A DNA stretch of 64,000 nucleotides from contig DATLQX010000141.1 of the NCBI GenBank assembly GCA_035534995.1, positions 11,424-75,423 of the forward strand, in the 5' to 3' direction. Shown here piece by piece: positions 1 to 64,000 of this stretch. Made by a program: the position numbers and the translations under genes. Position 1 is the stretch's first letter; every line of letters starts with the position of its first letter. The notes under the pieces were generated by a model that was not told where the DNA came from, did not search any database, and was given only the letters and a program-made list of their open reading frames with translations. Source of the DNA: Chloroflexota bacterium (lineage in GTDB: Bacteria; Chloroflexota; UBA5177; JANWHV01).

Positions 1-656
1 AGGCGGTCGCAGAGCGCGTCGGCCTCCTCCAGGTAATGGGTGGTCAGGAAAACGGTCATTCCGCCGTTCCGCAGGCGCCGCACCTCGTCCCACATGTGGG
101 CGCGGCTCTGGGGATCGAGCCCGGTAGTCGGTTCGTCCAGGAAAAGCAGCCGTGGGCGATGGGCCAGTCCCAGGCCAATATCGAGGCGTCTCCGTTGGCC
201 GCCGGAATAGGTTCCGGATAGCCGATCGGCCGCCTCCCCGAGTTCGAGCAGGGAGATCAGTTCATCCGCCCTCTGGCGCGCCTGGGCAGTGGTCATTCCA
301 TAGAGCCGCGCCTGAAAGATCAGTTCGGCTCGCCCGCTGACCTGAGGGTCCGTGCCGCCCCGCTGCCCCACGTAGCCGATCACCTCCCGCACTCGTGCCG
401 GATCCCGGCGAAGGTCAACCCCGGCGATCGTGGCGCCGCCTCCGCTTGGCGTGAGAAGGGTGGCCAGCATCCTCAGGGTCGTGGTCTTCCCGGCCCCATT
501 GGGACCGAGGAAGCCGAACACTTCGCCCGCGGTCACCCGGAGATCCACGCCGGCTACCGCCTCCACGGTCCCGCTTCTGCTCTTGAATACCTTCCGCAAT
601 CCGCTGGTCTCGATGATAGGCGATCCGGCTTCTGAATGTTCCTTATTACTCATCAT
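1..656 (-). CDS. ABC transporter ATP-binding protein (ABC-2/DrrA-like); C-terminus lies beyond the window edge
   Basis: Own reverse-strand translation: MMSNKEHSEAGSPIIETSGLRKVF... Walker A GPNGAGKTT, signature SGGQRRR, Walker B LLFLDEPTTGLD. The ATG at 656-654 overlaps the padR stop (ATGA). Missing from the ORF track because it runs off the edge. Confidence 0.9.
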   Translation of the reverse strand, partial: MMSNKEHSEAGSPIIETSGLRKVFKSRSGTVEAVAGVDLRVTAGEVFGFLGPNGAGKTTTLRMLATLLTPSGGGATIAGVDLRRDPARVREVIGYVGQRGGTDPQVSGRAELIFQARLYGMTTAQARQRADELISLLELGEAADRLSGTYSGGQRRRLDIGLGLAHRPRLLFLDEPTTGLDPQSRAHMWDEVRRLRNGGMTVFLTTHYLEEADALCDR

Positions 657-1282
657 GCCTCGGCCCTCCCATTCTCCGCGCCTCCGCTAGGGACAGGGTT
701 CCGATCCCATACCCAGGCGAGCCGTCCGCTCTCCAGATCACCGACCAATGACCGCACCCACGCCAATTCGGCCCGCCAGAGTATCAGCGTGTGCTCTTGC
801 TCGAGCAGAAGCACACGATGTAGCCCCCCCTCACCCATCAAAGTCTCAATCGCCGCCGCCAATCCACGCACCCTTCCCTCAAGCGCTCCCTCGCGGGCGC
901 GCAGCATCCGGGCTACCTCCGCCGGGGTGAAGTAGGCTAGGAAGCTTACCGCGACGGTAAAGACGGGAAATTCGGTCGCCGGCGTGGTGAGCAGGGATTC
1001 CAGCCACGCCTCGAACTTAAGCCGGCCCTGGTCCGTGAGGTGATAGACCGTGCGCTCAGGATGCTTCCCCTCCCTGAACGTCTCTCCCGCCTCGACCAAT
1101 CCACCCCGAACCAGGCGGTTCACCGCGTCGTAGAAGCTCCGTGTCTTCCCCACCGCGAAGTCGTTGTGACGCTCACGAAGCAGCCGTTGCATTTCGTAGG
1201 GATGGCGCGGCTGCTCCGCCAGCAGCGCCAGCACCGCCAGGGCGATCATATTGTCCTCGGATCCAATTCGCGAAGCGGCCAT
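653..1282 (-). CDS. PadR family transcriptional regulator
   Basis: 209-aa ORF. PadR winged-helix pattern LAEQPRHPYEMQRLL...KTRSFYDAVNRLVRGGLVE...RTVYHLTDQGR. GGAGG sits 7 nt upstream of the ATG at 1282. Translationally coupled to the downstream ABC ATPase. Confidence 0.85.
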   Translation of the reverse strand: MAASRIGSEDNMIALAVLALLAEQPRHPYEMQRLLRERHNDFAVGKTRSFYDAVNRLVRGGLVEAGETFREGKHPERTVYHLTDQGRLKFEAWLESLLTTPATEFPVFTVAVSFLAYFTPAEVARMLRAREGALEGRVRGLAAAIETLMGEGGLHRVLLLEQEHTLILWRAELAWVRSLVGDLESGRLAWVWDRNPVPSGGAENGRAEA

Positions 1283-1308
1283 AGGGAAACCTCCACTAGA
1301 TGATTTCT

Positions 1309-1338
1309 ACTATAGGACGTCGCGCTATAGCCTGTCAA
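1309..1338 (-). promoter_or_regulatory. Putative sigma70-type promoter of the padR-ABC operon (TTGACA, 18 nt, TATAGT) carrying a CTATAG direct repeat
   Basis: Reverse strand reads cTTGACAggctatagcgcgacgtccTATAGTagaaatcatctagtGGAGGtttccctATG. The -35 is at 1338-1333 and the -10 at 1314-1309. CTATAG occurs twice and could be the PadR operator. Confidence 0.45.
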
Positions 1339-1363
1339 GCTGGCGCCGATCGTACCTAAGCGG

Positions 1364-1534
1364 CTAGGAGCGCGGGTCGCCAGGCCCGCCCTCGTGACCA
1401 CCCGCCGGTCGCGTGTGTGCTACCCAGATAACGATCCGTCGCCCAACCAAGCGGGCCTGGCGACCCGCGCTGCTAGAAAGCTCCCTTGACCACCAACGCG
1501 AGCGGACGGATCGGTCCGATCGGTCCGATCCGAC
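1364..1534. repeat. Intergenic mosaic repeat, copy A: 26-bp inverted repeat plus GATCGGTCC tandem
   Basis: 1364-1389 ctaggagcgcgggtcgccaggcccgc is the reverse complement (1 mismatch) of 1451-1476 gcgggcctggcgacccgcgctgctag. 1509-1534 gatcggtccgatcggtccgatccgac. The same modules recur at 31291-31416. Confidence 0.6.
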
Positions 1535-1614
1535 GGGCGCGGACCCTACTCGCCAGCAGGAGATACCCGCGCGTTGCTATGATCATGCGAGAGTCATGTG
1601 TGAACCGGGAGGAA

Positions 1615-2718
1615 ATGATGGAGTTTGACCCTACGATTCTGGCTTCCCTGCGCGCCGATCTGGCCGAATTGACCGCCCTGCATGGGCCCTCGGGCGCCGA
1701 GCAGCCGGTGATTGCCCGCCTCCGCGACCTCTTCGAGCCCCTGGTAGACAGGGTCGCGGTGGACCACATGGGCAACCTGACCGCGACCAAGGATGGCCCA
1801 CATGGGGCGCCTCATATCGTGGTCGCCGCCCACGCGGACGAGATCGGCGCCACGGTCGCGGCGATCGAGCCGGACGGTTTTCTCCGCCTCTTCGCCCTGG
1901 GCGGGGTGCAGCCGCGGCTCCTGGAGGGTCGGCCCGTTTCGGTGCACGGGCGTCCCGGCGTGATCGGCGCCCGATCCGGACATTTGGTGGGCAGCGCCGC
2001 CGGCGGAGCCGGAATCGCCGATCTCTACGTGGATCTGGGGGTGGACACCGCGGACGAGGTAGCAGCTCTGGGGATCCGAGTTGGCGATCCGGTGACCGTG
2101 GTCTCCGAGTTGCGCGATCTTACGGAAAACCGGGTGTCCGGCAAGGGCATCGATAACCGGGCGAGCTGCGTTATCCTGCTTCACCTTCTCCGGACCCTCC
2201 GCGACCGGCCGCTGCCCTATACGCTGACCGCGCTGGTCGCGGTGCAGGAAGAGGTGGGCCTACGGGGCGCGGCCGCCGCCTTCTCCCGCCTCCGCCCAGA
2301 TCTGGCCATCGTGCTGGACACCGCGCCCGCCGGAGGAACCCCAGATACCCGCCACCTGGCCTATCCCATTCACATTGGTCACGGCGTGCTGATCCAACCG
2401 GCGGGCGGTTCAGGCGATATGGGCTTCTTGATGCCCCGATCGGCGCGGAATGCCTTGATCGAGGCGGCCGAGAGAGCGGGTATCCCCTATCAACTTGGCG
2501 TCTCGGCCGGGGGCGTGACTGACGCGGCGGCGGCTCATCTGGCGGCCGGAGGGATCCCTACCCTCCAGATCCAGATTCCCCGCCGCTACTCTCACTCTCC
2601 GGTTGAGCTGCTTGATCTCCGCGATCTAGCCGCCGCCCTCCATCTGACCGAGGAACTCCTCCGGCAGCCACCGAGCGCGGAGCAATTGGCGTTTTTGCCG
2701 ACTTCTACGCCAGGATAA
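1615..2718 (+). CDS. M42 family metallopeptidase (glutamyl aminopeptidase / FrvX-like)
   Basis: ORF 1486-2718. Family pattern LHGPSGAEQPV...VDHMGNL...VVAAHADEIG...GKGIDNRASC. GGGAGGA precedes the ATGATG at 1615, so the longer TTG-started extension is unlikely. Confidence 0.85.
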   Translation: MMEFDPTILASLRADLAELTALHGPSGAEQPVIARLRDLFEPLVDRVAVDHMGNLTATKDGPHGAPHIVVAAHADEIGATVAAIEPDGFLRLFALGGVQPRLLEGRPVSVHGRPGVIGARSGHLVGSAAGGAGIADLYVDLGVDTADEVAALGIRVGDPVTVVSELRDLTENRVSGKGIDNRASCVILLHLLRTLRDRPLPYTLTALVAVQEEVGLRGAAAAFSRLRPDLAIVLDTAPAGGTPDTRHLAYPIHIGHGVLIQPAGGSGDMGFLMPRSARNALIEAAERAGIPYQLGVSAGGVTDAAAAHLAAGGIPTLQIQIPRRYSHSPVELLDLRDLAAALHLTEELLRQPPSAEQLAFLPTSTPG

Positions 2719-3361
2719 AGGCGATCAGCAGCCCGTCCTGCCCATCGCGAGTAGGGAGGATAATCGCGTCCAGACGAGGATTGGCGGCCGCCGCGCGATT
2801 CATCGTGTCGATGGCCCTCACCCCTTCATCCAGGTTATTCGGGTCCGCGACTCGACCCTGGAACAGGGCGTTGTCGGCCACGATCAGGCCGCCTGGGCGA
2901 ACCAGGCGGAGACACCAGTCCAGGTACGCGGGATAGGACGGCTTATCGGCATCAATAAAGGCAAAGTCAAACCGCTCCTCCGATGCCAGGGCGGGCAGGA
3001 GATCGATTGCCCGCCCGAGCCGTACTTCAGTCCGGTTTGCCAACCCGGCATGAGCCAGATTCTCGCGGGCGATCGCGGCGTGAGTCTCGCTCGCCTCAAG
3101 CGAGATGAGGCGCCCATTCTCGGGCAGGGCACGGGCCAGATGGATACCACTGTATCCTCCCAAGGCGCCAATCTCCAGGATGCGTCGCGCGCGCACCGAG
3201 CGCGCCAGAATGGTCAGCAGCCTCCCCACCTCCGCCGGCACCTGGATGGTCGGGAGATTTGCCTCCCGTGCGCGGGCCAACGTGGCATCCAGAGCTGCGT
3301 CTGGAGCGAGAAATAGATCACGAATATAGGTTCCCACATCGGTATGTTCACTTGCGGCCAT
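2705..3361 (-). CDS. Class I SAM-dependent O-methyltransferase (family 3, caffeoyl-CoA OMT-like)
   Basis: LEIGALGGYSGIHLA (SAM motif I), FDFAFIDADKPSYPAYL, GGLIVADNALFQG. The second ATG (3361) has GAGGAGGG 9 nt upstream. The 3' end overlaps the convergent M42 gene by 14 nt. Confidence 0.85.
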   Translation of the reverse strand: MAASEHTDVGTYIRDLFLAPDAALDATLARAREANLPTIQVPAEVGRLLTILARSVRARRILEIGALGGYSGIHLARALPENGRLISLEASETHAAIARENLAHAGLANRTEVRLGRAIDLLPALASEERFDFAFIDADKPSYPAYLDWCLRLVRPGGLIVADNALFQGRVADPNNLDEGVRAIDTMNRAAAANPRLDAIILPTRDGQDGLLIAFILA

Positions 3362-3593
3362 TAGATTAAGCCCTCCTCGCTTCATGGTACGCGGTTTAAG
3401 AGGTAAACCGTGGCTTCATTGCCGCCCGACCCAGCACTAGCCCATTTCCCTTGAAGCCCTGGGTCGGATGGCTGATGCCCATTGCCGGACAATGCGCGAG
3501 GCTATAGGTGGGCCATGGCACGGGTTTCAGGGACGATCCGGAAAGCGGCAAGCGCTGAAGCCGGGGTCGGCCCGCTGAAGAAAGGAAACGATC

Positions 3594-3869
3594 ATGGATG
3601 AGGAAACCATCAAAGGGAAGACGCAACAGGGAACCGGTTTCGTGAAAGAGAAAATGGGGCAGGTAACCGGCGATCCGAACCTGGAGGCCCAGGGAAAGAA
3701 TGACCAGGCCGCGGGCAAGGTGCGCGAGGGGTTTGGCAACGCACGTGGCAAAGTGCGGGATGGGGTGGACGCACTCGCTGATAAGGCGAGCGAGGCCGGA
3801 GCTCGCGTGCGTGATGCCGCTGACCGGACAGGCCGTGCCGGTGACCAGAGCACGGATTCGACAATCTAA
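3594..3869 (+). CDS. CsbD family general stress protein
   Basis: 91 aa, KGKTQQGTGFVKEKMGQVTGDPNLEAQGKNDQAAGKVREGFG, a typical CsbD repeat pattern. Confidence 0.85.
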   Translation: MDEETIKGKTQQGTGFVKEKMGQVTGDPNLEAQGKNDQAAGKVREGFGNARGKVRDGVDALADKASEAGARVRDAADRTGRAGDQSTDSTI

Positions 3870-3887
3870 CCCTGGGTTGGCGATCCG

Positions 3888-3951
3888 GTAGGGGCATCTC
3901 TTGTGAGTGCCCTGGACCTGGCCCCAGGGCACCCACAAGGGATGCCCCTAC
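3888..3951 (+). repeat. GTAGGGGCA...TGCCCCTAC palindromic element (REP-like); probable csbD terminator or mRNA stabiliser
   Basis: 28-nt arms: gtaggggcatctcttgtgagtgccctgg (3888-3915) and ccagggcacccacaagggatgcccctac (3924-3951), 2 mismatches, 8-nt loop, no U-tract. The termini match the element at 55052-55117. Confidence 0.6.
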
Positions 3952-3991
3952 TACTGGAGGAAAGTTTTCCAGAACTGAAGGGAGAAGAACG

Positions 3992-4600
3992 ATGGCCCGC
4001 GCGATTATCGGCCTCTTCAATACCCAGGTCATGGCCAATTCCGCCCTGCGTGATCTGAGGGCGAACGGGTTCGCCGAGGAAAATCTTGGCCTGGTGGTGA
4101 AAGATCTCGAGCACGGCGGCGTCCTGAGCACCGCCGAGGCCGACGTGGCTCTCCGACCGGAGCGGGTTACGGAGGACGCGGTGGCGGGAGGACTTCTGGG
4201 TGGGGCGATCGGCGCTTTTCTGGCGGTAAGCGGGGCCCTGGTGATTCCGGGAATCGGGCCGTTCATCGCGGGCGGCATCCTGGTGACCCTCCTTGGCGGC
4301 GGCGCCGGCTGGCTGGTAGGTGGATTGGCCGGCCTGGGAATTCCCGAGGAGGATGCTCGCTACTACCAGGAGCAGGTGGAATCCGGCCGGGCCCTGGTAA
4401 CTGTGCTGGCGGGTGACCGCGAGGAGGACGCCGTACGGATCCTGCTTCGACACGGGGGCGAGGTAAATAGACTGGGCGGGACCAGTCTCCCGCTGGAGGC
4501 CGAGCCACGGACGGCGCCCGTGCCACGCTCCGAGGACTACCAGCCCGCCTCGAACGACGCTCCCGCTCCCGCGATCCCGGCCGGTGCCGCGAGTGCGTAG
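3992..4600 (+). CDS. General stress protein 17M/YflT-like domain protein with a glycine-zipper membrane segment
   Basis: N-terminus MARAIIGLFNTQVMANSALRDLRANGFAEENLGLVVKD. Gly-rich TM GGLLGGAIGAF...GGGAGWLVGGLAGLGIPEEDARYYQEQVESGRALVTV. Confidence 0.7.
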   Translation: MARAIIGLFNTQVMANSALRDLRANGFAEENLGLVVKDLEHGGVLSTAEADVALRPERVTEDAVAGGLLGGAIGAFLAVSGALVIPGIGPFIAGGILVTLLGGGAGWLVGGLAGLGIPEEDARYYQEQVESGRALVTVLAGDREEDAVRILLRHGGEVNRLGGTSLPLEAEPRTAPVPRSEDYQPASNDAPAPAIPAGAASA

Positions 4601-4765
4601 TGGTCCCCCGCTCCGCCGACCGAGGTCAGGTGGTAGCGGACGACGACCGCGGTCGGCGGTCAAGAACCCTCGGGGGACCGGTGCGGGTGAACCGCTACAG
4701 GTACTTGGTCAACCTGCATCCGTGATCTGCTCCGACCGCGATCGGCCCGGCGCTACCACCCGACC

Positions 4766-5485
4766 TCAGTCGGGGGAACGGGCGAGGGCGTTCGCTCGCG
4801 CGGCGAGATGGTCATGGGACTCCAGCTCCGGGGTCGAGGATCCCGATTCCCAGTAGAGCGGCTCGGCCAGAGCCATTTCGTCCACGCGCACGCATCGAAG
4901 GCCCCGCTCCTTCAAGCCGGCAATGATCCGCGGCATCGCCTCCAGCATGGGGAGAGGGCGGCGCAGGCGAATCGCCGCTTCCTCGTTCTCCGCCCCGTCA
5001 TGAAAGACGATGATTGATCCGGATCCGAGCTTTGGATGATCCAGAACAGCCCGGACGATGGTGTCCGGATCGGTGGTCTGCCAGTCGTCGGAGTCGATAT
5101 CGCGGCCAATGGTGTGGCTCTCGGGCAGTTGGGCGATGCGGGACTGGAAATAGGATGCATAGTTGAAGGTGTGCGGGCGCAGGTACCGGCTCGGGGCGCC
5201 GGTGAGATGACCGATCACCGCCTCCGCCTGGTCATAGTCGCCGATCCAACCTTGACCCTCGTAACCATGGTTCCCGACCAGATGGCCGCCGGCGAGCACG
5301 CGATCCACGGTCCGGGGAAAGCGTTCCGCCCACTTGCCCATGGTAAAAAAGGTCGCGCGAGAACCTGTTTTCGCCAAAATCTCCAGGAGTTGCTCGGTTC
5401 TTGGCGGATTTGGGCCATCGTCGAAGGTGAGAGCGACCTTTGGCTCGGTCGCGATTCCTCGCACGTAGACAGGATACCTGGTCAT
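4766..5485 (-). CDS. Polysaccharide deacetylase family protein (CE4)
   Basis: ALTFDDGPNPPRTEQLLEILAKTGSRATFF...GHLVGNHGY. GGAGG lies 6 nt upstream of the internal ATG (MTRYP). Confidence 0.85.
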   Translation of the reverse strand: MTRYPVYVRGIATEPKVALTFDDGPNPPRTEQLLEILAKTGSRATFFTMGKWAERFPRTVDRVLAGGHLVGNHGYEGQGWIGDYDQAEAVIGHLTGAPSRYLRPHTFNYASYFQSRIAQLPESHTIGRDIDSDDWQTTDPDTIVRAVLDHPKLGSGSIIVFHDGAENEEAAIRLRRPLPMLEAMPRIIAGLKERGLRCVRVDEMALAEPLYWESGSSTPELESHDHLAARANALARSPD

Positions 5486-5509
5486 GCAAGCCTCCATCAG
5501 CGTATCGGA

Positions 5510-6340
5510 CTAATAACTTAGTTTTCCTTCGGCGTTCGTGCGATCAACGATCGCTGCCGGACTTCGACTCCAGCCCGTGTCGGCCAGATCCGCTTGCAGG
5601 CCGGTCAGCATGTAGTGCACCTCGCTCGCCAGGGCGCAAAATTGGAAACCCTCGGCGATCCGCCGGCGAACCCCGGCGGCATTCGAGCAGTGAATCCCAG
5701 GCGCGACCCCGTGGCGGCGGCACGTATCGCCAATCGTGGCGATCGCCGCCTGAAGTTCAGGGTGGTCGCTTTCCAACGGCACTCCCACCCCGATACCCAT
5801 TGAGGCAGCAAGATCGTTCGGTCCGATGAAACAGGCGTCGATCCCCGGCACGCTCAGGATCGCGTCGGCGTTCTCGACTCCCTGGATGTGCTCGATCTGC
5901 ACCACCAGCAGCAGTTCGTCGTTGGCATGGCCAAAATAGTGGGCCGTCGGGGCGTCAAAGCTCGCCCCATGGCGGCGTCCGCCCACGCTCCTGGCCCCCA
6001 GGAGGGGGTACCGTATGGCGGCGGCGGCCTGCTCCGCCTCGGCTCGGGTGTTGACCATGGGGACAACCACGCCCCAGGCCCCGGCGTCCAGCACGCGCTT
6101 GAAATGTTCCGGGTTATTCCAGGGAATGCGGACCATCGGTGCCGCCTGGCAGTGCGCCATGGCGGTAAACATCAAGGACAGCGTCCTGATATCGATCGGG
6201 CTATGCTCCGTGTCCACTACCAGCCAGTCGAACCCGAGCCCACCGACGAACTCCGCCGTCTCGGGCGAGGGGAGGCCCAGCCACGTGCCAATTGACGGCT
6301 CGCCCGCCGCCAAACGCCGCTTCACATGATTCGCGCGCAT
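5510..6340 (-). CDS. HpcH/HpaI family aldolase (2-keto-3-deoxy-acid aldolase)
   Basis: MRANHVKRRLAAGEPSIGTWLGLPSPETAEFVGGLGFDWLVVDTEHSPID, the typical HpcH/HpaI N-terminus, plus QIEHIQGVENADAI. Confidence 0.85.
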   Translation of the reverse strand: MRANHVKRRLAAGEPSIGTWLGLPSPETAEFVGGLGFDWLVVDTEHSPIDIRTLSLMFTAMAHCQAAPMVRIPWNNPEHFKRVLDAGAWGVVVPMVNTRAEAEQAAAAIRYPLLGARSVGGRRHGASFDAPTAHYFGHANDELLLVVQIEHIQGVENADAILSVPGIDACFIGPNDLAASMGIGVGVPLESDHPELQAAIATIGDTCRRHGVAPGIHCSNAAGVRRRIAEGFQFCALASEVHYMLTGLQADLADTGWSRSPAAIVDRTNAEGKLSY

Positions 6341-6580
6341 CGTCGCCCACTTTCTACAAGAGAACTCTGAACAGTCAGAGTATAGCCAGACCGCGACTGC
6401 TGTACACTAGGTACCGCGCGCGCCCCTCATCCTGCGTTCTCGCCAGGGCCAGTCGTCCTGCTATACTCATCCTGTTCTATTGATGTACTAGGGTAATCCG
6501 GCAAGCGTGCGAGCCGGATCGAGACCACGATCCGGCCGGTACGGCTGTAGCGGCCCGGAGAGAGGAGTGTTTGGGGGCTT

Positions 6581-8227
6581 ATGCGTACTCGTCGTCTCGT
6601 CGCCCGTCTTGGCGCGGCCGCCGTTCTCGGTATACCAACGCTCGGGCTGGGTACCCACTTGAGCGCTCTCCGGCCGGCCAGGGCGGCCGCCGCGGGCGGA
6701 TCGATCACGGTGGATTACAGCATCGACGCCGCCACCTTCGATCCGGCGGAGTCGATCAATCCACCGGATAACGGGATCACCACCGGTGCGTTATTCAGTG
6801 GGCTCTATCGGATTAACGTGCAGGGTAAGCTCGTCCCCGATATTGCCGCCGGCTTCCCTCAGGTATCGGACAGTCAGAAGGTTTTCACCGTCCACCTCAA
6901 ACACGGAGTCATGTTTAACGGGGTCGGATTTACCGCCCGTGAAGTGACCGCCGCCGATGTGGTCTACACGATCAACCGGACTCTGAATCCCAAGCTCAAG
7001 CCGCAAGCCTCTCCCTTCGCGGGCGATGACATGGCCATCCAGGGCGCTGCCGCTTACGTAAACGGGAAGGCGGCCAGCGTCTCCGGGGTGCAAGCACTGG
7101 ACAAGTATACAGTCCGTTTTACCCTGGCTCGCTCGCTCTCGTCATTCCCCTACGCCCTCGCCTACACGGGAAACTTCATCGTCCCCAAGGAGGCGGTCGC
7201 CAAATACGGGGTTGATTTTGGCTCGCATCCGGTGGGAACCGGCCCCTTCATGCTCAAGCAGTGGGTGAAGGGCCAGAAGGCGATCCTGGTCCGGAACCCT
7301 CTGTATTTCGTCAAGGGCCTCCCGTACCTTGACGGCCTTACCTTCGAGTTCAACGTGGGGAAGAACCTGGAAGTGCTACGGTGGAAAAGCGGCCAGATCG
7401 ACGCCATCGGCGACTCCTCGGATTTGAGCCCCGAGACGGCGTTCGAGCTGTTGAACGACCCCACGTACAAGCAATACGTCGAACCCACCCAGCCTTCAGG
7501 TACGACCAACGTCCTCTATATCAATAACCTCATCCCCCCCTTCAATAACAAGCTGGTCCGCGAGGCCGTGGCCTACGCGATCGACAAAAAGCAACTGGTG
7601 AAGCGTTACCGGGGGCAGGCCACGGTCAGCACGCAGATTTACCCACCGGCCGTCACCCAGCACGATCCCAGCTTCCAGGGCTACCCGTACAATCCGGCCA
7701 GGGCCGCGGCGCTGCTGAAGCAGGCCGGCTACAAGGGAACACCAGTGGAGGTGCTGGTCGATGAAGGGGCATCGAACGATCCGGTGGAGGAGCCGGTGGT
7801 AGTCCAGGATCTCCGGGCCGCGGGCTTCACGGTGAAGGTGAAAGGGGTATCCGACTCAGTGGCCGGCAACTTGATCTTCACCAACAAGGGATACACGATC
7901 ATCTTCGGCTATTGGAGCATGGACTATCCCGATGCCTTCGACTTCGTGGATCCCACCTATACCTCGGATGGGTTCAACGGCGGCTTGAACTTCAGTCGCT
8001 ATCAGAATCCGCGGGTCGATACATTGGCCGCCCAGGCCGAGGCCCTGCCTTTTGGCGCCGCCCGCGACGCGGTGTACGCCAGGATCCAGCGGATCCTGGT
8101 GGACGACGTGGCGGCGGTCCCGTTATTCTACCGGTTGCGGTTCAATCTGGATGGCCCCCATGTGGCCGGCCTTGGCTGGACTCCGGCTTATAGCTTTAAC
8201 GAATGGGCCTACGCCCAGCGGCGGTAG
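6581..8227 (+). CDS. ABC transporter substrate-binding protein, family 5 (peptide/nickel type)
   Basis: 548 aa with a signal-like N-terminus. The overall pattern is typical of SBP_bac_5, and permeases follow. Confidence 0.85.
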   Translation: MRTRRLVARLGAAAVLGIPTLGLGTHLSALRPARAAAAGGSITVDYSIDAATFDPAESINPPDNGITTGALFSGLYRINVQGKLVPDIAAGFPQVSDSQKVFTVHLKHGVMFNGVGFTAREVTAADVVYTINRTLNPKLKPQASPFAGDDMAIQGAAAYVNGKAASVSGVQALDKYTVRFTLARSLSSFPYALAYTGNFIVPKEAVAKYGVDFGSHPVGTGPFMLKQWVKGQKAILVRNPLYFVKGLPYLDGLTFEFNVGKNLEVLRWKSGQIDAIGDSSDLSPETAFELLNDPTYKQYVEPTQPSGTTNVLYINNLIPPFNNKLVREAVAYAIDKKQLVKRYRGQATVSTQIYPPAVTQHDPSFQGYPYNPARAAALLKQAGYKGTPVEVLVDEGASNDPVEEPVVVQDLRAAGFTVKVKGVSDSVAGNLIFTNKGYTIIFGYWSMDYPDAFDFVDPTYTSDGFNGGLNFSRYQNPRVDTLAAQAEALPFGAARDAVYARIQRILVDDVAAVPLFYRLRFNLDGPHVAGLGWTPAYSFNEWAYAQRR

Positions 8228-8277
8228 TCGGTGGCGAGGGTCGCGGCAGGGTGTGACTCAGCGCGACCCTAGCCGGA

Positions 8278-9189
8278 GTGGGAACAGTGCAGGACGCCGC
8301 CGTCGCGCGTAGCGAAACGACCGAGCTTGCCGATCCCCAGGGGCTACGGCCGCGATCGGGAACCCTGGGGAAGTTGGTCCGCGATCCAGGGGCCGTGATC
8401 GGGATCATCCTGGTGGTCACCGTGCTCTCGCTTGCCCTCCTGGCTCCCGTGTTATCCCCGCATGACCCCAACTTCATTTTTGATGATGGGACCAGCGACA
8501 ACGGGGGCCCTCTCGGCCATACGGCGAAGTTTCTCCTGGGCACCGACCCGCAAGGGCGCGATGTGTTAAGCCGGCTTCTCTGGAGCAGCCGCGTCTCGCT
8601 GGCAATCGCGGCGGTTGCCATGTTTATGACCGCGCTGGTGGGGGTGATGGTGGGCTGCCTGGCGGGGTATTTCCGCGGTTGGGTGGATGTTCTACTCATG
8701 CGCGTCACCGATGTGCTCCTGGCCTTCCCCCCCGTGCTGCTCGCCATGGCCCTGGCGGCCGCGTTCGGGGCCGGTTTCGGGAGCGTGGTGGCGGTGGTCG
8801 CCGCGGTCGCCTGGCCGCCGCTGGCCCGGACCGTCTATGCCCAGGTACTGACCGTCCGCGAACGTGACTACGTGGAGGCGGCTCGGGCCTTGGGGGCCGG
8901 GAACCTGAGAATATTACGCCGGCATATCGCCCCGCAAGTGCTGCCGATCATGCTGGTGTATACCACCCTCGGCGTCGCCACGGCGGTGAGTCTCGAATCC
9001 ACCCTCAGCTTCCTCGGACTGGGGATTCCCGCCACCGAACTTTCCTGGGGCGTGATGCTCAATATCGCGCTCGATTTTTACCAGAGCGATCCCCCGCTCC
9101 TGCTGTACCCAGCCCTGGCGATCGTCCTCACCGTCCTGGGCTTCACCCTGGTTGGTGAAGGTCTCAGACGGGCCACGGCGGCCGAATGA
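8278..9189 (+). CDS. ABC transporter permease, DppC/OppC type
   Basis: LGTDPQGRDVLSRLLWSSRVSL hallmark and multiple TM segments. The start is uncertain (GTG at 8278). Confidence 0.8.
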   Translation: MGTVQDAAVARSETTELADPQGLRPRSGTLGKLVRDPGAVIGIILVVTVLSLALLAPVLSPHDPNFIFDDGTSDNGGPLGHTAKFLLGTDPQGRDVLSRLLWSSRVSLAIAAVAMFMTALVGVMVGCLAGYFRGWVDVLLMRVTDVLLAFPPVLLAMALAAAFGAGFGSVVAVVAAVAWPPLARTVYAQVLTVRERDYVEAARALGAGNLRILRRHIAPQVLPIMLVYTTLGVATAVSLESTLSFLGLGIPATELSWGVMLNIALDFYQSDPPLLLYPALAIVLTVLGFTLVGEGLRRATAAE

Positions 9190-9208
9190 GCAAGAAGGAG
9201 CGGCGGCG

Positions 9209-10135
9209 ATGCTGACCTTTATCGTGAAACGGCTGTTTCTGGCGGTGTTGGTGCTGGTGGGTATCTCCATGCTCAGCTTCGCCCTTCTGAGTTTGGTCCC
9301 CGGAGACCCGGCCCGCCTCCTGGCCGGCCAGCAAGCCTCCCCCGCCGTGGTGGCCCAGATTCGCCATTCCTGGGGGCTCGACCAGCCGGCGCCAATCCGC
9401 TACCTGACCTACATGAGTCACGTGGTCCGCGGAGATTTGGGCCGTTCGTACATGGAAGACGAGGATGTGCTCCCCGCGATCCTCTCTCGTTTCCCCAACA
9501 CGGCGAAACTTGCACTGGCCGGGATCATCTGCGAGATGATCGTGGCCTTCCCGCTGGGCGTCGCGGCCGCCGCTCGATCCGGCGGCTGGCTTGACCGCGC
9601 CCTCCTGGCCTTCACCGCTCTTTCGATCTCCACCCCAACCTTCCTGGTGGCCCTCCTACTCCTTCTCAGCCTCGGTTCGGCCACCCATCTCCTGCCCCTG
9701 GGCGGCTATGGGGAGCCGTGGCCGAAATACGTGATCCTCCCGGCCCTGGCGATTGGGATCCCCGGTGGCGCCTGGTATTCTCGGCTGCTCCGCACCTCGC
9801 TCCTGGAGACCCGGCGGCTGGAGTTCATCCGGGCGGCGCGGGCCAAGGGCGTCTCGCGCCGCCGCCTCCTGGTTCGCCATGTTCTTCCCATCGCCGTCCT
9901 ACCACTTCTCCCGATCATCGGCGCCGATCTCGCCACCCTCCTGGGCGGGGTCGTGGTGGTGGAGGGCGTGACCAACTGGCCTGGGATGGGCTTGCAAGCG
10001 TATATCGCGCTCAAGTCGCTCGATATTCCCCTGGTCATGGGCACCGTTCTCCTGGCCGGCCTGGTGGTGGTGACCCTCAACCTAGTCGTGGATATCGCGG
10101 TGGCCGTGCTGGACCCGCGCGTACGTTTAGGGTAG
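9209..10135 (+). CDS. ABC transporter permease, DppB/OppB type
   Basis: MLTFIVKRLFLAVLVLVGISMLSFALLSLVPGDPA hallmark. AAGGAG lies 8 nt upstream of the ATG at 9209. Confidence 0.85.
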   Translation: MLTFIVKRLFLAVLVLVGISMLSFALLSLVPGDPARLLAGQQASPAVVAQIRHSWGLDQPAPIRYLTYMSHVVRGDLGRSYMEDEDVLPAILSRFPNTAKLALAGIICEMIVAFPLGVAAAARSGGWLDRALLAFTALSISTPTFLVALLLLLSLGSATHLLPLGGYGEPWPKYVILPALAIGIPGGAWYSRLLRTSLLETRRLEFIRAARAKGVSRRRLLVRHVLPIAVLPLLPIIGADLATLLGGVVVVEGVTNWPGMGLQAYIALKSLDIPLVMGTVLLAGLVVVTLNLVVDIAVAVLDPRVRLG

Positions 10136-10327
10136 ATAGTAGCCGTGGTGCCTACGGCTATAGCCGGTGACCCACCGCCACAGCCGGAGGTATCGACCCA
10201 GCCCCCGCACGCGGGCCACACCAATTCTTGCTATCCTTACCGGCACGAGACCCGACGAGGCCGCGGAGGTACCAACTTGTCATAAGGTTGGGGGGAGGGT
10301 TGCGGCTCAGGGTTGAGGAGGCACGCC

Positions 10328-13300
10328 ATGCCGGAACCGAGCGAAAAGCTGTCCACGTTTGACCATCTGGTAGTGATTGGGTCATCTGCCGGTGGGATTA
10401 CGGCCCTCTCCACCCTGGTGGCCACCTTGCCGCTGGATTTCCCCGCCCCCATCGTGATCGCCCAACACCTCGATCCATCCCGGGCCAGCCATCTCGGTGA
10501 GATTCTGGCCCGCCGCAGCACGCTGCCGGTGCGCATTCTGACCGAGCACGAAGCACTGGCTCCTGGCGTGGTCTTCGTGGTTCCCTCCAACCGCAATGTG
10601 GAAATCACCGATCACGCGGTTCGTTTGAATACTGAACTGGTCGGGCGCTCGAAGCCGTCGGTCGATGTTTTGTTGAGCACCGCCGCCGCGCTGTTTGGCG
10701 AGAATCTGGTCGCCGTTATCCTTACCGGCAGCGGCTCGGATGGGGCGGCAGGTGCTCGGGCCGTGAAGGCGGCCGGCGGCACGGTGGTGATCCAGGATCC
10801 CGAGACGGCTGAGTTTCCCTCCATGCCCCGAGCCTTGGCGCCGACCTCGGTTGATGTGGTGTCCAGCCTGGAAAACATGGGCGCCGTGCTGTACACCCTG
10901 GTGACCGGCGTGAAGGCGCCGCGCGCATCACAGGATGAGCGCGCGCTTGGCGCGGTGCTGGCGGAGGTGCGGACCCGGCAGGGGCTGGACTTTACCCGTT
11001 ATAAGATGCCCACCATCCTCCGCCGCGTCCGCCGGCGCATGGCCGCGACCGGCACGACCACGCTCTCGGCCTATCAGTCGTATCTGCTGGAACACCCAGG
11101 CGAAACCCCTCGCCTGGTTAACTCGTTGTTGATCAACGTCACCGAGTTTTTCCGCGATCCAGCGCTCTTCGAGCATCTCCGGCAGCATGGGTTGCCGGAT
11201 ATTCTCGCGCTCGCGCGTGCGCAAGGTACCGACCTGCGCATCTGGTCGGCGGGCTGCGCCACCGGCGAGGAAGCCTACTCGCTGGCCATCTTGATCGCGG
11301 AAATGCTCGGCCCCGACCTGGAGCAAGTGACGGTCCGCTTGTTCGCCACCGATGTCGATGGCGAGGCGATCACCTTTGCTCGCCGCGGTATCTACCCGGC
11401 CGCCGCGCTGACCTCTCTGACCCCGGCGCTCATTGAGCGCTACTTCATTCCGATCGACGGGGCCTTCGAGGTGAGCAAACGCATCCGTGGGCTGATCGTC
11501 TTCGGCGAGCATGATTTGGCGCAACGGCCGCCGTTCCCGCGCATTGACCTGGTGCTGTGCCGCAACGTGCTGATCTATTTCACCCCGGAATTGCAAACCC
11601 GGGCTCTTCGGCTTTTTGCCTTCGCCTTGCGCGATCGCGGCTATCTGGTGCTTGGCAAAGCGGAGACACCTCGGCCTTTGAACGACTACTTTGAATGCGT
11701 GGACTCTTCCCTCAAGATCTACCAGCGTCACGGCGCGCGCACGGTGCTGCCGCCTACCTGGAGTAAAGAGGCGACAGCGGTTGCCGTGCCCCGAGCTCGG
11801 ACGAACGGACATCGGCCGGAAGAATTGTCGGCCCTGGAGAGCCCGGGCCCGGCGGAGGTTGATCCCGACCACGCGTTAGAGGAGCCGCCGGCCGGCGCCA
11901 CTCAGGACGGCTTGCTGGACGATATTCCCCTTGGCGTGGTGGTGGTGGATCGGCGCTACGACATCCTGACTATTAACCGTGCCGCTCGGCTACTTCTCGG
12001 TGTCTACCACGAGGCGATTGGCGAGGATTTGATCCACCTGGCCCAGAGTTTGCCGGGCCCTCTCTTGCGGGCCGCTATTGACGCGGCGTTCCGCGATGGT
12101 TCATCGACTCGCCTGGACCAGGTGGTGCCGGTCGTCCTGGCCACCGGAGAGGAACGCAGCCTGGAAATTACCTGTCGGTCGGTTCAGTTGAATACCCCAA
12201 ACTGGGAAGCTCCAACCGTGATGATCCTGCTCAACGACCATACGGCGGCCGAGCAGGCCAGAGCCAGTCAGGAAGACGAAATAGCGCGTTTGACGGCGCG
12301 GGTGCGGGACATGGCGCAGGCCAATCAGGCCCTGCTGGCCGCCAACGCGGCGCTCACTACTGCCAGTACGGCCCTACGCCAAGACACCGTGGAGGCGCGG
12401 GCTGATACGGCGGACGCGCAAGCCCAGACCGAGGAGGTGATCACCCTCAACGAGGAGTTGCAAGCTACCAATGAGGAGATGGAGACCCTCAACGAGGAGT
12501 TGCAAGCCACCATCGAGGAGGTGGAGACCGCGAACGACGAGCTTGATTCCCGCAGGCTGTCTCTGATAGACCTCAACTCGTCAATGGAGACCGAGCGCGC
12601 GTACCTCGAACTCATTCTCGGGAGCATCGGCGATGCCGTGCTGGTGGTGGATATTAACGGGACGTTCACCAGGACCAATGCCGCCTACGACGCGTTGTTT
12701 GGCCAGAATACCACGACGATGGTGTTTCTGGATGAGCAGGGAAATCAATTACCGTACGCCGCATTGCCGAGACATCGCGCGGCGTCCGGGGAGACATTCA
12801 ACATGGTATTCCGATCGAACGCCGCCGACGGAACCCAGCATTGGTTCGAGGCCAATGGGCGGCCCCTGCTGACTCCCGATGGAGGGCGCCATGGGGTTGT
12901 GGTGATCCGCGACATCACCATGTTTACCCAACATCAGCGGCTGCAGGACGAGTTCCTCTCGCTGGCCAGCCATGAACTGCGCACCCCGCTCACCTCCGTT
13001 TTGGGGTATCTGGGCATGCTTGAGCGAGGCCTACGCGATCCCATCGGCAACGAACGCTTGCGAGGATTCGCCGCCAAGGCATTGCACGAAGCGGAGCGCC
13101 TGGTTCTCATGGTGCGAGATCTCACCGATGTTTCACGCTTGCAATCCGGCAAGCTCACCCTGGACCGGAAGCCGCTGGACTTCGCGGCGCTGATCACGCA
13201 AGTGGTCGAGCTAGCCCGGGATCTGCCGCCCGGTCACGCTATTCACCTTGAGACGGCTTCGGGGCCGATGACCATTTATGGTGACGCGATGCGGCTTGAG

Positions 13301-13645
13301 CAAGTGCTCTTCAACATCTTCACCAACTCCATGTTCCACGCTCCCAGCGACCGACCCATTGAAGTGCGGCTTCAACGCCTGGATGGCGGCGTCCACCTGG
13401 AAATAGAAGACCATGGGCGAGGGATCGCTCCCGATCAATTGCCGCGCCTTTTCTCGCGCTTTTACCAGATTGAGAATTCCGAATGGGCCTCTCGCCAGGG
13501 GATGGGCCTTGGCCTGTTCATCTGCAAGGAACTGGTCACCGCGCATGGCGGCCGGATCGAAGTCGCCTCCACCGAAGGCGAGGGCACGACTTTCACCGTG
13601 TGGCTGCCGCTGTCGGAGGCGGGAGCGGGGGTGGAGGGTACCTAA
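10328..13645 (+). CDS. Multidomain CheB methylesterase - CheR methyltransferase - PAS - coiled coil - PAS - histidine kinase fusion
   Basis: CheB triad context VVIGSSAGG / IAQHLD / TGSGSDGAAG. CheR SAM site IWSAGCATGEEAYSLAI. LNEELQATNEEMETLNEELQATIEEVE coiled coil. HisKA SLASHELRTPLTS. HATPase DHGRGI...GMGLGL. GAGGAGG precedes the ATG at 10328. Confidence 0.9.
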   Translation: MPEPSEKLSTFDHLVVIGSSAGGITALSTLVATLPLDFPAPIVIAQHLDPSRASHLGEILARRSTLPVRILTEHEALAPGVVFVVPSNRNVEITDHAVRLNTELVGRSKPSVDVLLSTAAALFGENLVAVILTGSGSDGAAGARAVKAAGGTVVIQDPETAEFPSMPRALAPTSVDVVSSLENMGAVLYTLVTGVKAPRASQDERALGAVLAEVRTRQGLDFTRYKMPTILRRVRRRMAATGTTTLSAYQSYLLEHPGETPRLVNSLLINVTEFFRDPALFEHLRQHGLPDILALARAQGTDLRIWSAGCATGEEAYSLAILIAEMLGPDLEQVTVRLFATDVDGEAITFARRGIYPAAALTSLTPALIERYFIPIDGAFEVSKRIRGLIVFGEHDLAQRPPFPRIDLVLCRNVLIYFTPELQTRALRLFAFALRDRGYLVLGKAETPRPLNDYFECVDSSLKIYQRHGARTVLPPTWSKEATAVAVPRARTNGHRPEELSALESPGPAEVDPDHALEEPPAGATQDGLLDDIPLGVVVVDRRYDILTINRAARLLLGVYHEAIGEDLIHLAQSLPGPLLRAAIDAAFRDGSSTRLDQVVPVVLATGEERSLEITCRSVQLNTPNWEAPTVMILLNDHTAAEQARASQEDEIARLTARVRDMAQANQALLAANAALTTASTALRQDTVEARADTADAQAQTEEVITLNEELQATNEEMETLNEELQATIEEVETANDELDSRRLSLIDLNSSMETERAYLELILGSIGDAVLVVDINGTFTRTNAAYDALFGQNTTTMVFLDEQGNQLPYAALPRHRAASGETFNMVFRSNAADGTQHWFEANGRPLLTPDGGRHGVVVIRDITMFTQHQRLQDEFLSLASHELRTPLTSVLGYLGMLERGLRDPIGNERLRGFAAKALHEAERLVLMVRDLTDVSRLQSGKLTLDRKPLDFAALITQVVELARDLPPGHAIHLETASGPMTIYGDAMRLEQVLFNIFTNSMFHAPSDRPIEVRLQRLDGGVHLEIEDHGRGIAPDQLPRLFSRFYQIENSEWASRQGMGLGLFICKELVTAHGGRIEVASTEGEGTTFTVWLPLSEAGAGVEGT

Positions 13646-13678
13646 AAGACCACGGGCCGCCTTGGTGACGTTCATACC

Positions 13679-13727
13679 ATCCCTCCGCCCATGGTTCTAC
13701 TGCCAGTAGAATCATGGGCGGAGGGAT
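13679..13727. terminator. Long hairpin between convergent genes (putative bidirectional terminator)
   Basis: atccctccgcccatggttctactg / cagtagaatcatgggcggagggat: 24-nt arms with 1 mismatch. It lies between the stop at 13645 (+) and the stop at 13773 (-). Confidence 0.55.
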
Positions 13728-13772
13728 ATCAATATTCCAGGCCAAGGTTCCGTTTCCGCGGCATCACCGCTT

Positions 13773-14426
13773 CTACTCAGGCATCTGGTCCGAGTCCACG
13801 TTGAGGTACACCACTCCTTCATCCACGCTCTCGATCAGGTCGGGATCGAGGACGTGGTCGGTATGGGTGAATAACCCGGAACGCACCACGAGCTCCGTGA
13901 CCGCGCCGGTGTCGCTATCGAACGTGATGTCCTCGACCTTGCCCACGTTCTTCCCGTCACGCGCGGTGACGGTGCTGCCCTTTCCGATCACCGCGTTCTC
14001 CCATGCGTCCCGTGACAGCCGGTCGACGGCTTCAGTATCCGTGGCCATCCCCTGGGCGGGATTGGGATTCGTCCCCATGTATGGAGTGCCGCCGTAGCCC
14101 CCGACAAGGAGGGAGGTCGGCCAGTACAGTGAGCCGTAGCTGTAGCCGGTAGGGGTAAGGTAGTCCGGCGGGGGCAGCGAGTAATTGGCTTCATGGAACT
14201 CCGGCAGGTTCTTCACCTCCTCGGCCGTCATAGCCACCGAAAAGCCGCCATCGGTCGCCTGACGCAAGTCGTCAATCTGGACCTCGACATCCCTGGGGAG
14301 GAACATTCCTTTCCGGACCACCGCCGCCGTTACATCGTTGCGGCTCGGATCCATGATCAGCCGATCCACCGAACCGATATCCTGTCCATCGCTTGAGCGC
14401 ACTGGCGCGCCAATATCAACACGCAT
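13773..14426 (-). CDS. Tandem PRC-barrel domain protein
   Basis: MRVDIGAPVRSSDGQDIGSVDRLIMDP...VVRKGMFLPRDVEV and a second module VIGKGSTVTARDGKNVGKVEDITFDSDTGAVTELVVRSG. Confidence 0.75.
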   Translation of the reverse strand: MRVDIGAPVRSSDGQDIGSVDRLIMDPSRNDVTAAVVRKGMFLPRDVEVQIDDLRQATDGGFSVAMTAEEVKNLPEFHEANYSLPPPDYLTPTGYSYGSLYWPTSLLVGGYGGTPYMGTNPNPAQGMATDTEAVDRLSRDAWENAVIGKGSTVTARDGKNVGKVEDITFDSDTGAVTELVVRSGLFTHTDHVLDPDLIESVDEGVVYLNVDSDQMPE

Positions 14427-14671
14427 GGCCTTCCCTTCCTTCCAATAGCTGTGGGCATGTTTCTCGCGCACTTGAAGCAGCCATCAGCGCGCGAACTGGG
14501 AAAAATAGCATCAATAGAGCCAGCCCCACGATCCAAGCATGGCCTTCGGCGCCTTAATTCGCAGCCGCCAAATCACCTACCCTGGCCGGGAAACCGGACT
14601 AACCCATCCTCGCCTGGTTCCGCCTTAGGCCGCTTTGGGCGAGGGTGCCCATCAATTGGGGGAAGAGCGGG

Positions 14672-14962
14672 ATGCCGGTTGAACATAAGACCCGTCAGAG
14701 CACGGGTCAGCTTGGTGCCCAGGCGCGGGACAACGTCATGCAGGCAAAGGCCGGCCTCCAGCAAATGGTGCAAAACAACCCGTTGGTGGTTGGCGCTGTC
14801 GTCGCCGGCCTTGGGGTCATGGTCGGTCTCGCGGTACCGGAGACGGACAAGGAAAACGAGCTGATGGGGCAGACCCACGACGCGCTCATGCAACAGGCGG
14901 GACAGGCGGCCCAAGAGACTGTCACGCGGGTAGGTCAGGCCGCCGCCGACGCGATCAAGTAA
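14672..14962 (+). CDS. Small hypothetical protein with a central TM segment (DUF3618/YtxH-like is a guess)
   Basis: The ATG at 14672 follows GGGGGAAGAG. NPLVVGAVVAGLGVMVGLAVPETDKENELMG. No family can be confirmed without a search. Confidence 0.45.
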   Translation: MPVEHKTRQSTGQLGAQARDNVMQAKAGLQQMVQNNPLVVGAVVAGLGVMVGLAVPETDKENELMGQTHDALMQQAGQAAQETVTRVGQAAADAIK

Positions 14963-15038
14963 AATGGGATTGCCGGGCCTCCGGCTGAGTCCGAGTGTGG
15001 TTGGAAGCCTCCGCTTAAAAGCGGATGTCAGGATTGTT

Positions 15039-15093
15039 ATCGGCCAAAGCCGGGTGTCTGACCTAACGTGTCGTACACCCGGCTTTGGCCGAT
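15039..15093. terminator. Perfect 19-bp inverted repeat between convergent genes (putative bidirectional terminator)
   Basis: atcggccaaagccgggtgt (15039-15057) / acacccggctttggccgat (15075-15093), 17-nt loop. A small extra hairpin ccgcttaaaagcgg lies at 15011-15024. Confidence 0.55.
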
Positions 15094-15145
15094 TCGCTAT
15101 CACTTCCATCCGGCTTTAGCTGGAGGGCCACGCGGCGGATCGCGC

Positions 15146-15652
15146 TTACGCGGCGGCTGTCTGCCCGGGTGCTGGGCGGCCGAACAGCCCAGCGGCCACC
15201 ATCTCTCCGGCGCTGACAAGCGCGCCGCCCACCAACCAACCCGGTACGCGCAGGCGCAGGGCGCGATCAAGTGAGAAGCGGCCAGGGCCGAGCACCGCCA
15301 GGGCCAGCGCGATGGCGGCGTTGCTCAGCGGAAGCTCCGCTCCCCCTTTGGTGACCCAGACCGGTTTGCCCCAGTGGACCGTGCCCGTGGCCATGGCCAT
15401 GGCGGACATCACTCCTATGGGGCCAAGGGGATTGAGGAAGCCCAGCGCCGTGAGGGTACCGCCGGTGAACTCGGCCATTCCCGCCATCAAGCCCCAGTGT
15501 TCACCTGGCCGCAACCCCATGCTCTCCATCATCCCGGCGGTGCCCTTCCGTCCCGGTCCCTCGAAGACGCCAAAGAGCTTCTGTGCCCCATGACCAGCCA
15601 ACAGGCCGCCCGTAACTACCCGTGCCGCCAGTATGCCTACATCCTCTTTCAT
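15146..15652 (-). CDS. DoxX family membrane protein
   Basis: ILAARVVTGGLLAGHGAQKLFGVFEGPG...GMMESMGLRPG...FTGGTLTALGF, the DoxX pattern. Internal ATG (MKED) chosen as the start. Confidence 0.8.
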   Translation of the reverse strand: MKEDVGILAARVVTGGLLAGHGAQKLFGVFEGPGRKGTAGMMESMGLRPGEHWGLMAGMAEFTGGTLTALGFLNPLGPIGVMSAMAMATGTVHWGKPVWVTKGGAELPLSNAAIALALAVLGPGRFSLDRALRLRVPGWLVGGALVSAGEMVAAGLFGRPAPGQTAAA

Positions 15653-15753
15653 CGTTCTTTCCTTTCGAACACGACTCTGGCTGAAGAGCAATCCCGCCGG
15701 GTACTCAGCGTGAATCATGATGATGGCTTCCGGCCGCCGCGGTCGGAGCCGGC

Positions 15754-16857
15754 TCAAAGCTTATAGGGCGCGGCGTCCGCGTGCTTGAACTCCAGCCCTA
15801 GACCGGGCCGGGAGCGATCGGGATGCAGTGCCCCATCAATGGGCAGGACAGTGCCATCGAAAAGCATCCGCTCGATTCGGGCGTGGTCATGGAAATACTC
15901 GATTGGACTGAAGAGTGGGATGGCCGCGCAGGCGGCGACGTGAAGCGATGGGGCGCAGTGCGCTGACAGCTTCATACTTCGGGATTCAGTGAGCGCGGCA
16001 GCCCTCAAGAAACCGGTGATCCCGGCACAGCGGGAGGCGTCGGCTTGCAGCACGTCCACGGCGCCGGCTTCCAGCAAATGGCGGAAATACCAGAGGTCGT
16101 AGCCGTACTCACCCGCCGCGATGTCCATGCCGGACGGGCCGCGATCCCGGATCAACCGCAGCCCTTCCAGGTCATCCGACGAGACCGGCTCCTCGAACCA
16201 CACCACGCCGTACTCCTGAAAGGCGGCTGCCTGAGCCAGGGCCTGCTTCCGGCTGTAGGCGCCGTTGGCGTCCACGTAGAGGGCGGCATCCGGTCCGATA
16301 GCCTCGCGAGCCGCTCGCACGCGACCTAGATCGGCCTCCGGATAGGTACCGATTTTCATCTTCACCCGGCGGATACCATCCCTCACCCACCCCCCGAGTT
16401 GTTTCTGAAGGTGGTCAATCGAGTAACTGGTAAAGCCGCCGCTCCCATAGACCGGCACGGCCTCCCGAACCGCGCCCAGAAGAGTGCTGAGCGATATATC
16501 AAGCAGGCGTGCCTTCAGATCCCAGAGGGCGACATCAACGGCGGCGATCGCCATGGAACTGATTCCCGGCCGGCCCAGGTTGCGGATTGCGTGGACCATC
16601 GCTTCCCAACACCCAGGAATATCCATCGCGTCGAGCCCGGCAATCTTCTCGGCCAGGAGATCCCGGATCAGGCAGGCGGTTGCCGTATCGGCATAGGTAT
16701 AACCAAGGCTCCGGATCCCGCCGCCGCTCGCCTGAACCAGGACCAGGGTGGTGGAGTCCCAACGGTACGTCCCATCCGCCTCGGGTGCGTCCGTGGGGAT
16801 CTTGAAGGCGGATACTTCCAGGCCCTCGATGGGCACCGCTGATGAGAATCTGGTCAT
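15754..16857 (-). CDS. Enolase-superfamily enzyme (mandelate racemase / muconate lactonizing enzyme family)
   Basis: AAVDVALWDLKARLL, VKMKIG, LYVDANGAY, VWFEEPV, IAAGEY: the metal-ligand and catalytic motif order of the MR/MLE family. Confidence 0.85.
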   Translation of the reverse strand: MTRFSSAVPIEGLEVSAFKIPTDAPEADGTYRWDSTTLVLVQASGGGIRSLGYTYADTATACLIRDLLAEKIAGLDAMDIPGCWEAMVHAIRNLGRPGISSMAIAAVDVALWDLKARLLDISLSTLLGAVREAVPVYGSGGFTSYSIDHLQKQLGGWVRDGIRRVKMKIGTYPEADLGRVRAAREAIGPDAALYVDANGAYSRKQALAQAAAFQEYGVVWFEEPVSSDDLEGLRLIRDRGPSGMDIAAGEYGYDLWYFRHLLEAGAVDVLQADASRCAGITGFLRAAALTESRSMKLSAHCAPSLHVAACAAIPLFSPIEYFHDHARIERMLFDGTVLPIDGALHPDRSRPGLGLEFKHADAAPYKL

Positions 16858-16879
16858 GAATGCCCTTTCTCAAAACTGG

Positions 16880-18091
16880 TCATCGATTCCTAGGATTAAC
16901 GATCAGATCCTCAATCTGGCCGTGAAACGGGCTCAGCACCTTGGCGCCCGAGGGACCAAGGGTCACTACGTCGCAATGGCGCAGGCCACCATAGCCCTCT
17001 ATATAGATCGCGGGCTCGATGTTGAAGGTCATCCCCACTTCCATCACATCGGGCGAGGCGGGGTGCAGACGGGGCGGATATTCGGCGCTGATCACGGAGA
17101 AGCCGACATTGTGGCCCACGCCGTGAGTAAAGTTGGCCCCGAAGCCGCGCTCGGTCAGCACGGCGCGGGCGGCCTCATCCACCTCACTGGCCCTCACTCC
17201 GGGGCGGAGGGCGGCGAGGGCAGCTTGGCGGGCGGTCAGGACAGCCTCATACATTGACCGTTGCCGTTCATCCGGTTCCCCCATGACATAGGTTCGGGTC
17301 ACGTCGGTCCAGTAGCCGTTGATCGTTGAATTGCAATGGACGAGCACGAAGTCTCCCTCGGCAAGGCGACGGGCGGTCGAGCGCGCGTACGCGGCGCCGG
17401 CACGCGCCGCGTTGGGGCCTGACATGCAGTAGGCGAAGCCAACGGCGCGGCGGGCGCCAGGCACATCGAGGCCGAGGATACTCAGCCTGCCCGAGACCTC
17501 GGCGGCAACCTCGGACTCAGCTCGGCCGGGCTGAAGGGTATGGGCGGCGGCGGTGAAAGCCGCCTCCACCACGGCGCAGCCGGTTCGCACCTGCCCCACC
17601 TCCGCGGGCATGAGAATGGATCGCAAGCGGGCCAGAGTGGGCCCGGCCGAGGTAAGGGTGGCTCCGGGAGCGGCAACCTGTAACAACCCAGCTATCGTGT
17701 CCCCGAAAAGGTGCATCGCGGCGTAGCTGGATGCCTCATAGGCACCGCCCGATTCGTAGCCGATCCTGGCAGTGGTCACGCCCGCCTGATGAAGCACGTC
17801 GGTGAGCGGGCTCCGGGCAGCCTCGGCGGGGCTCAGCAACTCGGTCATGGATCCGGGAGCATACTCCCGCACGGTAGTGGCCCAGCCGTGCGCGGCGAGA
17901 TCGTGTTCATCCTTGGGAACAAGCAGCGAAATATTTCCGCGCTCGGTGGCAATGGCTATCGACGTGCCGACCACGGGCCAATAGCCGCTGAGCAGCAAGA
18001 CATTCTCCGACAAGGTACAGACCAGAGCCTCAAGCCGTGCGTCCGCCAATGCGGCGCGGATAGCGGCAACCCGATCCTGGCCGATATTCAT
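16880..18091 (-). CDS. M24 family metallopeptidase (Xaa-Pro aminopeptidase/creatinase-like)
   Basis: Creatinase-like N-domain plus the pita-bread domain motifs GDFVLVHCNSTINGYWTDVTRT, HGVGHNVG, FNIEPAIY. Confidence 0.85.
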   Translation of the reverse strand: MNIGQDRVAAIRAALADARLEALVCTLSENVLLLSGYWPVVGTSIAIATERGNISLLVPKDEHDLAAHGWATTVREYAPGSMTELLSPAEAARSPLTDVLHQAGVTTARIGYESGGAYEASSYAAMHLFGDTIAGLLQVAAPGATLTSAGPTLARLRSILMPAEVGQVRTGCAVVEAAFTAAAHTLQPGRAESEVAAEVSGRLSILGLDVPGARRAVGFAYCMSGPNAARAGAAYARSTARRLAEGDFVLVHCNSTINGYWTDVTRTYVMGEPDERQRSMYEAVLTARQAALAALRPGVRASEVDEAARAVLTERGFGANFTHGVGHNVGFSVISAEYPPRLHPASPDVMEVGMTFNIEPAIYIEGYGGLRHCDVVTLGPSGAKVLSPFHGQIEDLIVNPRNR

Positions 18092-18345
18092 CCTTGCGCT
18101 CCGTTTTGGCTTATTTTTCCGGCGACTCCACGGCCTGCCCCCGTGGAAGCGCCTCCTTTAGTGTGCGCCTTGCCGTGGCGAGCCTCGTCGGCCAAAAGGA
18201 CGGTGAGGGAGCATAAAGTAGCCTCAGCCGATGTGGGGACGGGCCAGACTAGGGCACTTTGATGCTTGGCTTCCTCCCATTGGTGGATGCCTTACCGGTT
18301 GCGCACCCTCATACTGAGCGAAAAGGCATGCGGGAGGAGAAGAAA

Positions 18346-18840
18346 ATGATGCAAGGTGAGGCATTCCGAGGTCTGGCCGTGGTGAGCGTGCAGCAGGCGC
18401 AAAACCTTGGCACGGTGGAGGATCTGTTACTCGATTTGACCAAACACCGGGTCGCGGCGTTGCTGCTGCAGGGCGGCCTATTTCGAGGCGGTCCCATGGT
18501 GCGCTGGGCGGACATCCGCTCTATTGGCCGTGACGCGGTCATGGTTGATGACAGTAGCGCGGCAATCCCGACCGCGGAGCAGGATCAAGTTATGCGTTTA
18601 GCCAATCTGCGGGACACTCAGGTGGTCGGTGACAACGGCGAGTTGGCGGGAACGGTGGCGGGCGTGGAGATCGACCCCGACACGGGGAATGTTACCGCCT
18701 ATGTGGTCAGCGCGCCCGAGGGAGGCGGCCTCTTCCACTCCGCCCCCCGATTTCGCGTGCAGCCCGAGGCGATCGCCGGGATCGGACCAAAGCTGATCAC
18801 GATCAACGCGGAAGCGATCGACTTCCAACATAATGAATAA
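18346..18840 (+). CDS. Tandem PRC-barrel domain protein
   Basis: GGGAGGAG lies 6 nt upstream of the ATGATG at 18346. LAVVSVQQAQNLGTVEDLLLD...ALLLQGG and VVGDNGELAGTVAGVEIDPDTGNVTAYVV. Confidence 0.7.
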   Translation: MMQGEAFRGLAVVSVQQAQNLGTVEDLLLDLTKHRVAALLLQGGLFRGGPMVRWADIRSIGRDAVMVDDSSAAIPTAEQDQVMRLANLRDTQVVGDNGELAGTVAGVEIDPDTGNVTAYVVSAPEGGGLFHSAPRFRVQPEAIAGIGPKLITINAEAIDFQHNE

Positions 18841-18997
18841 TCCTCCCCGACTTGGGGTCGCCAGGGGACACTCCCGGGCGATCCCATCGCGGCGATTATG
18901 CTGGCGGCATGCTTTTCCAGTTACGCGCGTCCATGTCGGTCAGCAGTTGGTAACCTATGCAGGTTGATACCCTCCGGCGGAGCGAAAGGATAACTTG

Positions 18998-20122
18998 ATG
19001 ACTGTACAAGAACCACTGCCCGAGCACGCGAGACGATCGGGCGACCAGGCAGGCCCGGCCCCGTTTCAACTCGAACGGCAGAGCATAGTCATGCGGCCTG
19101 ATCCAATGAACCCCCATGAAGCAGGCGGGGTCTTGAATCCGGGAGGTGTTCGTACTCCCAGCGGCGACTATATGCTCTTCCCACGTTTGGTCTCCCTGGG
19201 AAACTACTCGCGGGTTGGTCTCGCCCGGGTAATCCATGACAGTGACGGAGTTCCTCAGGACGTGGAACGGCTGGGGATCGCTCTCGAGCCCGAGGAGCAG
19301 TACGAACTGAACGACTGGACGGGTGGCGGTTGCGAGGACGCTCGCGTGAACTACGTCGAGTCGCTGGGTACCTACGTCATGACCTATGCCGCGTTCGGTC
19401 CCGATGGGCCGCATGCCGCGATGGCGATTTCCAAGGATTTGGTGTCCTGGACCCGCCTGGGCTTGATTGAGTTCAGCCCAATCCTGGGCACCGACATGAA
19501 TCGCTATACCAACAAAGACCATATGCTCTTCCCCGAGGCGGTCGTGGGGCCGGATGGGCGCCTGTCGATTGCCCTCATCCATCGGCCCGCCTACGAGTAC
19601 TGGGCCGGTGATCTGGCCACCCATAACCGGCCCCTGCTGCCGCCGCCGAACGTCACTGATCCGCGGTGGTCGATCTGGATTTCCTACTGCCCCCTTGAGG
19701 AGGCCGATTGGGCCAATCCCCAGCATGGGACGACCAAACCCCCCCTGTTCAGCCATCATCAGGTCCTCATCTCGCCGCTTGAGCCATGGGAGTCGGTGCG
19801 CATTGGGGCCGGGACGCCGCCGGTCAAGCTGGCCGCCGGCTGGCTGATGTTTTACCACGGGATCGAGGCCACTCCGAGCCATGGTCTCTTGCCGACCCAC
19901 CGCTATACGGCGGCGGCGCTCTTGCTGGACGCGCAAGATCCGCGGACGGTGCTCTATCGTTCGCCCAATCCGATTCTCGAGCCCGCGCTTCCGGAGGAAG
20001 TCTTCGGCGTGGTAGGAAACGTGGTCTTCCCCACGGCGGTGGACCAACATGACAGGTACCTTGATGTGTATTACGGGATGGCCGACGACTGTATTGGAGC
20101 CGCGCGTATGACGATCAGCTAG
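18998..20122 (+). CDS. Glycoside hydrolase family 130-like protein (beta-mannoside phosphorylase/glycosidase fold)
   Basis: GVLNPGGVR...CEDARVNYV...YVMTYAAF...AISKDLVSWTRLG...NKDHMLFPE...GAGTPPVKLAAGWLMFYHGI...NVVFPTA...VYYGMADDCIGAA. Confidence 0.75.
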   Translation: MTVQEPLPEHARRSGDQAGPAPFQLERQSIVMRPDPMNPHEAGGVLNPGGVRTPSGDYMLFPRLVSLGNYSRVGLARVIHDSDGVPQDVERLGIALEPEEQYELNDWTGGGCEDARVNYVESLGTYVMTYAAFGPDGPHAAMAISKDLVSWTRLGLIEFSPILGTDMNRYTNKDHMLFPEAVVGPDGRLSIALIHRPAYEYWAGDLATHNRPLLPPPNVTDPRWSIWISYCPLEEADWANPQHGTTKPPLFSHHQVLISPLEPWESVRIGAGTPPVKLAAGWLMFYHGIEATPSHGLLPTHRYTAAALLLDAQDPRTVLYRSPNPILEPALPEEVFGVVGNVVFPTAVDQHDRYLDVYYGMADDCIGAARMTIS

Positions 20123-20250
20123 CGGAGTCAGCCGCGGCTGGAAGTTGAAGCCGGAAAGTGCTGCCCTCCGCGCTGGTCGTTTCGAGATCGAGGTCGCCGC
20201 TCACGGCCTCGGCCAATCGCCGGCCTCTTGATCATCCTGGCTGACGCATG

Positions 20251-20724
20251 CTATTCCTGATCGGCGAGGAAGTTCCTCGCCCCCGCCGCCACGATACCGG
20301 CCAGGACCGCCTTGACCAGTAAGCTGTCCAGGATTCCCGCCCCCTCGCCGAGCAGTTGATCCAGAACGGCGGGCTTCCGTTCTTGAATGCCCGCCAGCGT
20401 CTGGGCCAGCATTTCGGCGTCCCGGAGGACGGCCATCGCCCCTTCACCCTCCAGGGCGGGAATAGGCAGCCCGTGGTCGCGCGCCTGCTGATGCACGTAC
20501 TGCCCGAAGAGGATCCGATTCTGGGGCGAGAAGCGTGCCAGCGACCAGGCGGCAGCCTGTTCGTATGCCTCGGGGCTGAGCCGCGGCGCCAGTGCCTGAT
20601 ACCGCCCCACTACCTCCTGATCGGTGTACCCATCCCAGGGTGCGCCCTTTTCGTAGCGTCTGATGAAATCCTTGTAGTCGTTCCCACTCGTTTTCGCCTC
20701 GGGCTCCCTGACCATTACCTTCAT
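20251..20724 (-). CDS. Hypothetical protein
   Basis: 157-aa ORF with AGGAGG 7 nt upstream of the ATG. No family recognised. Confidence 0.5.
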   Translation of the reverse strand: MKVMVREPEAKTSGNDYKDFIRRYEKGAPWDGYTDQEVVGRYQALAPRLSPEAYEQAAAWSLARFSPQNRILFGQYVHQQARDHGLPIPALEGEGAMAVLRDAEMLAQTLAGIQERKPAVLDQLLGEGAGILDSLLVKAVLAGIVAAGARNFLADQE

Positions 20725-20763
20725 GACCTATCCTCCTACGCTCGTCGTTGTGCCTGTACCGGG

Positions 20764-21477
20764 CTACACGATAGACGTTACGGGTAAAGGATGAGACGCT
20801 GATGAGAAAGTGCGCCTCACCTTGGCGGTGTGTTTCAGATCGCGATACGAAGTACCTCGCCTCGCCCGCTGAATATGCTGTTGTTCGACACAGGGATTGG
20901 AATCGACCGGTCCGCCCGCGGGATTGTGCGTCGCTTCATGGGCCGAGATATCCGCGACGTTTATCCAGGAGCCGCTTGAGTCAATTCGGACAAGCCGCCC
21001 AAAACCGGCGCCTTCCGCGCCGAGCTTGCTCCGGTCATGCGGATTCGCGCCCAGCCCGACGACGGCATAGACAGTTCCGTCCCTCGCCACGGTAACGCCG
21101 TGGGGGCCGGTTGCCATGGACGGCCCCTGGGCGGCGGGAGCGGCGAGCGACGGCAGGCCGGTAGCGATCCGAGTCTGTTTGCCATGCGCGACGCGCGTGA
21201 CGGCGCCGGTGGCGCCGTAACATGTCTTGCCGCCGCCCTCTGGATCCTTGATGCACGGGGCGGCGCCGCCGCTCCCGGCCTCCGCGACATACAACTCACC
21301 GTTTGGACCGAAGGCCACTCCCCGCGGATTGTCGAGCCCGCGCGCCACCACGGTGACGGTTGGCTTCGTCTCCTTGGCGCTCACCGGACTGCCGAGCGCC
21401 GCGACACCACCCCCAAGCAGGGCGGTCACCATCAGCGCGCGTGAAGTCCGTGAAACCTGAGTGTGTGCCTGAACCAT
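20764..21477 (-). CDS. ScyD/ScyE-like secreted beta-propeller protein, apparently C-terminally truncated
   Basis: Signal peptide, then VVARGLDNPRGVAFGPNGELYVAEAGSGG...ATGPHGVTV...AGGPVDSNP. The homologous sequence stops about half-way and the tail (VEQQHIQRARRGTSYRDLK...) looks out of frame. Confidence 0.5.
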   Translation of the reverse strand: MVQAHTQVSRTSRALMVTALLGGGVAALGSPVSAKETKPTVTVVARGLDNPRGVAFGPNGELYVAEAGSGGAAPCIKDPEGGGKTCYGATGAVTRVAHGKQTRIATGLPSLAAPAAQGPSMATGPHGVTVARDGTVYAVVGLGANPHDRSKLGAEGAGFGRLVRIDSSGSWINVADISAHEATHNPAGGPVDSNPCVEQQHIQRARRGTSYRDLKHTAKVRRTFSSASHPLPVTSIV

Positions 21478-21690
21478 GTCTTTCCTCCCTGAGGCGATTC
21501 CGGGCCGCGAACTTCCGCGGCCCACGCACACCGTAGAAGGGGAAAATGAGACGGTAATGAGAGAGAATCAGGCGATTCTCTCATTACCGTCTCATCGACA
21601 CCCGCCATGCTGGTCTCACTGGCTGGCGCCCCAAGGTACGAATCGCGGGCCAGCGCCGCCAGAAGATGGCTATGCGTGAGGGAGCGTGCG

Positions 21691-22773
21691 ATGAATAGGT
21701 TGGTCAGTTTGGTGTTGGCGGGATTATTGGTTCTCTCGGTTGTGATCAGCGGCGCGTCCGTCGTCTTTCAGGGCGCCCCACCCTCGACTCAGGTTCCAGT
21801 CGCCTCGGGGAACCCCGCCGTCAGCGCGGAACTGAACCTGGCGACAACCGGGGCGGCGGCAGTCGCCGGCCCCTCGGTGGTGAAGGTGGAAAGCGTGCAC
21901 GGTCTTGGCTCGGGCGTAATCATCGATGCGCGCGGTTACCTCGTGACGAACTATCATGTGGTTCTCAGTGGGAACGCCGCGCGGCTGCCCGATGCCCGGT
22001 ACACAGTGACACTGGCGAACGGGCAAACATACCAGGCTCGGATCGCCGGCATTGACGCTCCGGATGATCTTGCAGTGCTTAAAATATCGGCCCCGAATCT
22101 GGAGGCTCTGCCCTTCGCGGACTCGAACGCCCTGCGGGCAGGGACATTGGTGATGGCCGTGGGCAATCCACTTGGTTACACCCAGAGCGTGACCCTGGGC
22201 ATCGTCAGCACCCCGAAGCGCACGGTGGTCGAGAATGGGCCGGCTGCCTTTATCCCTGACATGATCCAGACCTCGGCGCCGATCAATCCGGGTAATTCCG
22301 GCGGCGCCCTGGTGGACTTGAACGGTCGTTTGGTGGGTATCCCAACCCTGGCGGCCGCCGATCCTCGCCTGGGTACGCCGGCCCAGGGGATCGGCTTCGC
22401 CGTCCCGAGCAACCGCGTTGCCTTTATTGCGCGGCAGATTATCGCCTCCGGCAAGGTGGTGCACAGTGACAGGCCCTACCTCGGGCTCTCCGGCATGACT
22501 GACCTCACACCGGCGATAGCCGCCCGCTATGGATTGGCGGCGGACAAGGGGGTGCTGCTCACCAGCCTGACGGCGGACGGCCCCATGGCGCGAGCGGGAG
22601 TACGCGCGGGTGAGATACTGGTGCGGCTCAACGGACAGCCATTGACTGATACGGCCGCGCTCGGTGAGGCGCTGGCCCGGACGCGACCGAACCAATCAAT
22701 ATCGATGAGCATCATCGGTTCGACCGGCGAACGGACGGTCAACCTGACCCTGGGTGAATTACCCGTGGGTTAA
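21691..22773 (+). CDS. S1C (HtrA/DegP-like) serine protease with a PDZ domain
   Basis: TNYHVV (His), DDLAVLKI (Asp), GNSGGALV (Ser), and a C-terminal PDZ-like GVLLTSLTADGPMARAGVRAGEILVRLNG. GAGGGAG lies upstream of the ATG at 21691. Confidence 0.9.
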   Translation: MNRLVSLVLAGLLVLSVVISGASVVFQGAPPSTQVPVASGNPAVSAELNLATTGAAAVAGPSVVKVESVHGLGSGVIIDARGYLVTNYHVVLSGNAARLPDARYTVTLANGQTYQARIAGIDAPDDLAVLKISAPNLEALPFADSNALRAGTLVMAVGNPLGYTQSVTLGIVSTPKRTVVENGPAAFIPDMIQTSAPINPGNSGGALVDLNGRLVGIPTLAAADPRLGTPAQGIGFAVPSNRVAFIARQIIASGKVVHSDRPYLGLSGMTDLTPAIAARYGLAADKGVLLTSLTADGPMARAGVRAGEILVRLNGQPLTDTAALGEALARTRPNQSISMSIIGSTGERTVNLTLGELPVG

Positions 22774-22818
22774 GCGAGCGGGCCGCGTACAACTGGGCAT
22801 GCACTTTCCCGCGGTTGT

Positions 22819-22840
22819 AGGGCACCCTCGGGGGTGCCCT
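22819..22840 (+). repeat. Short GGGCACCC/GGGTGCCC hairpin, related to the GTAGGGGCA palindrome family
   Basis: agggcaccc-tcgg-gggtgccct between the htrA stop and the glsB SD. It shares the tagggcaccc core with 3924-3933 and 55093-55100. Confidence 0.35.
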
Positions 22841-22859
22841 GGTTCAGGAGGAGTAAACC

Positions 22860-23129
22860 ATGAGCACCATTGACGTGCTCTTCTGGATGGTAGGGGGATT
22901 GGTTGCCGGGATACTGACCGGCGCCCTCAGGCCGCGGAGCACCGTCGGTGAGCGTTTCGCCCTGGTGGCGACAGGGCTTCTCGGCGCCGGCGCCGGTGGA
23001 GCGGTGGTCTCCCGGTTCACCGATCTGATCACGGTAGGCTTTCTGGCTGCCGTGTGCGCGGCGGTTCTCTCGTCGACGTCCCTTGCGTACCTCCTTTGGC
23101 GTCCAGAAGCGATGCGCTACCATGAGTGA
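22860..23129 (+). CDS. GlsB/YeaQ/YmgE family (transglycosylase-associated) small membrane protein
   Basis: 89 aa, three Gly-rich TM segments (MVGGLVAGILTG..., GLLGAGAGGAVVS...). AGGAGG SD. Confidence 0.7.
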   Translation: MSTIDVLFWMVGGLVAGILTGALRPRSTVGERFALVATGLLGAGAGGAVVSRFTDLITVGFLAAVCAAVLSSTSLAYLLWRPEAMRYHE

Positions 23130-23149
23130 GTCACACAGGGGAGGCTGCC

Positions 23150-23818
23150 ATGCACATCCTCGTGATTGAGGATGACCAGCGAATCGTGGAGTTCGTCCAG
23201 AAAGGGCTGCGCGAGTCAGGCTACACGGTGGCCGCGGCCAACGACGGCGAGGACGGCTTTCTCGACGCGCTTCTCAATGATTATGACCTGATCGTCCTGG
23301 ACCTCATGTTGCCAACCATGGACGGCATCACCATCGCGCGAAAGCTGCGGGCGGCGCGGAAGACAACCCCCATCCTCATGCTCACGGCCCGCGATACGGA
23401 GCAGGACAAAATCCTCGGTCTCGATACGGGTGCCGACGATTATTTGACCAAGCCCTTCGCCTTTGGTGAGTTCCTGGCCCGCGTCCGCTCCCTCCTGCGT
23501 CGTGAGACCATGTCGCGGGCCAGCGTCATGCACGTAGGTGACCTGGAGGTGGATACGGCGGCGCGACGCGCAAGCCGAGCCGGAAGAGAATTGGCCCTCT
23601 CCGCCCGCGAATACGCGCTATTGGTGTATTTGGCTCATCATGCCGGCCAGGTAGTCACCCGTGAGTTGCTGGCCGAGCATGTCTGGTCCGATGCCGAGGT
23701 GGAAAGCAACGTGATCGATGTCTATATCCGCTATCTGCGTCACAAAGTGGACGCTCCCTTTGGCCGGCCGCTGATCCATACGGTGCGTGGGGTTGGCTAC
23801 ACCTTGCGCGCTCCCTGA
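23150..23818 (+). CDS. OmpR/PhoB-family response regulator
   Basis: MHILVIEDD...DLIVLDLMLP...LTARD...KPF receiver domain plus the winged-helix C-terminus VDVYIRYLRHKVD...IHTVRGVGY. Confidence 0.92.
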   Translation: MHILVIEDDQRIVEFVQKGLRESGYTVAAANDGEDGFLDALLNDYDLIVLDLMLPTMDGITIARKLRAARKTTPILMLTARDTEQDKILGLDTGADDYLTKPFAFGEFLARVRSLLRRETMSRASVMHVGDLEVDTAARRASRAGRELALSAREYALLVYLAHHAGQVVTRELLAEHVWSDAEVESNVIDVYIRYLRHKVDAPFGRPLIHTVRGVGYTLRAP

Positions 23819-23825
23819 ACGCCTC

Positions 23826-24794
23826 ATGTTCAACGATGCACGGCTCCGTCTCACCCTATGGTACCTGGCTATTCTCGGTGCCATTGTCGCCATGCTCAGT
23901 CTGGTCATCTACCGGATCCTGCTCAGCCTCCAGGACAGTGAACTGCGCGCCCTCGGGACGACGCAACGCCACGGCATCGCCGGGCTGTTCGCGCGTGACG
24001 AGGGAACCCTGGTGGTGCAGATTCTCGCTCTGGATGCCGGGGTTCTGATACTGGCCGCTCTTGGCGCCTATGTATTGGCGGGCCGCACCCTGACGCCCAT
24101 TGAACAGGCGATGGATCGCCAGCAGCGCTTCGCTGCCGCCGCCTCCCATGAACTCCGCACCCCGCTGACCGTTTTGCGTGGCAGCATGGAGGTCGCGCTG
24201 CTCAATCCCCGCGCGCCGGAGGAGTATGAAAATATTCTTCGGCACGCGGCGGCCGAGGCAACCCGCATGGGCGAACTGGTGGCCGACCTACTGGCCCTGG
24301 CTCGCACCCAACACGATGGAGATCTGCTCTCGCGGGATCTCCTCGACCTGGGAGAGGTCGCGCGCGAGGCAGCGGAGAGCATCCGCCCACTGGCCGAACA
24401 CAAGCGTCAGACTCTGGAAGTTAACCTGGATCGCTCGCTCCTGGTCCTGGGTGACGCCCTCAAGCTGCGCCAGATCGTGATCATTCTCCTCGACAATGCC
24501 GTGGCATACACTCCGGCGGCGGGCGTCATTCAACTCACTGGGCGGCGTGAGCGCCACCATGTGCTGCTAGCGGTACGCGACAACGGCCATGGCATCGCGA
24601 TGGAGCACCTGCCGCGCCTCTTCGAGCCATTTTACCGGGTGGACCCCGCGTGGAGCGGCGACGCCGCGCACACCGGCCTCGGTCTGGCCCTGGCGGCGTG
24701 GATTGCCCGCGCCCATCACGGCCAGATTGCCGTGGAAAGCCAGGTGCAAGTAGGGACGGTGTTCACCCTCAAACTTCCGGCGGTCACGGGCTGA
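23826..24794 (+). CDS. Sensor histidine kinase (partner of the preceding regulator)
   Basis: Two TM segments, HisKA AAASHELRTPLT, N-box LLDNAVAYT, G-boxes DNGHGI and GLGLALA. Confidence 0.9.
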   Translation: MFNDARLRLTLWYLAILGAIVAMLSLVIYRILLSLQDSELRALGTTQRHGIAGLFARDEGTLVVQILALDAGVLILAALGAYVLAGRTLTPIEQAMDRQQRFAAAASHELRTPLTVLRGSMEVALLNPRAPEEYENILRHAAAEATRMGELVADLLALARTQHDGDLLSRDLLDLGEVAREAAESIRPLAEHKRQTLEVNLDRSLLVLGDALKLRQIVIILLDNAVAYTPAAGVIQLTGRRERHHVLLAVRDNGHGIAMEHLPRLFEPFYRVDPAWSGDAAHTGLGLALAAWIARAHHGQIAVESQVQVGTVFTLKLPAVTG

Positions 24795-24926
24795 GTTTTT
24801 GCCAAAGCTACGCGCTAACGAGGATGCCACTACCATGGAATGTAGGTGCCGCTCCGGTGGTGGGCGCGTGGGCAATCCCGGGCCCGAGGAGAGGAACCCA
24901 ATCCTGACCTGAAGGCAATACCGGGC

Positions 24927-26108
24927 ATGAGTTTCGCATCCAGGAATCAGATTATCTCGCTACTTCTGTCGGCGCTGGCCGTGGCCTGCCTGCTTGGTGT
25001 GTGGGGTTATAGTCACTTCACCGCTGGATCGGCTCACCGACCAGCCGCCGTGCCGGTCGTGCCGGCACCGCGCGCGACGCCGGTTCCGGCACGGCAGGTG
25101 AAGACCGGGCGCACTCCCTCGGCCATGGAGGTCGATCCGGTGGACGGCCATGCGTTCGTCGCCGACCTCACCGACAACACGGTCAGCATGTATGAGGTGC
25201 GTCATCTGAGACGAATAAAGGTGATCCCCGTGGGGCAGCGGCCGGTCAAACTTGAATACGATCAACGATCATCGCGCGTGTTCGTGGTCAATGAATCCGG
25301 CAACTCAGTCACGGTGTTGGCCGCGGCAACTGGACGGCTGATCGGTACGACGCCCGTGGGTCGGTCGCCCGAGACCGTCGCGGTGGACGAGGCAACCAAT
25401 CGCGCTTTTGTCGCCAATTATGGCTCGGCCACCGTTTCGCTGCTTGACGCCACGACTGGAAAGCTGCTTCGTGCTGTTCCGGTTGGAACGGGACCAATTG
25501 CCGCCACCGCCGATCAGAGTCTCAACCGCGTGGTGGTGGTGAATCGGGGCAGCGTCGATACGGATCGCCAGCCGACTGGGGACAGTACCGCCGACATTCT
25601 CGATGGCCGCACGGGGGCAAGTCTCCGCGTCCTACGGGTGGGAACTTACGCCTCGGCAGTGCAGATCGACGAAACCACCCACCGCGCCTATGTCGCGAAT
25701 TATGGCAGCGACTCGGTCAGCATGATCGACTTAGTACACAATACCGTGGTTGCTACCATGCCGGTGGGAAAGCATCCCTCGGCGCTCGGAATCGCCCAGG
25801 CTGCCGGCCATGTGTTCGTGACGAACTTCGGGGCCAACACGGTCAGCATGCTGAACGCCAGGAGCGGCGGCGTGTCGCGCGAAATTGGAGTGGGCGCCGG
25901 ACCATGGACCATTGAAGTGGACGCGCGTGGTCATGCCTATGTGTCCGAGACCGCCACCGGGAGGGTGGCGGTCCTGGATACGGTACGCGGCGTGGTCACC
26001 CGCACCGTGGCGACGGGGGAGTCCCCCTCCGAGGTTGGGGTAGATGATCGAACGGGTCAGGTGTTCGTCGTCAATACGCGGAGCAATTCGATCAGTGTTA
26101 TCGATTAG
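24927..26108 (+). CDS. YVTN-family beta-propeller repeat protein (secreted or membrane-anchored)
   Basis: Repeated pattern VGxxPxxVAVD...[16 protein letters not shown], about seven times. N-terminal TM segment. Confidence 0.8.
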
Positions 26109-28207
26109 CTCGCTTTCCGCCGGATCGATCTCGGCGCTTGCGGCTCGGCGGCAATCGGTTGAGTCTGGAGGACGAACTGGTGAATGGCCGCGTCCAGTCC
26201 GGCCGCCAGTTGGGACAATTCCTGGGCGCCGCCCGCAATCTCCCGGACCCCGGCCGTCTGCTCCGCCAGCGCGGATGTCGCGTCGGCGGCCCCAGCCACC
26301 GTGCTGGCGCTGAGTTGAGCGATGCCGCTTATCGCGGAAGTGGCCTGGCTGGTGCCTTCACGCATGGCCTGGGCGGCCTCGGCCGTGGAAGCCGCCACGC
26401 TCGCCACCGCGCCGGCAGCGCCATTGACCGCGGCGACCCGTTGGGTCATGTGATCGATCGCCCGCCCGATGCCGCCTGCCTGGGTGCTGGTTTGCTCCAC
26501 CACTCCCAGAATGCTCTGGAGGGCTGAACGTGCCTGACGGCCCAACACGGTGCTCTTCTCGACCTCCTGGCTGCCCACTTGCATGGCGGTCACCACCAGA
26601 CCAACCTGGTCCTGGATCGCCGCGATCCGTTGAGTGATCCCCCGTGTCTCGTTGCTTGCCCGCTCCGCCAGTTTCCGCACCTCACTGGCAACTACCGTAA
26701 AGCCCTTCCCGTGCTCTCCCGCCCTGGCTGCTTCGATGGCGGCGTTGAGGGCGAGCAGATTGGTTTGGGCGGCGATATCGTCGATGGCGGCGACGATGAC
26801 CCCGATCTCCTTGCTGCTTCTCCCCAGGGCCTCAACTTGCTCGACCCCATGAAGCACGGCGGTTCGCACGCCGTCAATGCTGTGAATCGTCTCATCGACG
26901 GCGACCCCGCCCTGACGCGCGGTGACCGCGGCGGTACTGGCGGCATCGATCACTGCTTGCACATCGCCGGTCGTACGCGCCAATGCGTCCCGCAACTCAG
27001 CCACCACCTCGTCCACATGGCCGAGGGCTTTTCGTTGTTCCAGCGTACCGCTCGCCACCAGGGAAACAGTAGCGGCCAGATCATCCATGCGGCCTGCCGT
27101 GTCAGCCGCCCGGTCGCGCTGACTCTCCGCGTCGCCGGCAACCGAGTCAATGGCGTGGGTGATGCGAGCACTTGTGTGATTCATCCGCTCGGTAGTGCTG
27201 GACAGCGCGGACGCCTTCTCCGCCACCTGAGTAGCGGATCGTGCTACCTGGCCGACCAACTGGCGCAAGTTGGCCAGCATGGTGGCGAAGGCCCGGCCCA
27301 GGTTGTCTTGCTCACTCTGCGGCTCGATCTCACCAGTAAGGTCGCCATCCGCGATGGCATCAGCCACCCCCACCAGCGCTTGTTGGTGTCCCACGATGGC
27401 GCGGAAGGAACGTGCTACCTCGCCCACCTCATCCCCGGTCTCCCGCGTGGGGAGGAGTCCATCGACCGCCGTATCTCCGTGGGCCAGGCGTTTGGCCGCG
27501 TTTGTGATGCTCTGCAATGGGCGGACGATGCTGTTTGCCAATCCGAGACCCAAGATCAGGCTGAGCAAGGCCAACACGCCGAGGCCGATAATCAGGGCCG
27601 TGAAGGTACGGTTATAGGTGTCTTGGGACGACTGATAGAGATCGTTCCCGTGGTACTGTTGAGCGCCCATCAAGCGATAGGTGATGTCGAGCAGGGTATC
27701 CAGGCGATCGTTAAAGAGGGTGGTCAGGCCGTCGATGGCCTGTTGGTGGCCCTGCCGCGACGCCAGGCTCTCGCTGAGCATGCCGTTCCGCACGGTGAGA
27801 AAGTTTTGCCAGGCAGTCGGCCACTTGGCGAGCAGTTGTTGTTGGTCGGCGTCGCCGGCGTGCAGTTGGTAGGCCGCGATCCCGCGCGACATGGCGTCGT
27901 CGAGGGTCGAGATCTCCGCTTGCACGGCCAGGTGGAGAATCTTCAGACCATCGCCCAGACCCTGACCGGCCCGAACCGTGGCATCCTGGGGTCTGGGAGT
28001 CAGGACAAATTGCGTCACCAACTGCCGCATCTGGTCCAGGTTCTCGCTGACCTGGGCCAGGGCAATGGTTGGGGCCAGGCGCTCGCGGTAGAGGACCGTC
28101 GAATTGGAATTGTTCGCGCGGAGGGCGGCGATGGCGACCAGGCAGAGGACAACCACGGGGAGGAAGATTCCGGCATTGCCGGCCAGCATCTTGCTTCGTA
28201 ATTTCAT
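26105..28207 (-). CDS. Methyl-accepting chemotaxis protein (4-helix-bundle sensor, HAMP, MA domain)
   Basis: Highly conserved signalling hairpin [38 protein letters not shown]. Two TM segments and HAMP. The ATG at 28207-28205 overlaps the upstream cupredoxin stop (ATGA). Confidence 0.92.
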
Positions 28208-29016
28208 GATACCACCAAAATCCACGCTTCCATGGGATCGCGGTCAGGGTAGCCGGACGCGCTGTCGTCCCGCGGGACCACGACATTCCAGCCGCCCATC
28301 TGGCCGATTACGCGTGTATGAATGGAACAGTAAATGTGGTAGAGACCGGGCGCGGTAAACGTGACCTGCCTTGTGGCGCCGCCGATCCCTGGCTCCCCGA
28401 CCGTGCCCAGCACCTCGAAGGCGGCCCCGGTTGGATCGTTGGGGTCGGTCACCATGTTATGCGCGTCGGAGTCGCCGTTGTGAAGCAGTACACTCCCACC
28501 CACGTGGATCACCGCCGCGTGCGGAGACATGAGGTCATGGAGCGCGGGCACGTGGATCGCGCTGTCGTAGGGAATGCCCGCGTTGCCGGGTACATAGATC
28601 CATCCCTGCAGCGGCAGATCCTGTGATGGCGCGTTAGGCAGCGAGTTGACCACGTCGTTATCGGCCTGGTAGTCGATAACATGGGCGGTGGATCCGTCAA
28701 AATAATGATAGAGGCCCGGCGTGGTCAGGGTGAGGGACGCGCTCCCGCCGCTCGGCACTGACAGCGAGAATTGGGCCGGATCATGCGGAGCGGCGGTAAG
28801 TTGGAGCGTCTGGGCCATCGCATTGGTGAACTCAATCGACTGGCCTGGCTTGGCCAGGGCCACTCTAGGGGTGAAGGCCGGGGTCGCGGCTGATACCTGA
28901 ATGGTTATCGGCGCGGCCTGGGTGACGCCGGGATGCAGCCACACGAGGCTGATTGCGGTTAGGGGTATGAGTACCGCCAGAACAAGGAGCAAGCGAACCG
29001 ATAGCTTTCGGGGCAT
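28204..29016 (-). CDS. Secreted two-domain cupredoxin-like protein; the C-terminal domain has a plastocyanin-type Cu site
   Basis: Signal or TM N-terminus. Second domain: AHNMVTD ... [20 protein letters not shown] (His...Cys-x2-His...Met ligand pattern). First domain: [13 protein letters not shown], which lacks the Cys. Confidence 0.7.
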
Positions 29017-29410
29017 CGGCTATCCAATCCGAGAATACGCGACCGCACCAGTTTCTGGTTCTTGGCTCGCGCCTTTTCTCACAGTAATCTTTCGGCGTGA
29101 TGTCCGGAAACTAGAGACATATCTTGAGACAACACACACCAGGACGCTCACGACACGGCCGTTTCGGCGGACAGCTTCGGGTTTCGCGGACAACCGGCCG
29201 GTACTAGCCCTGTTCGTCGCGTGTATCACCCGATTGGCGGATGAACCAGCGCCCCCTGAGGAGCAATGTAGAGACAAGGACGACGCCCAGGTGCCGGCCC
29301 CTCGATGGCACGTTCTCGTGATCATGCCGGCGGCCAGGAAACACAATCCGGCCGGCGACCGTACGCACCGCCTGAAGGAACCGTCCACGACAGTTCGATA
29401 GGAGCTCAGA

Positions 29411-30265
29411 ATGCCGAAGATCAGTACCGATCGGGTGGTGGAAAGTCTTCCCTGGCTGGACAGCGTGGCGTCCGTCCTGGCAAAGGCTCTGGCGCCCATC
29501 CTGGGGCCGGAAGGAGACGCTCGGGTGAAGGACGCGCTCTATGGCACCTGGCTTGGTCATCCATTGCACCCGGCGCTCGTCTCGATGCCGATCGGTTTCT
29601 GGACCTCCACGGCTGTGCTCGATCTGTGTGGTAGGGAAGCAGAGGCCGATCTGACCCTTCAGCTGGGCTTGCTCAGTGCCCTGGGGGCGGCGGCATCAGG
29701 TGCCGCGCAATGGCAGGACACGCAGGATATGGTCAAGCCGAGGCGACTGGGCGCCCTTCACGCCACGCTCAACCTGGCCGCTGTAGCGGTGTACGGTACG
29801 TCCTGGTGGTTACGCGCGCAGGGCTCTCGGAAGGCTGGGGTCGCGGTCGCGATGGCCGGCCTCTCAATGGTGAACGTCTCGGGATGGCTGGGTGGTGACC
29901 TGGCGTACGTCCTGGGCCTGGGGGTGAATCGCGCCGCCTTTGAACCGCCCCTTACGGACTGGGTAGACGTTTTGGCCGACGCGGAGATTGAGGAAGGAGG
30001 CAAGGCGCGCATTGAGGCCAACGGAGTTCCTATTCTGCTCTCCCGCCGGGAGGGAAAGGTATGGGCCATCGCCGCGACCTGCACCCATCTCGGGGGACCA
30101 TTGGCGGACGGGACCGTGGAAGGGGACACTGTCACCTGCCCATGGCACGGGTCAACCTTCGACCTACGCGATGGCAGTGTAGTTCACGGCCCGGCCACCA
30201 TTCCGCAGACCTGTTTTCGGGTCCAGGTGCGGAATGGGCGAATCGCGGTACGCTCGGAGGCATAG
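29411..30265 (+). CDS. DUF2231-type membrane domain fused to a Rieske [2Fe-2S] domain
   Basis: LYGTWLGHPLHPALVSMPIGFW (DUF2231-like TM region). Rieske boxes CTHLGGP and CPWHGSTF. Confidence 0.85.
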   Translation: MPKISTDRVVESLPWLDSVASVLAKALAPILGPEGDARVKDALYGTWLGHPLHPALVSMPIGFWTSTAVLDLCGREAEADLTLQLGLLSALGAAASGAAQWQDTQDMVKPRRLGALHATLNLAAVAVYGTSWWLRAQGSRKAGVAVAMAGLSMVNVSGWLGGDLAYVLGLGVNRAAFEPPLTDWVDVLADAEIEEGGKARIEANGVPILLSRREGKVWAIAATCTHLGGPLADGTVEGDTVTCPWHGSTFDLRDGSVVHGPATIPQTCFRVQVRNGRIAVRSEA

Positions 30266-30381
30266 CCGGTCCCTACGTTCCACGGCGGCGCCGGGCCGGT
30301 CGTGACCGGCAGGCGTTCGCGACCCGCGACGGACCAACGCCGGGCTCACATCTTCGTGGCCGCTTGGGGAGGCGACCTTTG

Positions 30382-31233
30382 GTGAGAAGCATTCCGCGGA
30401 TCATCCTGGCCGGACTTCTGGCGGGAATGGTCCTCACGGCCGCTCCGCATCGCTCGACCCAGGGCGCGGGGATGCTCCAGATCCTGGCCTCGGTTGGAGG
30501 CCAGCCGGATGACATCACGATAGGCGCTCTCGGCGGTCTACTTTGGGGCGATCTCGCGCATGGGACCATTCGTAAACTCGTCGGTGGACGCACGACGACG
30601 GTAGTCCGTGGTCTCTCCGTGCCGGAAGGAATCGTGGTTCTCCCATCAGGATCCCTGGTGGTTGCCGAGCAAGGGAAGGACCGGGTGGTCCATGTCGCTC
30701 GGAACGGAACCAGCAGTATCCTCTACCCGCTGCGTCCAGTGCCCGGTCAGGATGGAGTCGATGGGATCGGTCGAGACCCACGAACCGGTGACCTGTTGAT
30801 CCCGGACTCGCCGCGCGGAATGGTCCTGGACCTCAGTCCTGATGGACGGCACGTCCGCGTGATCGCGCGGGGGCTTGGCCGCCCGGTTGACGCGGCGGTC
30901 GACCGGCGTGGTGACGTTCTGGTTCCGGACGAAACCCTGGGGACACTCGTAGTCATCACCCCCGGAGGGCGTATCTCCCGGGAGGGAACATTCCTCACCC
31001 CGGATGATGTCGCGGTGGACCATGCGGGGCGGGTATGGATCACCACGCTCGGCGATGGCGGTTTGTGGACTATCGACCCCGGTACAACCACTCCCAGGCG
31101 CGTGGTCGAGGGCCTGGCCGACCCCCAGGGCCTCACCCTCGACCGCTGCGGCGACCCCATCATCGTCGACCAGACTACCGCCTATATCGTGCGCTGGCTG
31201 CTCACTCCCGCCTCGGCGCGCTGTCCGATCTGA
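30382..31233 (+). CDS. Secreted beta-propeller protein (NHL / SMP-30-gluconolactonase-like)
   Basis: The GTG at 30382 lies 9 nt after GGGAGG. TM or signal segment RIILAGLLAGMVLTA, then repeated blades (PEGIVVLPSGSLVVAE, PVDAAVDRRGDVLVPD, PDDVAVDHAGRVWITT, PQGLTLDRCGDPIIVD). The longer track ORF would overlap the Rieske gene. Confidence 0.65.
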   Translation: MRSIPRIILAGLLAGMVLTAAPHRSTQGAGMLQILASVGGQPDDITIGALGGLLWGDLAHGTIRKLVGGRTTTVVRGLSVPEGIVVLPSGSLVVAEQGKDRVVHVARNGTSSILYPLRPVPGQDGVDGIGRDPRTGDLLIPDSPRGMVLDLSPDGRHVRVIARGLGRPVDAAVDRRGDVLVPDETLGTLVVITPGGRISREGTFLTPDDVAVDHAGRVWITTLGDGGLWTIDPGTTTPRRVVEGLADPQGLTLDRCGDPIIVDQTTAYIVRWLLTPASARCPI

Positions 31234-31290
31234 TCGGGGTCTGGGAGCGTGTGTCTCCAAACCCGCCGGCGTTCCCCTCTGGTTCCGGGT

Positions 31291-31416
31291 CGTCCGACTG
31301 ATCGGTCCGATCCGACCGATCAGTCGGATCGGGCTGATGAGCGTGAATCGCCAACACGCCGGTACCCGGATGGCGATGCGTTACCGACGCAAGCGGGCCT
31401 GGCGACCCGCGCTCCT
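31291..31416. repeat. Intergenic mosaic repeat, copy B (14-bp-stem hairpin plus the GCGGGCCTGGCGACCCGCGCT module)
   Basis: Hairpin ccgactgatcggtc-cgatcc-gaccgatcagtcgg (31294-31327). 31391-31416 gcgggcctggcgacccgcgctcctat matches 1451-1476 and the reverse complement of 1364-1389. The upstream approx 30 nt are also similar to copy A. Confidence 0.6.
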
Positions 31417-31615
31417 ATGCCGTGTCGATCCTCGCACACCCGGCCGCGGCCGTCGTCCCTGCCATCCGGCCTCAGCCGGGGGCCTTAACCGCCGCGGGCC
31501 ACCCTGGAAAGCTGGAGCCGGTTGACGGCAAGTGGTTCCGCGGGGCATCCTATGCCTACGAACGGCGCCGCGCGGTGTTGATGCCGCGAAGCAGGATGGA
31601 GAGAAGGCTGTTCAC

Positions 31616-32746
31616 ATGCGGACTCACCTTGCCCATATCTTTACCGGAGTCATTCTTGTTCTGACTCTGCTCGGGCCTCTCCCAGTCGCCGCGTCAGCAC
31701 GCTCGGTTTCGCCGCCAAGCCGGCAGCAGTTCACTTACCTGGGCGCGTCTGGCCCAATCGTGAGCGGACGGCCAACTCGTATCCCCAGTTATACCCTCGC
31801 TTTCCCGCTTGGCTGGACCGCGCAGCCCTGGCCGGATACGCTCGCCGGTTATGGGCAGGTCGCTCTGCGCGCACCCGGGGGCGGCGCTATCGACCTGGTG
31901 ATCCTGCCGCTGCGCCGGCATGGGCCCACGCTTGCCAATCTGATCAAACACGACCGCGCCTACTTCCCCAACGCGATCCAGGACGCGATCAGCCTGCCAC
32001 CTGGAAGAGCGATTCGTCTCTCGGGGACGCGCGGCGGCTCCGGGGTGGCAAACCAGATCCTGTACCTTGAGCGCCACGGAGTAGTCTATCGCTTCTTCTC
32101 CGATCAACCGCTTGGTCCCGCTCAAGATACCGTGCTCGCGCCGCTCGCGGCCGGCCTTCACGTGCCGGCGGTGCCAGGCGCCCGCCCTGGTGTCTTTCCG
32201 CCCCCGCCCGTCTCGCCCGCGTCCGGATCGACCTGCTGCCACTGCCCGGCCCTGGGGCAGAGTTGGGGGAAGGTACTTACCCATGTTGACGGCATCCCCG
32301 TCTTTTCCAACGCCGGAGACATCGATAACGGCTGCAATGGCACCACGGGCACGCTCTATCAGTGCGTCGAGCTCGTGCAGCGCTACTACACCCTCCGCTG
32401 GGGCTACCCCGCGATTTGGGGCGGGGTCGGCGGCGCCGCCGACATGCCCACGCACCACCCGGCCGGGATCACGTTCATTCCCAATGGCGGATCTCCGGGC
32501 CCAAGGGAGGGCGACGCCGTGGTGTTTTATGGTGGTTATTTTGGCCATGTCGCCCTGGTGCGGCACATCGACCGAAGCAAGGGCATAATTGATCTCGTGG
32601 AGGAGAATTGGTCGCCCACCGGGACGGCCAGCCTGACGATCTTTCCCGACAATACGATCGCCATCCGCGATAGCGCGTATGGGTCGTACACGGTGGCAGG
32701 CTGGTTGCATAGCACGTTGAATCATCCAACGTCCCCGAAGGACTGA
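31616..32746 (+). CDS. Secreted CHAP-domain protein (peptidoglycan amidase/peptidase) with an unassigned N-terminal domain
   Basis: Signal peptide. CHAP Cys context LYQCVELVQRYY and His context GYFGHVALV. GGAGAGAAGG lies upstream of the ATG at 31616. Confidence 0.8.
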   Translation: MRTHLAHIFTGVILVLTLLGPLPVAASARSVSPPSRQQFTYLGASGPIVSGRPTRIPSYTLAFPLGWTAQPWPDTLAGYGQVALRAPGGGAIDLVILPLRRHGPTLANLIKHDRAYFPNAIQDAISLPPGRAIRLSGTRGGSGVANQILYLERHGVVYRFFSDQPLGPAQDTVLAPLAAGLHVPAVPGARPGVFPPPPVSPASGSTCCHCPALGQSWGKVLTHVDGIPVFSNAGDIDNGCNGTTGTLYQCVELVQRYYTLRWGYPAIWGGVGGAADMPTHHPAGITFIPNGGSPGPREGDAVVFYGGYFGHVALVRHIDRSKGIIDLVEENWSPTGTASLTIFPDNTIAIRDSAYGSYTVAGWLHSTLNHPTSPKD

Positions 32747-33032
32747 ACGCGGTCATCTCCAAATGCCGCGCGGCCGCCCTGGCGGGTAGCCTTCTTTCAA
32801 AAGGCAATCTTTACCGTGATCCTGACACTTTAGGGTCAGGTTCTTGAGCGCCCACTTGTCCCGATCGCTCCATCACGCCCTCCGGTTGTATGGCGATTGT
32901 CACGGTCTTGGCAGGGTGCTGTCCATGGTGGCCGCGGGTCTGCCGGCTCAGAATGGGATCAGTGGCGGACGCGGCTTCCGCCCACCCGCTGGCGGTTCGT
33001 CAGGTCGGAATCAATGATCGGAGAAACACCCT

Positions 33033-35276
33033 ATGTACACCAAGCGTGCTCTCGGAACGGCGGTGGGAGCCCTTGCTCTCACGGCCGGCCTCCTCGGTCC
33101 CTACGCCCACCCTACCGCCGCCCAACCCGCGGCGAAAACCCGCGCGACCGCGGCGCAATACAGCCTCCAGAGGATTTCCAGCCCCAACGATCCCACCTTT
33201 ACCCAGTTGCTCGGGATCAATGATCAAGGGAGGATTGCCGGTTATTTCGGGAGCGGCCAGACGGTAAATGGCGATCTTCACCGCAACCAGGGCTTTACTC
33301 TCCGTTTGCCGTCCAGCTTCAAGGCCGAGAACGTGCCCCACGCGGCCCAGACGCAGGTCATCGCGATCAATAATCATGGCGACACCGCCGGCTTCTACAT
33401 TGACCACCAGGGGACGACCCATGGATTCCTGGAATCCGCTGGCCGTTTCCAACGCGCGGATCGGCAAGGGATGCCGTTTAATCAAATCCTCGGGTTGAAT
33501 GATCACGGACAAGCAGTGGGGTACGATCAGGATGCCCAGGGACACGATCATGCCTATATTCGTGACCGGCATGGAAGATTTACCCTGCTTCCGCTTACCG
33601 ATAGCCAGGCGACCGGGATCAACGACGCGGGGACGGTTGTGGGCTTTACCCAGCCATCGGCTGCCACATCGGCCGGGTTCATCCTCGAGGGTGGCCTCCT
33701 GAGTCTCCTCATCTATCCGGGATCGGCCTTTACCCAGGCCCTGGGCGAGAATACGTCGGGGCAGGTAGTTGGTTTTTACCACGATGGCGCGGGAAACTCG
33801 CACGGATTCATCTATGACACACACGCGCGGACCTTCCAGACGGTGGACGTGCTGGGCGCGTCCAGTACGACCCTGAATGGGATCAATAACGCCGGCCAGG
33901 TAGTTGGCTTTTTCACGGATGCCAACGGGAATACGGTCGGTCTGGTGGGCACGCCTGGTAGCGGCCAAACGGGGACAACGTCGACCGCGACCGCCACGCC
34001 AACCGCCAGTCCTAGCGCGTCGCCGACCGCGACTCCCACCGCCACGTCGACCATGACCAGCACCCAAACCATGAGTTCCACCATTAAGATTGGGCTGCTC
34101 TTGCCGTTCAGCGGCACGAATGCCGCACAGGGGCTCTCGGCCGAGCAGGGAGCGCAATTGGCGGTGAATCAGGCGAACGCGGCGAACCTGGTGCCTGGGG
34201 TCAATTTCGTACTCTCGGCCAGGGATGATCCCGGGAGTGCCAATGCACCAGGAAGCGATGCTAACCTTCAGGCCCTTACCAACGACCCGGAGGTAGCCGG
34301 GATCATTGGCCCCTTTGACACCACCACCGGTCGTGTCGAACTGCCGCTTGCCAATAAACTGGACGTGGCTCTGGTCAGCCCCTCGGCCGGCGATCCCTGC
34401 TTGACCAGCAGCGACGTCGCGGCCGGCTGCATCGGGAGCCCCTTTACTCTCGCCTCCGTGCGCCCAACCACCAATCTTACCTTCTTCCGTATCATCCCTA
34501 CCGACCCGAAACAGGGTATGGCGCTTGCCGACTATTTGTATAAGGTGCGGCATTTCCTCACTGCCTACGTCGTGGATGACACCGGTGCCTATGGCATCGG
34601 CGTGGCGAACGCCTTCAGTAGCGAATGGCAGTTGAATGGCGGAGTGGTGGTCGGACGAACCAGTGTGCCTGAAGGAACTGCCTCGTTTATCAACCTGCTG
34701 ACCCACATCGCGGTGGCACGCCCAGACGTGATTTTCTTCGGGGGCAGCGACCCGGCGTCGGGCTCCCCCGACAGTATCGCCATTCGCCGGCAAATGCTCC
34801 AGGTTCCTTCGCTAAAAGACACGGCTTTTGCCGGTGGAGATGGGATCGATACACCTCAGTTCGCCCAGGCGGTTGGTGCGTTTGGCGGGCCAGTCTGGAG
34901 CACGCTCACCCCTGCCGACCCCGCGGGCGTACCGGGGGCAAGCGCCTTCGTGGCACAGTATCAGGCCGCGTTCGGCGCCCCCGGCCGGTACAGCGCGAGC
35001 GGGTACGACAGCGCCAATGTTCTGCTCACGGCCATCGCCGCCGCCTTCAAGAAGGGCGCCCAGACACCAAGCGGCCCCGGCGCCGCGACGGAAGCAACGG
35101 CACTCCGCCAGATGGTGGTGGCGAACGTGGCGTCCACCTCGCTGGTTGGCGTGACCAACCCGGTCAGCTTTTCCCCTACTGGCGATCTCACCGAGGGCTT
35201 GATCAGCATCGAGCAACTTGGGAACGTGAATGGAGCACCTGGCTGGCAGCCGGCGGCGATCCAGAAAGTGCGATAA
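33033..35276 (+). CDS. Secreted fusion: HAF-like repeat (six repeats) - Thr/Pro linker - type I periplasmic binding protein (LivK / Peripla_BP_6-like)
   Basis: Six repeats of GIN(D/N)xGxxVG(F/Y)...HGF. Linker TSTATATPTASPSASPTATPTATST. Then IKIGLLLPFSGTNAAQGLSAEQGAQLAVNQANA...GIIGPFDT..., typical of Leu/Ile/Val-type binding proteins. Confidence 0.8.
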   Translation: MYTKRALGTAVGALALTAGLLGPYAHPTAAQPAAKTRATAAQYSLQRISSPNDPTFTQLLGINDQGRIAGYFGSGQTVNGDLHRNQGFTLRLPSSFKAENVPHAAQTQVIAINNHGDTAGFYIDHQGTTHGFLESAGRFQRADRQGMPFNQILGLNDHGQAVGYDQDAQGHDHAYIRDRHGRFTLLPLTDSQATGINDAGTVVGFTQPSAATSAGFILEGGLLSLLIYPGSAFTQALGENTSGQVVGFYHDGAGNSHGFIYDTHARTFQTVDVLGASSTTLNGINNAGQVVGFFTDANGNTVGLVGTPGSGQTGTTSTATATPTASPSASPTATPTATSTMTSTQTMSSTIKIGLLLPFSGTNAAQGLSAEQGAQLAVNQANAANLVPGVNFVLSARDDPGSANAPGSDANLQALTNDPEVAGIIGPFDTTTGRVELPLANKLDVALVSPSAGDPCLTSSDVAAGCIGSPFTLASVRPTTNLTFFRIIPTDPKQGMALADYLYKVRHFLTAYVVDDTGAYGIGVANAFSSEWQLNGGVVVGRTSVPEGTASFINLLTHIAVARPDVIFFGGSDPASGSPDSIAIRRQMLQVPSLKDTAFAGGDGIDTPQFAQAVGAFGGPVWSTLTPADPAGVPGASAFVAQYQAAFGAPGRYSASGYDSANVLLTAIAAAFKKGAQTPSGPGAATEATALRQMVVANVASTSLVGVTNPVSFSPTGDLTEGLISIEQLGNVNGAPGWQPAAIQKVR

Positions 35277-35297
35277 GCACCAGACTCGCGAACCATG

Positions 35298-35339
35298 CGC
35301 GGTAGTCCCACCCAAACATCCTTGGGTGGGACTACCGCG
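35298..35339 (+). terminator. 18-bp-stem hairpin downstream of the HAF-LivK gene
   Basis: cgcggtagtcccacccaa-acatcc-ttgggtgggactaccgcg, a perfect stem starting 22 nt after the stop. No U-tract. Confidence 0.55.
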
Positions 35340-35480
35340 ATCCAACTCACGGATCTGTCCAACCCGCAACAGATTAGACGTTTTCCCGGACGCCTCCCCA
35401 CATCAGCTTTCGGCCACGCTATCATGTTCTACGGCAGCGAAGCGATACCCACTACATACCTGTAACAAGGAGGGCCGCAT

Positions 35481-36041
35481 ATGACTGAAGTTGAGCGCTC
35501 CCTGGAATCCTTGCGCGCCCGCGTCGCGGTCCTGGAGACGGAGAACGGCCGGCTTCGACAGGCGAGTCCCGGCGTGGAGGCGGCTGGACGCGAGCTGCCT
35601 CGACGGTCGCTTCTGGTGGCCGGCCTGGGGCTCCTGGGAGCCGCCGCCGGCGGTGAGATTCTGGCTCAAGGACAGACCGCCCTCGCGGCCGGGGACGGCT
35701 CCTCCGCCGGATCATCCACCCTGGGATCCGCGGTGATCGGCGCCCAGTTTCGCCAACCCAAGCTCCTGGGCATGCGGGTGGCTCTGCGGGGCCAGCGGAG
35801 CAGTATGGCGACCTTTGCCCGCTACGAGTGGTCATTCGGGAAGCAGTTTACCGACAGGCAGCCGCCGATCGTGCTGGCATCGGTCCTTGATCCGGCCCTG
35901 AACGTCCTCCCCGGTGACGCGCCGGTCTGCTCGGTGTTTGTCTACGGCAGCCCAGGGGCGTACGCCGCGATGATCACCGTGCACAACCTGGGTGACGCCA
36001 CTCCTACGGTTGAAGTGAATTTGCTCGCGTTCGGCGGCTGA
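35481..36041 (+). CDS. Hypothetical anchored protein: N-terminal coiled coil, RR-containing TM/TAT-like segment, C-terminal beta domain (H-type-lectin-like is a guess)
   Basis: AAGGAGGG SD. LESLRARVAVLETENGRLRQ; RRSLLVAGLGLLGAAAGG; C-terminus YEWSFGKQFTDRQPPIVLASV...VCSVFVYG...YAAMITVHNLGD...VEVNLLAFG. Confidence 0.55.
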   Translation: MTEVERSLESLRARVAVLETENGRLRQASPGVEAAGRELPRRSLLVAGLGLLGAAAGGEILAQGQTALAAGDGSSAGSSTLGSAVIGAQFRQPKLLGMRVALRGQRSSMATFARYEWSFGKQFTDRQPPIVLASVLDPALNVLPGDAPVCSVFVYGSPGAYAAMITVHNLGDATPTVEVNLLAFGG

Positions 36042-36050
36042 TCAGGGCGC

Positions 36051-38264
36051 TTATTCCAGCCACCAGGACTGGAGGCAGGTAGCACGGGGGACCATCCCCG
36101 TATCGGCGAGCGTGTCACCGCCATGTCGGCACACGCTCAAGGTGGAGACCCGGCCCGACGGCGCCTGGAGCACGGCCGCCGAGGAGCTTTCATATAACGG
36201 ATTTTCTCCCATACGGTACGCGGAGGTAGCGGCCCCTTCGAGAAGCCAGGCGCTCACCACCGGCGCGCCCATCGCCAGATCGGCGCCAAACGGACCCGCC
36301 ACGCCATCATTGGCATACAGCTCCGTCCTATAGCCGACTACCGCATGGAGGCCGCCAAAGACAGGCAGCCAATCGCGGTACGGCGCCGTCGTATCCTCGG
36401 GCGAGGCGATCAGGGACGGGGTGCGCGCCACCCAAAACGCCAGTCCGGCTTGCTTCCCTCTCGCGCCGCCCAATGCGCCCAGACTGGCGACGTTCACAGC
36501 CCCGCCGGTATAGCGGTCAGTGATAAAGTGCCCCTGGCCACCCGGTGCCTCCGATTCCAGGACTCGCGCGGTGTTCGCGTAGGCGGCAAAGTTCCGGGCG
36601 GTGGTGAAGGCGGCCGGGGTGGAGGAGGGTCCGATCCTTCCGGGCGCTCCCGCCAGGCCCTGAAGTCTGGGCCAGAAGGACAGGACTCCCTGCTGGAAGG
36701 CCAGGGAGTCCTGGTGCCAGGCCGGCATCGGTCCCTGGACCACGAACCGCGCGATCCCATCACTGTCTAGATCAGCCGGGCCGGCGGAGCGACTGCTCGC
36801 GGCGATGGTTGGTCCCAGGGTAGGCAGTGGTTCCGGCTCGCGGGCCGCCACCGGCTCATAGCCGATGACGTGATCGACGGCCACGCCGCCCGCGTGAACG
36901 GAGGCGGTGAAGCGATAGGCCGGTTCGAGATAGGATTGGTTTCCGTCGTAATAGGTGAGAGCGATGCTGTCGAGCGTGACCGGTAGGCCGGCGCCGACCG
37001 TCGCCAGTTGGGCCTGGATCGATCCGAGCACATCGCCGGCTGGGCGCGGCGTCAAGAGGAATCCCGCGAGCACGGCGGTACGCCAGCTACGGATATAGCC
37101 TTGGAGGGAACCATCAGGCCCGAGCACGAGTGCCGCCCGCGATCCCGGGCCGTAGACGGGGAAGACTCCTACCCTCCGAGCCACCGGGAAGAAGATCAGT
37201 CTGGTGCTCCTGGTTCCGGGCCGCTGGCCCGACGCCAAGGTGCCGGCAAACAGCGGCTGCGCCAACAGGCTCTTGGTCGCGTCACGAGGAATCAGGGCGC
37301 TGGTGCCCAGAACGGCTTGAGCCGCTTGCGTTAGCCGCTCGATCGGGGCCATGGTTGGACCAGCAGCCGGGAGGACGGGAAAGACGGCGCTATCGCCGGT
37401 TTCCCAGTCGGCATACGCTACTAAGCGCGTTCCATCGTACCCGGCAACGATGTGCGTTCCGTGCTGGTCCGGGATAGTCATGATCCTTGCGCGCGGTGAC
37501 AGCCGATCGAGCTGGCCGAGCATAAAGTTGAGTGGCGGCGCCGTGCGGACGAGGCGATAGATAGGCAAGGGACCGCCGATCGCGCGGAAGGTGGGTGGCA
37601 CGCTGGGGACGGGAGTCGCCGTCGCTACTGCCGTGGAAGAGGCGATGGGAGAGGCGAGCGAGGCTACCGTGCTGGTGGCGGATGCCGGGACGGTTGGGGT
37701 GGCTGTAATGGTAGGGGTAGGGGTATCGGTATCGGTATCAGTGGGGGTCAGGGTAACGGTCGCGGTCACGGCGATCGTTTCGGTAACGGTAGGGGTAGCG
37801 GTCGCGGCAACGACTACGGTGAAGGGCGCCGAGGGACTGAGATCGCCCACGCGCACGATAAAGAGGTGTTGCGGTCCTGGCAGGGCGCCGGCCGGCACCT
37901 GCTCGGTCACGGAAGCCCCCGTGCAGTCGGCGCCGAAGCCGAGGGTGGGCGCGGCTCCTGGGACGCCGGTGCAGGCTGCCAGCTTCTGGGTATCGATCGG
38001 CGAACCAGTGTCAAAGACGATGGCGGCGGTCAGGCCCTGCTGCCCAAGGGTCGGGTCGAACCCGACGGCGCTTAGGGACACGGAACTGCCCGGAAGGCCG
38101 GATTGTGGCTGCACGGTGATGGTGGGGCCCGCCGCCGCGTGGACGACAAGCGGCACGCCGCCGCGGTTCATGGCATCCGGTGCCCCCAAGGACGCCAATA
38201 GCAAGGCCAGCGAGGCAGTGAGGAGGCCGCGAATGTGCGTGCGCCGAAGCCCCATATTCCTCAA
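36051..38264 (-). CDS. Large secreted protein of unknown function (signal peptide, Ig-like N-domain, Thr/Pro/Asp linker, approx 500-aa unassigned region)
   Basis: 737-aa ORF. AAGGAGG lies upstream of the TTG/ATG start. LLTASLALLLASLGAP signal. Linker ATATPTVTETIAVTATVTLTPTDTDTDTPTPTITATPT. I recognise no family for the remainder. Confidence 0.7.
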   Translation of the reverse strand: MRNMGLRRTHIRGLLTASLALLLASLGAPDAMNRGGVPLVVHAAAGPTITVQPQSGLPGSSVSLSAVGFDPTLGQQGLTAAIVFDTGSPIDTQKLAACTGVPGAAPTLGFGADCTGASVTEQVPAGALPGPQHLFIVRVGDLSPSAPFTVVVAATATPTVTETIAVTATVTLTPTDTDTDTPTPTITATPTVPASATSTVASLASPIASSTAVATATPVPSVPPTFRAIGGPLPIYRLVRTAPPLNFMLGQLDRLSPRARIMTIPDQHGTHIVAGYDGTRLVAYADWETGDSAVFPVLPAAGPTMAPIERLTQAAQAVLGTSALIPRDATKSLLAQPLFAGTLASGQRPGTRSTRLIFFPVARRVGVFPVYGPGSRAALVLGPDGSLQGYIRSWRTAVLAGFLLTPRPAGDVLGSIQAQLATVGAGLPVTLDSIALTYYDGNQSYLEPAYRFTASVHAGGVAVDHVIGYEPVAAREPEPLPTLGPTIAASSRSAGPADLDSDGIARFVVQGPMPAWHQDSLAFQQGVLSFWPRLQGLAGAPGRIGPSSTPAAFTTARNFAAYANTARVLESEAPGGQGHFITDRYTGGAVNVASLGALGGARGKQAGLAFWVARTPSLIASPEDTTAPYRDWLPVFGGLHAVVGYRTELYANDGVAGPFGADLAMGAPVVSAWLLEGAATSAYRMGENPLYESSSAAVLQAPSGRVSTLSVCRHGGDTLADTGMVPRATCLQSWWLE

Positions 38265-38267
38265 AAT

Positions 38268-38296
38268 TGACCTCCTTGGTGTGGTAGAGTATAGAG
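38268..38296 (+). promoter_or_regulatory. Putative sigma70-type promoter of hcp (TTGACC, 17 nt, TATAGA)
   Basis: aaaaTTGACCtccttggtgtggtagagTATAGAgc. The -35 overlaps the SD (AAGGAGG on the minus strand) of the divergent 737-aa gene. A TATACT on the opposite strand overlaps the -10. Confidence 0.45.
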
Positions 38297-38388
38297 CATC
38301 CCGAAGCGAATAGGGATGTCACTACTCAATGATCGCGGCAGAATTCACTCCGGTTTGGGGTGGTGGATCGACCGAAGGAGGCAATAGG

Positions 38389-38868
38389 GTGGCATTCAAT
38401 GCCTATATCATCTTTGAAGGCGAAAAGCAAGGAAAGTTCAAGGGAGATTCGACCCTTGCCGCCCCGGCAGGCTCTTCTCGGCTGTTAGCGTACACGTACG
38501 AGGTGACCTCCCCGCGTGATATCGCCTCCGGTTTGCCCACCGGCAAGCGCATGCATAAGCCTTTCGTCATCCTCAAGGAGTGGGATGCCTCGTCCCCGCA
38601 AATGCTCCAGGCATGCGTCGCCAACGAAGTCCTGCGGGTAGTGACTCTTGCGTTTCATCGAACTACATCTTCTGGTGAGCAACAACTCTACCATACAGTC
38701 ACGCTCAGCAACGCCACCATCTCCAACTTGAAACAGTATGTCGCGGATCCAGTCCTCGCGGCGGAATACGACGCGGCTGATCTGGAGGAGGTTTCATTTA
38801 CCTACCAAAAGATCACGATCTCCTACACGCAAGGCAATAAGTCGGCGGTAGACGACTGGGAAGCCTAG
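38389..38868 (+). CDS. hcp: Hcp (TssD) family type VI secretion tube protein homologue, orphan
   Basis: GTG at 38389 with GAAGGAGG 6 nt upstream, giving 159 aa. VAFNAYIIFEGEKQGKFKGDS...YEVTSPRDIASGLPTGKRMHKPFVILKEWDASSPQMLQA...GEQQLYHTVTLSNATISNLKQY...EVSFTYQKITISYTQGNKSAVDDWEA parallels Pseudomonas Hcp2/3-type blocks (PRDPQSGQPTGQRVHKP..., FTYRKITW..., SDDW) as recalled. Confidence 0.85.
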   Translation: MAFNAYIIFEGEKQGKFKGDSTLAAPAGSSRLLAYTYEVTSPRDIASGLPTGKRMHKPFVILKEWDASSPQMLQACVANEVLRVVTLAFHRTTSSGEQQLYHTVTLSNATISNLKQYVADPVLAAEYDAADLEEVSFTYQKITISYTQGNKSAVDDWEA

Positions 38869-38876
38869 CAGGCTGG

Positions 38877-39719
38877 TCAGTCGCTTTTAGCGCCACGGGG
38901 GGTCACGGCCCGCAGGTCCTCCTCAATCCGGCGAACGGCGGCCAGCAGGTACGGGAGCAGTTCCTCGCGTAAGAACTCCGGCCCGCCTCGACGGGTCGGA
39001 GCCGAGACGTTGACGGCCGCGATTACCTTGCCATGGAGATCATGGATGGGGACGGCGATCGCCCTCAGTCCCTCCTCAAGCTCCTCGTCCACCATGGCCC
39101 ACCCCTGCCGGCGTACCTGGAGAATCTCCGCCCGCAGTTTTGCCGGATCGGTGATCGTCCATTGGGTCAGCGGTAACAACCGCACGGACGCGAGATAGCC
39201 TTCCAGCCACTCATCGCCCTGGCCGGCGAGCAGGGCCCGGCCCATGGAGGTGGCGTAGGCGGGAAACCGGGTGCCCACCCCAATGACTACGGTCATGATC
39301 CTGCGGGTGGGAACCCGCGCGACGTAGACCACCTCGTCATCAGCGAGCACGGACACGGAGGAGGACTCATGGACGGTGGCGACCAGGGCTTCCAGGTGCG
39401 GCGTGGCCACCTCGGAAAGTCCGAGGCTGGAGAGATAAGCAAACCCCAATTCAAGGATACGCGGACGTAAGGCGAACAGTCGCCCGGCCTGGCTTACGTA
39501 TCCCAGCTCAACCAGCGTATGAAGAAAGCGGCGCGCGGCGGCGCGGGTCAGCGAAGTGGCTCGGGCCACTTCACTGAGGGTCAACTCAGGATGCTCGGCG
39601 CTGAAGGCTCGGATCACCGCCAATCCCCGTTCGAGAGATTGCACGAAGTCCGCGCTGCCCGGTGAACGCCCGTCCGTCAGAGTATCTTTATCGGGATCGC
39701 GTTCTAAATCCAGCACCAC
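38877..39719 (-). CDS. IclR family transcriptional regulator (PcaR/PobR-like by context)
   Basis: HTH SLERGLAVIRAFSAEHPELTLSEVARATSLTRAAARRFLHTLVELGYV plus the IclR effector domain. Divergent from the pca operon. Confidence 0.88.
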   Translation of the reverse strand: MVLDLERDPDKDTLTDGRSPGSADFVQSLERGLAVIRAFSAEHPELTLSEVARATSLTRAAARRFLHTLVELGYVSQAGRLFALRPRILELGFAYLSSLGLSEVATPHLEALVATVHESSSVSVLADDEVVYVARVPTRRIMTVVIGVGTRFPAYATSMGRALLAGQGDEWLEGYLASVRLLPLTQWTITDPAKLRAEILQVRRQGWAMVDEELEEGLRAIAVPIHDLHGKVIAAVNVSAPTRRGGPEFLREELLPYLLAAVRRIEEDLRAVTPRGAKSD

Positions 39720-39804
39720 GGGGCCTCCTCAAACGGGCGACGTTCCCAGCAAGCACTCGTTCGCGCTACCGCGCGACTGCCGAACGTACGTCCTTGATGC
39801 GAAC

Positions 39805-39833
39805 ACTATCCCATCCCGCGCTATCTCGGTCAA
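39805..39833 (-). promoter_or_regulatory. Putative promoter of the iclR-family gene (TTGACC, 17 nt, GATAGT)
   Basis: Reverse strand: gggaTTGACCgagatagcgcgggatggGATAGTgttcgc. Confidence 0.4.
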
Positions 39834-39859
39834 TCCCTTGGGCTGCCGTCGCCGAGCAG

Positions 39860-39888
39860 TTGACGCCCGTCCCGCGCTGTGCTATAAA
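39860..39888 (+). promoter_or_regulatory. Putative promoter of the pca/ABC operon (TTGACG, 17 nt, TATAAA)
   Basis: cagTTGACGcccgtcccgcgctgtgcTATAAAcgg, 67 nt upstream of the ATG at 39955. Confidence 0.5.
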
Positions 39889-39900
39889 CGGTCTATCCAT

Positions 39901-39934
39901 GTTCAGGGAAAGAACATGCGTTCGTATACCGAAC
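39901..39934. promoter_or_regulatory. Two tandem GTTC-N7-GAAC palindromic operators (candidate IclR/PcaR sites)
   Basis: atGTTCagggaaaGAACatgcGTTCgtataccGAACaag. O1 is at 39901-39915 and O2 at 39920-39934, between the predicted -10 and the SD. Confidence 0.5.
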
Positions 39935-39954
39935 AAGTGTAGGGAGGCGCGGCG

Positions 39955-41325
39955 ATGGCGGCTCAGGACGAGGCAGACAGGCGCGATATTCCAGCACACG
40001 GCGAAACCGATGGGAAGTCGGGGGCGCGTGGACCGAGCAGGCGCCAGGTACTCCAGGCGGCCGCGGTCAGCGGGGCGGCATTGGCCGGTACCACGATCCT
40101 TGAGGGCACGTCTTCGGTTCGGGCCAGCGCCCGCTCCCGTGCCTCGGGGACGATCAAGATTGGTTTTGTCAGCCCCCGCACAGGCCCGGCGGCGGGATTC
40201 GGCGAGCCTGATGGCTACGTGCTTGGGCTGGCCAAAAAGGCGTTCGCCCGCGGTCTGACCATCGCCGGCAGTCACTACAGCGTGGAGATCATTGACAAGG
40301 ATAGCCAGTCGGGGCCGCGGAGCGCCCAGGTCGCGAACGACCTAATCAACGGCGATCAGGTTGATCTCCTGCTGACCACCTCCGCGCCGGAGACCGTCAA
40401 TCCCGTCTCCGATGCGGCCGAGGCTTCGGGCGTACCTTGCGTGTCCACGGTAGTCCCCTGGGAATCCTGGTACTTTGGGCGCCAGGCCAATCCAGCCAAG
40501 CCGGTCCCGTTCAAGTTCACCTATCACTTCTGCTTTGGCGTGGCCCAGTTCGCGGATGCCTATACCCACCTCTGGCCCGAGGTGGCGACCAATCGGAAGG
40601 TTGGAGTCATGTGGCCGAACGACGCTGACGGCAACGCGATTCGGGCGAACCTGGGACCGGCCCTGAAGAAGGCAGGCTACACCATTGTTGACCCCGGCGC
40701 CTATACCGACGGCACGAACGACTATTCCTCGCAAATCTCGAAGTTCAAGTCCGAGAACTGCCAGATCTTCAATACGTTTCCCATTCCTCCCGACTTCGCC
40801 ACGTTCTGGCGGCAGGCCGCGCAACAGGGCTATAAGCCCAAGATCGCCCAGATCGCCAAGACCGGGCTCTTCCCCTCGCAAGTGGATTCTCTCGGCTCGA
40901 TTGGCGCCAACCTGGCCAGCGCCGTCTATTGGGGACCGACCTGGCCCTACCGGTCTTCCCTGACCGGCGTAACCTCGAAGGATCTGGCCTCCGGCTACGA
41001 ACATTCCGCCGGCAAGCAATGGAATCAGCAGCTTGGCGCCAGCCTTGCCCTGTTCGATGTCGCCGCCGCTGTCCTCGTGGCGAGCGGCAACCCCAAAAAT
41101 AAGGCAAAAGTCGCCGCCGCCATGGCGCGCCTCTCCGTGGATACCCCGCTCGGTCATCTCGCCTGGGGCAAAGGCCCGCTGCCTCCGAACGTGGTCGCCA
41201 CTCCGATCATTGGCGGCCAATGGCGGGCGGTGAAAGGCAGCAAATACCAACTGGACTTCGTCATCTGTGAACATGCTTCCGATCCGCGAGTTCCCATCGC
41301 CTCTAAACTGACCCCCTATAGCTAG
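39955..41325 (+). CDS. ABC transporter substrate-binding protein (Peripla_BP_6 / LivK-like; probable aromatic-acid binding by context) with a TAT-type signal
   Basis: SRRQVLQAAAVSGAALAG twin-arginine motif. IKIGFVSPRTGPAAGFGEPDGYVL. GGGAGG SD. Confidence 0.85.
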   Translation: MAAQDEADRRDIPAHGETDGKSGARGPSRRQVLQAAAVSGAALAGTTILEGTSSVRASARSRASGTIKIGFVSPRTGPAAGFGEPDGYVLGLAKKAFARGLTIAGSHYSVEIIDKDSQSGPRSAQVANDLINGDQVDLLLTTSAPETVNPVSDAAEASGVPCVSTVVPWESWYFGRQANPAKPVPFKFTYHFCFGVAQFADAYTHLWPEVATNRKVGVMWPNDADGNAIRANLGPALKKAGYTIVDPGAYTDGTNDYSSQISKFKSENCQIFNTFPIPPDFATFWRQAAQQGYKPKIAQIAKTGLFPSQVDSLGSIGANLASAVYWGPTWPYRSSLTGVTSKDLASGYEHSAGKQWNQQLGASLALFDVAAAVLVASGNPKNKAKVAAAMARLSVDTPLGHLAWGKGPLPPNVVATPIIGGQWRAVKGSKYQLDFVICEHASDPRVPIASKLTPYS

Positions 41326-41331
41326 CCAAGG

Positions 41332-42081
41332 TTGTACCAGGGTAATGACGAGAGGCCGATAGCGGTGACCACCCCACTGTTGGAAGCAGCCGGCGTGGGC
41401 CGGCGCTTCGGCGCTCTGGTCGTGCTCGACGGGGTCGATTTTAGCCTTGGAGCCGGCGAGGCGGTCGGGATCGTCGGCCCCAATGGGGCTGGGAAGACCA
41501 CGCTGCTGAATATACTGGCCGGAGCGCTCCGCCCGACCACGGGCAGGGTTCGACTGCGGGGCTCGGACATCACCAACCTGCGGGTGGATCGCTGCTGCCG
41601 GTTGGGCATTGCCCGAACCCATCAAGTGCCGCGCCCCTTTGGCGGCATGACCGTTTTTGAAAACGTTCTGGTCGGCGCCACACTTCGTGGTCCCGCCGCC
41701 TATACCCATGGAAGTGAGGTGCTCGAACTCTGCGGGCTGATCGAGTTGGCGAATCGCCGGGCCGACAGTCTCGGCCTGCTCGATCGAAAGCGGCTGGAAC
41801 TGGCGCGCGCCCTCTCCACCAGTCCCGCGGTATTGCTTCTGGATGAGATTGGCGGCGGCCTCACCGACGCCGAGGCAGCGGACCTGCTGCTGACCATTCG
41901 GGAGGTGCGGCGGCGGGACATCGCCATCGTCTGGATCGAACATATCGTCCATATCCTGATGCAGGGGGTGGACCGCTTGGTCTGCCTTGACGTGGGGCGG
42001 GTGATCGCGGACGGGCCACCCGAAGCGGTGCTGGAAAACGCCGCCGTGATCGACGCCTATCTGGGAGGTAGTCACCCTTGA
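41332..42081 (+). CDS. ABC transporter ATP-binding protein (LivG-like)
   Basis: Walker A GPNGAGKTT, LELARAL...LLLDEIGGGL. An alternative GTG start at 41365 follows GAGAGG. Confidence 0.9.
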   Translation: MYQGNDERPIAVTTPLLEAAGVGRRFGALVVLDGVDFSLGAGEAVGIVGPNGAGKTTLLNILAGALRPTTGRVRLRGSDITNLRVDRCCRLGIARTHQVPRPFGGMTVFENVLVGATLRGPAAYTHGSEVLELCGLIELANRRADSLGLLDRKRLELARALSTSPAVLLLDEIGGGLTDAEAADLLLTIREVRRRDIAIVWIEHIVHILMQGVDRLVCLDVGRVIADGPPEAVLENAAVIDAYLGGSHP

Positions 42082-42803
42082 GCCTGCTTGAGGTGGAATC
42101 CCTTGACGCCCGCCATGGTCTGCTGCACGCCGTTCGTGGCCTGTCGCTTTCGGTGGCGGAGGGAGAAACGGTGGCCCTGGTTGGGGCGAACGGGGCGGGA
42201 AAAACCACCCTCCTGCGGTGCATCGCGGGCGCGCATCGCCCGGCGTCCGGCCGGATCATCTTTGACGGTAGTGATATTACGGCGGTTCCCGCCCATAAGC
42301 GGGTACGCCTGGGGATCGCCCTGGTTCCCGAAGGCAGGCGCCTATTTCCTGGGTTGACCGTGGAGGAAAACCTGCTTACCGCCGGGGCGCGGGGCAGGCC
42401 CGGCCCCTGGACCGTTGCTCGGGTATTGGAGGCATTCCCCCTCCTGGCTCCTCTACGCAAGCGACCGGCGGCGACCTTGTCCGGGGGACAGCAACAGGCG
42501 GCGGCGATCGGGAGGGCCTTGATGAGCAATCCGCGCCTCTTGCTCCTGGATGAGGTGTCGCTGGGCCTTGCCCCGATCGTGGTGGACGAAGTGTATGCAT
42601 CCTTGCGGTCGCTCATCGAAACTGGAGCCACCCTCCTCCTGGTCGAGCAGGACCTGGCGCGGGCGATGCGGGTGGCGGCGCGAGTGGTGTGCATGCTTGA
42701 GGGACGGGTCGTGCTTGAGGGAGCGTCGGGCGAGCTGACGCGCGAGCGGATAACCGCCGCCTACTTTGGTCTGAGCCGGGTGGCCGGGTCGGAGCGCCGC
42801 TGA
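42078..42803 (+). CDS. ABC transporter ATP-binding protein (LivF-like)
   Basis: Walker A GANGAGKTT, signature LSGGQQQ, Walker B LLLLDEVSLGL. The TTG start overlaps the previous stop (TTGA). Confidence 0.9.
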   Translation: MSLLEVESLDARHGLLHAVRGLSLSVAEGETVALVGANGAGKTTLLRCIAGAHRPASGRIIFDGSDITAVPAHKRVRLGIALVPEGRRLFPGLTVEENLLTAGARGRPGPWTVARVLEAFPLLAPLRKRPAATLSGGQQQAAAIGRALMSNPRLLLLDEVSLGLAPIVVDEVYASLRSLIETGATLLLVEQDLARAMRVAARVVCMLEGRVVLEGASGELTRERITAAYFGLSRVAGSERR

Positions 42804-43681
42804 TGGACTGGGTCAATGCCATCATTCAGGGGATCCTGCTTGGCGGTCTCTACGCGCTCCTCGCCTGTGGCCTCTCGCTGACTTTTGGTGTCATGCGGAT
42901 CATCAATCTTGCCCACGGCGACATCGCAATTCTTGGGGCCTATTTGGTCTGGGAAGTGGTTGATCGTACCACCATGTCTCCCTTTCTGGCCGCGCTGATC
43001 GTGCTGCCAGGCATGTTTGTCCTCGGCTACCTGCTCCAGATCCTCCTCCTGGAGCGGAGCCTGCGGGCCGGCCCGCTCGTGCCGCTCTTGACCACCTTTG
43101 GCCTGGCGATCGTGATCCAGAATCTGCTCTTGCAAGTGTTTTCACCCGACGTACAGTCTCTCGGAGGCAACGCGGGAATGATTACCACCGCCAGTTGGCG
43201 GATTACCGATCAGCTCTCAATCCCAGGACTGGGTGTCTTGATCCTGGTGGTGGCGGTTGTTACGCTCGGTGCCTTGCAGCTCATCTTGACCCGGACCCAA
43301 CTTGGCCGAGAAATGCGGGCCACGGCCGAGGATCCCGATACCGCGCGCCTGGTCGGGATCGACGCGCGCGCCGTGTATGCCCGCGCCACGGCGATCGCCG
43401 TGGCGACCGCCGGCCTGGCCGGTTTGTTCCTGGCCATCCGTTCGACCTTCGATCCCTCCAGCGGCCCCACCCAACTGATTTTCGCCTTTGAGGCGGTGGT
43501 GATCGGCGGGTTTGGATCGCTCTGGGGAACCCTGCTTGGCGGCATTGTCCTGGGGGTCGCCCAGGCAATCGGCGAACAGATCGACCCCCAATACTCGATT
43601 CTCGCGGGCCATCTGGTCTTCCTTGCCGTCCTGGCCTCGGGGCGGGGCAGTCTCCTGGTTGCCAGGGGAGCGTGGACGTGA
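42803..43681 (+). CDS. Branched-chain-type ABC transporter permease (LivH-like)
   Basis: MDWVNAIIQGILLGGLYALLACGLSLTFGVMRIINLAHGD hallmark. The start overlaps the previous stop (TGATG). Confidence 0.9.
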   Translation: MDWVNAIIQGILLGGLYALLACGLSLTFGVMRIINLAHGDIAILGAYLVWEVVDRTTMSPFLAALIVLPGMFVLGYLLQILLLERSLRAGPLVPLLTTFGLAIVIQNLLLQVFSPDVQSLGGNAGMITTASWRITDQLSIPGLGVLILVVAVVTLGALQLILTRTQLGREMRATAEDPDTARLVGIDARAVYARATAIAVATAGLAGLFLAIRSTFDPSSGPTQLIFAFEAVVIGGFGSLWGTLLGGIVLGVAQAIGEQIDPQYSILAGHLVFLAVLASGRGSLLVARGAWT

Positions 43682-44757
43682 TCAACCAGCAACAGCGCGC
43701 GCCGCGCGTCGCCTATGCGGTCCAGCGGTGGACCACCCTCTCCTACGCATCCACCGCCGGCGCCGGGGCGCTGATTGTGGCCCTAGTCTTCGTCCCGCTC
43801 GTCCTTGGCACGAACCTGACGCAGCAGCTTACCTCCCTCCTGATCCTGGTTATCCTGGCCGTGACCTGGAATGCCCTGGCCGGCTACGGTGGCCTGATCT
43901 CGGTTGGCCAGCAAGCCTTTATCGGCCTCGGCGCTTACGGAACCATCTATCTTAATCAGCGCGGCGTGCCGCCGTATCCGGCCATGGTGTTGGCCGCGAT
44001 CGGGGCCGGAGTGATCGCGGCGCCGGTTTCGCTGCTGGTGCTCCGCTTACGGGGCGGCCAGTTCGCCATCGGCACCTGGGTAGTGGCCGAGGCTTTTGCC
44101 CTTATTGTCGTGCTCGACCAATCGCTTGGCGGTGGCACCGGCATCTCCCTCACCACCCTCGATGTGTATAGCCCGTCCGCCCGCCAGGCATACACCTATT
44201 GGCTGACCCTGGCGGTGGCCGTGATCCTTCTCGCGGCGCTCTTCTTTCTCTTGCGGAGCCGCCTTGGCACCGCCTTGCGGGCGATTCGCGATGACGAGGA
44301 GGCAGCGGCTTCGGTCGGCGTCCCGGTGATGCGGACCAAGCGCGTGCTCTTCATCCTGGCCGCGTGCGGTTGCGGTGCCGCCGGGGCCTTGACCCTGGCC
44401 AGTACGCTCTTCGTCGAGACGCAGTCGGTTTTCGGCGTGCAATGGTCGGCCTATATGATTTTCATCGTTCTGGTCGGTGGGCTCGGCACCTTCGAGGGAC
44501 CGATCCTGGGGGCGATTATCTTCTACTTTCTCCAGAACCAATTCGCCGACTACGGCGCCTGGTACCTGGTTGGACAGGGGGCCACGGCCATCGCCTTCGC
44601 CCTGTTTCTCCCCCGCGGCCTCTGGGGCACGGTCGAATCGCGGTTCCACGTCAGTCTGCTTCCGGTAGGCTATAGGCTGCGCCAGGTCGGGTCTTCCGCG
44701 GCCGGTCGGACGCCGCCACCCGAGGACCGCGGCCCGACGGGAGGGCGAGATGGCTGA
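43672..44757 (+). CDS. Branched-chain-type ABC transporter permease (LivM-like)
   Basis: NALAGYGGLISVGQQAFIGLGAY hallmark. GTG start at 43672 or 43678, overlapping the livH-like stop. Confidence 0.88.
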   Translation: MDVINQQQRAPRVAYAVQRWTTLSYASTAGAGALIVALVFVPLVLGTNLTQQLTSLLILVILAVTWNALAGYGGLISVGQQAFIGLGAYGTIYLNQRGVPPYPAMVLAAIGAGVIAAPVSLLVLRLRGGQFAIGTWVVAEAFALIVVLDQSLGGGTGISLTTLDVYSPSARQAYTYWLTLAVAVILLAALFFLLRSRLGTALRAIRDDEEAAASVGVPVMRTKRVLFILAACGCGAAGALTLASTLFVETQSVFGVQWSAYMIFIVLVGGLGTFEGPILGAIIFYFLQNQFADYGAWYLVGQGATAIAFALFLPRGLWGTVESRFHVSLLPVGYRLRQVGSSAAGRTPPPEDRGPTGGRDG

Positions 44758-45613
44758 ACTGATGTCCTTGCGCGAGGCGGTCGCGGGCCTGATTCATGAC
44801 GGGGACACGGTGGCCCTGGAAGGCTTCACCCACCTGATTCCCTTCGCGGCCGGGCTGGAGGTCATCCGCCAGCGGCGCACGGATCTCACCCTGATCCGGA
44901 TGACCCCCGACCTCATCTACGACCAGTTGATTGGGGCTGGGTGCGCCAGGCGGTTGGTCTTCTCGTGGGGCGGAAACCCTGGGATTGGTTCACTGCACCG
45001 GTTGCGCGACGCGGTGGAACATGGTTGGCCGCGCGCCCTGGAGATCGAGGAGCATAGTCACGCGGCCCTGGCGAACGCCTATGTCGCCGGTGCCTCGAAC
45101 CTTCCCTTCGCGGTATTCCGCGGTTACGCCGGTACCGACTTGCCGAAGGTAAATCCACGCATCCAGACCATTCAGTGCCCGTATACCGGCGAGCACCTGG
45201 CGGCGGTCCCCGCCGCGCGGCCGGACGTGACGGTGATCCACGCCCAACGGGCCGACCACAAGGGCAACGTATTGCTCTGGGGCATCCTGGGGGTGCAGAA
45301 GGAAGCGGTATTGGCCGCCCGCCGATCGATCGTGGTGGTCGAGGAGATCGTCGACGATCTGGAAGCCTGGCCCAATGCCTGCGTGCTGCCCGGATGGGCC
45401 CTCTCGGCCGTCTGTTGCGTACCCGGCGGCGCCCATCCGTCGTACGCGATGGGGTACTATGAGCGTGACAACCGCTTCTACCTGGCGTGGGATGCCATTG
45501 CCCGCGCCCGCGAGGATTTCCAGACGTGGGTCACCCGGCACATCCTGGAGACGAACGATTTCTCCGAGTACACACGGGTGCTGCGGGAATCGTTCAGCAA
45601 GGATCGATCCTGA
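44750..45613 (+). CDS. pcaI: CoA-transferase subunit A (3-oxoadipate:succinyl-CoA transferase by context; glutaconate-CoA-transferase-like type)
   Basis: MSLREAVAGLIHDGDTVALEGFTHLIPFAAG... The start overlaps the livM-like gene by 8 nt. It is followed by subunit B and pcaHGBDC. Confidence 0.8.
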   Translation: MAELMSLREAVAGLIHDGDTVALEGFTHLIPFAAGLEVIRQRRTDLTLIRMTPDLIYDQLIGAGCARRLVFSWGGNPGIGSLHRLRDAVEHGWPRALEIEEHSHAALANAYVAGASNLPFAVFRGYAGTDLPKVNPRIQTIQCPYTGEHLAAVPAARPDVTVIHAQRADHKGNVLLWGILGVQKEAVLAARRSIVVVEEIVDDLEAWPNACVLPGWALSAVCCVPGGAHPSYAMGYYERDNRFYLAWDAIARAREDFQTWVTRHILETNDFSEYTRVLRESFSKDRS

Positions 45614-46389
45614 TGGTTGGGCTAGGGTTCAACACAACGGAGATGATGACCGTGGCCGCGGCGCGGCGGCTGAAGAACGGTGACGTGTGCTTTGTCGGGA
45701 TCGGCCTGCCTTCCACGGCGGCGAACCTGGCCCGTCTTACCCACGCGCCCGAATTGGTACTGATCTATGAATCGGGACCGATTGGGGCCAAGCCGCGCGT
45801 CCTGCCGCTCTCCATCGGGGACGGCGAGTTAGCCGCCACCGCCGATACGGTGGTCTCCACGCCGGAGATTTTCCGCTACTGGCTGCAAGGTGGGCGGATC
45901 GCTGTAGGCTTTCTCGGGGCGGCGCAAATTGACCGCTTTGGCAATCTCAACACAACGGTGATGGGCCCGTATGATCACCCGCGGACCCGGTTACCCGGAG
46001 CCGGGGGGGCGCCCGAGATCGCGGGCTCGGCCGGGAAAGTGTTAGTCATTCTCAAGCAAACCCCCCGCGCCTTCGTGGCGCGCCTCGATTTCATTACCTC
46101 GGTGGGCTACCTGGACGGTGGCGACGCCCGCCGGCGGCTGGGCCTGGACGGGAATGGACCCGCCGCCGTCATTACCGACCTGTGCGTGCTGGAACCCGAA
46201 CCGGTGACCAAGGAATTATGCGTGACCGTCCTCCATCCAACGGTGACGCGCCGGCAGGTAGAGGAGGCAACCGGCTGGCCCATCCGCTTTGCCGAGCCGG
46301 TGGGCGAAGCGGCGCCCCCAACCCAGGCTGAACTCGATGCATTACGCGATCTACTGGCGCGTACGACGGCGGCTCACGACAACTCATAA
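45613..46389 (+). CDS. pcaJ: CoA-transferase subunit B
   Basis: MVGLGFNTTEMMTVAAARRLKNGDVCFVGIGLPS...QIDRFGNLNTT. The ATG overlaps the pcaI stop (TGATG). The longer track ORF is an out-of-context extension. Confidence 0.8.
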   Translation: MVGLGFNTTEMMTVAAARRLKNGDVCFVGIGLPSTAANLARLTHAPELVLIYESGPIGAKPRVLPLSIGDGELAATADTVVSTPEIFRYWLQGGRIAVGFLGAAQIDRFGNLNTTVMGPYDHPRTRLPGAGGAPEIAGSAGKVLVILKQTPRAFVARLDFITSVGYLDGGDARRRLGLDGNGPAAVITDLCVLEPEPVTKELCVTVLHPTVTRRQVEEATGWPIRFAEPVGEAAPPTQAELDALRDLLARTTAAHDNS

Positions 46390-46404
46390 TGGGAGGTGGA
46401 TCTG

Positions 46405-47106
46405 GTGGACATTCAGGGGTATCGGCGCCCAGCACCCGGCACCCAGCCGGCATATCTGCATCCTCCCTACGCCTCGACCGCGAAGCGGGCGCCGACCAAA
46501 CCGCTGATTCTGTTGCCCCACACGCTGTCGGAAGTTACGGGGCCAGTGTTCGGTCACGAGCGGATTGGGCCAAATGATCATGATCTGACCCGCCAGCATG
46601 AAGGTGAACCGATCGGCGAGCGGATCATCGTCAGTGGCCGGGTGCTGGACGAGGATAACCGTCCCGTGCCCGAGGCGCTGATCGAACTCTGGCAGTGCAA
46701 CGCGGCGGGCCGCTACCGGCACAAAAACGATACCCATGGGGCGCCGCTTGATCCCAACTTTACCGGATGCGGCCGTTTGCTGACCGACCGAGAGGGCCGC
46801 TACCAGTTCGTGACGATCAAGCCAGGCGCCTATCCTTGGCGGAATCACCTCAACGCCTGGCGGCCGGCGCATCTCCACTTCTCGCTTTTCGGGGCCGGCC
46901 TTTTGAGCCGATTGGTGACCCAGATGTATTTTCCCGGCGACCCACTTTTGCCCTACGATCCGATCTTCACCAGCATACCGGAGGAACAGGCGCGCAATCG
47001 CCTGGTTTCCACCTTTGATTGGCATACCACCGAACCCGAGCATGCCCTGGGCTATCGCTTCGACATTATCCTGCGGGGCCGCGAGGCCACGCCAATGGAG
47101 CCCTGA
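46405..47106 (+). CDS. pcaH: Protocatechuate 3,4-dioxygenase beta subunit
   Basis: ELWQCNAAGRYRHKND...FTGCGRLLTDREGRYQFVTIKPGAYPWRNHLNAWRPAHLHFSLFG. The GTG at 46405 lies 8 nt after GGGAGG. Confidence 0.92.
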   Translation: MDIQGYRRPAPGTQPAYLHPPYASTAKRAPTKPLILLPHTLSEVTGPVFGHERIGPNDHDLTRQHEGEPIGERIIVSGRVLDEDNRPVPEALIELWQCNAAGRYRHKNDTHGAPLDPNFTGCGRLLTDREGRYQFVTIKPGAYPWRNHLNAWRPAHLHFSLFGAGLLSRLVTQMYFPGDPLLPYDPIFTSIPEEQARNRLVSTFDWHTTEPEHALGYRFDIILRGREATPMEP

Positions 47107-47116
47107 GGTGGATGCC

Positions 47117-47680
47117 ATGCGGGCGACCGCGTCGCATACCGTGGGGCCATTCTTTCATCTTGGCCTGGACGCGCTCACGATGACAGACCTGGCCGGTCCA
47201 GAAGTACAGGGCGAACTGGTCACCATTCAGGGACAGGTGCTGGACGGCGACCGCCTGCCGGTTAGCGACGCGCTGATCGAGATCTGGCAGGCCGACAGTC
47301 GCGGTTTTTACGCCCATCCCGAGGATAGTCGCTCCGGTCCCGGTCCACACGATTTCACGGGTTTTGGCCGGATCCCCACCGGCGCGGACGGCACATTCTC
47401 GTTCACCACGATCAAACCCGGTTCGGTTCCTGGGCCGGGAAGTAAGCCGCAAGCACCGCACCTTGTCGCGCTCGTGTTCATGCGCGGCCTGCTCAAACAC
47501 CTTCTCACCCGCCTATACTTTCCGGGAGATCCATTGAACGAGGCGGATCCGATCCTGGCGCTTGTGCCGCCCGAACGCCGACACACCCTGATCGCTCAGC
47601 CCCTGGATGGAAATATTCAGGTACTGCGATGGAACATCATCTTGCAGGGTCCGGGTGAAACTGTCTTTTTTGACTATTAG
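47117..47680 (+). CDS. pcaG: Protocatechuate 3,4-dioxygenase alpha subunit
   Basis: TASHTVGPFFHLGL...IEIWQADSRGFYAHP...FTGFGRIPTGADGTFSFTTIKPG...APHLVALVFMRGLLKHLLTRLYFP. Confidence 0.92.
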   Translation: MRATASHTVGPFFHLGLDALTMTDLAGPEVQGELVTIQGQVLDGDRLPVSDALIEIWQADSRGFYAHPEDSRSGPGPHDFTGFGRIPTGADGTFSFTTIKPGSVPGPGSKPQAPHLVALVFMRGLLKHLLTRLYFPGDPLNEADPILALVPPERRHTLIAQPLDGNIQVLRWNIILQGPGETVFFDY

Positions 47681-47734
47681 CCAATCTGTCCACTCTGAAC
47701 TCGCGCATAATCGGTTGGCCCTGTTTGATGTGTT

Positions 47735-47757
47735 GTAAGGGCACCGGGTACCCCTAC
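47735..47757 (+). repeat. Degenerate minimal copy of the GTAGGGGCACC...GGTGCCCCTAC element
   Basis: gtaagggcaccgggtacccctac in the pcaG-pcaB spacer. Each half differs by 1 nt from the termini of the 55052-55117 element. Confidence 0.35.
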
Positions 47758-47787
47758 TCCGCAAAAACTCTAGCAAGGGGAATCGCC

Positions 47788-49173
47788 ATGAGCCCACCCA
47801 GTATGCCGCGCCTCCTGGAGCCGCTCTTCAGCACGGATCGGATGCGGCATGTCCTTGCCGATAGGGGGCGGCTCCAGGCTATGCTCGACTTCGAGGCGGC
47901 CCTGGCGCGGGCGGAGGCGCGCATGGATGTGATTCCCGCCTCGGCGGCAACGGCGATCGCGGCTCAGTGTCGCACCGAGTTCTACGATATGGCGGCCATG
48001 GCCGAGGAGGTGACGATCGCCGGGAATCTGGCGATCCCCATGGTGAAGGCACTTACCGCCCTGGTAGCTCCAACCGACCAGCAGGCGGCGGGGTTCGTAC
48101 ATTGGGGCGCCACCAGCCAGGATGCCATCGATACTGGCCTGGTACTGCAATTGCGCGAAGTCCTCACGGTGATCCAGGAAGATCTGGCCCGGCTCGCCGC
48201 CGGCCTGGGGCGCCTCGCCGCGACGCACGCGCGGACACCCCTGGCCGGGCGAACCTGGATGCAACAGGCGGCGCCGGTGACCTTCGGTCTCAAGGCGGCG
48301 GGCTGGCTCGACGCGATTGGCCGCCACCGCGCGCGCCTGGGCGAAACGCGAGCTCGCGTTCTCACCCTTCAGTTCGGCGGGGCCGCCGGCACGCTTGCTG
48401 CTCTGGGAAGCCAGGGTATGGCCGTCGCGTCCGCCCTGGCCGAGGACTTATCCTTGACCTTGCCCGATCTACCGTGGCATGCCCAACGCGATCGGGTGGC
48501 GGAGGTGGCGACCACGCTCGGCTTGCTGGTGGGGACGCTCGGCAAGGTGGCGCGCGATCTATCGCTGCTAATGCAGACCGAGGTGGGCGAGGCGTTCGAG
48601 CCGGCAGGCTTGGGGCGCGGCGGATCCTCCTCGATGCCCCACAAGCGCAACCCGGTGGGGTCCGTGGTCGTGCTGGCGGCCGCGCTCCGAGTGCCGCCGT
48701 TGGTCGCCACCATGTTGACCGCGATGGGCCAGGAACATGAGCGGGGCCTGGGCGGCTGGCACGCCGAATGGGAGACCCTACCCGAGATCTGCTTGCTCAC
48801 CTCGGGGGCGTTGGCGCATCTGATCCAGATAGCGGAGGGCCTGGAAATCGACGCGGCGCGGATGCGCGCGAATCTCGATCAGACACAGGGCCTGGTGATG
48901 TCGGAGGCAGTGACCATGGCCCTGGCAAGGCATTTCGGCCGGACCACCGCGCGCCGTTTGGTCGAGGAGGCGATTGGCCGCGCGCGACAGTCGGGCCAGG
49001 GGCTGCGAGACAGCCTGGAGAGCGAGCCCCAGGTTGCCGCGCACTTCTCCAGCGTTGACCTGGATCAAATGTTTGAGCCGCTGAACTACCTGGGATGCGC
49101 CGAACTATTCGTGGCCCGGGCCCTGGCGACCCATGCCGCCGGCCATTCGTCCGAAGCAGAGGGAATAACCTGA
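47788..49173 (+). CDS. pcaB: 3-carboxy-cis,cis-muconate cycloisomerase
   Basis: Fumarate-lyase superfamily signature GSSSMPHKRNP, with the N-terminus LFSTDRMRHVLADRGRLQAMLDFEAALARAEA. pca context. Confidence 0.9.
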   Translation: MSPPSMPRLLEPLFSTDRMRHVLADRGRLQAMLDFEAALARAEARMDVIPASAATAIAAQCRTEFYDMAAMAEEVTIAGNLAIPMVKALTALVAPTDQQAAGFVHWGATSQDAIDTGLVLQLREVLTVIQEDLARLAAGLGRLAATHARTPLAGRTWMQQAAPVTFGLKAAGWLDAIGRHRARLGETRARVLTLQFGGAAGTLAALGSQGMAVASALAEDLSLTLPDLPWHAQRDRVAEVATTLGLLVGTLGKVARDLSLLMQTEVGEAFEPAGLGRGGSSSMPHKRNPVGSVVVLAAALRVPPLVATMLTAMGQEHERGLGGWHAEWETLPEICLLTSGALAHLIQIAEGLEIDAARMRANLDQTQGLVMSEAVTMALARHFGRTTARRLVEEAIGRARQSGQGLRDSLESEPQVAAHFSSVDLDQMFEPLNYLGCAELFVARALATHAAGHSSEAEGIT

Positions 49174-49174
49174 C

Positions 49175-49954
49175 ATGCCCATCATTGAGCTACCCGGGGG
49201 GAGGCTGCATTACAGGTTGGAGGGTCCGTATGACGCATCCACTCTGGTGCTCTCGAACTCGCTGGGCACGGACATGTCGATGTGGGAGCCGCAAATCCCT
49301 CTCCTCGCGCGCCATCTTCGTGTCCTCCGCTATGACACTCGTGGCCACGGTGATTCCGAGGTCACCGCGGCCGGCGAAACGCTTGCCGGCCATGGTCAAG
49401 ACGTGATCGAACTGTTGCATGACCTTGGAATTGAACGCGCCCACTTTTGCGGTCTGTCCATGGGCGGGATGGTCGGGATGTGGCTGGCAGCGCGCGCTCC
49501 GGAGTGCATAGACAGATTGGTGCTCTGCAACACGGCCGCTCGCATCGGCACGCCCGCGCTGTGGGACGCACGGATCGCGGCGATTCGCGCCGGGGGCATG
49601 GCCGCGGTCGTGCCGGCGGTGATGGCGCGTTTCTTTTCTCCCGCCTATCTCGCGAGGGGATCGGAGGCGGTTGATCGGGTGCGGCGGGGGCTGGAGGCCA
49701 CGTCCGTGGATGGCTACATTGCCTGTTGCGTGGCGATTCGCGACGCGGACCTGAGCGCCGACTTGAAGTCCGTGCGGACTCCCACTCTGGTGCTCGCGGG
49801 CACCCATGACCTCGCCGCCCCACCGGAGGAGGAACAAGCGCTGGCCAGGGCGATTGAGGGCGCGCGCTATAGTGAATTGGACGCGGCGCATTTATCCAAT
49901 ATCGAGGCGCCGGAACGGTTCACGGAGGCCGTGCTGGGGTTCCTGAAGCAGTAG
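49175..49954 (+). CDS. pcaD: 3-oxoadipate enol-lactonase (alpha/beta hydrolase)
   Basis: LVLSNSLGTDMSMWEPQ...RYDTRGHGDS...GLSMGG nucleophile elbow. pca context. Confidence 0.88.
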   Translation: MPIIELPGGRLHYRLEGPYDASTLVLSNSLGTDMSMWEPQIPLLARHLRVLRYDTRGHGDSEVTAAGETLAGHGQDVIELLHDLGIERAHFCGLSMGGMVGMWLAARAPECIDRLVLCNTAARIGTPALWDARIAAIRAGGMAAVVPAVMARFFSPAYLARGSEAVDRVRRGLEATSVDGYIACCVAIRDADLSADLKSVRTPTLVLAGTHDLAAPPEEEQALARAIEGARYSELDAAHLSNIEAPERFTEAVLGFLKQ

Positions 49955-49957
49955 GAG

Positions 49958-50353
49958 ATGAGGGCCATGGACGAGGCCGACCAGCAGGCGATGGGGATGA
50001 AGATACGACGCGAGGTGCTCGGCGACGAGTATGTGGCCCGGGCGCGCAAGAACACGAGCGCCTTCACCGAAGACTTTCAAGACCTGATTACGCGCTACGC
50101 CTGGGGGGAGATCTGGTCCCGCCCTGGCTTGTCCCGGCACACCCGCAGCCTCTTGACCCTGGCCATGACGGTAGCCGGGAATCATCAAGAGGAGTTTCGT
50201 CTTCATGTAGGCGCGGCGGCCAACAATGGGGTGACGATGGACGAAATCAAGGAAGTGCTGTTGCAGTGCGCGATTTACTGCGGCGTTCCGGCCGCGAACT
50301 CCGCCTTCCGTGCCGCCGCCGAGGTGCTGGCCGAGGCCGAAGGCGGCAGCTAG
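49958..50353 (+). CDS. pcaC: 4-carboxymuconolactone decarboxylase
   Basis: GMKIRREVLGDEYV...ITRYAWGEIWSRPGLSRHTRSLLTLAM...NNGVTMDEIKEVLLQCAIYCGVPAAN. Alternative ATG at 49967. Confidence 0.9.
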   Translation: MRAMDEADQQAMGMKIRREVLGDEYVARARKNTSAFTEDFQDLITRYAWGEIWSRPGLSRHTRSLLTLAMTVAGNHQEEFRLHVGAAANNGVTMDEIKEVLLQCAIYCGVPAANSAFRAAAEVLAEAEGGS

Positions 50354-51568
<1,215 letters not shown>

Positions 51569-51676
51569 AGGCTCCGACCGGGCATGCTATCCTGAAGTCA
51601 GGCTGCGCCAGGCGGGCTCTGGTGAGGTCGGATCAAGCCTGCTGCCCACCCATCGCTTGCCTGGAGGAGAGAGACC

Positions 51677-52942
51677 ATGCCCGCCCGGCCTTCCAGCGCG
51701 CGGCCACATCCCAGGCTTGGCCGGCGCGTCACGGCGTATGCGCTCAGTTTCACCGGATTGACCGACAACGCGCGACGCCTGTTGGTTGGGGCGACCAGCC
51801 TCTGGGTCGGGATCGGCGTGTTCGGCGTCCTGTTTAACCTCTATCTAATCGCCCTCGGCTACAGCGTGGCCTTTGTCGGCTTGCTTGCCGCCCTTTCGAC
51901 CGTGGGGCAGGCAGCGGTCTCCCTCGTTCTTGCTCCCTTGCTACGTAGCTGGCCGACCCGCACGGTGATGGCCTCGGCCACTGCTTTGGTGACAGTGACC
52001 ATGGCCGCCTCCGCTCTCTTCACCGCCGCGCCGGCCCTGATTGTCCTGACCTTCCTCCAGGGGGCGGCGATCGCGGCGGCCAGCATTCCCTCATCGCCCT
52101 TCATCATGGAGCAGGCACCAGTGGATCGGCGGGCGCACCTGTTCTCGGCGTACATGGCTTCAACCAACTTCGGCTCCATGGCCGGCTCCTTGATCAGCGG
52201 GGTGATCCCGACCATCGGCGCCATCCTCCCCGTGCTCCGCGGCCATGTGGTGGTCCAGGACCGCTTCGGGCTGCTCCTTGGGGCCGCGATTACGATTGTG
52301 GGGATCGTGTCACTCTGGCGGATCACCGGCGAACGGGCGCCGGAGGACAGCGACTCCGCCGGTACGCGCGCCGCGTTCGGCGTGCCGGTCGACGAGGAGG
52401 CGCGGCAGGGAGACGTGCGGGCCATGATGGCGGCGACCGCGTGCATCGCCCTGGCCCTTGGCGCCGTGTATCCCCTCTTCAACGTCTATTTTTCCACCGT
52501 ACACCATGCATCAACGGCGACTATCGGCCTCCTGTACGCGGTGTCGGGGGTGCTATGCACCGCCGGTTCCTTTCTGGGCCCGGTGGTGGCTCGGTCTGGG
52601 GCACTCCCGGGACTGGTCGCGACGCGGGCGCTCACGGCGCCGATCCTCTTACTCTTCTGGCTTCACCCGTCGCTGGCGCTGGTGTTCGCGGCCTATATTG
52701 GCCGCAATATTCTTGGTCAGATTACAGGCACGCTGGAGAACGCATTCACCATGGAAAGGGTATCGGCGGACATGCGCGCCGGGGTGGCTAACTGGCGGAC
52801 CTTCGCCTTTAACGCGGGATGGACCGTCGCCTCACTTGCCGCCGGGGCGATTGTCTCCCGCTACGGCTTCGATCCGGTCTTCGTGGCGAGCGCCGCTCTG
52901 ACGGCGGCAGGGGTTCTCATCTGGTATCGACGCTTTGGCTAG
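51677..52942 (+). CDS. MFS transporter
   Basis: 421 aa with approx 12 predicted TM segments. Substrate unknown. Follows pobA after a 108-nt gap. Confidence 0.75.
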   Translation: MPARPSSARPHPRLGRRVTAYALSFTGLTDNARRLLVGATSLWVGIGVFGVLFNLYLIALGYSVAFVGLLAALSTVGQAAVSLVLAPLLRSWPTRTVMASATALVTVTMAASALFTAAPALIVLTFLQGAAIAAASIPSSPFIMEQAPVDRRAHLFSAYMASTNFGSMAGSLISGVIPTIGAILPVLRGHVVVQDRFGLLLGAAITIVGIVSLWRITGERAPEDSDSAGTRAAFGVPVDEEARQGDVRAMMAATACIALALGAVYPLFNVYFSTVHHASTATIGLLYAVSGVLCTAGSFLGPVVARSGALPGLVATRALTAPILLLFWLHPSLALVFAAYIGRNILGQITGTLENAFTMERVSADMRAGVANWRTFAFNAGWTVASLAAGAIVSRYGFDPVFVASAALTAAGVLIWYRRFG

Positions 52943-53273
52943 AGGCCGCCATTTCGGACAGCCGGCGCTGTAAGAAGTGGCGCTCGACCGTGTTGCGGCA
53001 CAACTCCAGAGCCCGGCCGTACGCGGCCATCGCCTCCTCCCATCGCCCCGCGCGCCTGAGGAGGTCGATTGCCTTCCGCCGGCCCACGCTATTGAGCCAG
53101 GCGGCGGGATTGTGCGGAACCCCAGCCGAGGGCCACGTTTGCAAGGCGGCGACGCAGGCATCTTGCAGGGCGTCCTCGGCCAGGGTGAAGTCACCTGTCT
53201 GGGCGATGAGTGAGGCCAGGATGCGCCCGGACTCCTGGCGGAAGACCTCGTCCACCACCTGATCGACGTTCAT
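52917..53273 (-). pseudogene. Internally collapsed ECF-type sigma factor remnant (region 2 joined directly to the extreme C-terminal tail)
   Basis: VFRQESGRILASLIAQTGDFTLAEDALQDACVAALQTWP..GVPHNPAAWLNSVGRRKAIDLLRR is followed directly by GRWEEAMAAYGRALELCRNTVERHFLQRRLSEM. Region 4 and about 300 aa of the usual approx 400-aa family are absent. Confidence 0.55.
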
Positions 53274-53387
53274 GGTAGGTCCATCCTTCTTGCCAAAATA
53301 GTGCCTGTGCAGGCATCTACGGCTGTTGTACACTCCTGAGGGCGGTTTTGGTGACTCGCAAGGAAGCGATATTCAGACGGAGGCGGT

Positions 53388-55022
53388 ATGAGGCGACGCG
53401 GACAAGCAATGGGCGCACTTGTGCTCTCATCATTCCTGGTCTTGAGTGGAAGCGGGGTAAACGGCTGGATTGGGTCGCACGCGCAGGCGGCGAGCAGCAA
53501 CAGCAGTCTAATTTTTGGTTCGACCGAGGAGCCGGACACCCTCAACCCGCTAATCTCCGGCTTGCAGGTAACTGGCGACGTGGCGAGCGCTGTATTCGAT
53601 ACGCTGATAAACTACGATACACATAACAATGTATACCCCGTCCTTGCTACCTCGGTAGCCCACAGCGCCGATGGCCGCACCTGGACCTTTCACCTCCGCC
53701 ATGGGGTAAAGTGGGCTGACGGCCAGCCGTTCACCAGCGCCGACGTGGCCTATACCTACGGCGCGATCTTCAGCAAGAAAAACAACATCATCTCAACCCA
53801 GGGCTGGGATCAAATCGACAAGTTCACCACGCCTGATGCCTACACGGTGGTGATGCACCTGAAGCAGGTCTTTGCCCCCTTCCTCAGCTATGTCGGCCCG
53901 ACCGATATCCTCCCCAAGCACATCTATGACCAGCCGGGAGTTGATTTCAACAAGGCGGCCTTTGATCGGAAGCCGTTTGGTACCGGTCCTTACATGGTCA
54001 GCGAATGGAAGACCGGCGACCATATTACCCTGGTCCCAAATCCCTATTCCTGGCGGGGTCAGCCGCACATCAAGAAGATCGTCTTTAAGATCGTGCCGAA
54101 TAATAATACGGAGTACGTCCAGCTTCGCACCGGCGACCTTGACGTGGGTGCGGTGAACGCCGCCGTGGCGGACGAAGTCAGCCACTCGCCAATCCAGGGT
54201 AAGCAGGTGCTGGTCTCCGACAACAATGCCTGGTACCATATCGACCTCAAGCAGTGGGGCTTTCTGCGGGAGACGGCGGTCCGCCAGGCGCTTGACTACG
54301 CGACTCCCAAAGCGGCGTTGCTGAAGGGCATTTTGAAGGGGCATGGCCAACTCGCCTACGCCGACATTGACCCGACCTTCACCCAGTACTACAATCCGCA
54401 TCTGCCGGCCCACCCCTACAGCCTGAGCAAGGCGTCGGCCCTCCTGGCGGGAGATGGCTTCACCAAGGGTCCGGGTGGGGTGTTGCAAAAGAACGGGCAG
54501 CCGCTGGCCATTGATTTCTGGATCGGAACCAGTGACGACAACGGCCAGAAGATCGCCCCTATCTTGAAGAATCTCTGGGGAAAAATTGGGATTCAGGTCA
54601 CCATTCACTCGCAGAGCTTCACCACCATCTTTGGTCCCACCGGGCCGACCTACACGAAAGCCATGACCGGCATCTTTTATGCCTGGTTCAATGGGAACGA
54701 TCCGGATGACACCCAATACTGGAACAGCTCCCAGATCCCTACCAGCCCCACCAGCCCTGGCAACAACTCGCTTGGCTACTTCCACCAGTTCAGTTTCCAG
54801 AAACAGATCGACCAACTCACCAACGCGGGCACGGCGACCACGGATCCGGCCAAACGGCGCTCGGCATACTTCCAGATCCAGGATCTCCTGGCTACCCAGG
54901 TTCCAGTGATCTTCCTCTTCTGGTTGCCCGGCTACACCGTGATTCCGGCCAATCTGCACGGCATCGCGCCAAACCCCTTCGCGCACGAGTTCTATAACGT
55001 CGCGCAGTGGAATCTGAGCTAG
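53388..55022 (+). CDS. ABC transporter substrate-binding protein, family 5 (peptide/nickel type)
   Basis: 544 aa with a signal peptide. LIFGSTEEPDTLNPL..., KWADGQPFTSADV, FGTGPYMVSEW. Permeases follow. Confidence 0.85.
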   Translation: MRRRGQAMGALVLSSFLVLSGSGVNGWIGSHAQAASSNSSLIFGSTEEPDTLNPLISGLQVTGDVASAVFDTLINYDTHNNVYPVLATSVAHSADGRTWTFHLRHGVKWADGQPFTSADVAYTYGAIFSKKNNIISTQGWDQIDKFTTPDAYTVVMHLKQVFAPFLSYVGPTDILPKHIYDQPGVDFNKAAFDRKPFGTGPYMVSEWKTGDHITLVPNPYSWRGQPHIKKIVFKIVPNNNTEYVQLRTGDLDVGAVNAAVADEVSHSPIQGKQVLVSDNNAWYHIDLKQWGFLRETAVRQALDYATPKAALLKGILKGHGQLAYADIDPTFTQYYNPHLPAHPYSLSKASALLAGDGFTKGPGGVLQKNGQPLAIDFWIGTSDDNGQKIAPILKNLWGKIGIQVTIHSQSFTTIFGPTGPTYTKAMTGIFYAWFNGNDPDDTQYWNSSQIPTSPTSPGNNSLGYFHQFSFQKQIDQLTNAGTATTDPAKRRSAYFQIQDLLATQVPVIFLFWLPGYTVIPANLHGIAPNPFAHEFYNVAQWNLS

Positions 55023-55051
55023 CACCCTGGCCGAAATAGTCTTGCGGTTCC

Positions 55052-55117
55052 GTAGGGGCACCGGTCGCGGGTGCCCCCGCGCGGAAGCTCACGGGCACCC
55101 ACGACCGGTGCCCCTAC
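55052..55117 (+). repeat. GTAGGGGCA...TGCCCCTAC palindromic element between the binding-protein and permease genes
   Basis: gtaggggcaccggtcgcgggtgccc (55052-55076) / gggcacccacgaccggtgcccctac (55093-55117): 25-nt arms, 1 mismatch. Each arm can also fold on itself (gggcacc...ggtgccc). Confidence 0.6.
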
Positions 55118-55155
55118 CCGCGCAAGGCCCGTACGCCCCACCGTAATAGGGAAGC

Positions 55156-56109
55156 ATGGGTAAATACGCACTCCGCCGCGTCTTGCAGGCCATCCCACTC
55201 TTGTTGGGCGTGGCGATCCTGTCGTTCGCCTTGATCCAGTTCCTGCCCGGCGGGCCGCTCACCCTGCTCGCCCATAACCCCCACGCCACGCCGGCGCAAA
55301 TCAGGCAAATCTCCCATAATCTCGGGCTCGATCAGCCTGGCTATATCCAATTCTTCAAGTGGGCCGGCGGCCTCCTGCACGGCGATTGGGGAACCTCCTA
55401 CGTGGATGGCCGTCCCGTCCTCAGCGACATCGGGGCGAGGTTGCCCGCAACCCTCCTCTTGATGGGGACGGGGCTGCTCGTCTCGAGCGTCCTGGCGGTC
55501 ACGTTTGGCGTCCTTTCGGCCGTCCGCCCCTATAGTCTCTTCGATTATGGCGCTACCTTCTTCTCGTTCTTCGGCCTTTCCATGCCGGTCTTCTGGTTCG
55601 GCTTGATGCTGCAATTGCTCTTCGCGGTGCACCTCGGCTGGCTACCGGCGGCCGATGCCTACGACGAACGAACCGGCCCCAGCTTCTGGAGCGGGCTGCA
55701 TCATATCATCCTGCCCGCGTTCACCCTGGGGATTACCAGTATCGCTGGTTGGAGCCGCTATTTGCGGTCTTCCCTGGTTGACGTGGTCCGCCAGGACTAC
55801 ATTCGTACCGCCCGTGCCAAAGGGGTAGTGCGCCGGCGCGTGATTATGGTCCATGCGATGCGCAACGCTCTGATCCCCTTGGTGACCGTGATGGCGTTGG
55901 ATATTCCCGGCTATTTCACGGGTGCCGTGGTGGTGGAGACGGTATATTCGTGGCCGGGCATGGGGCGCCTGTTCTTCGATTCGCTTAATACCCGCGATTA
56001 TCCGATTCAGCTGGGCTTGCTGGTCATCTCCGCCTGCTTGATCGTGCTGGGGAATCTGATCGCCGATCTGGTCTATGGCTATCTCGATCCGAGGATAAAG
56101 TATTCATGA
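55156..56109 (+). CDS. ABC transporter permease, DppB/OppB type
   Basis: MGKYALRRVLQAIPLLLGVAILSFALIQFLPGGP hallmark. Confidence 0.88.
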   Translation: MGKYALRRVLQAIPLLLGVAILSFALIQFLPGGPLTLLAHNPHATPAQIRQISHNLGLDQPGYIQFFKWAGGLLHGDWGTSYVDGRPVLSDIGARLPATLLLMGTGLLVSSVLAVTFGVLSAVRPYSLFDYGATFFSFFGLSMPVFWFGLMLQLLFAVHLGWLPAADAYDERTGPSFWSGLHHIILPAFTLGITSIAGWSRYLRSSLVDVVRQDYIRTARAKGVVRRRVIMVHAMRNALIPLVTVMALDIPGYFTGAVVVETVYSWPGMGRLFFDSLNTRDYPIQLGLLVISACLIVLGNLIADLVYGYLDPRIKYS

Positions 56110-57047
56110 GCACGGACCAGCTCGATCCAGGCCCTCGGCATTCGGGCCAACTGGCCCCCGCGCTCGGCGCCGCGGCATCTCCCGTGGAGCCTCCGGAAAC
56201 CATCGAGGCACGACGGCGTGCCCGGCTGCTCCGCCGATTCTTGCGCCATCGGCTCGCGGTGGCCAGCCTGCTGATCCTCCTCGTGGTGGTGCTGATCTCG
56301 GTCTTCGCGCCCGTGATCGCTCCCTACGATCCCAGTGCGACGGACATCAATAACCTCACGGCTACCGGTCCCACCGCCGCCCATTGGCTGGGTACCGACG
56401 ACATCGGAGAGGATGTGTTGAGCCGGGTGCTTTTTGGCGGGCGCATCTCGCTCAGCATCGGGGCTGGCGCCGCGCTGCTCTCACTGGTCCTTGGCGTGGT
56501 GGTCGGGGCGGTTGCCGGGTGGTTCGGTGGAATAGTAGATACCCTGCTCATGCGCTTCGTCGATCTGATGCTCTGCTTCCCCGCGCTGTTCCTCTTGCTG
56601 ATCTTCTTTGCCCTGGTCCCCGCCTCCGAGTTGGTCATCGTGCTGTTCCTCGGGCTCTTCGGCTGGATGTACCTGGCCCGCATTGTCCGCGGTGATTTCC
56701 TTGCCCTCAGGGAGCAGGAGTTCGTGCAGAGCGCCCTCGCCCTGGGAGTGGGCAGCCGGCGCATCATCTGGCGGCACTTGCTTCCGAACGTGGTTGGCGT
56801 GGTGATCGTCACCGGCACCCTGAACGTGGCCTACAATATGCTCGCCGAGGCGACCCTCGACTTCCTGGGCTATGGGGTGCCGCCCGATACGCCAACCTGG
56901 GGCAATATGCTCACCACCGCCAGTAACCACTATATTGATCAGCCGTTGCTGGCCATTGCTCCCGGCCTTACCCTGACCGTGGTCATCCTCTGTATTAATT
57001 TCCTCGGGGACGGCCTTCGCGATGCCCTTGATCCGAAGATGTCCTGA
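56106..57047 (+). CDS. ABC transporter permease, DppC/OppC type
   Basis: HWLGTDDIGEDVLSRVLFGGRISL hallmark. 4-nt overlap with the preceding gene. Confidence 0.88.
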   Translation: MSTDQLDPGPRHSGQLAPALGAAASPVEPPETIEARRRARLLRRFLRHRLAVASLLILLVVVLISVFAPVIAPYDPSATDINNLTATGPTAAHWLGTDDIGEDVLSRVLFGGRISLSIGAGAALLSLVLGVVVGAVAGWFGGIVDTLLMRFVDLMLCFPALFLLLIFFALVPASELVIVLFLGLFGWMYLARIVRGDFLALREQEFVQSALALGVGSRRIIWRHLLPNVVGVVIVTGTLNVAYNMLAEATLDFLGYGVPPDTPTWGNMLTTASNHYIDQPLLAIAPGLTLTVVILCINFLGDGLRDALDPKMS

Positions 57048-57070
57048 AGCCGCCATGGTCAGCCATGCGG

Positions 57071-57400
57071 CTACGGTTGGGAATGTGGCGCGTCCGTTCC
57101 CGTCTCGGTGGCATCATAGCGTTCGGCCGAGGCACTGAAGAGGCCGGCGCTTTCACCATATTTGGCCGGATCATAGCGATCCCCAGCCGCGAGTTCGGCA
57201 CGCGACGCCGCGACCCGGACCATAGCGGTATCGAGCGCGCCCCAGCCATAGGGAAGGATCAGGTCACTGCCGAATACCCCGCGGTCGCGGACCACCAGGT
57301 ACCTCGGCGTCCCTTCGGCATCGAAGAGCACGTCCTCCACAACCCCGGCCACACCGTCGCTCGCCATCACCTGCTTGCCGATCAAGGCAGACTTATCCAT
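57071..57400 (-). CDS. PRC-barrel domain protein
   Basis: LIGKQVMASDGVAGVVEDVLFDAEGTPRYLVVRDRGVFGSDLILP. Internal ATG (MDKS) chosen as the start. Confidence 0.7.
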   Translation of the reverse strand: MDKSALIGKQVMASDGVAGVVEDVLFDAEGTPRYLVVRDRGVFGSDLILPYGWGALDTAMVRVAASRAELAAGDRYDPAKYGESAGLFSASAERYDATETGTDAPHSQP

Positions 57401-57743
57401 GGACCTTTCCCTCTCTGGTACAGCTTGGCGTACGATTTCCTGTGATTGCACATGCTCGGTCCAGTCCAGTGTCCCAGGGGCGTGATAGCGGGGCAAGGCC
57501 AGGATGTCCGCATAATACCCAATATGCTGCTTGCTTCCTTGCCGGCCGCGTGTCCGTGGCCGGCACGCCGAACCGTCGCCCCTCTATCTGTGGTCTGTTA
57601 TCAGCACACAATGGCGGCGAGCGGCCGCCAGAGAGTTCGTTTTGCCGCTCAATGGTAGGTTTGTTAGAATTGAGGTGATAGATTAGGCATGTTTTCTCGG
57701 CGTGCGGGCGAACTCGGCACGATCGCCGGTTACGAGGGCTAAC

Positions 57744-59009
57744 TTGGAACCTGTGATCGTTGGCATTCATCAACGGAGCGCGCCCGTGGCCTTGCGCGAG
57801 CAAGTGGCCTTTGCCGAGACTGATTTGGTCCGCGCTCTGCCCGCCCTCCGCCGATTGGTACCCGAGGCTGCCCTCGTCTCAACGTGCCATCGCACCGAGG
57901 TATACGCGGTGGACGACGGGGAGAGCGACACCGCCGGTCTGGCCTTGCGATTTCTCCGCGATTGGCATGGAAACGTGGCGGACCAGGTAGTTCCGTATCT
58001 CTACGTAAAACGTGGAGCGGAGGCTGCCCACCATCTGTTCCGTCTGGCTGCCGGCCTTGATTCGATGGTCCTGGGCGAGGACCAAATTCTGGCCCAACTG
58101 AAAGGCGCCCTGGATGCCGCGCGTAATGCCGGTACCCTGGGGCCGGTCCTCTTCCGGCTACTGGAGGGCGGTTTGGCGGCGGGAAAACTTGTCCGAGCCG
58201 AGACAGGGATCGCCCGCGGCCACCTTTCCGCCGTTTCGGTGGTCGTGGATCTGGCGCGGGAGCGACTCGGTGGTCTGGCGGGACGGCGCATTCTCGTGGT
58301 GGGCGCTGGGGCGACCGGGGAATTGGCCTTGAAGCACCTGCGGGACGAAGGAGAAGCGCGCGTCCTGCTCACGAATCGCACCAACGCTCGCGCGGACGCG
58401 CTGGCGTCCCAGTACGGTGCCGAGCCCTGGCCCTTCGAGCACCTGGATGATGCCCTGGCTCAGGTGGACCTTGTTCTCGGTTGTACCGCGTCTCCGGAGC
58501 CTGTGATCGGCGCCTCCTTGGTTCAGCGGGCTCTGGACACGCGGGAACGCGACCGCCCGCTGATGTTCTGCGATCTCGCGGTGCCGCGCGACATCGATCC
58601 CCAGGTCGCTACCCTTCCTGGCGTTCTCTTGTATGATGTGGATTGTCTCCACGAACTCTGCGCCGCCAATCGTGAGGCCCGCGTCGCCGAGGTCGCGCGC
58701 GCCGAGAGCCTGATCGAAGGAGAAGTTACCGCGTTTTCGCGCTGGCTAGCCGCGCAGGACCAGGTTCCCACCATCCGGGCCCTCCGCGATCACGCGGAAT
58801 CGATTCGCGTGACGGAGGTCGAGCGGGCCCTGGCCCAGTTACCGGATCTCTCTCCTCACCAGAGACGAGCCGTGGAAGCGTTGTCCGCCGCGATCGTCAA
58901 CAAGCTGCTCCATCGTCCCATGGTTAGCCTTAAAGATCCCGAGGCCGGGAATGGCCTCGCCCTGGCGGCCCGGCGCCTCTTCGATCTGCAACTCGTGGTG
59001 GGAGACTAA
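57744..59009 (+). CDS. hemA: Glutamyl-tRNA reductase
   Basis: VIVGIHQRSAPVALREQVAF...LVSTCHRTEVY...AAGLDSMVLGEDQILAQLK...VVGAGATGE. The start is TTG 57744 or GTG 57753. Confidence 0.92.
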   Translation: MEPVIVGIHQRSAPVALREQVAFAETDLVRALPALRRLVPEAALVSTCHRTEVYAVDDGESDTAGLALRFLRDWHGNVADQVVPYLYVKRGAEAAHHLFRLAAGLDSMVLGEDQILAQLKGALDAARNAGTLGPVLFRLLEGGLAAGKLVRAETGIARGHLSAVSVVVDLARERLGGLAGRRILVVGAGATGELALKHLRDEGEARVLLTNRTNARADALASQYGAEPWPFEHLDDALAQVDLVLGCTASPEPVIGASLVQRALDTRERDRPLMFCDLAVPRDIDPQVATLPGVLLYDVDCLHELCAANREARVAEVARAESLIEGEVTAFSRWLAAQDQVPTIRALRDHAESIRVTEVERALAQLPDLSPHQRRAVEALSAAIVNKLLHRPMVSLKDPEAGNGLALAARRLFDLQLVVGD

Positions 59010-59012
59010 CGG

Positions 59013-60305
59013 ATGGCCGCCACCGCCCGCTCGGAGGCCCTTTTCGCGGAGGCCCGTCGGCTTTTTCCTGGGGGGGTAAACAGCCCCGTCCGCGCCTTCC
59101 GCGGCGTGGGCGGTACGCCCCGCTTTATCGACCGAGGCGAGGGACCGTACCTGTTTGATGTGGATGGAAACCGGCTCATCGATTATGTCCTGTCCTGGGG
59201 GCCGTTGATTCTTGGCCATGCCCACCCGGACGTAGTCGCGGCTATCACCCGGCGGGCCGCCATGGGGACCAGCTTCGGCGCGCCGACCGAGCTGGAGAAT
59301 GACCTGGGCCGGCTGATAACCGGCGTCATGCCCGCGGTGGAGGAGTTGCGGTTCGTATCGTCGGGTACCGAGGCCACGATGAGCGCGGCCCGCCTGGCCC
59401 GTGCCTTCACTGGGCGGCCCAAGATTCTCAAGTTCGAGGGGTGTTACCACGGGCACGCGGACGGCTTTCTGGTCCAGGCCGGCTCAGGGGTCGCGACCCT
59501 TGGTCTCCCGGACAGTCCAGGCGTCACCAGCGCCGGCACGGCCGACACGCTCAGTGCCCCGTACAACGATCTGGGCGCGGTACGGGCGCTATTCGAGCGC
59601 CTCGGTGACCAGGTCGCGGCGATCATCGTGGAACCGGTGGCGGGGAACATGGGTCTGGTACTGCCAGAGGTCGGCTTTCTTCCTGGCCTACAGAATCTGG
59701 CCCACCAGTATGGGGCGCTCTTGATTTGCGATGAAGTGATGACAGGGTTTCGGGTTGGGCTGGGAGGTGCTCAAGGTCTGTATGGACTGGCGCCGGACCT
59801 GACTTGCCTGGGCAAGGTGATCGGTGGCGGTCTCCCCGTGGCCGCGTACGGCGGTCGGCGGGAGATCATGGAACTGGTGGCCCCGGCAGGGCCTGTCTAT
59901 CAGGCCGGGACGTTGTCGGGAAACCCGCTCGCCATGGCGGCCGGCATCGCCGCTTTGCGGGCCATCACCAAACCAGAGGTGTTCCCTCGCCTGGAGTCCC
60001 TGACGGCCGCGCTCCGGGACAGGTTGACCGCCGCCGCCGCGGACGTTGCCGTTCCCTTCCAGGCTGCCTCGGTGGGCAGTATGTGGGGATTCTTCTTTAC
60101 CTCGGACCCTGTGACCGACTACCAATCCGCCAAGCACGCCGATACGACTCGGTACGCGCGCTTCTTTCATGCCATGCTCGACCACGGCGTCTACCTTGCC
60201 CCGTCCCAGTTTGAGTCGGCGTTTGTCTCCCTCGCTCACGGTCAGGGACAGATAGATGCCACGATCGAGTCAGCTCAAGCGGCGTTTCGTACCCTGGCTG
60301 AGTAG
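59013..60305 (+). CDS. hemL: Glutamate-1-semialdehyde 2,1-aminomutase
   Basis: [18 protein letters not shown]...[13 protein letters not shown]...FVSSGTEA...[11 protein letters not shown]...GKVIGGGLP. Confidence 0.95.
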
Positions 60306-60447
60306 ATCCGTTTGTCCTCAATGCGGCTTGGCTTGAGCGCGCGCCTCGCTATGGGACTTGGCCCGCCATCTCAGCCGAGCCCAATGGCATCGAGGAGAAC
60401 CTACCGGATCTCCAGACGTCGATCCGGTTGAGTTAACCAACTTCACC

Positions 60448-61899
60448 CTACACGTCAGCCAACTCCACGTATCCGCCAATCGTAGGCTCAAAGTACGATA
60501 TCGCATAGCTGCGGGTCCTGAGATTCGCGCGCAGGGTCGCGTGGTGCACGCCGCCGCGCCACTCGATCAGCAGGCTCCCGTCCACAGCTTCTTCCGCCTG
60601 ACAGGCGCCGTCGAACGCGGGATAGCTGTTCCTAAACCGCATGAGATTGTACAGCCGCGTAACCACTGATCTGTTCAGGTTGTTTTCGGCCTCCGCCAAA
60701 GTGTAGGCGTGACGGTTGATGTCGCGACCAACCTTTGTACGCTCCAGCAATGCGACATCGTTCTCTCCGGCGAGCAAACCCACGTAATACACCTGGGGTA
60801 TGCCCGGGGCGAAGAACTGCACGGCCCGGGCCAGGAGATAGGCGCCGTCATCGTTGCCCAGGGCCGAGTAATACGTGCAATTCAGCTGATAGACGTCAAG
60901 GTTCTGGTAGGCCGGGGTACTGTACATGTGTTTCACGTTCGCACCGCGCGTGAAAAGGCACTCTTTGGTATGCTCGACTTCGTCATCGCTCAAGAGATCC
61001 TTCACATCCGCCACGCCTATGCCATCATGTGTGTCAAGCGTGGTGAACTGTTTTCTCGGACAGATACGCAGCCAATGCACCAGCCGGCTCGCCGATCCTG
61101 TATAGAGTGCGTGGAGTAAGAGCATCGGAAGGGCAAAGTCGTAGACCCAGTATCCATGGGCCGCGAGCTTCAATTGAAGCGAGTAGTGTTCGTGGACTTC
61201 AGGGAGGATCTCCACTCCGTACGGCCGCAGCACTGATTGACAGTAGTCGAGGAGGTCCCACACATCGGGCTCCAGGAAGAAGCAGCGTGTGTCAGGTCGC
61301 TTGGTCGCGTACGCAAACGCATCAAGCCTGACCATGGCCGCACCTCGTTGGGCGAGACTCACAAGACTCCGGGCAATGAAGGCGCGAGTGGCCGCGGAGT
61401 AGCAGTTGAGATCGATTTGCTCCTCGTCGAATGTGCACCAAACCTGCTCGGTACTCCCGTCGTGGAAGCGTTGCTCTACAAAAGGAGCGCGCGGCTTCCG
61501 CTTGTAGATCAGGTCGATCTGGTCTTGAGTCGGAGATCCCTTCGGCCAGAACTGCCTAAAAAGCAGGAAGAGATCCCGATAGGGAGAAGCATCTTTGTTT
61601 CTGACGAAGTCCGCATAGAAGCGCGATCGTCGTGATATGTGGTTGATCATGAAGTCAACTGTCAAGGAGAACTGGCTGGCCAGCGCCTGGATATCCTGCC
61701 AGCTTCCAAGGGTGCTATCAACTTCCTCGTAGGTAACGGGCGCGAATCCCCTATCCGCGGACGATGGATAGAATGGCAGGAGGTGCACGCCGCCTACGAC
61801 ACCTCCGCAGTGTGCCGTCAAGAAGTCATACAGCTCTCCCATGTTCTTGCCCAGACTGTTTGCGTAGGTGATGAGCACAATCTCATTCTTGATGGCCAC
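60448..61899 (-). CDS. Sucrose phosphorylase family enzyme (GH13_18); exact acceptor/donor specificity not inferable
   Basis: IVLITYANSLGKNMGELYDFLT..VVGGVHLLPFYPSSADRGFAPVTYEEVDSTLGSWQDI...DFMINHIS...VRLDAFAY. Visibly lower G+C than the flanking genes. Confidence 0.85.
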   Translation of the reverse strand: MAIKNEIVLITYANSLGKNMGELYDFLTAHCGGVVGGVHLLPFYPSSADRGFAPVTYEEVDSTLGSWQDIQALASQFSLTVDFMINHISRRSRFYADFVRNKDASPYRDLFLLFRQFWPKGSPTQDQIDLIYKRKPRAPFVEQRFHDGSTEQVWCTFDEEQIDLNCYSAATRAFIARSLVSLAQRGAAMVRLDAFAYATKRPDTRCFFLEPDVWDLLDYCQSVLRPYGVEILPEVHEHYSLQLKLAAHGYWVYDFALPMLLLHALYTGSASRLVHWLRICPRKQFTTLDTHDGIGVADVKDLLSDDEVEHTKECLFTRGANVKHMYSTPAYQNLDVYQLNCTYYSALGNDDGAYLLARAVQFFAPGIPQVYYVGLLAGENDVALLERTKVGRDINRHAYTLAEAENNLNRSVVTRLYNLMRFRNSYPAFDGACQAEEAVDGSLLIEWRGGVHHATLRANLRTRSYAISYFEPTIGGYVELADV

Positions 61900-62214
61900 G
61901 TCTCTTTACCTCGTTCACGTACCGGCAGCCTGGTTCACTGTCAACAACTTTAACAGTCGTAGCGCCGCCGGCTGTCGTTGCCTCGTGGTTGCCATACCAA
62001 GTCACATGGCCCTGGCAGCTTTTTCCGGGCTGCCGGTCAGACCCTTGATTCGCGGCCCTGGCCGCGGGGCGGATGCGTTATATCGGATCGGCATGACGCC
62101 GTTGCCAACGATGACGCGCGCGTCTGCCGGCGTCTAAACATGTGTGCCAAAGTCCGGCACTGTCCGTTCGGCGTGATTCGGCGCGAAAATCGGGCCGAAC
62201 GACTGATCGTGTGC

Positions 62215-63039
62215 CTAGCCCTTCAGCGATCCCTGCAGCAGCGCGGTGACGAAGTGGCGTTGGAAGACGACGAAGATGACGATCGTCGGCGCCAGGATGA
62301 GGAGAGACCCTGCCGACAGGAGCGGGATGTCGGTGCCCCACTGGCCCTGGAAGGCACCGAGCGCTCCGGCCATCGTCCTCTCAAGCGGATCGTCCACGAG
62401 CACGATCGGGAGCAGGAATTGGTTCCACGTCCAGACGGCCATCAGGATCCCGAGCGACGACAGGGCCGGCCTTGCGAGCGGGACATGGACGCGCCAGAAC
62501 AACTGCCAGGTATTCGCTCCGTCGACTCGCGCCGCCTCCGAGAGCTCATGCGGCACGGTCATGAAATGGGCGCGCATCCAGAAGATACCAAACGGCATGT
62601 AGAGGCCAGTCAGCGGCAGGATGATCGCCCACCGCGTGTTCAAGAGGCCCATGCTCCGGATCTCATAGTAGATGGGGACGATGACCCCTTCGAACGGCAG
62701 GGTCAGACCGAGTAGGAAGAGCAGAAAGACAAGCTGGCCTCCACGTATCCTCAACTGACCGAGCGCGAAGCCAGCCATCGTGGCGATCATGACCGACACA
62801 GGGACCACGGCGACCACGATCAGCACGCTCGAGCTGAAGATCGCCCCCATGTTGGCGGCCTGGAAGGCCGCGCCGAAGTTGCCCCACTGCGGCTGCGACG
62901 GCCAATCCAGACCGTTCGGGTATGTCCCCGACTGATGAAGGGCCGTCGTGAACATGCTGGCGAACGGCATCAGGATAAGGGCCATCAGGAGGACGAGCAG
63001 CGCGCCTCCCAACCACCTGATGCGCCGAGCGATGATCAT
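62215..63039 (-). CDS. Carbohydrate ABC transporter permease (MalG/UgpE-like)
   Basis: EAARVDGANTWQLFWRVHVPLARPAL (EAA loop). The ATG at 63039 overlaps the upstream permease stop (ATGA). The 442-aa track ORF is an over-extension. Confidence 0.88.
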   Translation of the reverse strand: MIIARRIRWLGGALLVLLMALILMPFASMFTTALHQSGTYPNGLDWPSQPQWGNFGAAFQAANMGAIFSSSVLIVVAVVPVSVMIATMAGFALGQLRIRGGQLVFLLFLLGLTLPFEGVIVPIYYEIRSMGLLNTRWAIILPLTGLYMPFGIFWMRAHFMTVPHELSEAARVDGANTWQLFWRVHVPLARPALSSLGILMAVWTWNQFLLPIVLVDDPLERTMAGALGAFQGQWGTDIPLLSAGSLLILAPTIVIFVVFQRHFVTALLQGSLKG

Positions 63040-63989
63040 GCGTCGCTCGTTTTCCGGGTGAGCCATTGAATGGGCAGGATGCAGACGAGCACAAGCACCA
63101 TCAGCACCACGGCGAGGGCCGAGGCAAGGCCGACCTCCCGATTGAAAAAGGCCAGTTGGTAGATCATGAGGCCCGGAACCATGGTCGCGTTCCCGGGCCC
63201 GCCACGTGTCGAGATGTAGATGATGTCGAAGGCCGACAGCGCGGCGACAACGGTGACGGTCACGCAGACGCCGATCTCCTGGCGCAGGCCCGGCAACGTG
63301 ATCGCGAGGAACTCCCGCAGCGCACCGGCCCCGTCGATCTGCGCCGACTCGTACAGCGCCGGGTCGATCTTGCTCATGCCCGTGACCAAGAGGACGGTAC
63401 AGAGGCCGAGGAGCACCCAGGCGCCGATGACGCCGACCGCCGGTAGCGCCGTCCCGAAATCGCCCAGCCACGCCCTCGTCACGCCGCCGAAGCCGAGCGC
63501 CGACAAGACCTGATTGACGACGCCCGACATCGAGAGCACCCAACTCCAGGCAATGCCGGCCGCGACAAGTGGGACGACCTGCGGCAGGAACAGCACGGTT
63601 CGCGCCACCGCGCTAATGCGGCGCGGCGCCAGTCGCTGCATCAGGGTCGCGACCGCCAGGCCGAGTATGACCGGGATGCCGCTGAAGAAGACGATGAGCT
63701 GGAATGCGTGCTCCAGGGCGCTGATGAGGTCGGGGTCGCTGAAAACGGTCTTGAAGTTGTCGAGCCCGGTCCACTGCGCCGGGGCGACGCCGTCCCATTG
63801 GTAGAGCGAGTACTTGAACGTCTGGATGAGCGGCCAGAGCACGAAGACGCCATAGGCGGTGAGGGCGGGCAGCACGAACAGCCAACCGTGTAGACGCGCG
63901 TCGCGGACCCTCACCTGGAGGGCCCGCGACGCCGATCCTCGGCTCGTCCCGCGATCCTCGCGGGGCGACGAGGTCGTTGTCCGTATCAT
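63036..63989 (-). CDS. Carbohydrate ABC transporter permease (MalF/UgpA-like)
   Basis: LPALTAYGVFVLWPLIQTF..., ESAQIDGAGALREFLAITLPGLR (EAA loop). The upstream binding-protein gene, if present, lies outside the window. Confidence 0.85.
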   Translation of the reverse strand: MIRTTTSSPREDRGTSRGSASRALQVRVRDARLHGWLFVLPALTAYGVFVLWPLIQTFKYSLYQWDGVAPAQWTGLDNFKTVFSDPDLISALEHAFQLIVFFSGIPVILGLAVATLMQRLAPRRISAVARTVLFLPQVVPLVAAGIAWSWVLSMSGVVNQVLSALGFGGVTRAWLGDFGTALPAVGVIGAWVLLGLCTVLLVTGMSKIDPALYESAQIDGAGALREFLAITLPGLRQEIGVCVTVTVVAALSAFDIIYISTRGGPGNATMVPGLMIYQLAFFNREVGLASALAVVLMVLVLVCILPIQWLTRKTSDA

Positions 63990-64000
63990 CGACCGCCGCG

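Follow-up and report, generated by a model that had tools for sequence, protein, structure and literature searches.

Solute-binding proteins are normally read as parts of transporters. In the genome of an uncultured Chloroflexota bacterium, one gene carries such a protein at the end of a chain of HAF repeats, which raises two questions: whether the joined gene is real, and whether its binding half still serves an importer or has been turned to a task outside transport. We addressed both within the window (the whole 64,000-nucleotide stretch of DNA analysed), in the rest of the genome, and in relatives of the two halves.

Architecture and predicted structure of the fused protein

The initial annotation had described a single 747-aa open reading frame made of a signal peptide, six HAF-like repeats, a Thr/Pro/Ser/Ala linker and a full type I periplasmic binding fold, in that order. 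The frame is without internal stops and all four parts were recovered in the same order from sequence features, profile searches and AlphaFold2 (AF2), which modelled the full 747-aa protein with a mean pLDDT of 86. The features of the gene are as follows.

33020..33024, plus strand: Shine-Dalgarno-like GGAGA, read directly, with the ATG 8 nt downstream
33033..35276, plus strand: whole gene, 747 codons and a stop in an uninterrupted frame, with full-length orthologs at 56-65% identity in five other assemblies
33033..33122, plus strand: Sec-type signal peptide without lipobox, aa 1-30, from sequence features, the cleavage site being inferred
33159..33956, plus strand: HAF-repeat domain, aa 43-308, six four-stranded blades, from TIGR02913, the repeat cores, AF2 and Foldseek
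33957..34073, plus strand: flexible Thr/Pro/Ser/Ala linker, aa 309-347 (about 40 aa), from composition and low pLDDT
34074..35273, plus strand: two-lobed type I binding domain of LivJ/LivK kind, aa 348-747, from Peripla_BP_6, PDB and Foldseek matches
34398..34430, plus strand: C456...C466 loop with a probable disulfide, within about 20 aa inserted with respect to 3hut

The protein is predicted to be exported by a Sec-like N-terminal leader, read from the sequence as K4/R5, a hydrophobic stretch of 17 residues (6-22) and then PTAA/Q, the slash marking the predicted cleavage site. AF2 returned pLDDT values below 50 over aa 1-40, consistent with a disordered leader. A scan for promoters and terminators gave nothing above chance.

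The repeat domain contains six tandem cores of the form [AG][ILE]N[DNT]xGxx[VA]G[FY], starting at aa 61, 111, 154, 195, 238 and 283, with repeats of about 43 aa that together span aa 61-308; blades 2, 3 and 5 also carry an H-[AG]-[FY] motif as HGF or HAY. The initially suggested accession for these repeats, TIGR03803, is absent from the profile matches of the protein. The matching model is NCBIfam TIGR02913 (HAF_rpt), which scores 42.5 bits against a curated cut-off of 22.65. The Pfam DUF3466 match falls below its cut-off, and Pfam NHL (PF01436) gave no match at E <= 0.1, so that the resemblance to NHL proteins is at the level of the fold only. Modelled alone, the domain forms a closed six-bladed propeller (pLDDT 96.4, pTM 0.92) of 24 strands, four to a blade, with the N-terminal strand 43-48 completing the last blade. 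The propeller half has no PDB match at the sequence level; by structure, its best Foldseek matches among solved proteins are the Pizza6 designer propellers, the extracellular PknD sensor (1rwi), TolB and Brat NHL (TM 0.6-0.74, 11-16% identity). It shares with the Mycobacterium tuberculosis PknD sensor and Pizza6 the same symmetric arrangement of six four-stranded blades (TM 0.67-0.74), but differs from them in its 11-16% identity, in the missing Pfam NHL match and in having no attached kinase.

Propellers of this kind are found with many partners. In the same lineage, propellers 45-63% identical are joined through similar linkers to CHRD or Ig-like domains. At about 50% identity the propeller is combined with a PEP-CTERM tail in a protein from Acidobacteriaceae, which this tail anchors, and with an RTX-like tail in one from Rhodopila. 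In these two proteins the propeller is a passenger, not the anchor, which speaks against a tethering role. The fused protein has its repeat signature, and probably its export, in common with HAF-repeat extracellular proteins (TIGR02913; DUF3466), whose usual partners are CHRD, Ig-like, RTX-like and PEP-CTERM tails, whereas a solute-binding partner appears in one small cluster only. This variety of partners argues for an extracellular module that is mobile and has its own function; in the literature on HAF repeats, DUF3466 and TIGR02913 we found no published function.

Downstream of the propeller lies the linker, with 16 Thr, 8 Ser, 6 Ala and 5 Pro among 42 residues counted and a pLDDT of 32-56, as expected of a disordered segment. 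The binding half that follows matches Peripla_BP_6 (PF13458) over aa 350-695 (E 1e-31, 111 bits against a gathering score of 31.7) and ANF_receptor (E 3e-12). Its sequence retrieves 3hut, 4n0q, 3td9 and 4gnr from the PDB, and its model aligns with LivK, LivJ and LBP at a target TM of 0.75-0.87. The fold is therefore the two-lobed type I fold of Escherichia coli LivJ/LivK and other cluster-B binders (2liv, 2lbp, 1z15, 3td9, 4gnr, 4n0q), although identity to these proteins is only 18-23%. Like them, the fused protein is predicted to be exported. Without counterpart in LivJ/LivK are the N-terminal propeller of about 270 aa with its linker, and the insertion of about 20 aa, visible in the 3hut alignment, that carries C456 and C466. 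These are the only cysteines of the protein. Both are invariant among the fused orthologs, the first is present too in NHL-propeller fusions and in several free relatives, and the two probably form a disulfide.

Prediction of the structure and the ligand pocket had been proposed as a check on the initial annotation; both folds could be modelled, and the pocket turned out to be conserved in part. The amino-acid-binding residues of LivJ we take to be S79, A100, T102, Y150, Y202 and E226. The binding half was aligned by MAFFT with E. coli LivJ and LivK (NC_000913.3) and with its relatives, and the resulting assignments are provisional because identity is only about 20%. At that level of identity, the equivalents of S79, Y150, E226 and F276 are Thr430, Tyr520, Asp603 and a Tyr or Phe. 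This set is kept in all three orthologs that are complete in the region and is common to the free relatives. The equivalent of T102 is Gly in every HAF fusion and Thr in the free relatives, while the positions of Y18 and Y202 vary, the latter being Ser or Asn. The retained residues point to a functional pocket whose small ligand would carry an amine and probably also a carboxylate; given the replacement of T102 and the variable Y18 and Y202 positions, that ligand may not be a standard amino acid.

Conservation and distribution of the fusion

The fusion is real and conserved, and is not an assembly artefact. A search for the same architecture elsewhere, suggested when the gene was first described, recovered five further proteins with 56-65% identity in assemblies from NCBI, ENA, JGI and Logan, one of them on a 1.3-Mb contig of a metagenome-assembled genome of the same genus. 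Their linkers range from about 15 to 60 aa and are in frame every time. The propeller is 62-73% identical among orthologs and the binding half 57-66%. Similar conservation of both halves, together with an in-frame linker of variable length, indicates a functional two-domain protein and not a misassembly.

There are nonetheless observations that would fit a HAF gene and a binding-protein gene joined across the low-complexity linker by misassembly, a missed stop or a frameshift: linkers coding for Thr and Pro are repetitive, so that assemblies break there, HAF paralogs in the same genome end at contig edges, one ortholog is divided between two contigs, and a 400-aa protein, HXT37620.1 (P0108), 82% identical to the binding half alone, starts exactly where the linker ends. 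Given that six sequences from NCBI, ENA, JGI and Logan assemblies hold a single frame across linkers of unequal length, one of them on a 1.3-Mb contig, such an origin is scarcely credible, the more so as a binding protein beginning at the linker would be without a signal peptide. This is the case for HXT37620.1 itself, of which the simplest reading is a truncated or frameshifted gene model; it may also represent a split form.

The fusion is rare, its known carriers being a single small group of soil Chloroflexota that are uncultured. When 1.84 billion representative proteins were searched in full with HMMER, only one representative covered both halves. Among 60 related genomes it was found in one genome of the same genus; in a second, pieces at contig ends (75-76% identity) point to it. 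It was not found in two other genomes of the genus (83-87% complete) or in the searched genomes outside the genus.

Descent of the binding half and genomic setting

The closest free relatives of the binding half are 42-50% identical across the whole binding domain and include a protein from Dictyobacter (WP_126600430.1). All of them carry a lipobox (...LAAC or ...LSAC) followed by a Gly/Ser/Thr-rich leash. Two, the metagenomic proteins P0253 and P0257, head complete LivHMGF-type operons of a binding protein, two permeases and two ATPases, unlike the fusion gene, and one of the closest free relatives is itself an orphan gene. As the free relatives are lipid-anchored and two of them head operons, the ancestor was in all likelihood a lipid-anchored receptor of an importer. 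These Chloroflexota lipoproteins share with the fusion the Cys loop and the topology of a flexible leash at the N-terminus, but hold a lipobox at the place held by the propeller in the fusion. The propeller thus stands at that end of the leash where the anchor was, and the gene is no longer part of the operon.

In a maximum-likelihood tree of binding domains, the HAF fusions form one clade (support 99/100) with a second kind of fusion, proteins of about 900 aa that begin with the binding domain and continue with Ig-like and NHL-propeller domains. As its sister the clade has a free binding protein, encoded just upstream of a LivH-type permease gene. The NHL fusions (P0028, P0029, P0252 and others) have a sister binding domain (45-49% identity), are likewise orphan genes and likewise carry a six-bladed propeller; they differ from the HAF fusions in the opposite order of domains, in the use of NHL instead of HAF and in the loss of the Y150, E226 and F276 equivalents. 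The lost pocket residues suggest that this lineage is drifting from classical binding. At one locus (L039), apparently separate and adjacent NHL and binding-protein genes were considered as a 'Rosetta stone' for this fusion and rejected: P0256 and the next ORF are a frame-split copy of an NHL fusion that shares 76% identity with P0029 in its C-terminal part, and the upstream NHL gene is a paralog. More broadly, TIR proteins, caspase proteins and Ser/Thr kinases have related binding domains as sensor heads.

No Liv permease or ATPase gene was found near any of five fused genes (the one in the window, two orthologous loci and two NHL-fused relatives), which distinguishes them from LivJ/LivK-type receptors encoded in cis with their importer. 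The early statement that liv genes are missing next to the gene therefore holds for its immediate neighbours, but a complete Liv-type importer lies 4.7 kb downstream (39955-44757), comprising two ATPases, two permeases and a binding protein of its own with a TAT signal. The neighbours are not conserved among the window and the two orthologous loci (L001 and L003). A 186-aa gene downstream (35481-36041) was examined as a conserved neighbour and discarded, as it bears no relation to its positional counterpart at the ortholog. No conserved kinase or chemoreceptor gene adjoins the fusion gene in the window or at the orthologous loci; a chemoreceptor gene does lie 5 kb away in the window (26105-28225), with no counterpart in L001 or L003.

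The genome itself is 93% complete in 424 contigs and encodes nine Peripla_BP_6 domains, seven of them beside permeases. The exceptions are the fusion gene and a Ser/Thr kinase of 902 aa whose binding domain is extracellular. Searches by tblastn with LivH and LivM from E. coli and from the window located Liv-type permeases on exactly the seven contigs that hold those binding proteins, so that within this 93%-complete genome no Liv-type importer was found without a receptor of its own.

Omp85/BamA was not found in the 93%-complete genome by a search that matched control diderm genomes, which indicates that the cell is probably single-membraned. We considered that the propeller might replace a missing lipid anchor because the organism needs one. 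This idea is weakened, since the operon-encoded binding proteins of the genome are likewise without a lipobox, although Lgt is present; a protein that lost its lipobox may have had no need of another anchor.

Possible roles inside and outside transport

Taken as a whole, the reading to which we lean, with modest confidence, is that of an orphan receptor tethered by its propeller. The protein, predicted to be exported, consists of two modules, a HAF propeller and a complete LivJ/LivK-type 'Venus flytrap', connected by a flexible Thr/Pro-rich leash. The flytrap descends from receptors that were lipid-anchored and served amino-acid importers of LivHMGF type. This genus has lost the lipobox, carries a propeller on the N-terminal side of a similar leash, and has the gene outside any transporter operon. 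The flytrap may close on a small, probably amino-acid-like solute by means of Thr430, Tyr520, Asp603 and the Tyr/Phe at the F276 position. The propeller may keep the protein bound to a macromolecular partner on the cell surface or close to it.

What would follow capture divides this reading in two. In E. coli, LivJ and LivK share one permease (LivHMGF). By analogy, the solute would on balance be handed over to one of the seven Liv-type importers encoded elsewhere in the genome; a role outside transport, for instance as a signalling co-receptor, a scavenger or a ligand-dependent adhesin, is given almost even weight. The initial annotation had favoured a surface sensor, a scavenging module or a ligand-gated adhesin over a component of a transporter. 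These readings are possible, but their exclusion of transport goes too far: the binder descends from LivHMGF-type lipoprotein receptors and has mostly kept their pocket pattern, and the seven importers could be served in trans.

The strongest competing explanation, which we regard as possible though less probable than a tethered orphan receptor, places the protein wholly outside transport, as an extracellular ligand binder whose flytrap is the sensing or sequestering arm of a secreted propeller protein. It might then be a scavenger, an adhesin that depends on its ligand, or a co-receptor acting on a membrane kinase or chemoreceptor to activate it. The orphan state conserved in all five fused-gene contexts speaks for it, as does the fusion of one clade of binding domains to two different six-bladed propellers in opposite domain order, with a remodelled pocket in the NHL-fused sisters. 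A binding protein is already at hand for each Liv-type importer of the genome, the ancestral lipid anchor has been lost, and the kin of the binding domain include the sensor heads of signalling proteins described above. Moreover, Peripla_BP_6 proteins can signal, as BasB does via BasT; a review of such proteins signalling through chemoreceptors does not mention propeller fusions (PMC8050422). For a signalling pair such as BasB/BasT or LuxP/LuxQ, however, one would look for the gene of the binder beside that of its transducer, which is not so for the fusion gene, and with the neighbourhoods of the window, L001 and L003 all different, no transducer gene is conserved beside it. The pocket pattern also still fits free relatives in importer operons, and an orphan binder sharing a permease is nothing unusual: even livJ of E. 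coli lies outside livKHMGF (NC_000913.3).

It is improbable that the protein is an ordinary dedicated receptor whose importer is missing from the assembly and whose propeller is a neutral addition: the genome is incomplete and many of its BPD_transp_2 permeases lie on short contigs, but Liv genes are likewise absent from the 10 kb around the ortholog on the 1.3-Mb contig of the sister genome, and the propeller is as conserved as the binding half.

A broader proposal extends to the entire clade. One lineage of Liv-type binders may have left ABC transport to become the small-molecule-sensing arm of secreted six-bladed propeller proteins, with HAF propellers in this genus and NHL propellers in the sister clade, a view that we put forward tentatively and consider rather unlikely. 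If it were true, it would define a class of free extracellular proteins that bind both a ligand and a macromolecule, such as ligand-gated adhesins or capture proteins.

Annotation pipelines have named these fused proteins as transporter parts. Liv-type solute-binding proteins are a kind of protein already known, and what is new is the domain architecture; as only a small group of uncultured soil Chloroflexota carries the fusion, its reach is limited. Its interest lies in a receptor lineage that appears to have exchanged its lipid anchor for a propeller and left its operon, and to have done so with HAF and NHL propellers alike. Should the propeller act as a tether or bind a partner, it would represent another way for single-membrane bacteria to hold or deploy their receptors, and would offer a first functional handle on HAF repeats.

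Genes flanking the HAF fusion

The 747-aa HAF fusion, in which a six-bladed HAF propeller precedes a LivJ/LivK-type binding domain (window 33033-35276, + strand), is preceded by two genes and followed directly by three:

30061-31233, + strand: exported propeller-like protein, with weak NHL/SGL matches
31532-32746, + strand: secreted CHAP-domain protein
35481-36041, + strand: small coiled-coil protein
36051-38264, - strand: secreted DUF6345 protein, 737 aa
38329-38868, + strand: lone Hcp (T6SS_HCP, E 1e-26)

Since the upstream pair encode an exported propeller-like protein and a secreted CHAP protein, the HAF fusion lies within a run of exported proteins. Directly 3' of it, the lone Hcp gene adjoins the DUF6345 and coiled-coil genes, a group that appears unrelated to the HAF fusion.

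HAF propellers in other taxa and broken copies

Two HAF propellers from other phyla share approximately 50% identity with the Chloroflexota propeller:

L025, 7920-8921: propeller with a PEP-CTERM tail, Acidobacteriaceae MAG
L027, 7662-9365: propeller with an RTX-like tail, Rhodopila MAGs

Such identity is high across phyla and suggests that the propeller module spreads horizontally among acid-soil bacteria. Two further proteins of ~750 aa each, P0033 and P0037, carry HAF propellers of 37-38% identity. The source organism given for both is the chytrid fungus Physocladia obscura; they probably stem from bacterial DNA contaminating its assembly, or possibly from a transfer.

Among the fused relatives, two copies are broken, both from one common metagenome series:

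L003, 9024-11027: P0005, an ortholog of the HAF fusion, frame lost near residue 620
L039, 6001-8800: P0256 and the next ORF, a copy of the sister NHL fusion (binding domain first, then Ig-like domain and NHL propeller), split into ORFs of 617 aa and 330 aa

These breaks represent either assembly indels or real decay.

Binding domains joined to kinase and putative effector domains

Besides the HAF fusion, a single Peripla_BP_6 gene in the same genome lacks an adjoining permease:

Contig C49, L032, 4128-6836, - strand: Ser/Thr kinase, 902 aa, which contains a membrane segment and whose Peripla_BP_6 domain is extracellular

The cluster in which this kinase gene lies also encodes a PP2C-like phosphatase, along with one FHA and one vWA protein. 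Outside the window, the relatives P0137, P0235, P0154, P0188 and P0208 carry C-terminal binding domains with 35-38% identity to that of the HAF fusion, and their N-termini comprise either TIR_2 with TPR or caspase (Peptidase_C14) with HATPase_c_4. These five look like receptor proteins in which an outside flytrap would be coupled to death- or defence-type effector domains.

Follow-up and report, generated by a model that had tools for sequence, protein, structure and literature searches.

The window analysed here is a stretch of 64,000 nucleotides from a Chloroflexota metagenome-assembled genome (MAG). It contains an hcp gene, a divergent gene for a 737-aa protein and a third, small gene, p186. 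The features of these genes and of the spacer between the first two are, by window position:

35481–36041, plus strand: p186, convergent with the 737-aa gene across a 9-bp gap and recognized by its co-occurrence with hcp
36051–38264, minus strand: apparently exported 737-aa protein of the DUF6345 family, a predicted clan-CD pseudoprotease (Pfam, phmmer)
36054–36764, minus strand: caspase-fold (clan CD-like) domain, aa ~501–737 (domain model, pLDDT 86)
36417–36419, minus strand: Pro616, at the catalytic-type Cys position of the family (W[IV]IHSCEV in the family, WVARTPSL here)
36543–36545, minus strand: Pro574, at the catalytic-type His position of the family, directly after a β-strand (E[AV]HG in the family, EAPG here)
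36765–37592, minus strand: tandem α/β prodomain-like region, aa 225 to ~500 (AF2 model and Foldseek)
37593–37808, minus strand: Thr/Pro/Ala-rich linker, aa 153–224 (translation and alignment)
37809–38135, minus strand: β-rich N-terminal domain of ~110 aa (aa 44–152) with two conserved Cys (alignment)
38136–38264, minus strand: putative signal peptide region, aa 1 to ~31–43, with a basic n-region, the hydrophobic GLLTASLALLLASLG, then APDA / VHA
38271–38275, minus strand: Shine-Dalgarno sequence GGAGG, 6 nt upstream of the TTG (38264) that starts the 737-aa gene
38284–38295: conserved 12-bp block GTAGAGTATAGA, with 11 of 12 positions invariant across five lineages
38285–38290, plus strand: −10-like hexamer TAGAGT, inside the conserved block
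38288–38293, minus strand: −10-like hexamer TATACT, inside the conserved block
38374–38381, plus strand: Shine-Dalgarno sequence of hcp, GAAGGAGG, read from the sequence
38389–38868, plus strand: hcp (tssD), 159 aa from a GTG start, lacking a signal peptide, matching PF05638 and TIGR03344

The hcp gene and its surroundings

Judged by its profile matches, the 159-aa ORF encodes a genuine Hcp/TssD protein, as the sequence-only reading had proposed from motifs that were all found again. It is of the T6SS-i type. PF05638 (Pfam T6SS_HCP), the profile suggested for checking that assignment, matches with 94.6 bits (E 7.6e-27), far above its cut-off of 23.5 bits, and TIGR03344 (NCBIfam TssD; cut-off 58.9 bits) matches residues 1–158 with 126 bits. 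At the sequence level (phmmer against the PDB), the protein resembles solved rings, with Hcp3 of P. aeruginosa (3he1) matching at 8e-24 and 6a2v, 5mxn/5ojq, 5urw and 4hkh at 1e-14 to 1e-16. The GTG start at 38389 and its Shine-Dalgarno sequence also stand as first read, 7 nt apart in an ORF that ends at 38868; gene callers pick the identical 159-aa product on independent contigs, and the GGAGG of the Shine-Dalgarno sequence is kept in the three closer lineages.

As compared to the core TssD proteins of T6SS-i (TIGR03344, 3he1 and the tssD products of loci L053 and L055), the window Hcp has the same length of ~160 aa, matches over its full length and keeps the canonical core motifs SPRD.ASG..GKRMHKP, L.NA, FTYQKI and DDWE. 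It differs in that no genes for sheath, baseplate, spike or membrane complex lie nearby, and in its Chloroflexota MAG host. Among the best 120 Hcp matches, those outside its clade are at most 48% identical to it, and Chloroflexota labels are confined to P0001–P0003, with no closer paralogue visible. It further differs in the loop at residues 20–37 and the segment at 144–151, where the nearest canonical Hcps show good conservation and the Hcp-linked clade has other sequence instead.

The ORF coordinates confirm the compact layout described earlier: the 737-aa gene and hcp lie back to back across a 124-bp gap (38265–38388), and 8 nt separate the hcp stop (38868) from the end of the convergent iclR ORF (38877). 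In a Pfam scan of ~45 window ORFs, no TssA–M, VgrG, PAAR, ClpV, sheath, baseplate or phage-tail domain was detected, and the precomputed Pfam calls on the matching contig likewise contain no T6SS or phage-tail domain. A tblastn search with the full set of core proteins from one complete T6SS cluster (locus L055) matched hcp alone, in the window as well as in 12 related loci. The earlier statement that other T6SS genes are absent across the 64 kb therefore holds, both searches finding hcp alone, and the ~6 kb past the right window edge are also free of T6SS, eCIS and phage-tail genes.

The eCIS/phage-tail-like set (gp19-type tube, sheath, gp25, gp6/J, spike and AAA+ ATPase) is absent from the window ORFs, and in Chloroflexi PLTS/eCIS loci the tubes are of the gp19 type, not Hcp (PMC4122934). 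PADLOC defence models gave no match at E ≤ 0.1 to Hcp, the 737-aa protein or p186. Our literature search found no work on the T6SS in Chloroflexota or on what Hcp does there, and to our knowledge a T6SS has not been reported in this phylum.

The 737-aa neighbour and the DUF6345 family

The ~500 aa of the neighbour that the sequence-only reading could not place now fall into the DUF6345 family, as PepSY/YycI-like prodomains followed by a caspase fold. Pfam DUF6345 (PF19872) matches the protein with 27.4 bits (cut-off 26.9) and matches 10 of the 10 family members tested, while phmmer with aa 225–737 recovered 231 family representatives (E<1e-3), mostly aligned end to end. The signal peptide and its APDA / VHA cleavage-type motifs were read by eye from the translation. 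The following domain, aa 44–152, earlier called Ig-like, has no Pfam or PDB sequence match and occurs only in the Hcp-linked clade; the low complexity of the linker behind it saturated word-based homology search.

The prodomain-like region was modelled with a pLDDT of 85.7 and a pTM of 0.90. Foldseek matched it to 5coz, 2o3o and 3nqy_A, and it resembles YycI, EUBREC_2869 and the vibriolysin FTP-PepSY propeptide; one DUF6345 family member also has a weak FTP Pfam match. Structurally, the conserved 510-aa module thus resembles M4 FTP-PepSY propeptides and YycI/YycH-type PepSY-like regulators in its N-terminal half, although here that half is joined to a caspase-fold domain and not to a thermolysin-like one. 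By this likeness, the PepSY-like region may act as an inhibitor or a foldase.

On the model, the C-terminal domain is a caspase/hemoglobinase α/β fold. Its Foldseek match to SAVED-CHAT (8tl0) has an E of 4e-5 and a probability of 1.0, and it further matches the C11 peptidase 6nag ('iotapain', clostripain-like), the Craspase CHAT 7y84 and caspase-3/-7 (TM ~0.45–0.5). In common with these clan-CD peptidases, the wider DUF6345 family has a His-Gly after one strand and a Cys after the next; the His is present in 122 of 129 aligned representatives, and His and Cys together in 120 of 129. The window protein, however, has Pro at both catalytic positions and, by sequence, matches none of the solved peptidases.

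Pro at the Cys position was found in the window protein, P0122, P0123, L012, L057 and L058, and the Pro+Pro pair replaces the His-Cys dyad throughout, and only in, the Hcp-linked clade. The window protein therefore does not have the clan-CD arrangement of His and then Cys, each ending a β-strand, and since both dyad residues are Pro we class it as a predicted secreted pseudoprotease and not as an active peptidase. It is predicted to bind partners or serve as a scaffold in the cell envelope without catalysis, and the Hcp-linked clade would be a naturally dead branch of DUF6345. A comparable case is c-FLIP, a catalytically dead homologue of caspase-8. In both, a protease fold has stayed under selection after loss of the nucleophile, implying a binding or regulatory role, although the window protein is bacterial, exported and unrelated to c-FLIP in sequence.

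The wider family is distributed over many bacterial phyla as well as methanogenic and Bathyarchaeota archaea, and our literature search found no published function for it. Judging from the models, DUF6345 proteins are probably built like a secreted clan-CD cysteine-peptidase zymogen, with PepSY/YycI-like prodomains preceding the His-Cys domain. Irrespective of Hcp, the family thereby gains a fold and a probable activity as caspase-like secreted cysteine peptidases.

p186 and the conservation of the gene trio

The sequence-only reading had missed p186, which completes a trio with hcp and the 737-aa gene. Its N-terminus is a leucine-zipper-like helix (aa 1 to ~28) with GCN4-type coiled-coil matches only. 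Next, at aa 40 to ~70, come an invariant PRRxLL, a hydrophobic stretch and AxA, a Tat-type (twin-arginine) motif as read by eye, and the C-terminus is a β domain of ~100 aa. Neither p186 as a whole nor its β domain could be assigned to a known family, Pfam included. Its sequence predicts a small coiled-coil membrane protein with an extracytoplasmic β domain. Homologues form 4 clusters among 5.8 billion proteins, and wherever the contig reaches they are found with hcp and the 737-aa gene.

Scored as far as each contig covers it, the trio is restricted to about five soil Chloroflexota lineages, a very rare module known from a handful of soil MAG lineages, in which each gene amounts to 3–5 protein clusters. 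The Hcps of the other four lineages are 85%, 72%, 60% and 59% identical to that of the window, and the identities of Hcp, the 737-aa protein and p186 fall in step (85/80/82%, 72/68/74% and 59/50/57%). The co-occurrence in relatives that the sequence-only reading had asked about was borne out: the 737-aa gene is linked to hcp in every relative found, at identities down to 59% for Hcp and 49% for the 737-aa protein, even where both flanks are different. Three lineages have iclR/pca and Peripla_BP_6 as flanks, whereas L012 has recG and L013 an ISL3 transposase with a methyltransferase. Given that three of the five lineages have a common wider synteny, independent evidence for the linkage comes mainly from L012 and L013/L014.

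Outside this clade, 38 DUF6345 loci of other phyla were examined and all lack homologues of Hcp and p186 within 10 kb, no Hcp adjoins P0124, the nearest outside relative, and none was seen beside two other dyad-dead members on their short contigs. The phyletic distribution of hcp and p186 is identical to that of the extra N-terminal domain and of the missing dyad. These data show a lineage-restricted three-gene module that is exclusive to the clade and keeps its gene arrangement.

Within the divergent spacer, the block GTAnAGTATAGA (38284–38295) is conserved in five lineages while the remaining spacer diverges, apart from CCTCC on the plus strand, the Shine-Dalgarno sequence of the 737-aa gene, which is invariant in all five. 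Earlier, overlapping −10 boxes on opposite strands had been proposed together with a −35 box for hcp. The −10 boxes, as read by eye, fit the conserved block, but the '−35' TTGACC differs in relatives and a strict sigma-70 scan found zero sites. We regard the block as a putative operator or bidirectional-promoter core, and hcp and the pseudoprotease gene may be co-regulated through such a promoter. The three genes form three separate transcription units, with p186 outside the shared promoter.

All three genes are under purifying selection. The dN/dS is 0.14–0.24 for hcp across the five lineages (dS up to ~2), 0.21–0.31 for the 737-aa gene and 0.21–0.38 for p186, as compared to 0.10–0.13 for the neighbouring iclR. 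As for the origin of hcp, the two outside Hcps examined (44–47% identity) each belong to a complete T6SS-i cluster, with tssC and tssE on either side of the gene, which suggests horizontal transfer. Most likely, hcp was acquired from a diderm with a complete T6SS.

Possible roles of the Hcp

Hcp is regarded as an obligate component of the type VI secretion tube, and we know of no T6SS-independent function for it. Nevertheless, the reading that we tentatively favour is a three-gene module in which Hcp, through exaptation, now does T6SS-independent work connected with the two envelope proteins; a T6SS-independent use of this Hcp is in itself plausible. In such a course of events, hcp would have come from a diderm T6SS and then have been kept by purifying selection while other T6SS genes are absent nearby, and the Sec-exported 737-aa protein would have lost its dyad and gained its extra N-terminal domain and Thr/Pro linker. 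As a committed guess, by analogy with the service of Hcp to T6SS effectors, the cytoplasmic Hcp ring would act as a holdase or adaptor. Its client could be p186, through the conserved N-terminal helix in the cytoplasm or the Tat-type leader, or else the 737-aa pre-protein. Outside the membrane, the pseudoprotease would work jointly with the exported domain of p186. The more specific proposal that these Chloroflexota have no T6SS at all, and that Hcp is a captured T6SS-independent ring protein, a dedicated cytoplasmic holdase or export adaptor within a new three-component envelope module, is possible but doubtful.

The earlier suggestion that Hcp serves the neighbouring secreted protein as a ring or chaperone is weakened where direct partnership is meant, because Hcp has no signal peptide and its neighbour is apparently Sec-exported, so that the mature proteins would be in different compartments and contact is doubtful. 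Hcp-dependent cargo is cytosolic, free of a signal peptide and either small enough for the Hcp lumen or fused to Hcp; the 737-aa neighbour, with its signal-peptide-like N-terminus and Thr/Pro linker, is not of this type, and an Hcp fusion is absent. If the module runs without a T6SS, the Hcp ring can be recruited to another cellular task, for whose discovery the trio would be a tractable system, and exaptation would provide the first Hcp function outside contractile injection.

Rather unlikely, in our view, is an ordinary satellite hcp serving a T6SS or other contractile machine encoded on another contig, with the neighbours as accessory envelope parts or cargo. It would agree with the established knowledge that all Hcps of known function are T6SS tube or chaperone proteins, with the strong purifying selection on the canonical core (SPRD.ASG..GKRMHKP, FTYQKI, DDWE), and with orphan hcp genes beside effector genes, which are common in Proteobacteria. 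Like those hcp–effector(–immunity) islands, the locus has hcp away from a main cluster and beside genes of unrelated function, and p186, like many immunity proteins, is a small and apparently exported protein. Here, however, the neighbour is divergent and lacks catalytic residues, no VgrG, PAAR or adaptor gene is present at the locus, and DUF6345 in T6SS-bearing phyla is not linked to Hcp (0/38). The absence of core genes within ~70 kb and in related loci speaks against a satellite gene, as do the silence of the literature searched on T6SS and Hcp function in Chloroflexota and the lack of a closer Chloroflexota paralogue among the best 120 Hcp matches. So do the replaced loops 20–37 and 144–151, and the size and signal-peptide-like N-terminus of the 737-aa neighbour, given that cargo of the Hcp lumen is small and without a signal peptide.

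It is unlikely that hcp works alone or with other partners, its adjacency being an uncoupled inherited order in a young clade or the result of co-transfer on an island. The confinement of the trio to one narrow clade of few protein clusters, the synteny of three lineages, the separate transcription units and the ISL3 transposase abutting hcp in L013, which makes mobility of the block possible, would all be expected from mere adjacency. On the other hand, the pairing outlasts replacement of both flanks at saturated synonymous sites (dS 1.4–2.0), the intergenic block is conserved far above its surroundings, and dyad loss, added domain, hcp and p186 match exactly in distribution.

Of the relic of horizontal transfer suggested earlier, the horizontal origin remains plausible, but the decay is contradicted by purifying selection and host-like third-position GC, and a functionless hcp is highly improbable. 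The GC of hcp, 0.55 as compared to 0.64 for the locus, and the missing T6SS partners nearby would fit a relic. The low overall value, however, arises because codon positions 1 and 2 reflect amino-acid composition, whereas GC3 (0.66–0.73) is near that of the host; dN/dS is similar to that of iclR, and every lineage has retained an intact ORF with its Shine-Dalgarno sequence and start codon. It is also extremely improbable that assembly or binning created a chimera of a proteobacterial hcp and a Chloroflexota contig, despite the MAG source and the slightly atypical composition of hcp, since the same junctions occur in independent ENA, Logan, JGI and NCBI assemblies and in diverged relatives, and conservation of the intergenic sequence extends to both sides.

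Hcp, its relatives and its surroundings

The trio comprises three genes of the window:

35481-36041, plus strand: p186, the orphan gene
36051-38264, minus strand: the big gene, a DUF6345-family gene encoding a 737-aa protein
38389-38868, plus strand: hcp, encoding 159 aa from a GTG at 38389 to a stop at 38868

The sequence-only reading had taken the 159-aa frame, by its motifs, for an Hcp lying back to back with the big gene and tail to tail with iclR, in a stretch devoid of other T6SS genes, and each of these points stood. The Shine-Dalgarno sequence GAAGGAGG lies 7 nt 5' of the hcp start, the spacer to the divergent big gene measures 124 bp, and the convergent iclR gene (PF09339 and PF01614) ends 8 nt past the hcp stop. 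The protein matches PF05638 (T6SS_HCP) with an E value of 7.6e-27 (94.6 bits, as compared to a gathering score of 23.5) and aligns end to end with TIGR03344 (NCBIfam, TssD) at 126 bits (cut-off 58.9). Solved Hcp rings were matched at the sequence level, including those of Pseudomonas aeruginosa Hcp3 (3he1, 8e-24) and of the V. cholerae tube (5mxn and 5ojq). By these matches, the window Hcp is assigned to the known family. The chains of PDB entry 7fcf, deposited as 'Fimbrial protein', also gave a weak sequence match to residues 47-151 (E 2e-4).

About 45 window ORFs were compared with Pfam, and the Pfam annotation already available for the matching ENA contig was read as well; neither showed a domain of a T6SS, an eCIS or a tail. 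A tblastn search with all core proteins of one complete T6SS cluster matched hcp alone in the window and 12 related loci. A further ~6 kb past the right edge likewise lacked T6SS, eCIS and tail genes, bringing the T6SS-gene-free stretch around hcp to ~70 kb. The surrounding genes serve the catabolism of protocatechuate, ABC-type transport, chemotaxis, two-component signalling, haem synthesis and the like. The contractile systems known from Chloroflexi are PLTS/eCIS, the tubes of which are gp19-type, not Hcp (PMC4122934).

Among 5.8 billion proteins, only four more close Hcp clusters were found, at 85%, 72%, 60% and 60% identity, all from Chloroflexota wherever named; beyond them, identity does not exceed 48%. 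The outside Hcps at the two loci examined, P0012 (47%) and P0035 (44%), each lie between tssC and tssE in complete T6SS-i clusters ordered TssK-L-M-A-B-C-Hcp-E-F-G, with ClpV and VgrG present or not. This setting indicates that the Chloroflexota hcp descends from a canonical structural tssD, and horizontal transfer is the simplest account of its acquisition. The core motifs are kept relative to the 115 nearest canonical Hcps, while loop 20-37 (canonical SVTQKGRE...) and segment 144-151 (canonical WTW..GGI) are replaced clade-wide. These altered loops argue against the main alternative, namely that hcp is a plain satellite gene supplying a T6SS encoded at another genomic location. The predicted export signal and the size of the 737-aa neighbour, together with the lack of a closer Chloroflexota-labelled Hcp paralogue among the best 120 matches, argue in the same direction, and literature searches on T6SS or Hcp function in Chloroflexota/Chloroflexi turned up nothing relevant.

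The suggestion that hcp is a relic of horizontal transfer is effectively excluded, given that its dN/dS between lineages is 0.14-0.24 (0.10-0.13 for the neighbouring iclR), with dS up to about 2, and its GC3 of 0.66-0.73 is close to that of host genes. The total GC of 0.55 is low owing to codon positions 1 and 2. Judged from these values, the putative transfer is no recent event, and hcp shows no decay. An assembly artefact is likewise effectively excluded, since the identical Hcp, labelled as a Chloroflexota MAG protein, recurs in a constant context on six contigs that were assembled independently, in ENA, Logan and elsewhere, which rules out a chimera. The protein is a genuine Hcp, derived from a T6SS-i and maintained by selection.

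Conserved linkage of the trio and the shared spacer

The linkage of hcp to the big gene holds across the relatives, with p186 as a third gene. In the 85% lineage (L007-L010), the order p186, big gene, hcp, iclR is that of the window; in the lineage at 72%, two contigs of one assembly share the locus and between them carry p186, a big gene encoding 732 aa, and hcp. In a more distant relative (L012; Hcp 60%, big protein 49%), a recG-like helicase gene, labelled from its translation, lies past hcp in place of iclR. For L013/L014 (Hcp identity 59%, big protein 49%, p186 56%), the genes beside the trio are an ISL3 transposase on one side and a methyltransferase/MGMT pair on the other. Thus, the trio persists even where the flanks have changed on both sides and synonymous sites are saturated. 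Divergence proceeds in step across Hcp, the big protein and p186, and the whole trio is under purifying selection (dN/dS of 0.21-0.31 for the big gene and 0.21-0.38 for p186).

The module is very rare. The entire protein collection holds only four p186 clusters, and a metagenome scan with p186 added just two contigs, both from known lineages. The ISL3-family transposase of L013 (725-2038, split into two ORFs) lies directly against hcp on its 3' side and hints at past mobility of the module or its flank. At L057 (5304-6305), L059 and L061, gene callers give 333-aa big-gene products, while tblastn gives contiguous, stop-free alignments of 412-524 aa; these products are probably start-site miscalls on truncated contigs.

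Within the 124-bp spacer, both Shine-Dalgarno sequences are conserved, and a 12-bp block, GTAnAGTATAGA (38284-38295), is kept in all five lineages amid diverging surroundings. The block holds TAGAGT (plus strand) and TATACT (minus strand), in keeping with the overlapping -10 boxes proposed earlier, but the accompanying '-35' box, TTGACC, is not conserved, and a strict sigma-70 scan returned no site. The conserved spacer features support co-regulation of hcp and the big gene, which would be driven from a bidirectional control region.

The ~90-nt hcp leader (38296-38388, plus strand) matched no Rfam family. In a candidate leader hairpin, CUC at about 38325 may pair with GGA of the hcp Shine-Dalgarno sequence, masking it; covariation among the only three sequences is almost nil.

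The DUF6345 protein and p186

The Pfam DUF6345 (PF19872) match of the 737-aa protein is marginal (27.4 bits versus 26.9). A word-based search with the full-length protein, swamped by words from the Thr/Pro linker, gave only 3 matches; residues 225-737 were then searched exhaustively with phmmer against 1.84 billion representatives. The 231 relatives recovered, most of them 520-620 aa long, mostly align end to end, indicating a real family whose members consist of a leader and a shared ~510-aa module. In the AlphaFold2 model of this module (pLDDT 85.7, pTM 0.90), the N-terminal half is similar to YycI and EUBREC_2869 as well as to the vibriolysin FTP-PepSY propeptide, and one family member carries a weak FTP match. 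Residues 500-737, modelled separately (pLDDT 86), are predicted to adopt a caspase fold: the model matches SAVED-CHAT 8tl0 (probability 1.0, E 4e-5), 6nag (the secreted C11 peptidase 'iotapain'), the CHAT subunit of Craspase and caspase-3/-7. The family profile gave no meaningful match among PDB sequences.

Two motifs, E[AV]HG[ND]W and W[IV]IHSCEV[IV]P, are sharply conserved in the family alignment. In the model, their His and Cys positions each follow a β-strand, with His before Cys, as in the clan-CD arrangement. Both residues are present in 120 of the 129 representatives covering both columns. The family looks like unannotated, secreted clan-CD caspase-fold cysteine peptidases with tandem PepSY/YycI/FTP-like prodomains; literature searches for DUF6345/PF19872 returned no published function, and the predicted fold and activity constitute a new annotation. 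In the window protein, the dyad positions are occupied by Pro574 and Pro616, and Pro likewise stands at both in the family members P0122 and P0123 and in the L012, L057 and L058 proteins. The Hcp-linked clade is thus a predicted pseudoprotease. This clade also gained a conserved ~110-aa N-terminal domain and the Thr/Pro linker; the earlier 'Ig-like' label for this domain found no Pfam or PDB sequence match and was not confirmed. A further candidate, GLHAVVGYRT as a papain-like catalytic His motif, was dropped, as its His is only moderately conserved (89 His, 25 Arg), the fold is caspase-like and the dyad lies elsewhere.

The distribution of DUF6345 is patchy, spanning many bacterial phyla and two archaeal groups. 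With one genome per GTDB species, we found 38 loci (L015-L052) in Acidobacteriota, Actinomycetes, Cyanobacteria, Armatimonadota, Ktedonobacterales, Alphaproteobacteria, Bacteroidales, Methanothrix and Bathyarchaeota, such as L029 (10001-11623, Granulicella mallensis), L025 (Methanotrichaceae) and L026 (Bathyarchaeota). None of the 38 has an Hcp or p186 homologue within 10 kb, and the active genes have no conserved neighbours beyond overlapping-frame artefacts. P0124, the nearest relative outside the Hcp-linked clade, has no adjacent Hcp, nor do two other dyad-less members, on short contigs. Hcp is not generally linked to the family; instead, the loss of the dyad, the added N-terminal domain and the genes hcp and p186 have one and the same narrow distribution.

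Residues 1-28 of p186 form a conserved heptad-like helix, the sole database matches of which are GCN4-type coiled coils. It is followed by an invariant PRRxLL, a Gly/Ala-rich hydrophobic stretch and AxA, which together could be either a leader of the Tat type, its conserved n-region being unusually long, or a membrane anchor in N-in orientation. No family was found for the C-terminal ~100-aa β-rich domain, and p186 matched nothing but coiled-coil noise in Pfam, PDB and PADLOC. hhalign found it unrelated to Hcp or the big protein, and a suspected resemblance to H-type lectins was unsupported. The PADLOC defence models matched none of the three proteins.

Possible role of the trio, and other genes of the window

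The conserved trio unites Hcp with an apparently exported, dyad-less caspase-fold protein and the orphan coiled-coil protein p186. We infer that the role of Hcp here is independent of a T6SS. The effector-chaperone activity of Hcp is established, and we propose, with modest confidence, that a cytoplasmic Hcp ring borrows this activity as a holdase or adaptor. Its client could be the p186 N-terminus, which is conserved and would be cytoplasmic, or else the neighbour's pre-protein. The two apparently exported proteins, p186 and the predicted pseudoprotease, may then act jointly in the envelope as non-catalytic binders. Such a module, of a stand-alone Hcp, a predicted secreted clan-CD pseudoprotease and p186, is undescribed.

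Other genes of the window include:

10313-13645, plus strand: single 1110-aa polypeptide fusing CheB methylesterase, CheR methyltransferase, PAS domains, HisKA and HATPase_c
33033-35276, plus strand: 747-aa exported protein with DUF3466-like repeats, a Thr/Pro linker and a Peripla_BP_6 solute-binding domain
38877-51568: catabolic island, with an IclR regulator and an ABC transporter of Peripla_BP_6 type (two ATPases, two permeases)
38877-51568: same island, pcaIJ-like CoA-transferase subunits and protocatechuate 3,4-dioxygenase alpha and beta
38877-51568: same island, Lyase_1 (pcaB-like), hydrolase (pcaD-like), CMD (pcaC-like) and FAD monooxygenase (pobA-like)

The island, for protocatechuate/4-hydroxybenzoate, is syntenic in three lineages, and the 747-aa gene lies immediately upstream of p186 in three lineages.
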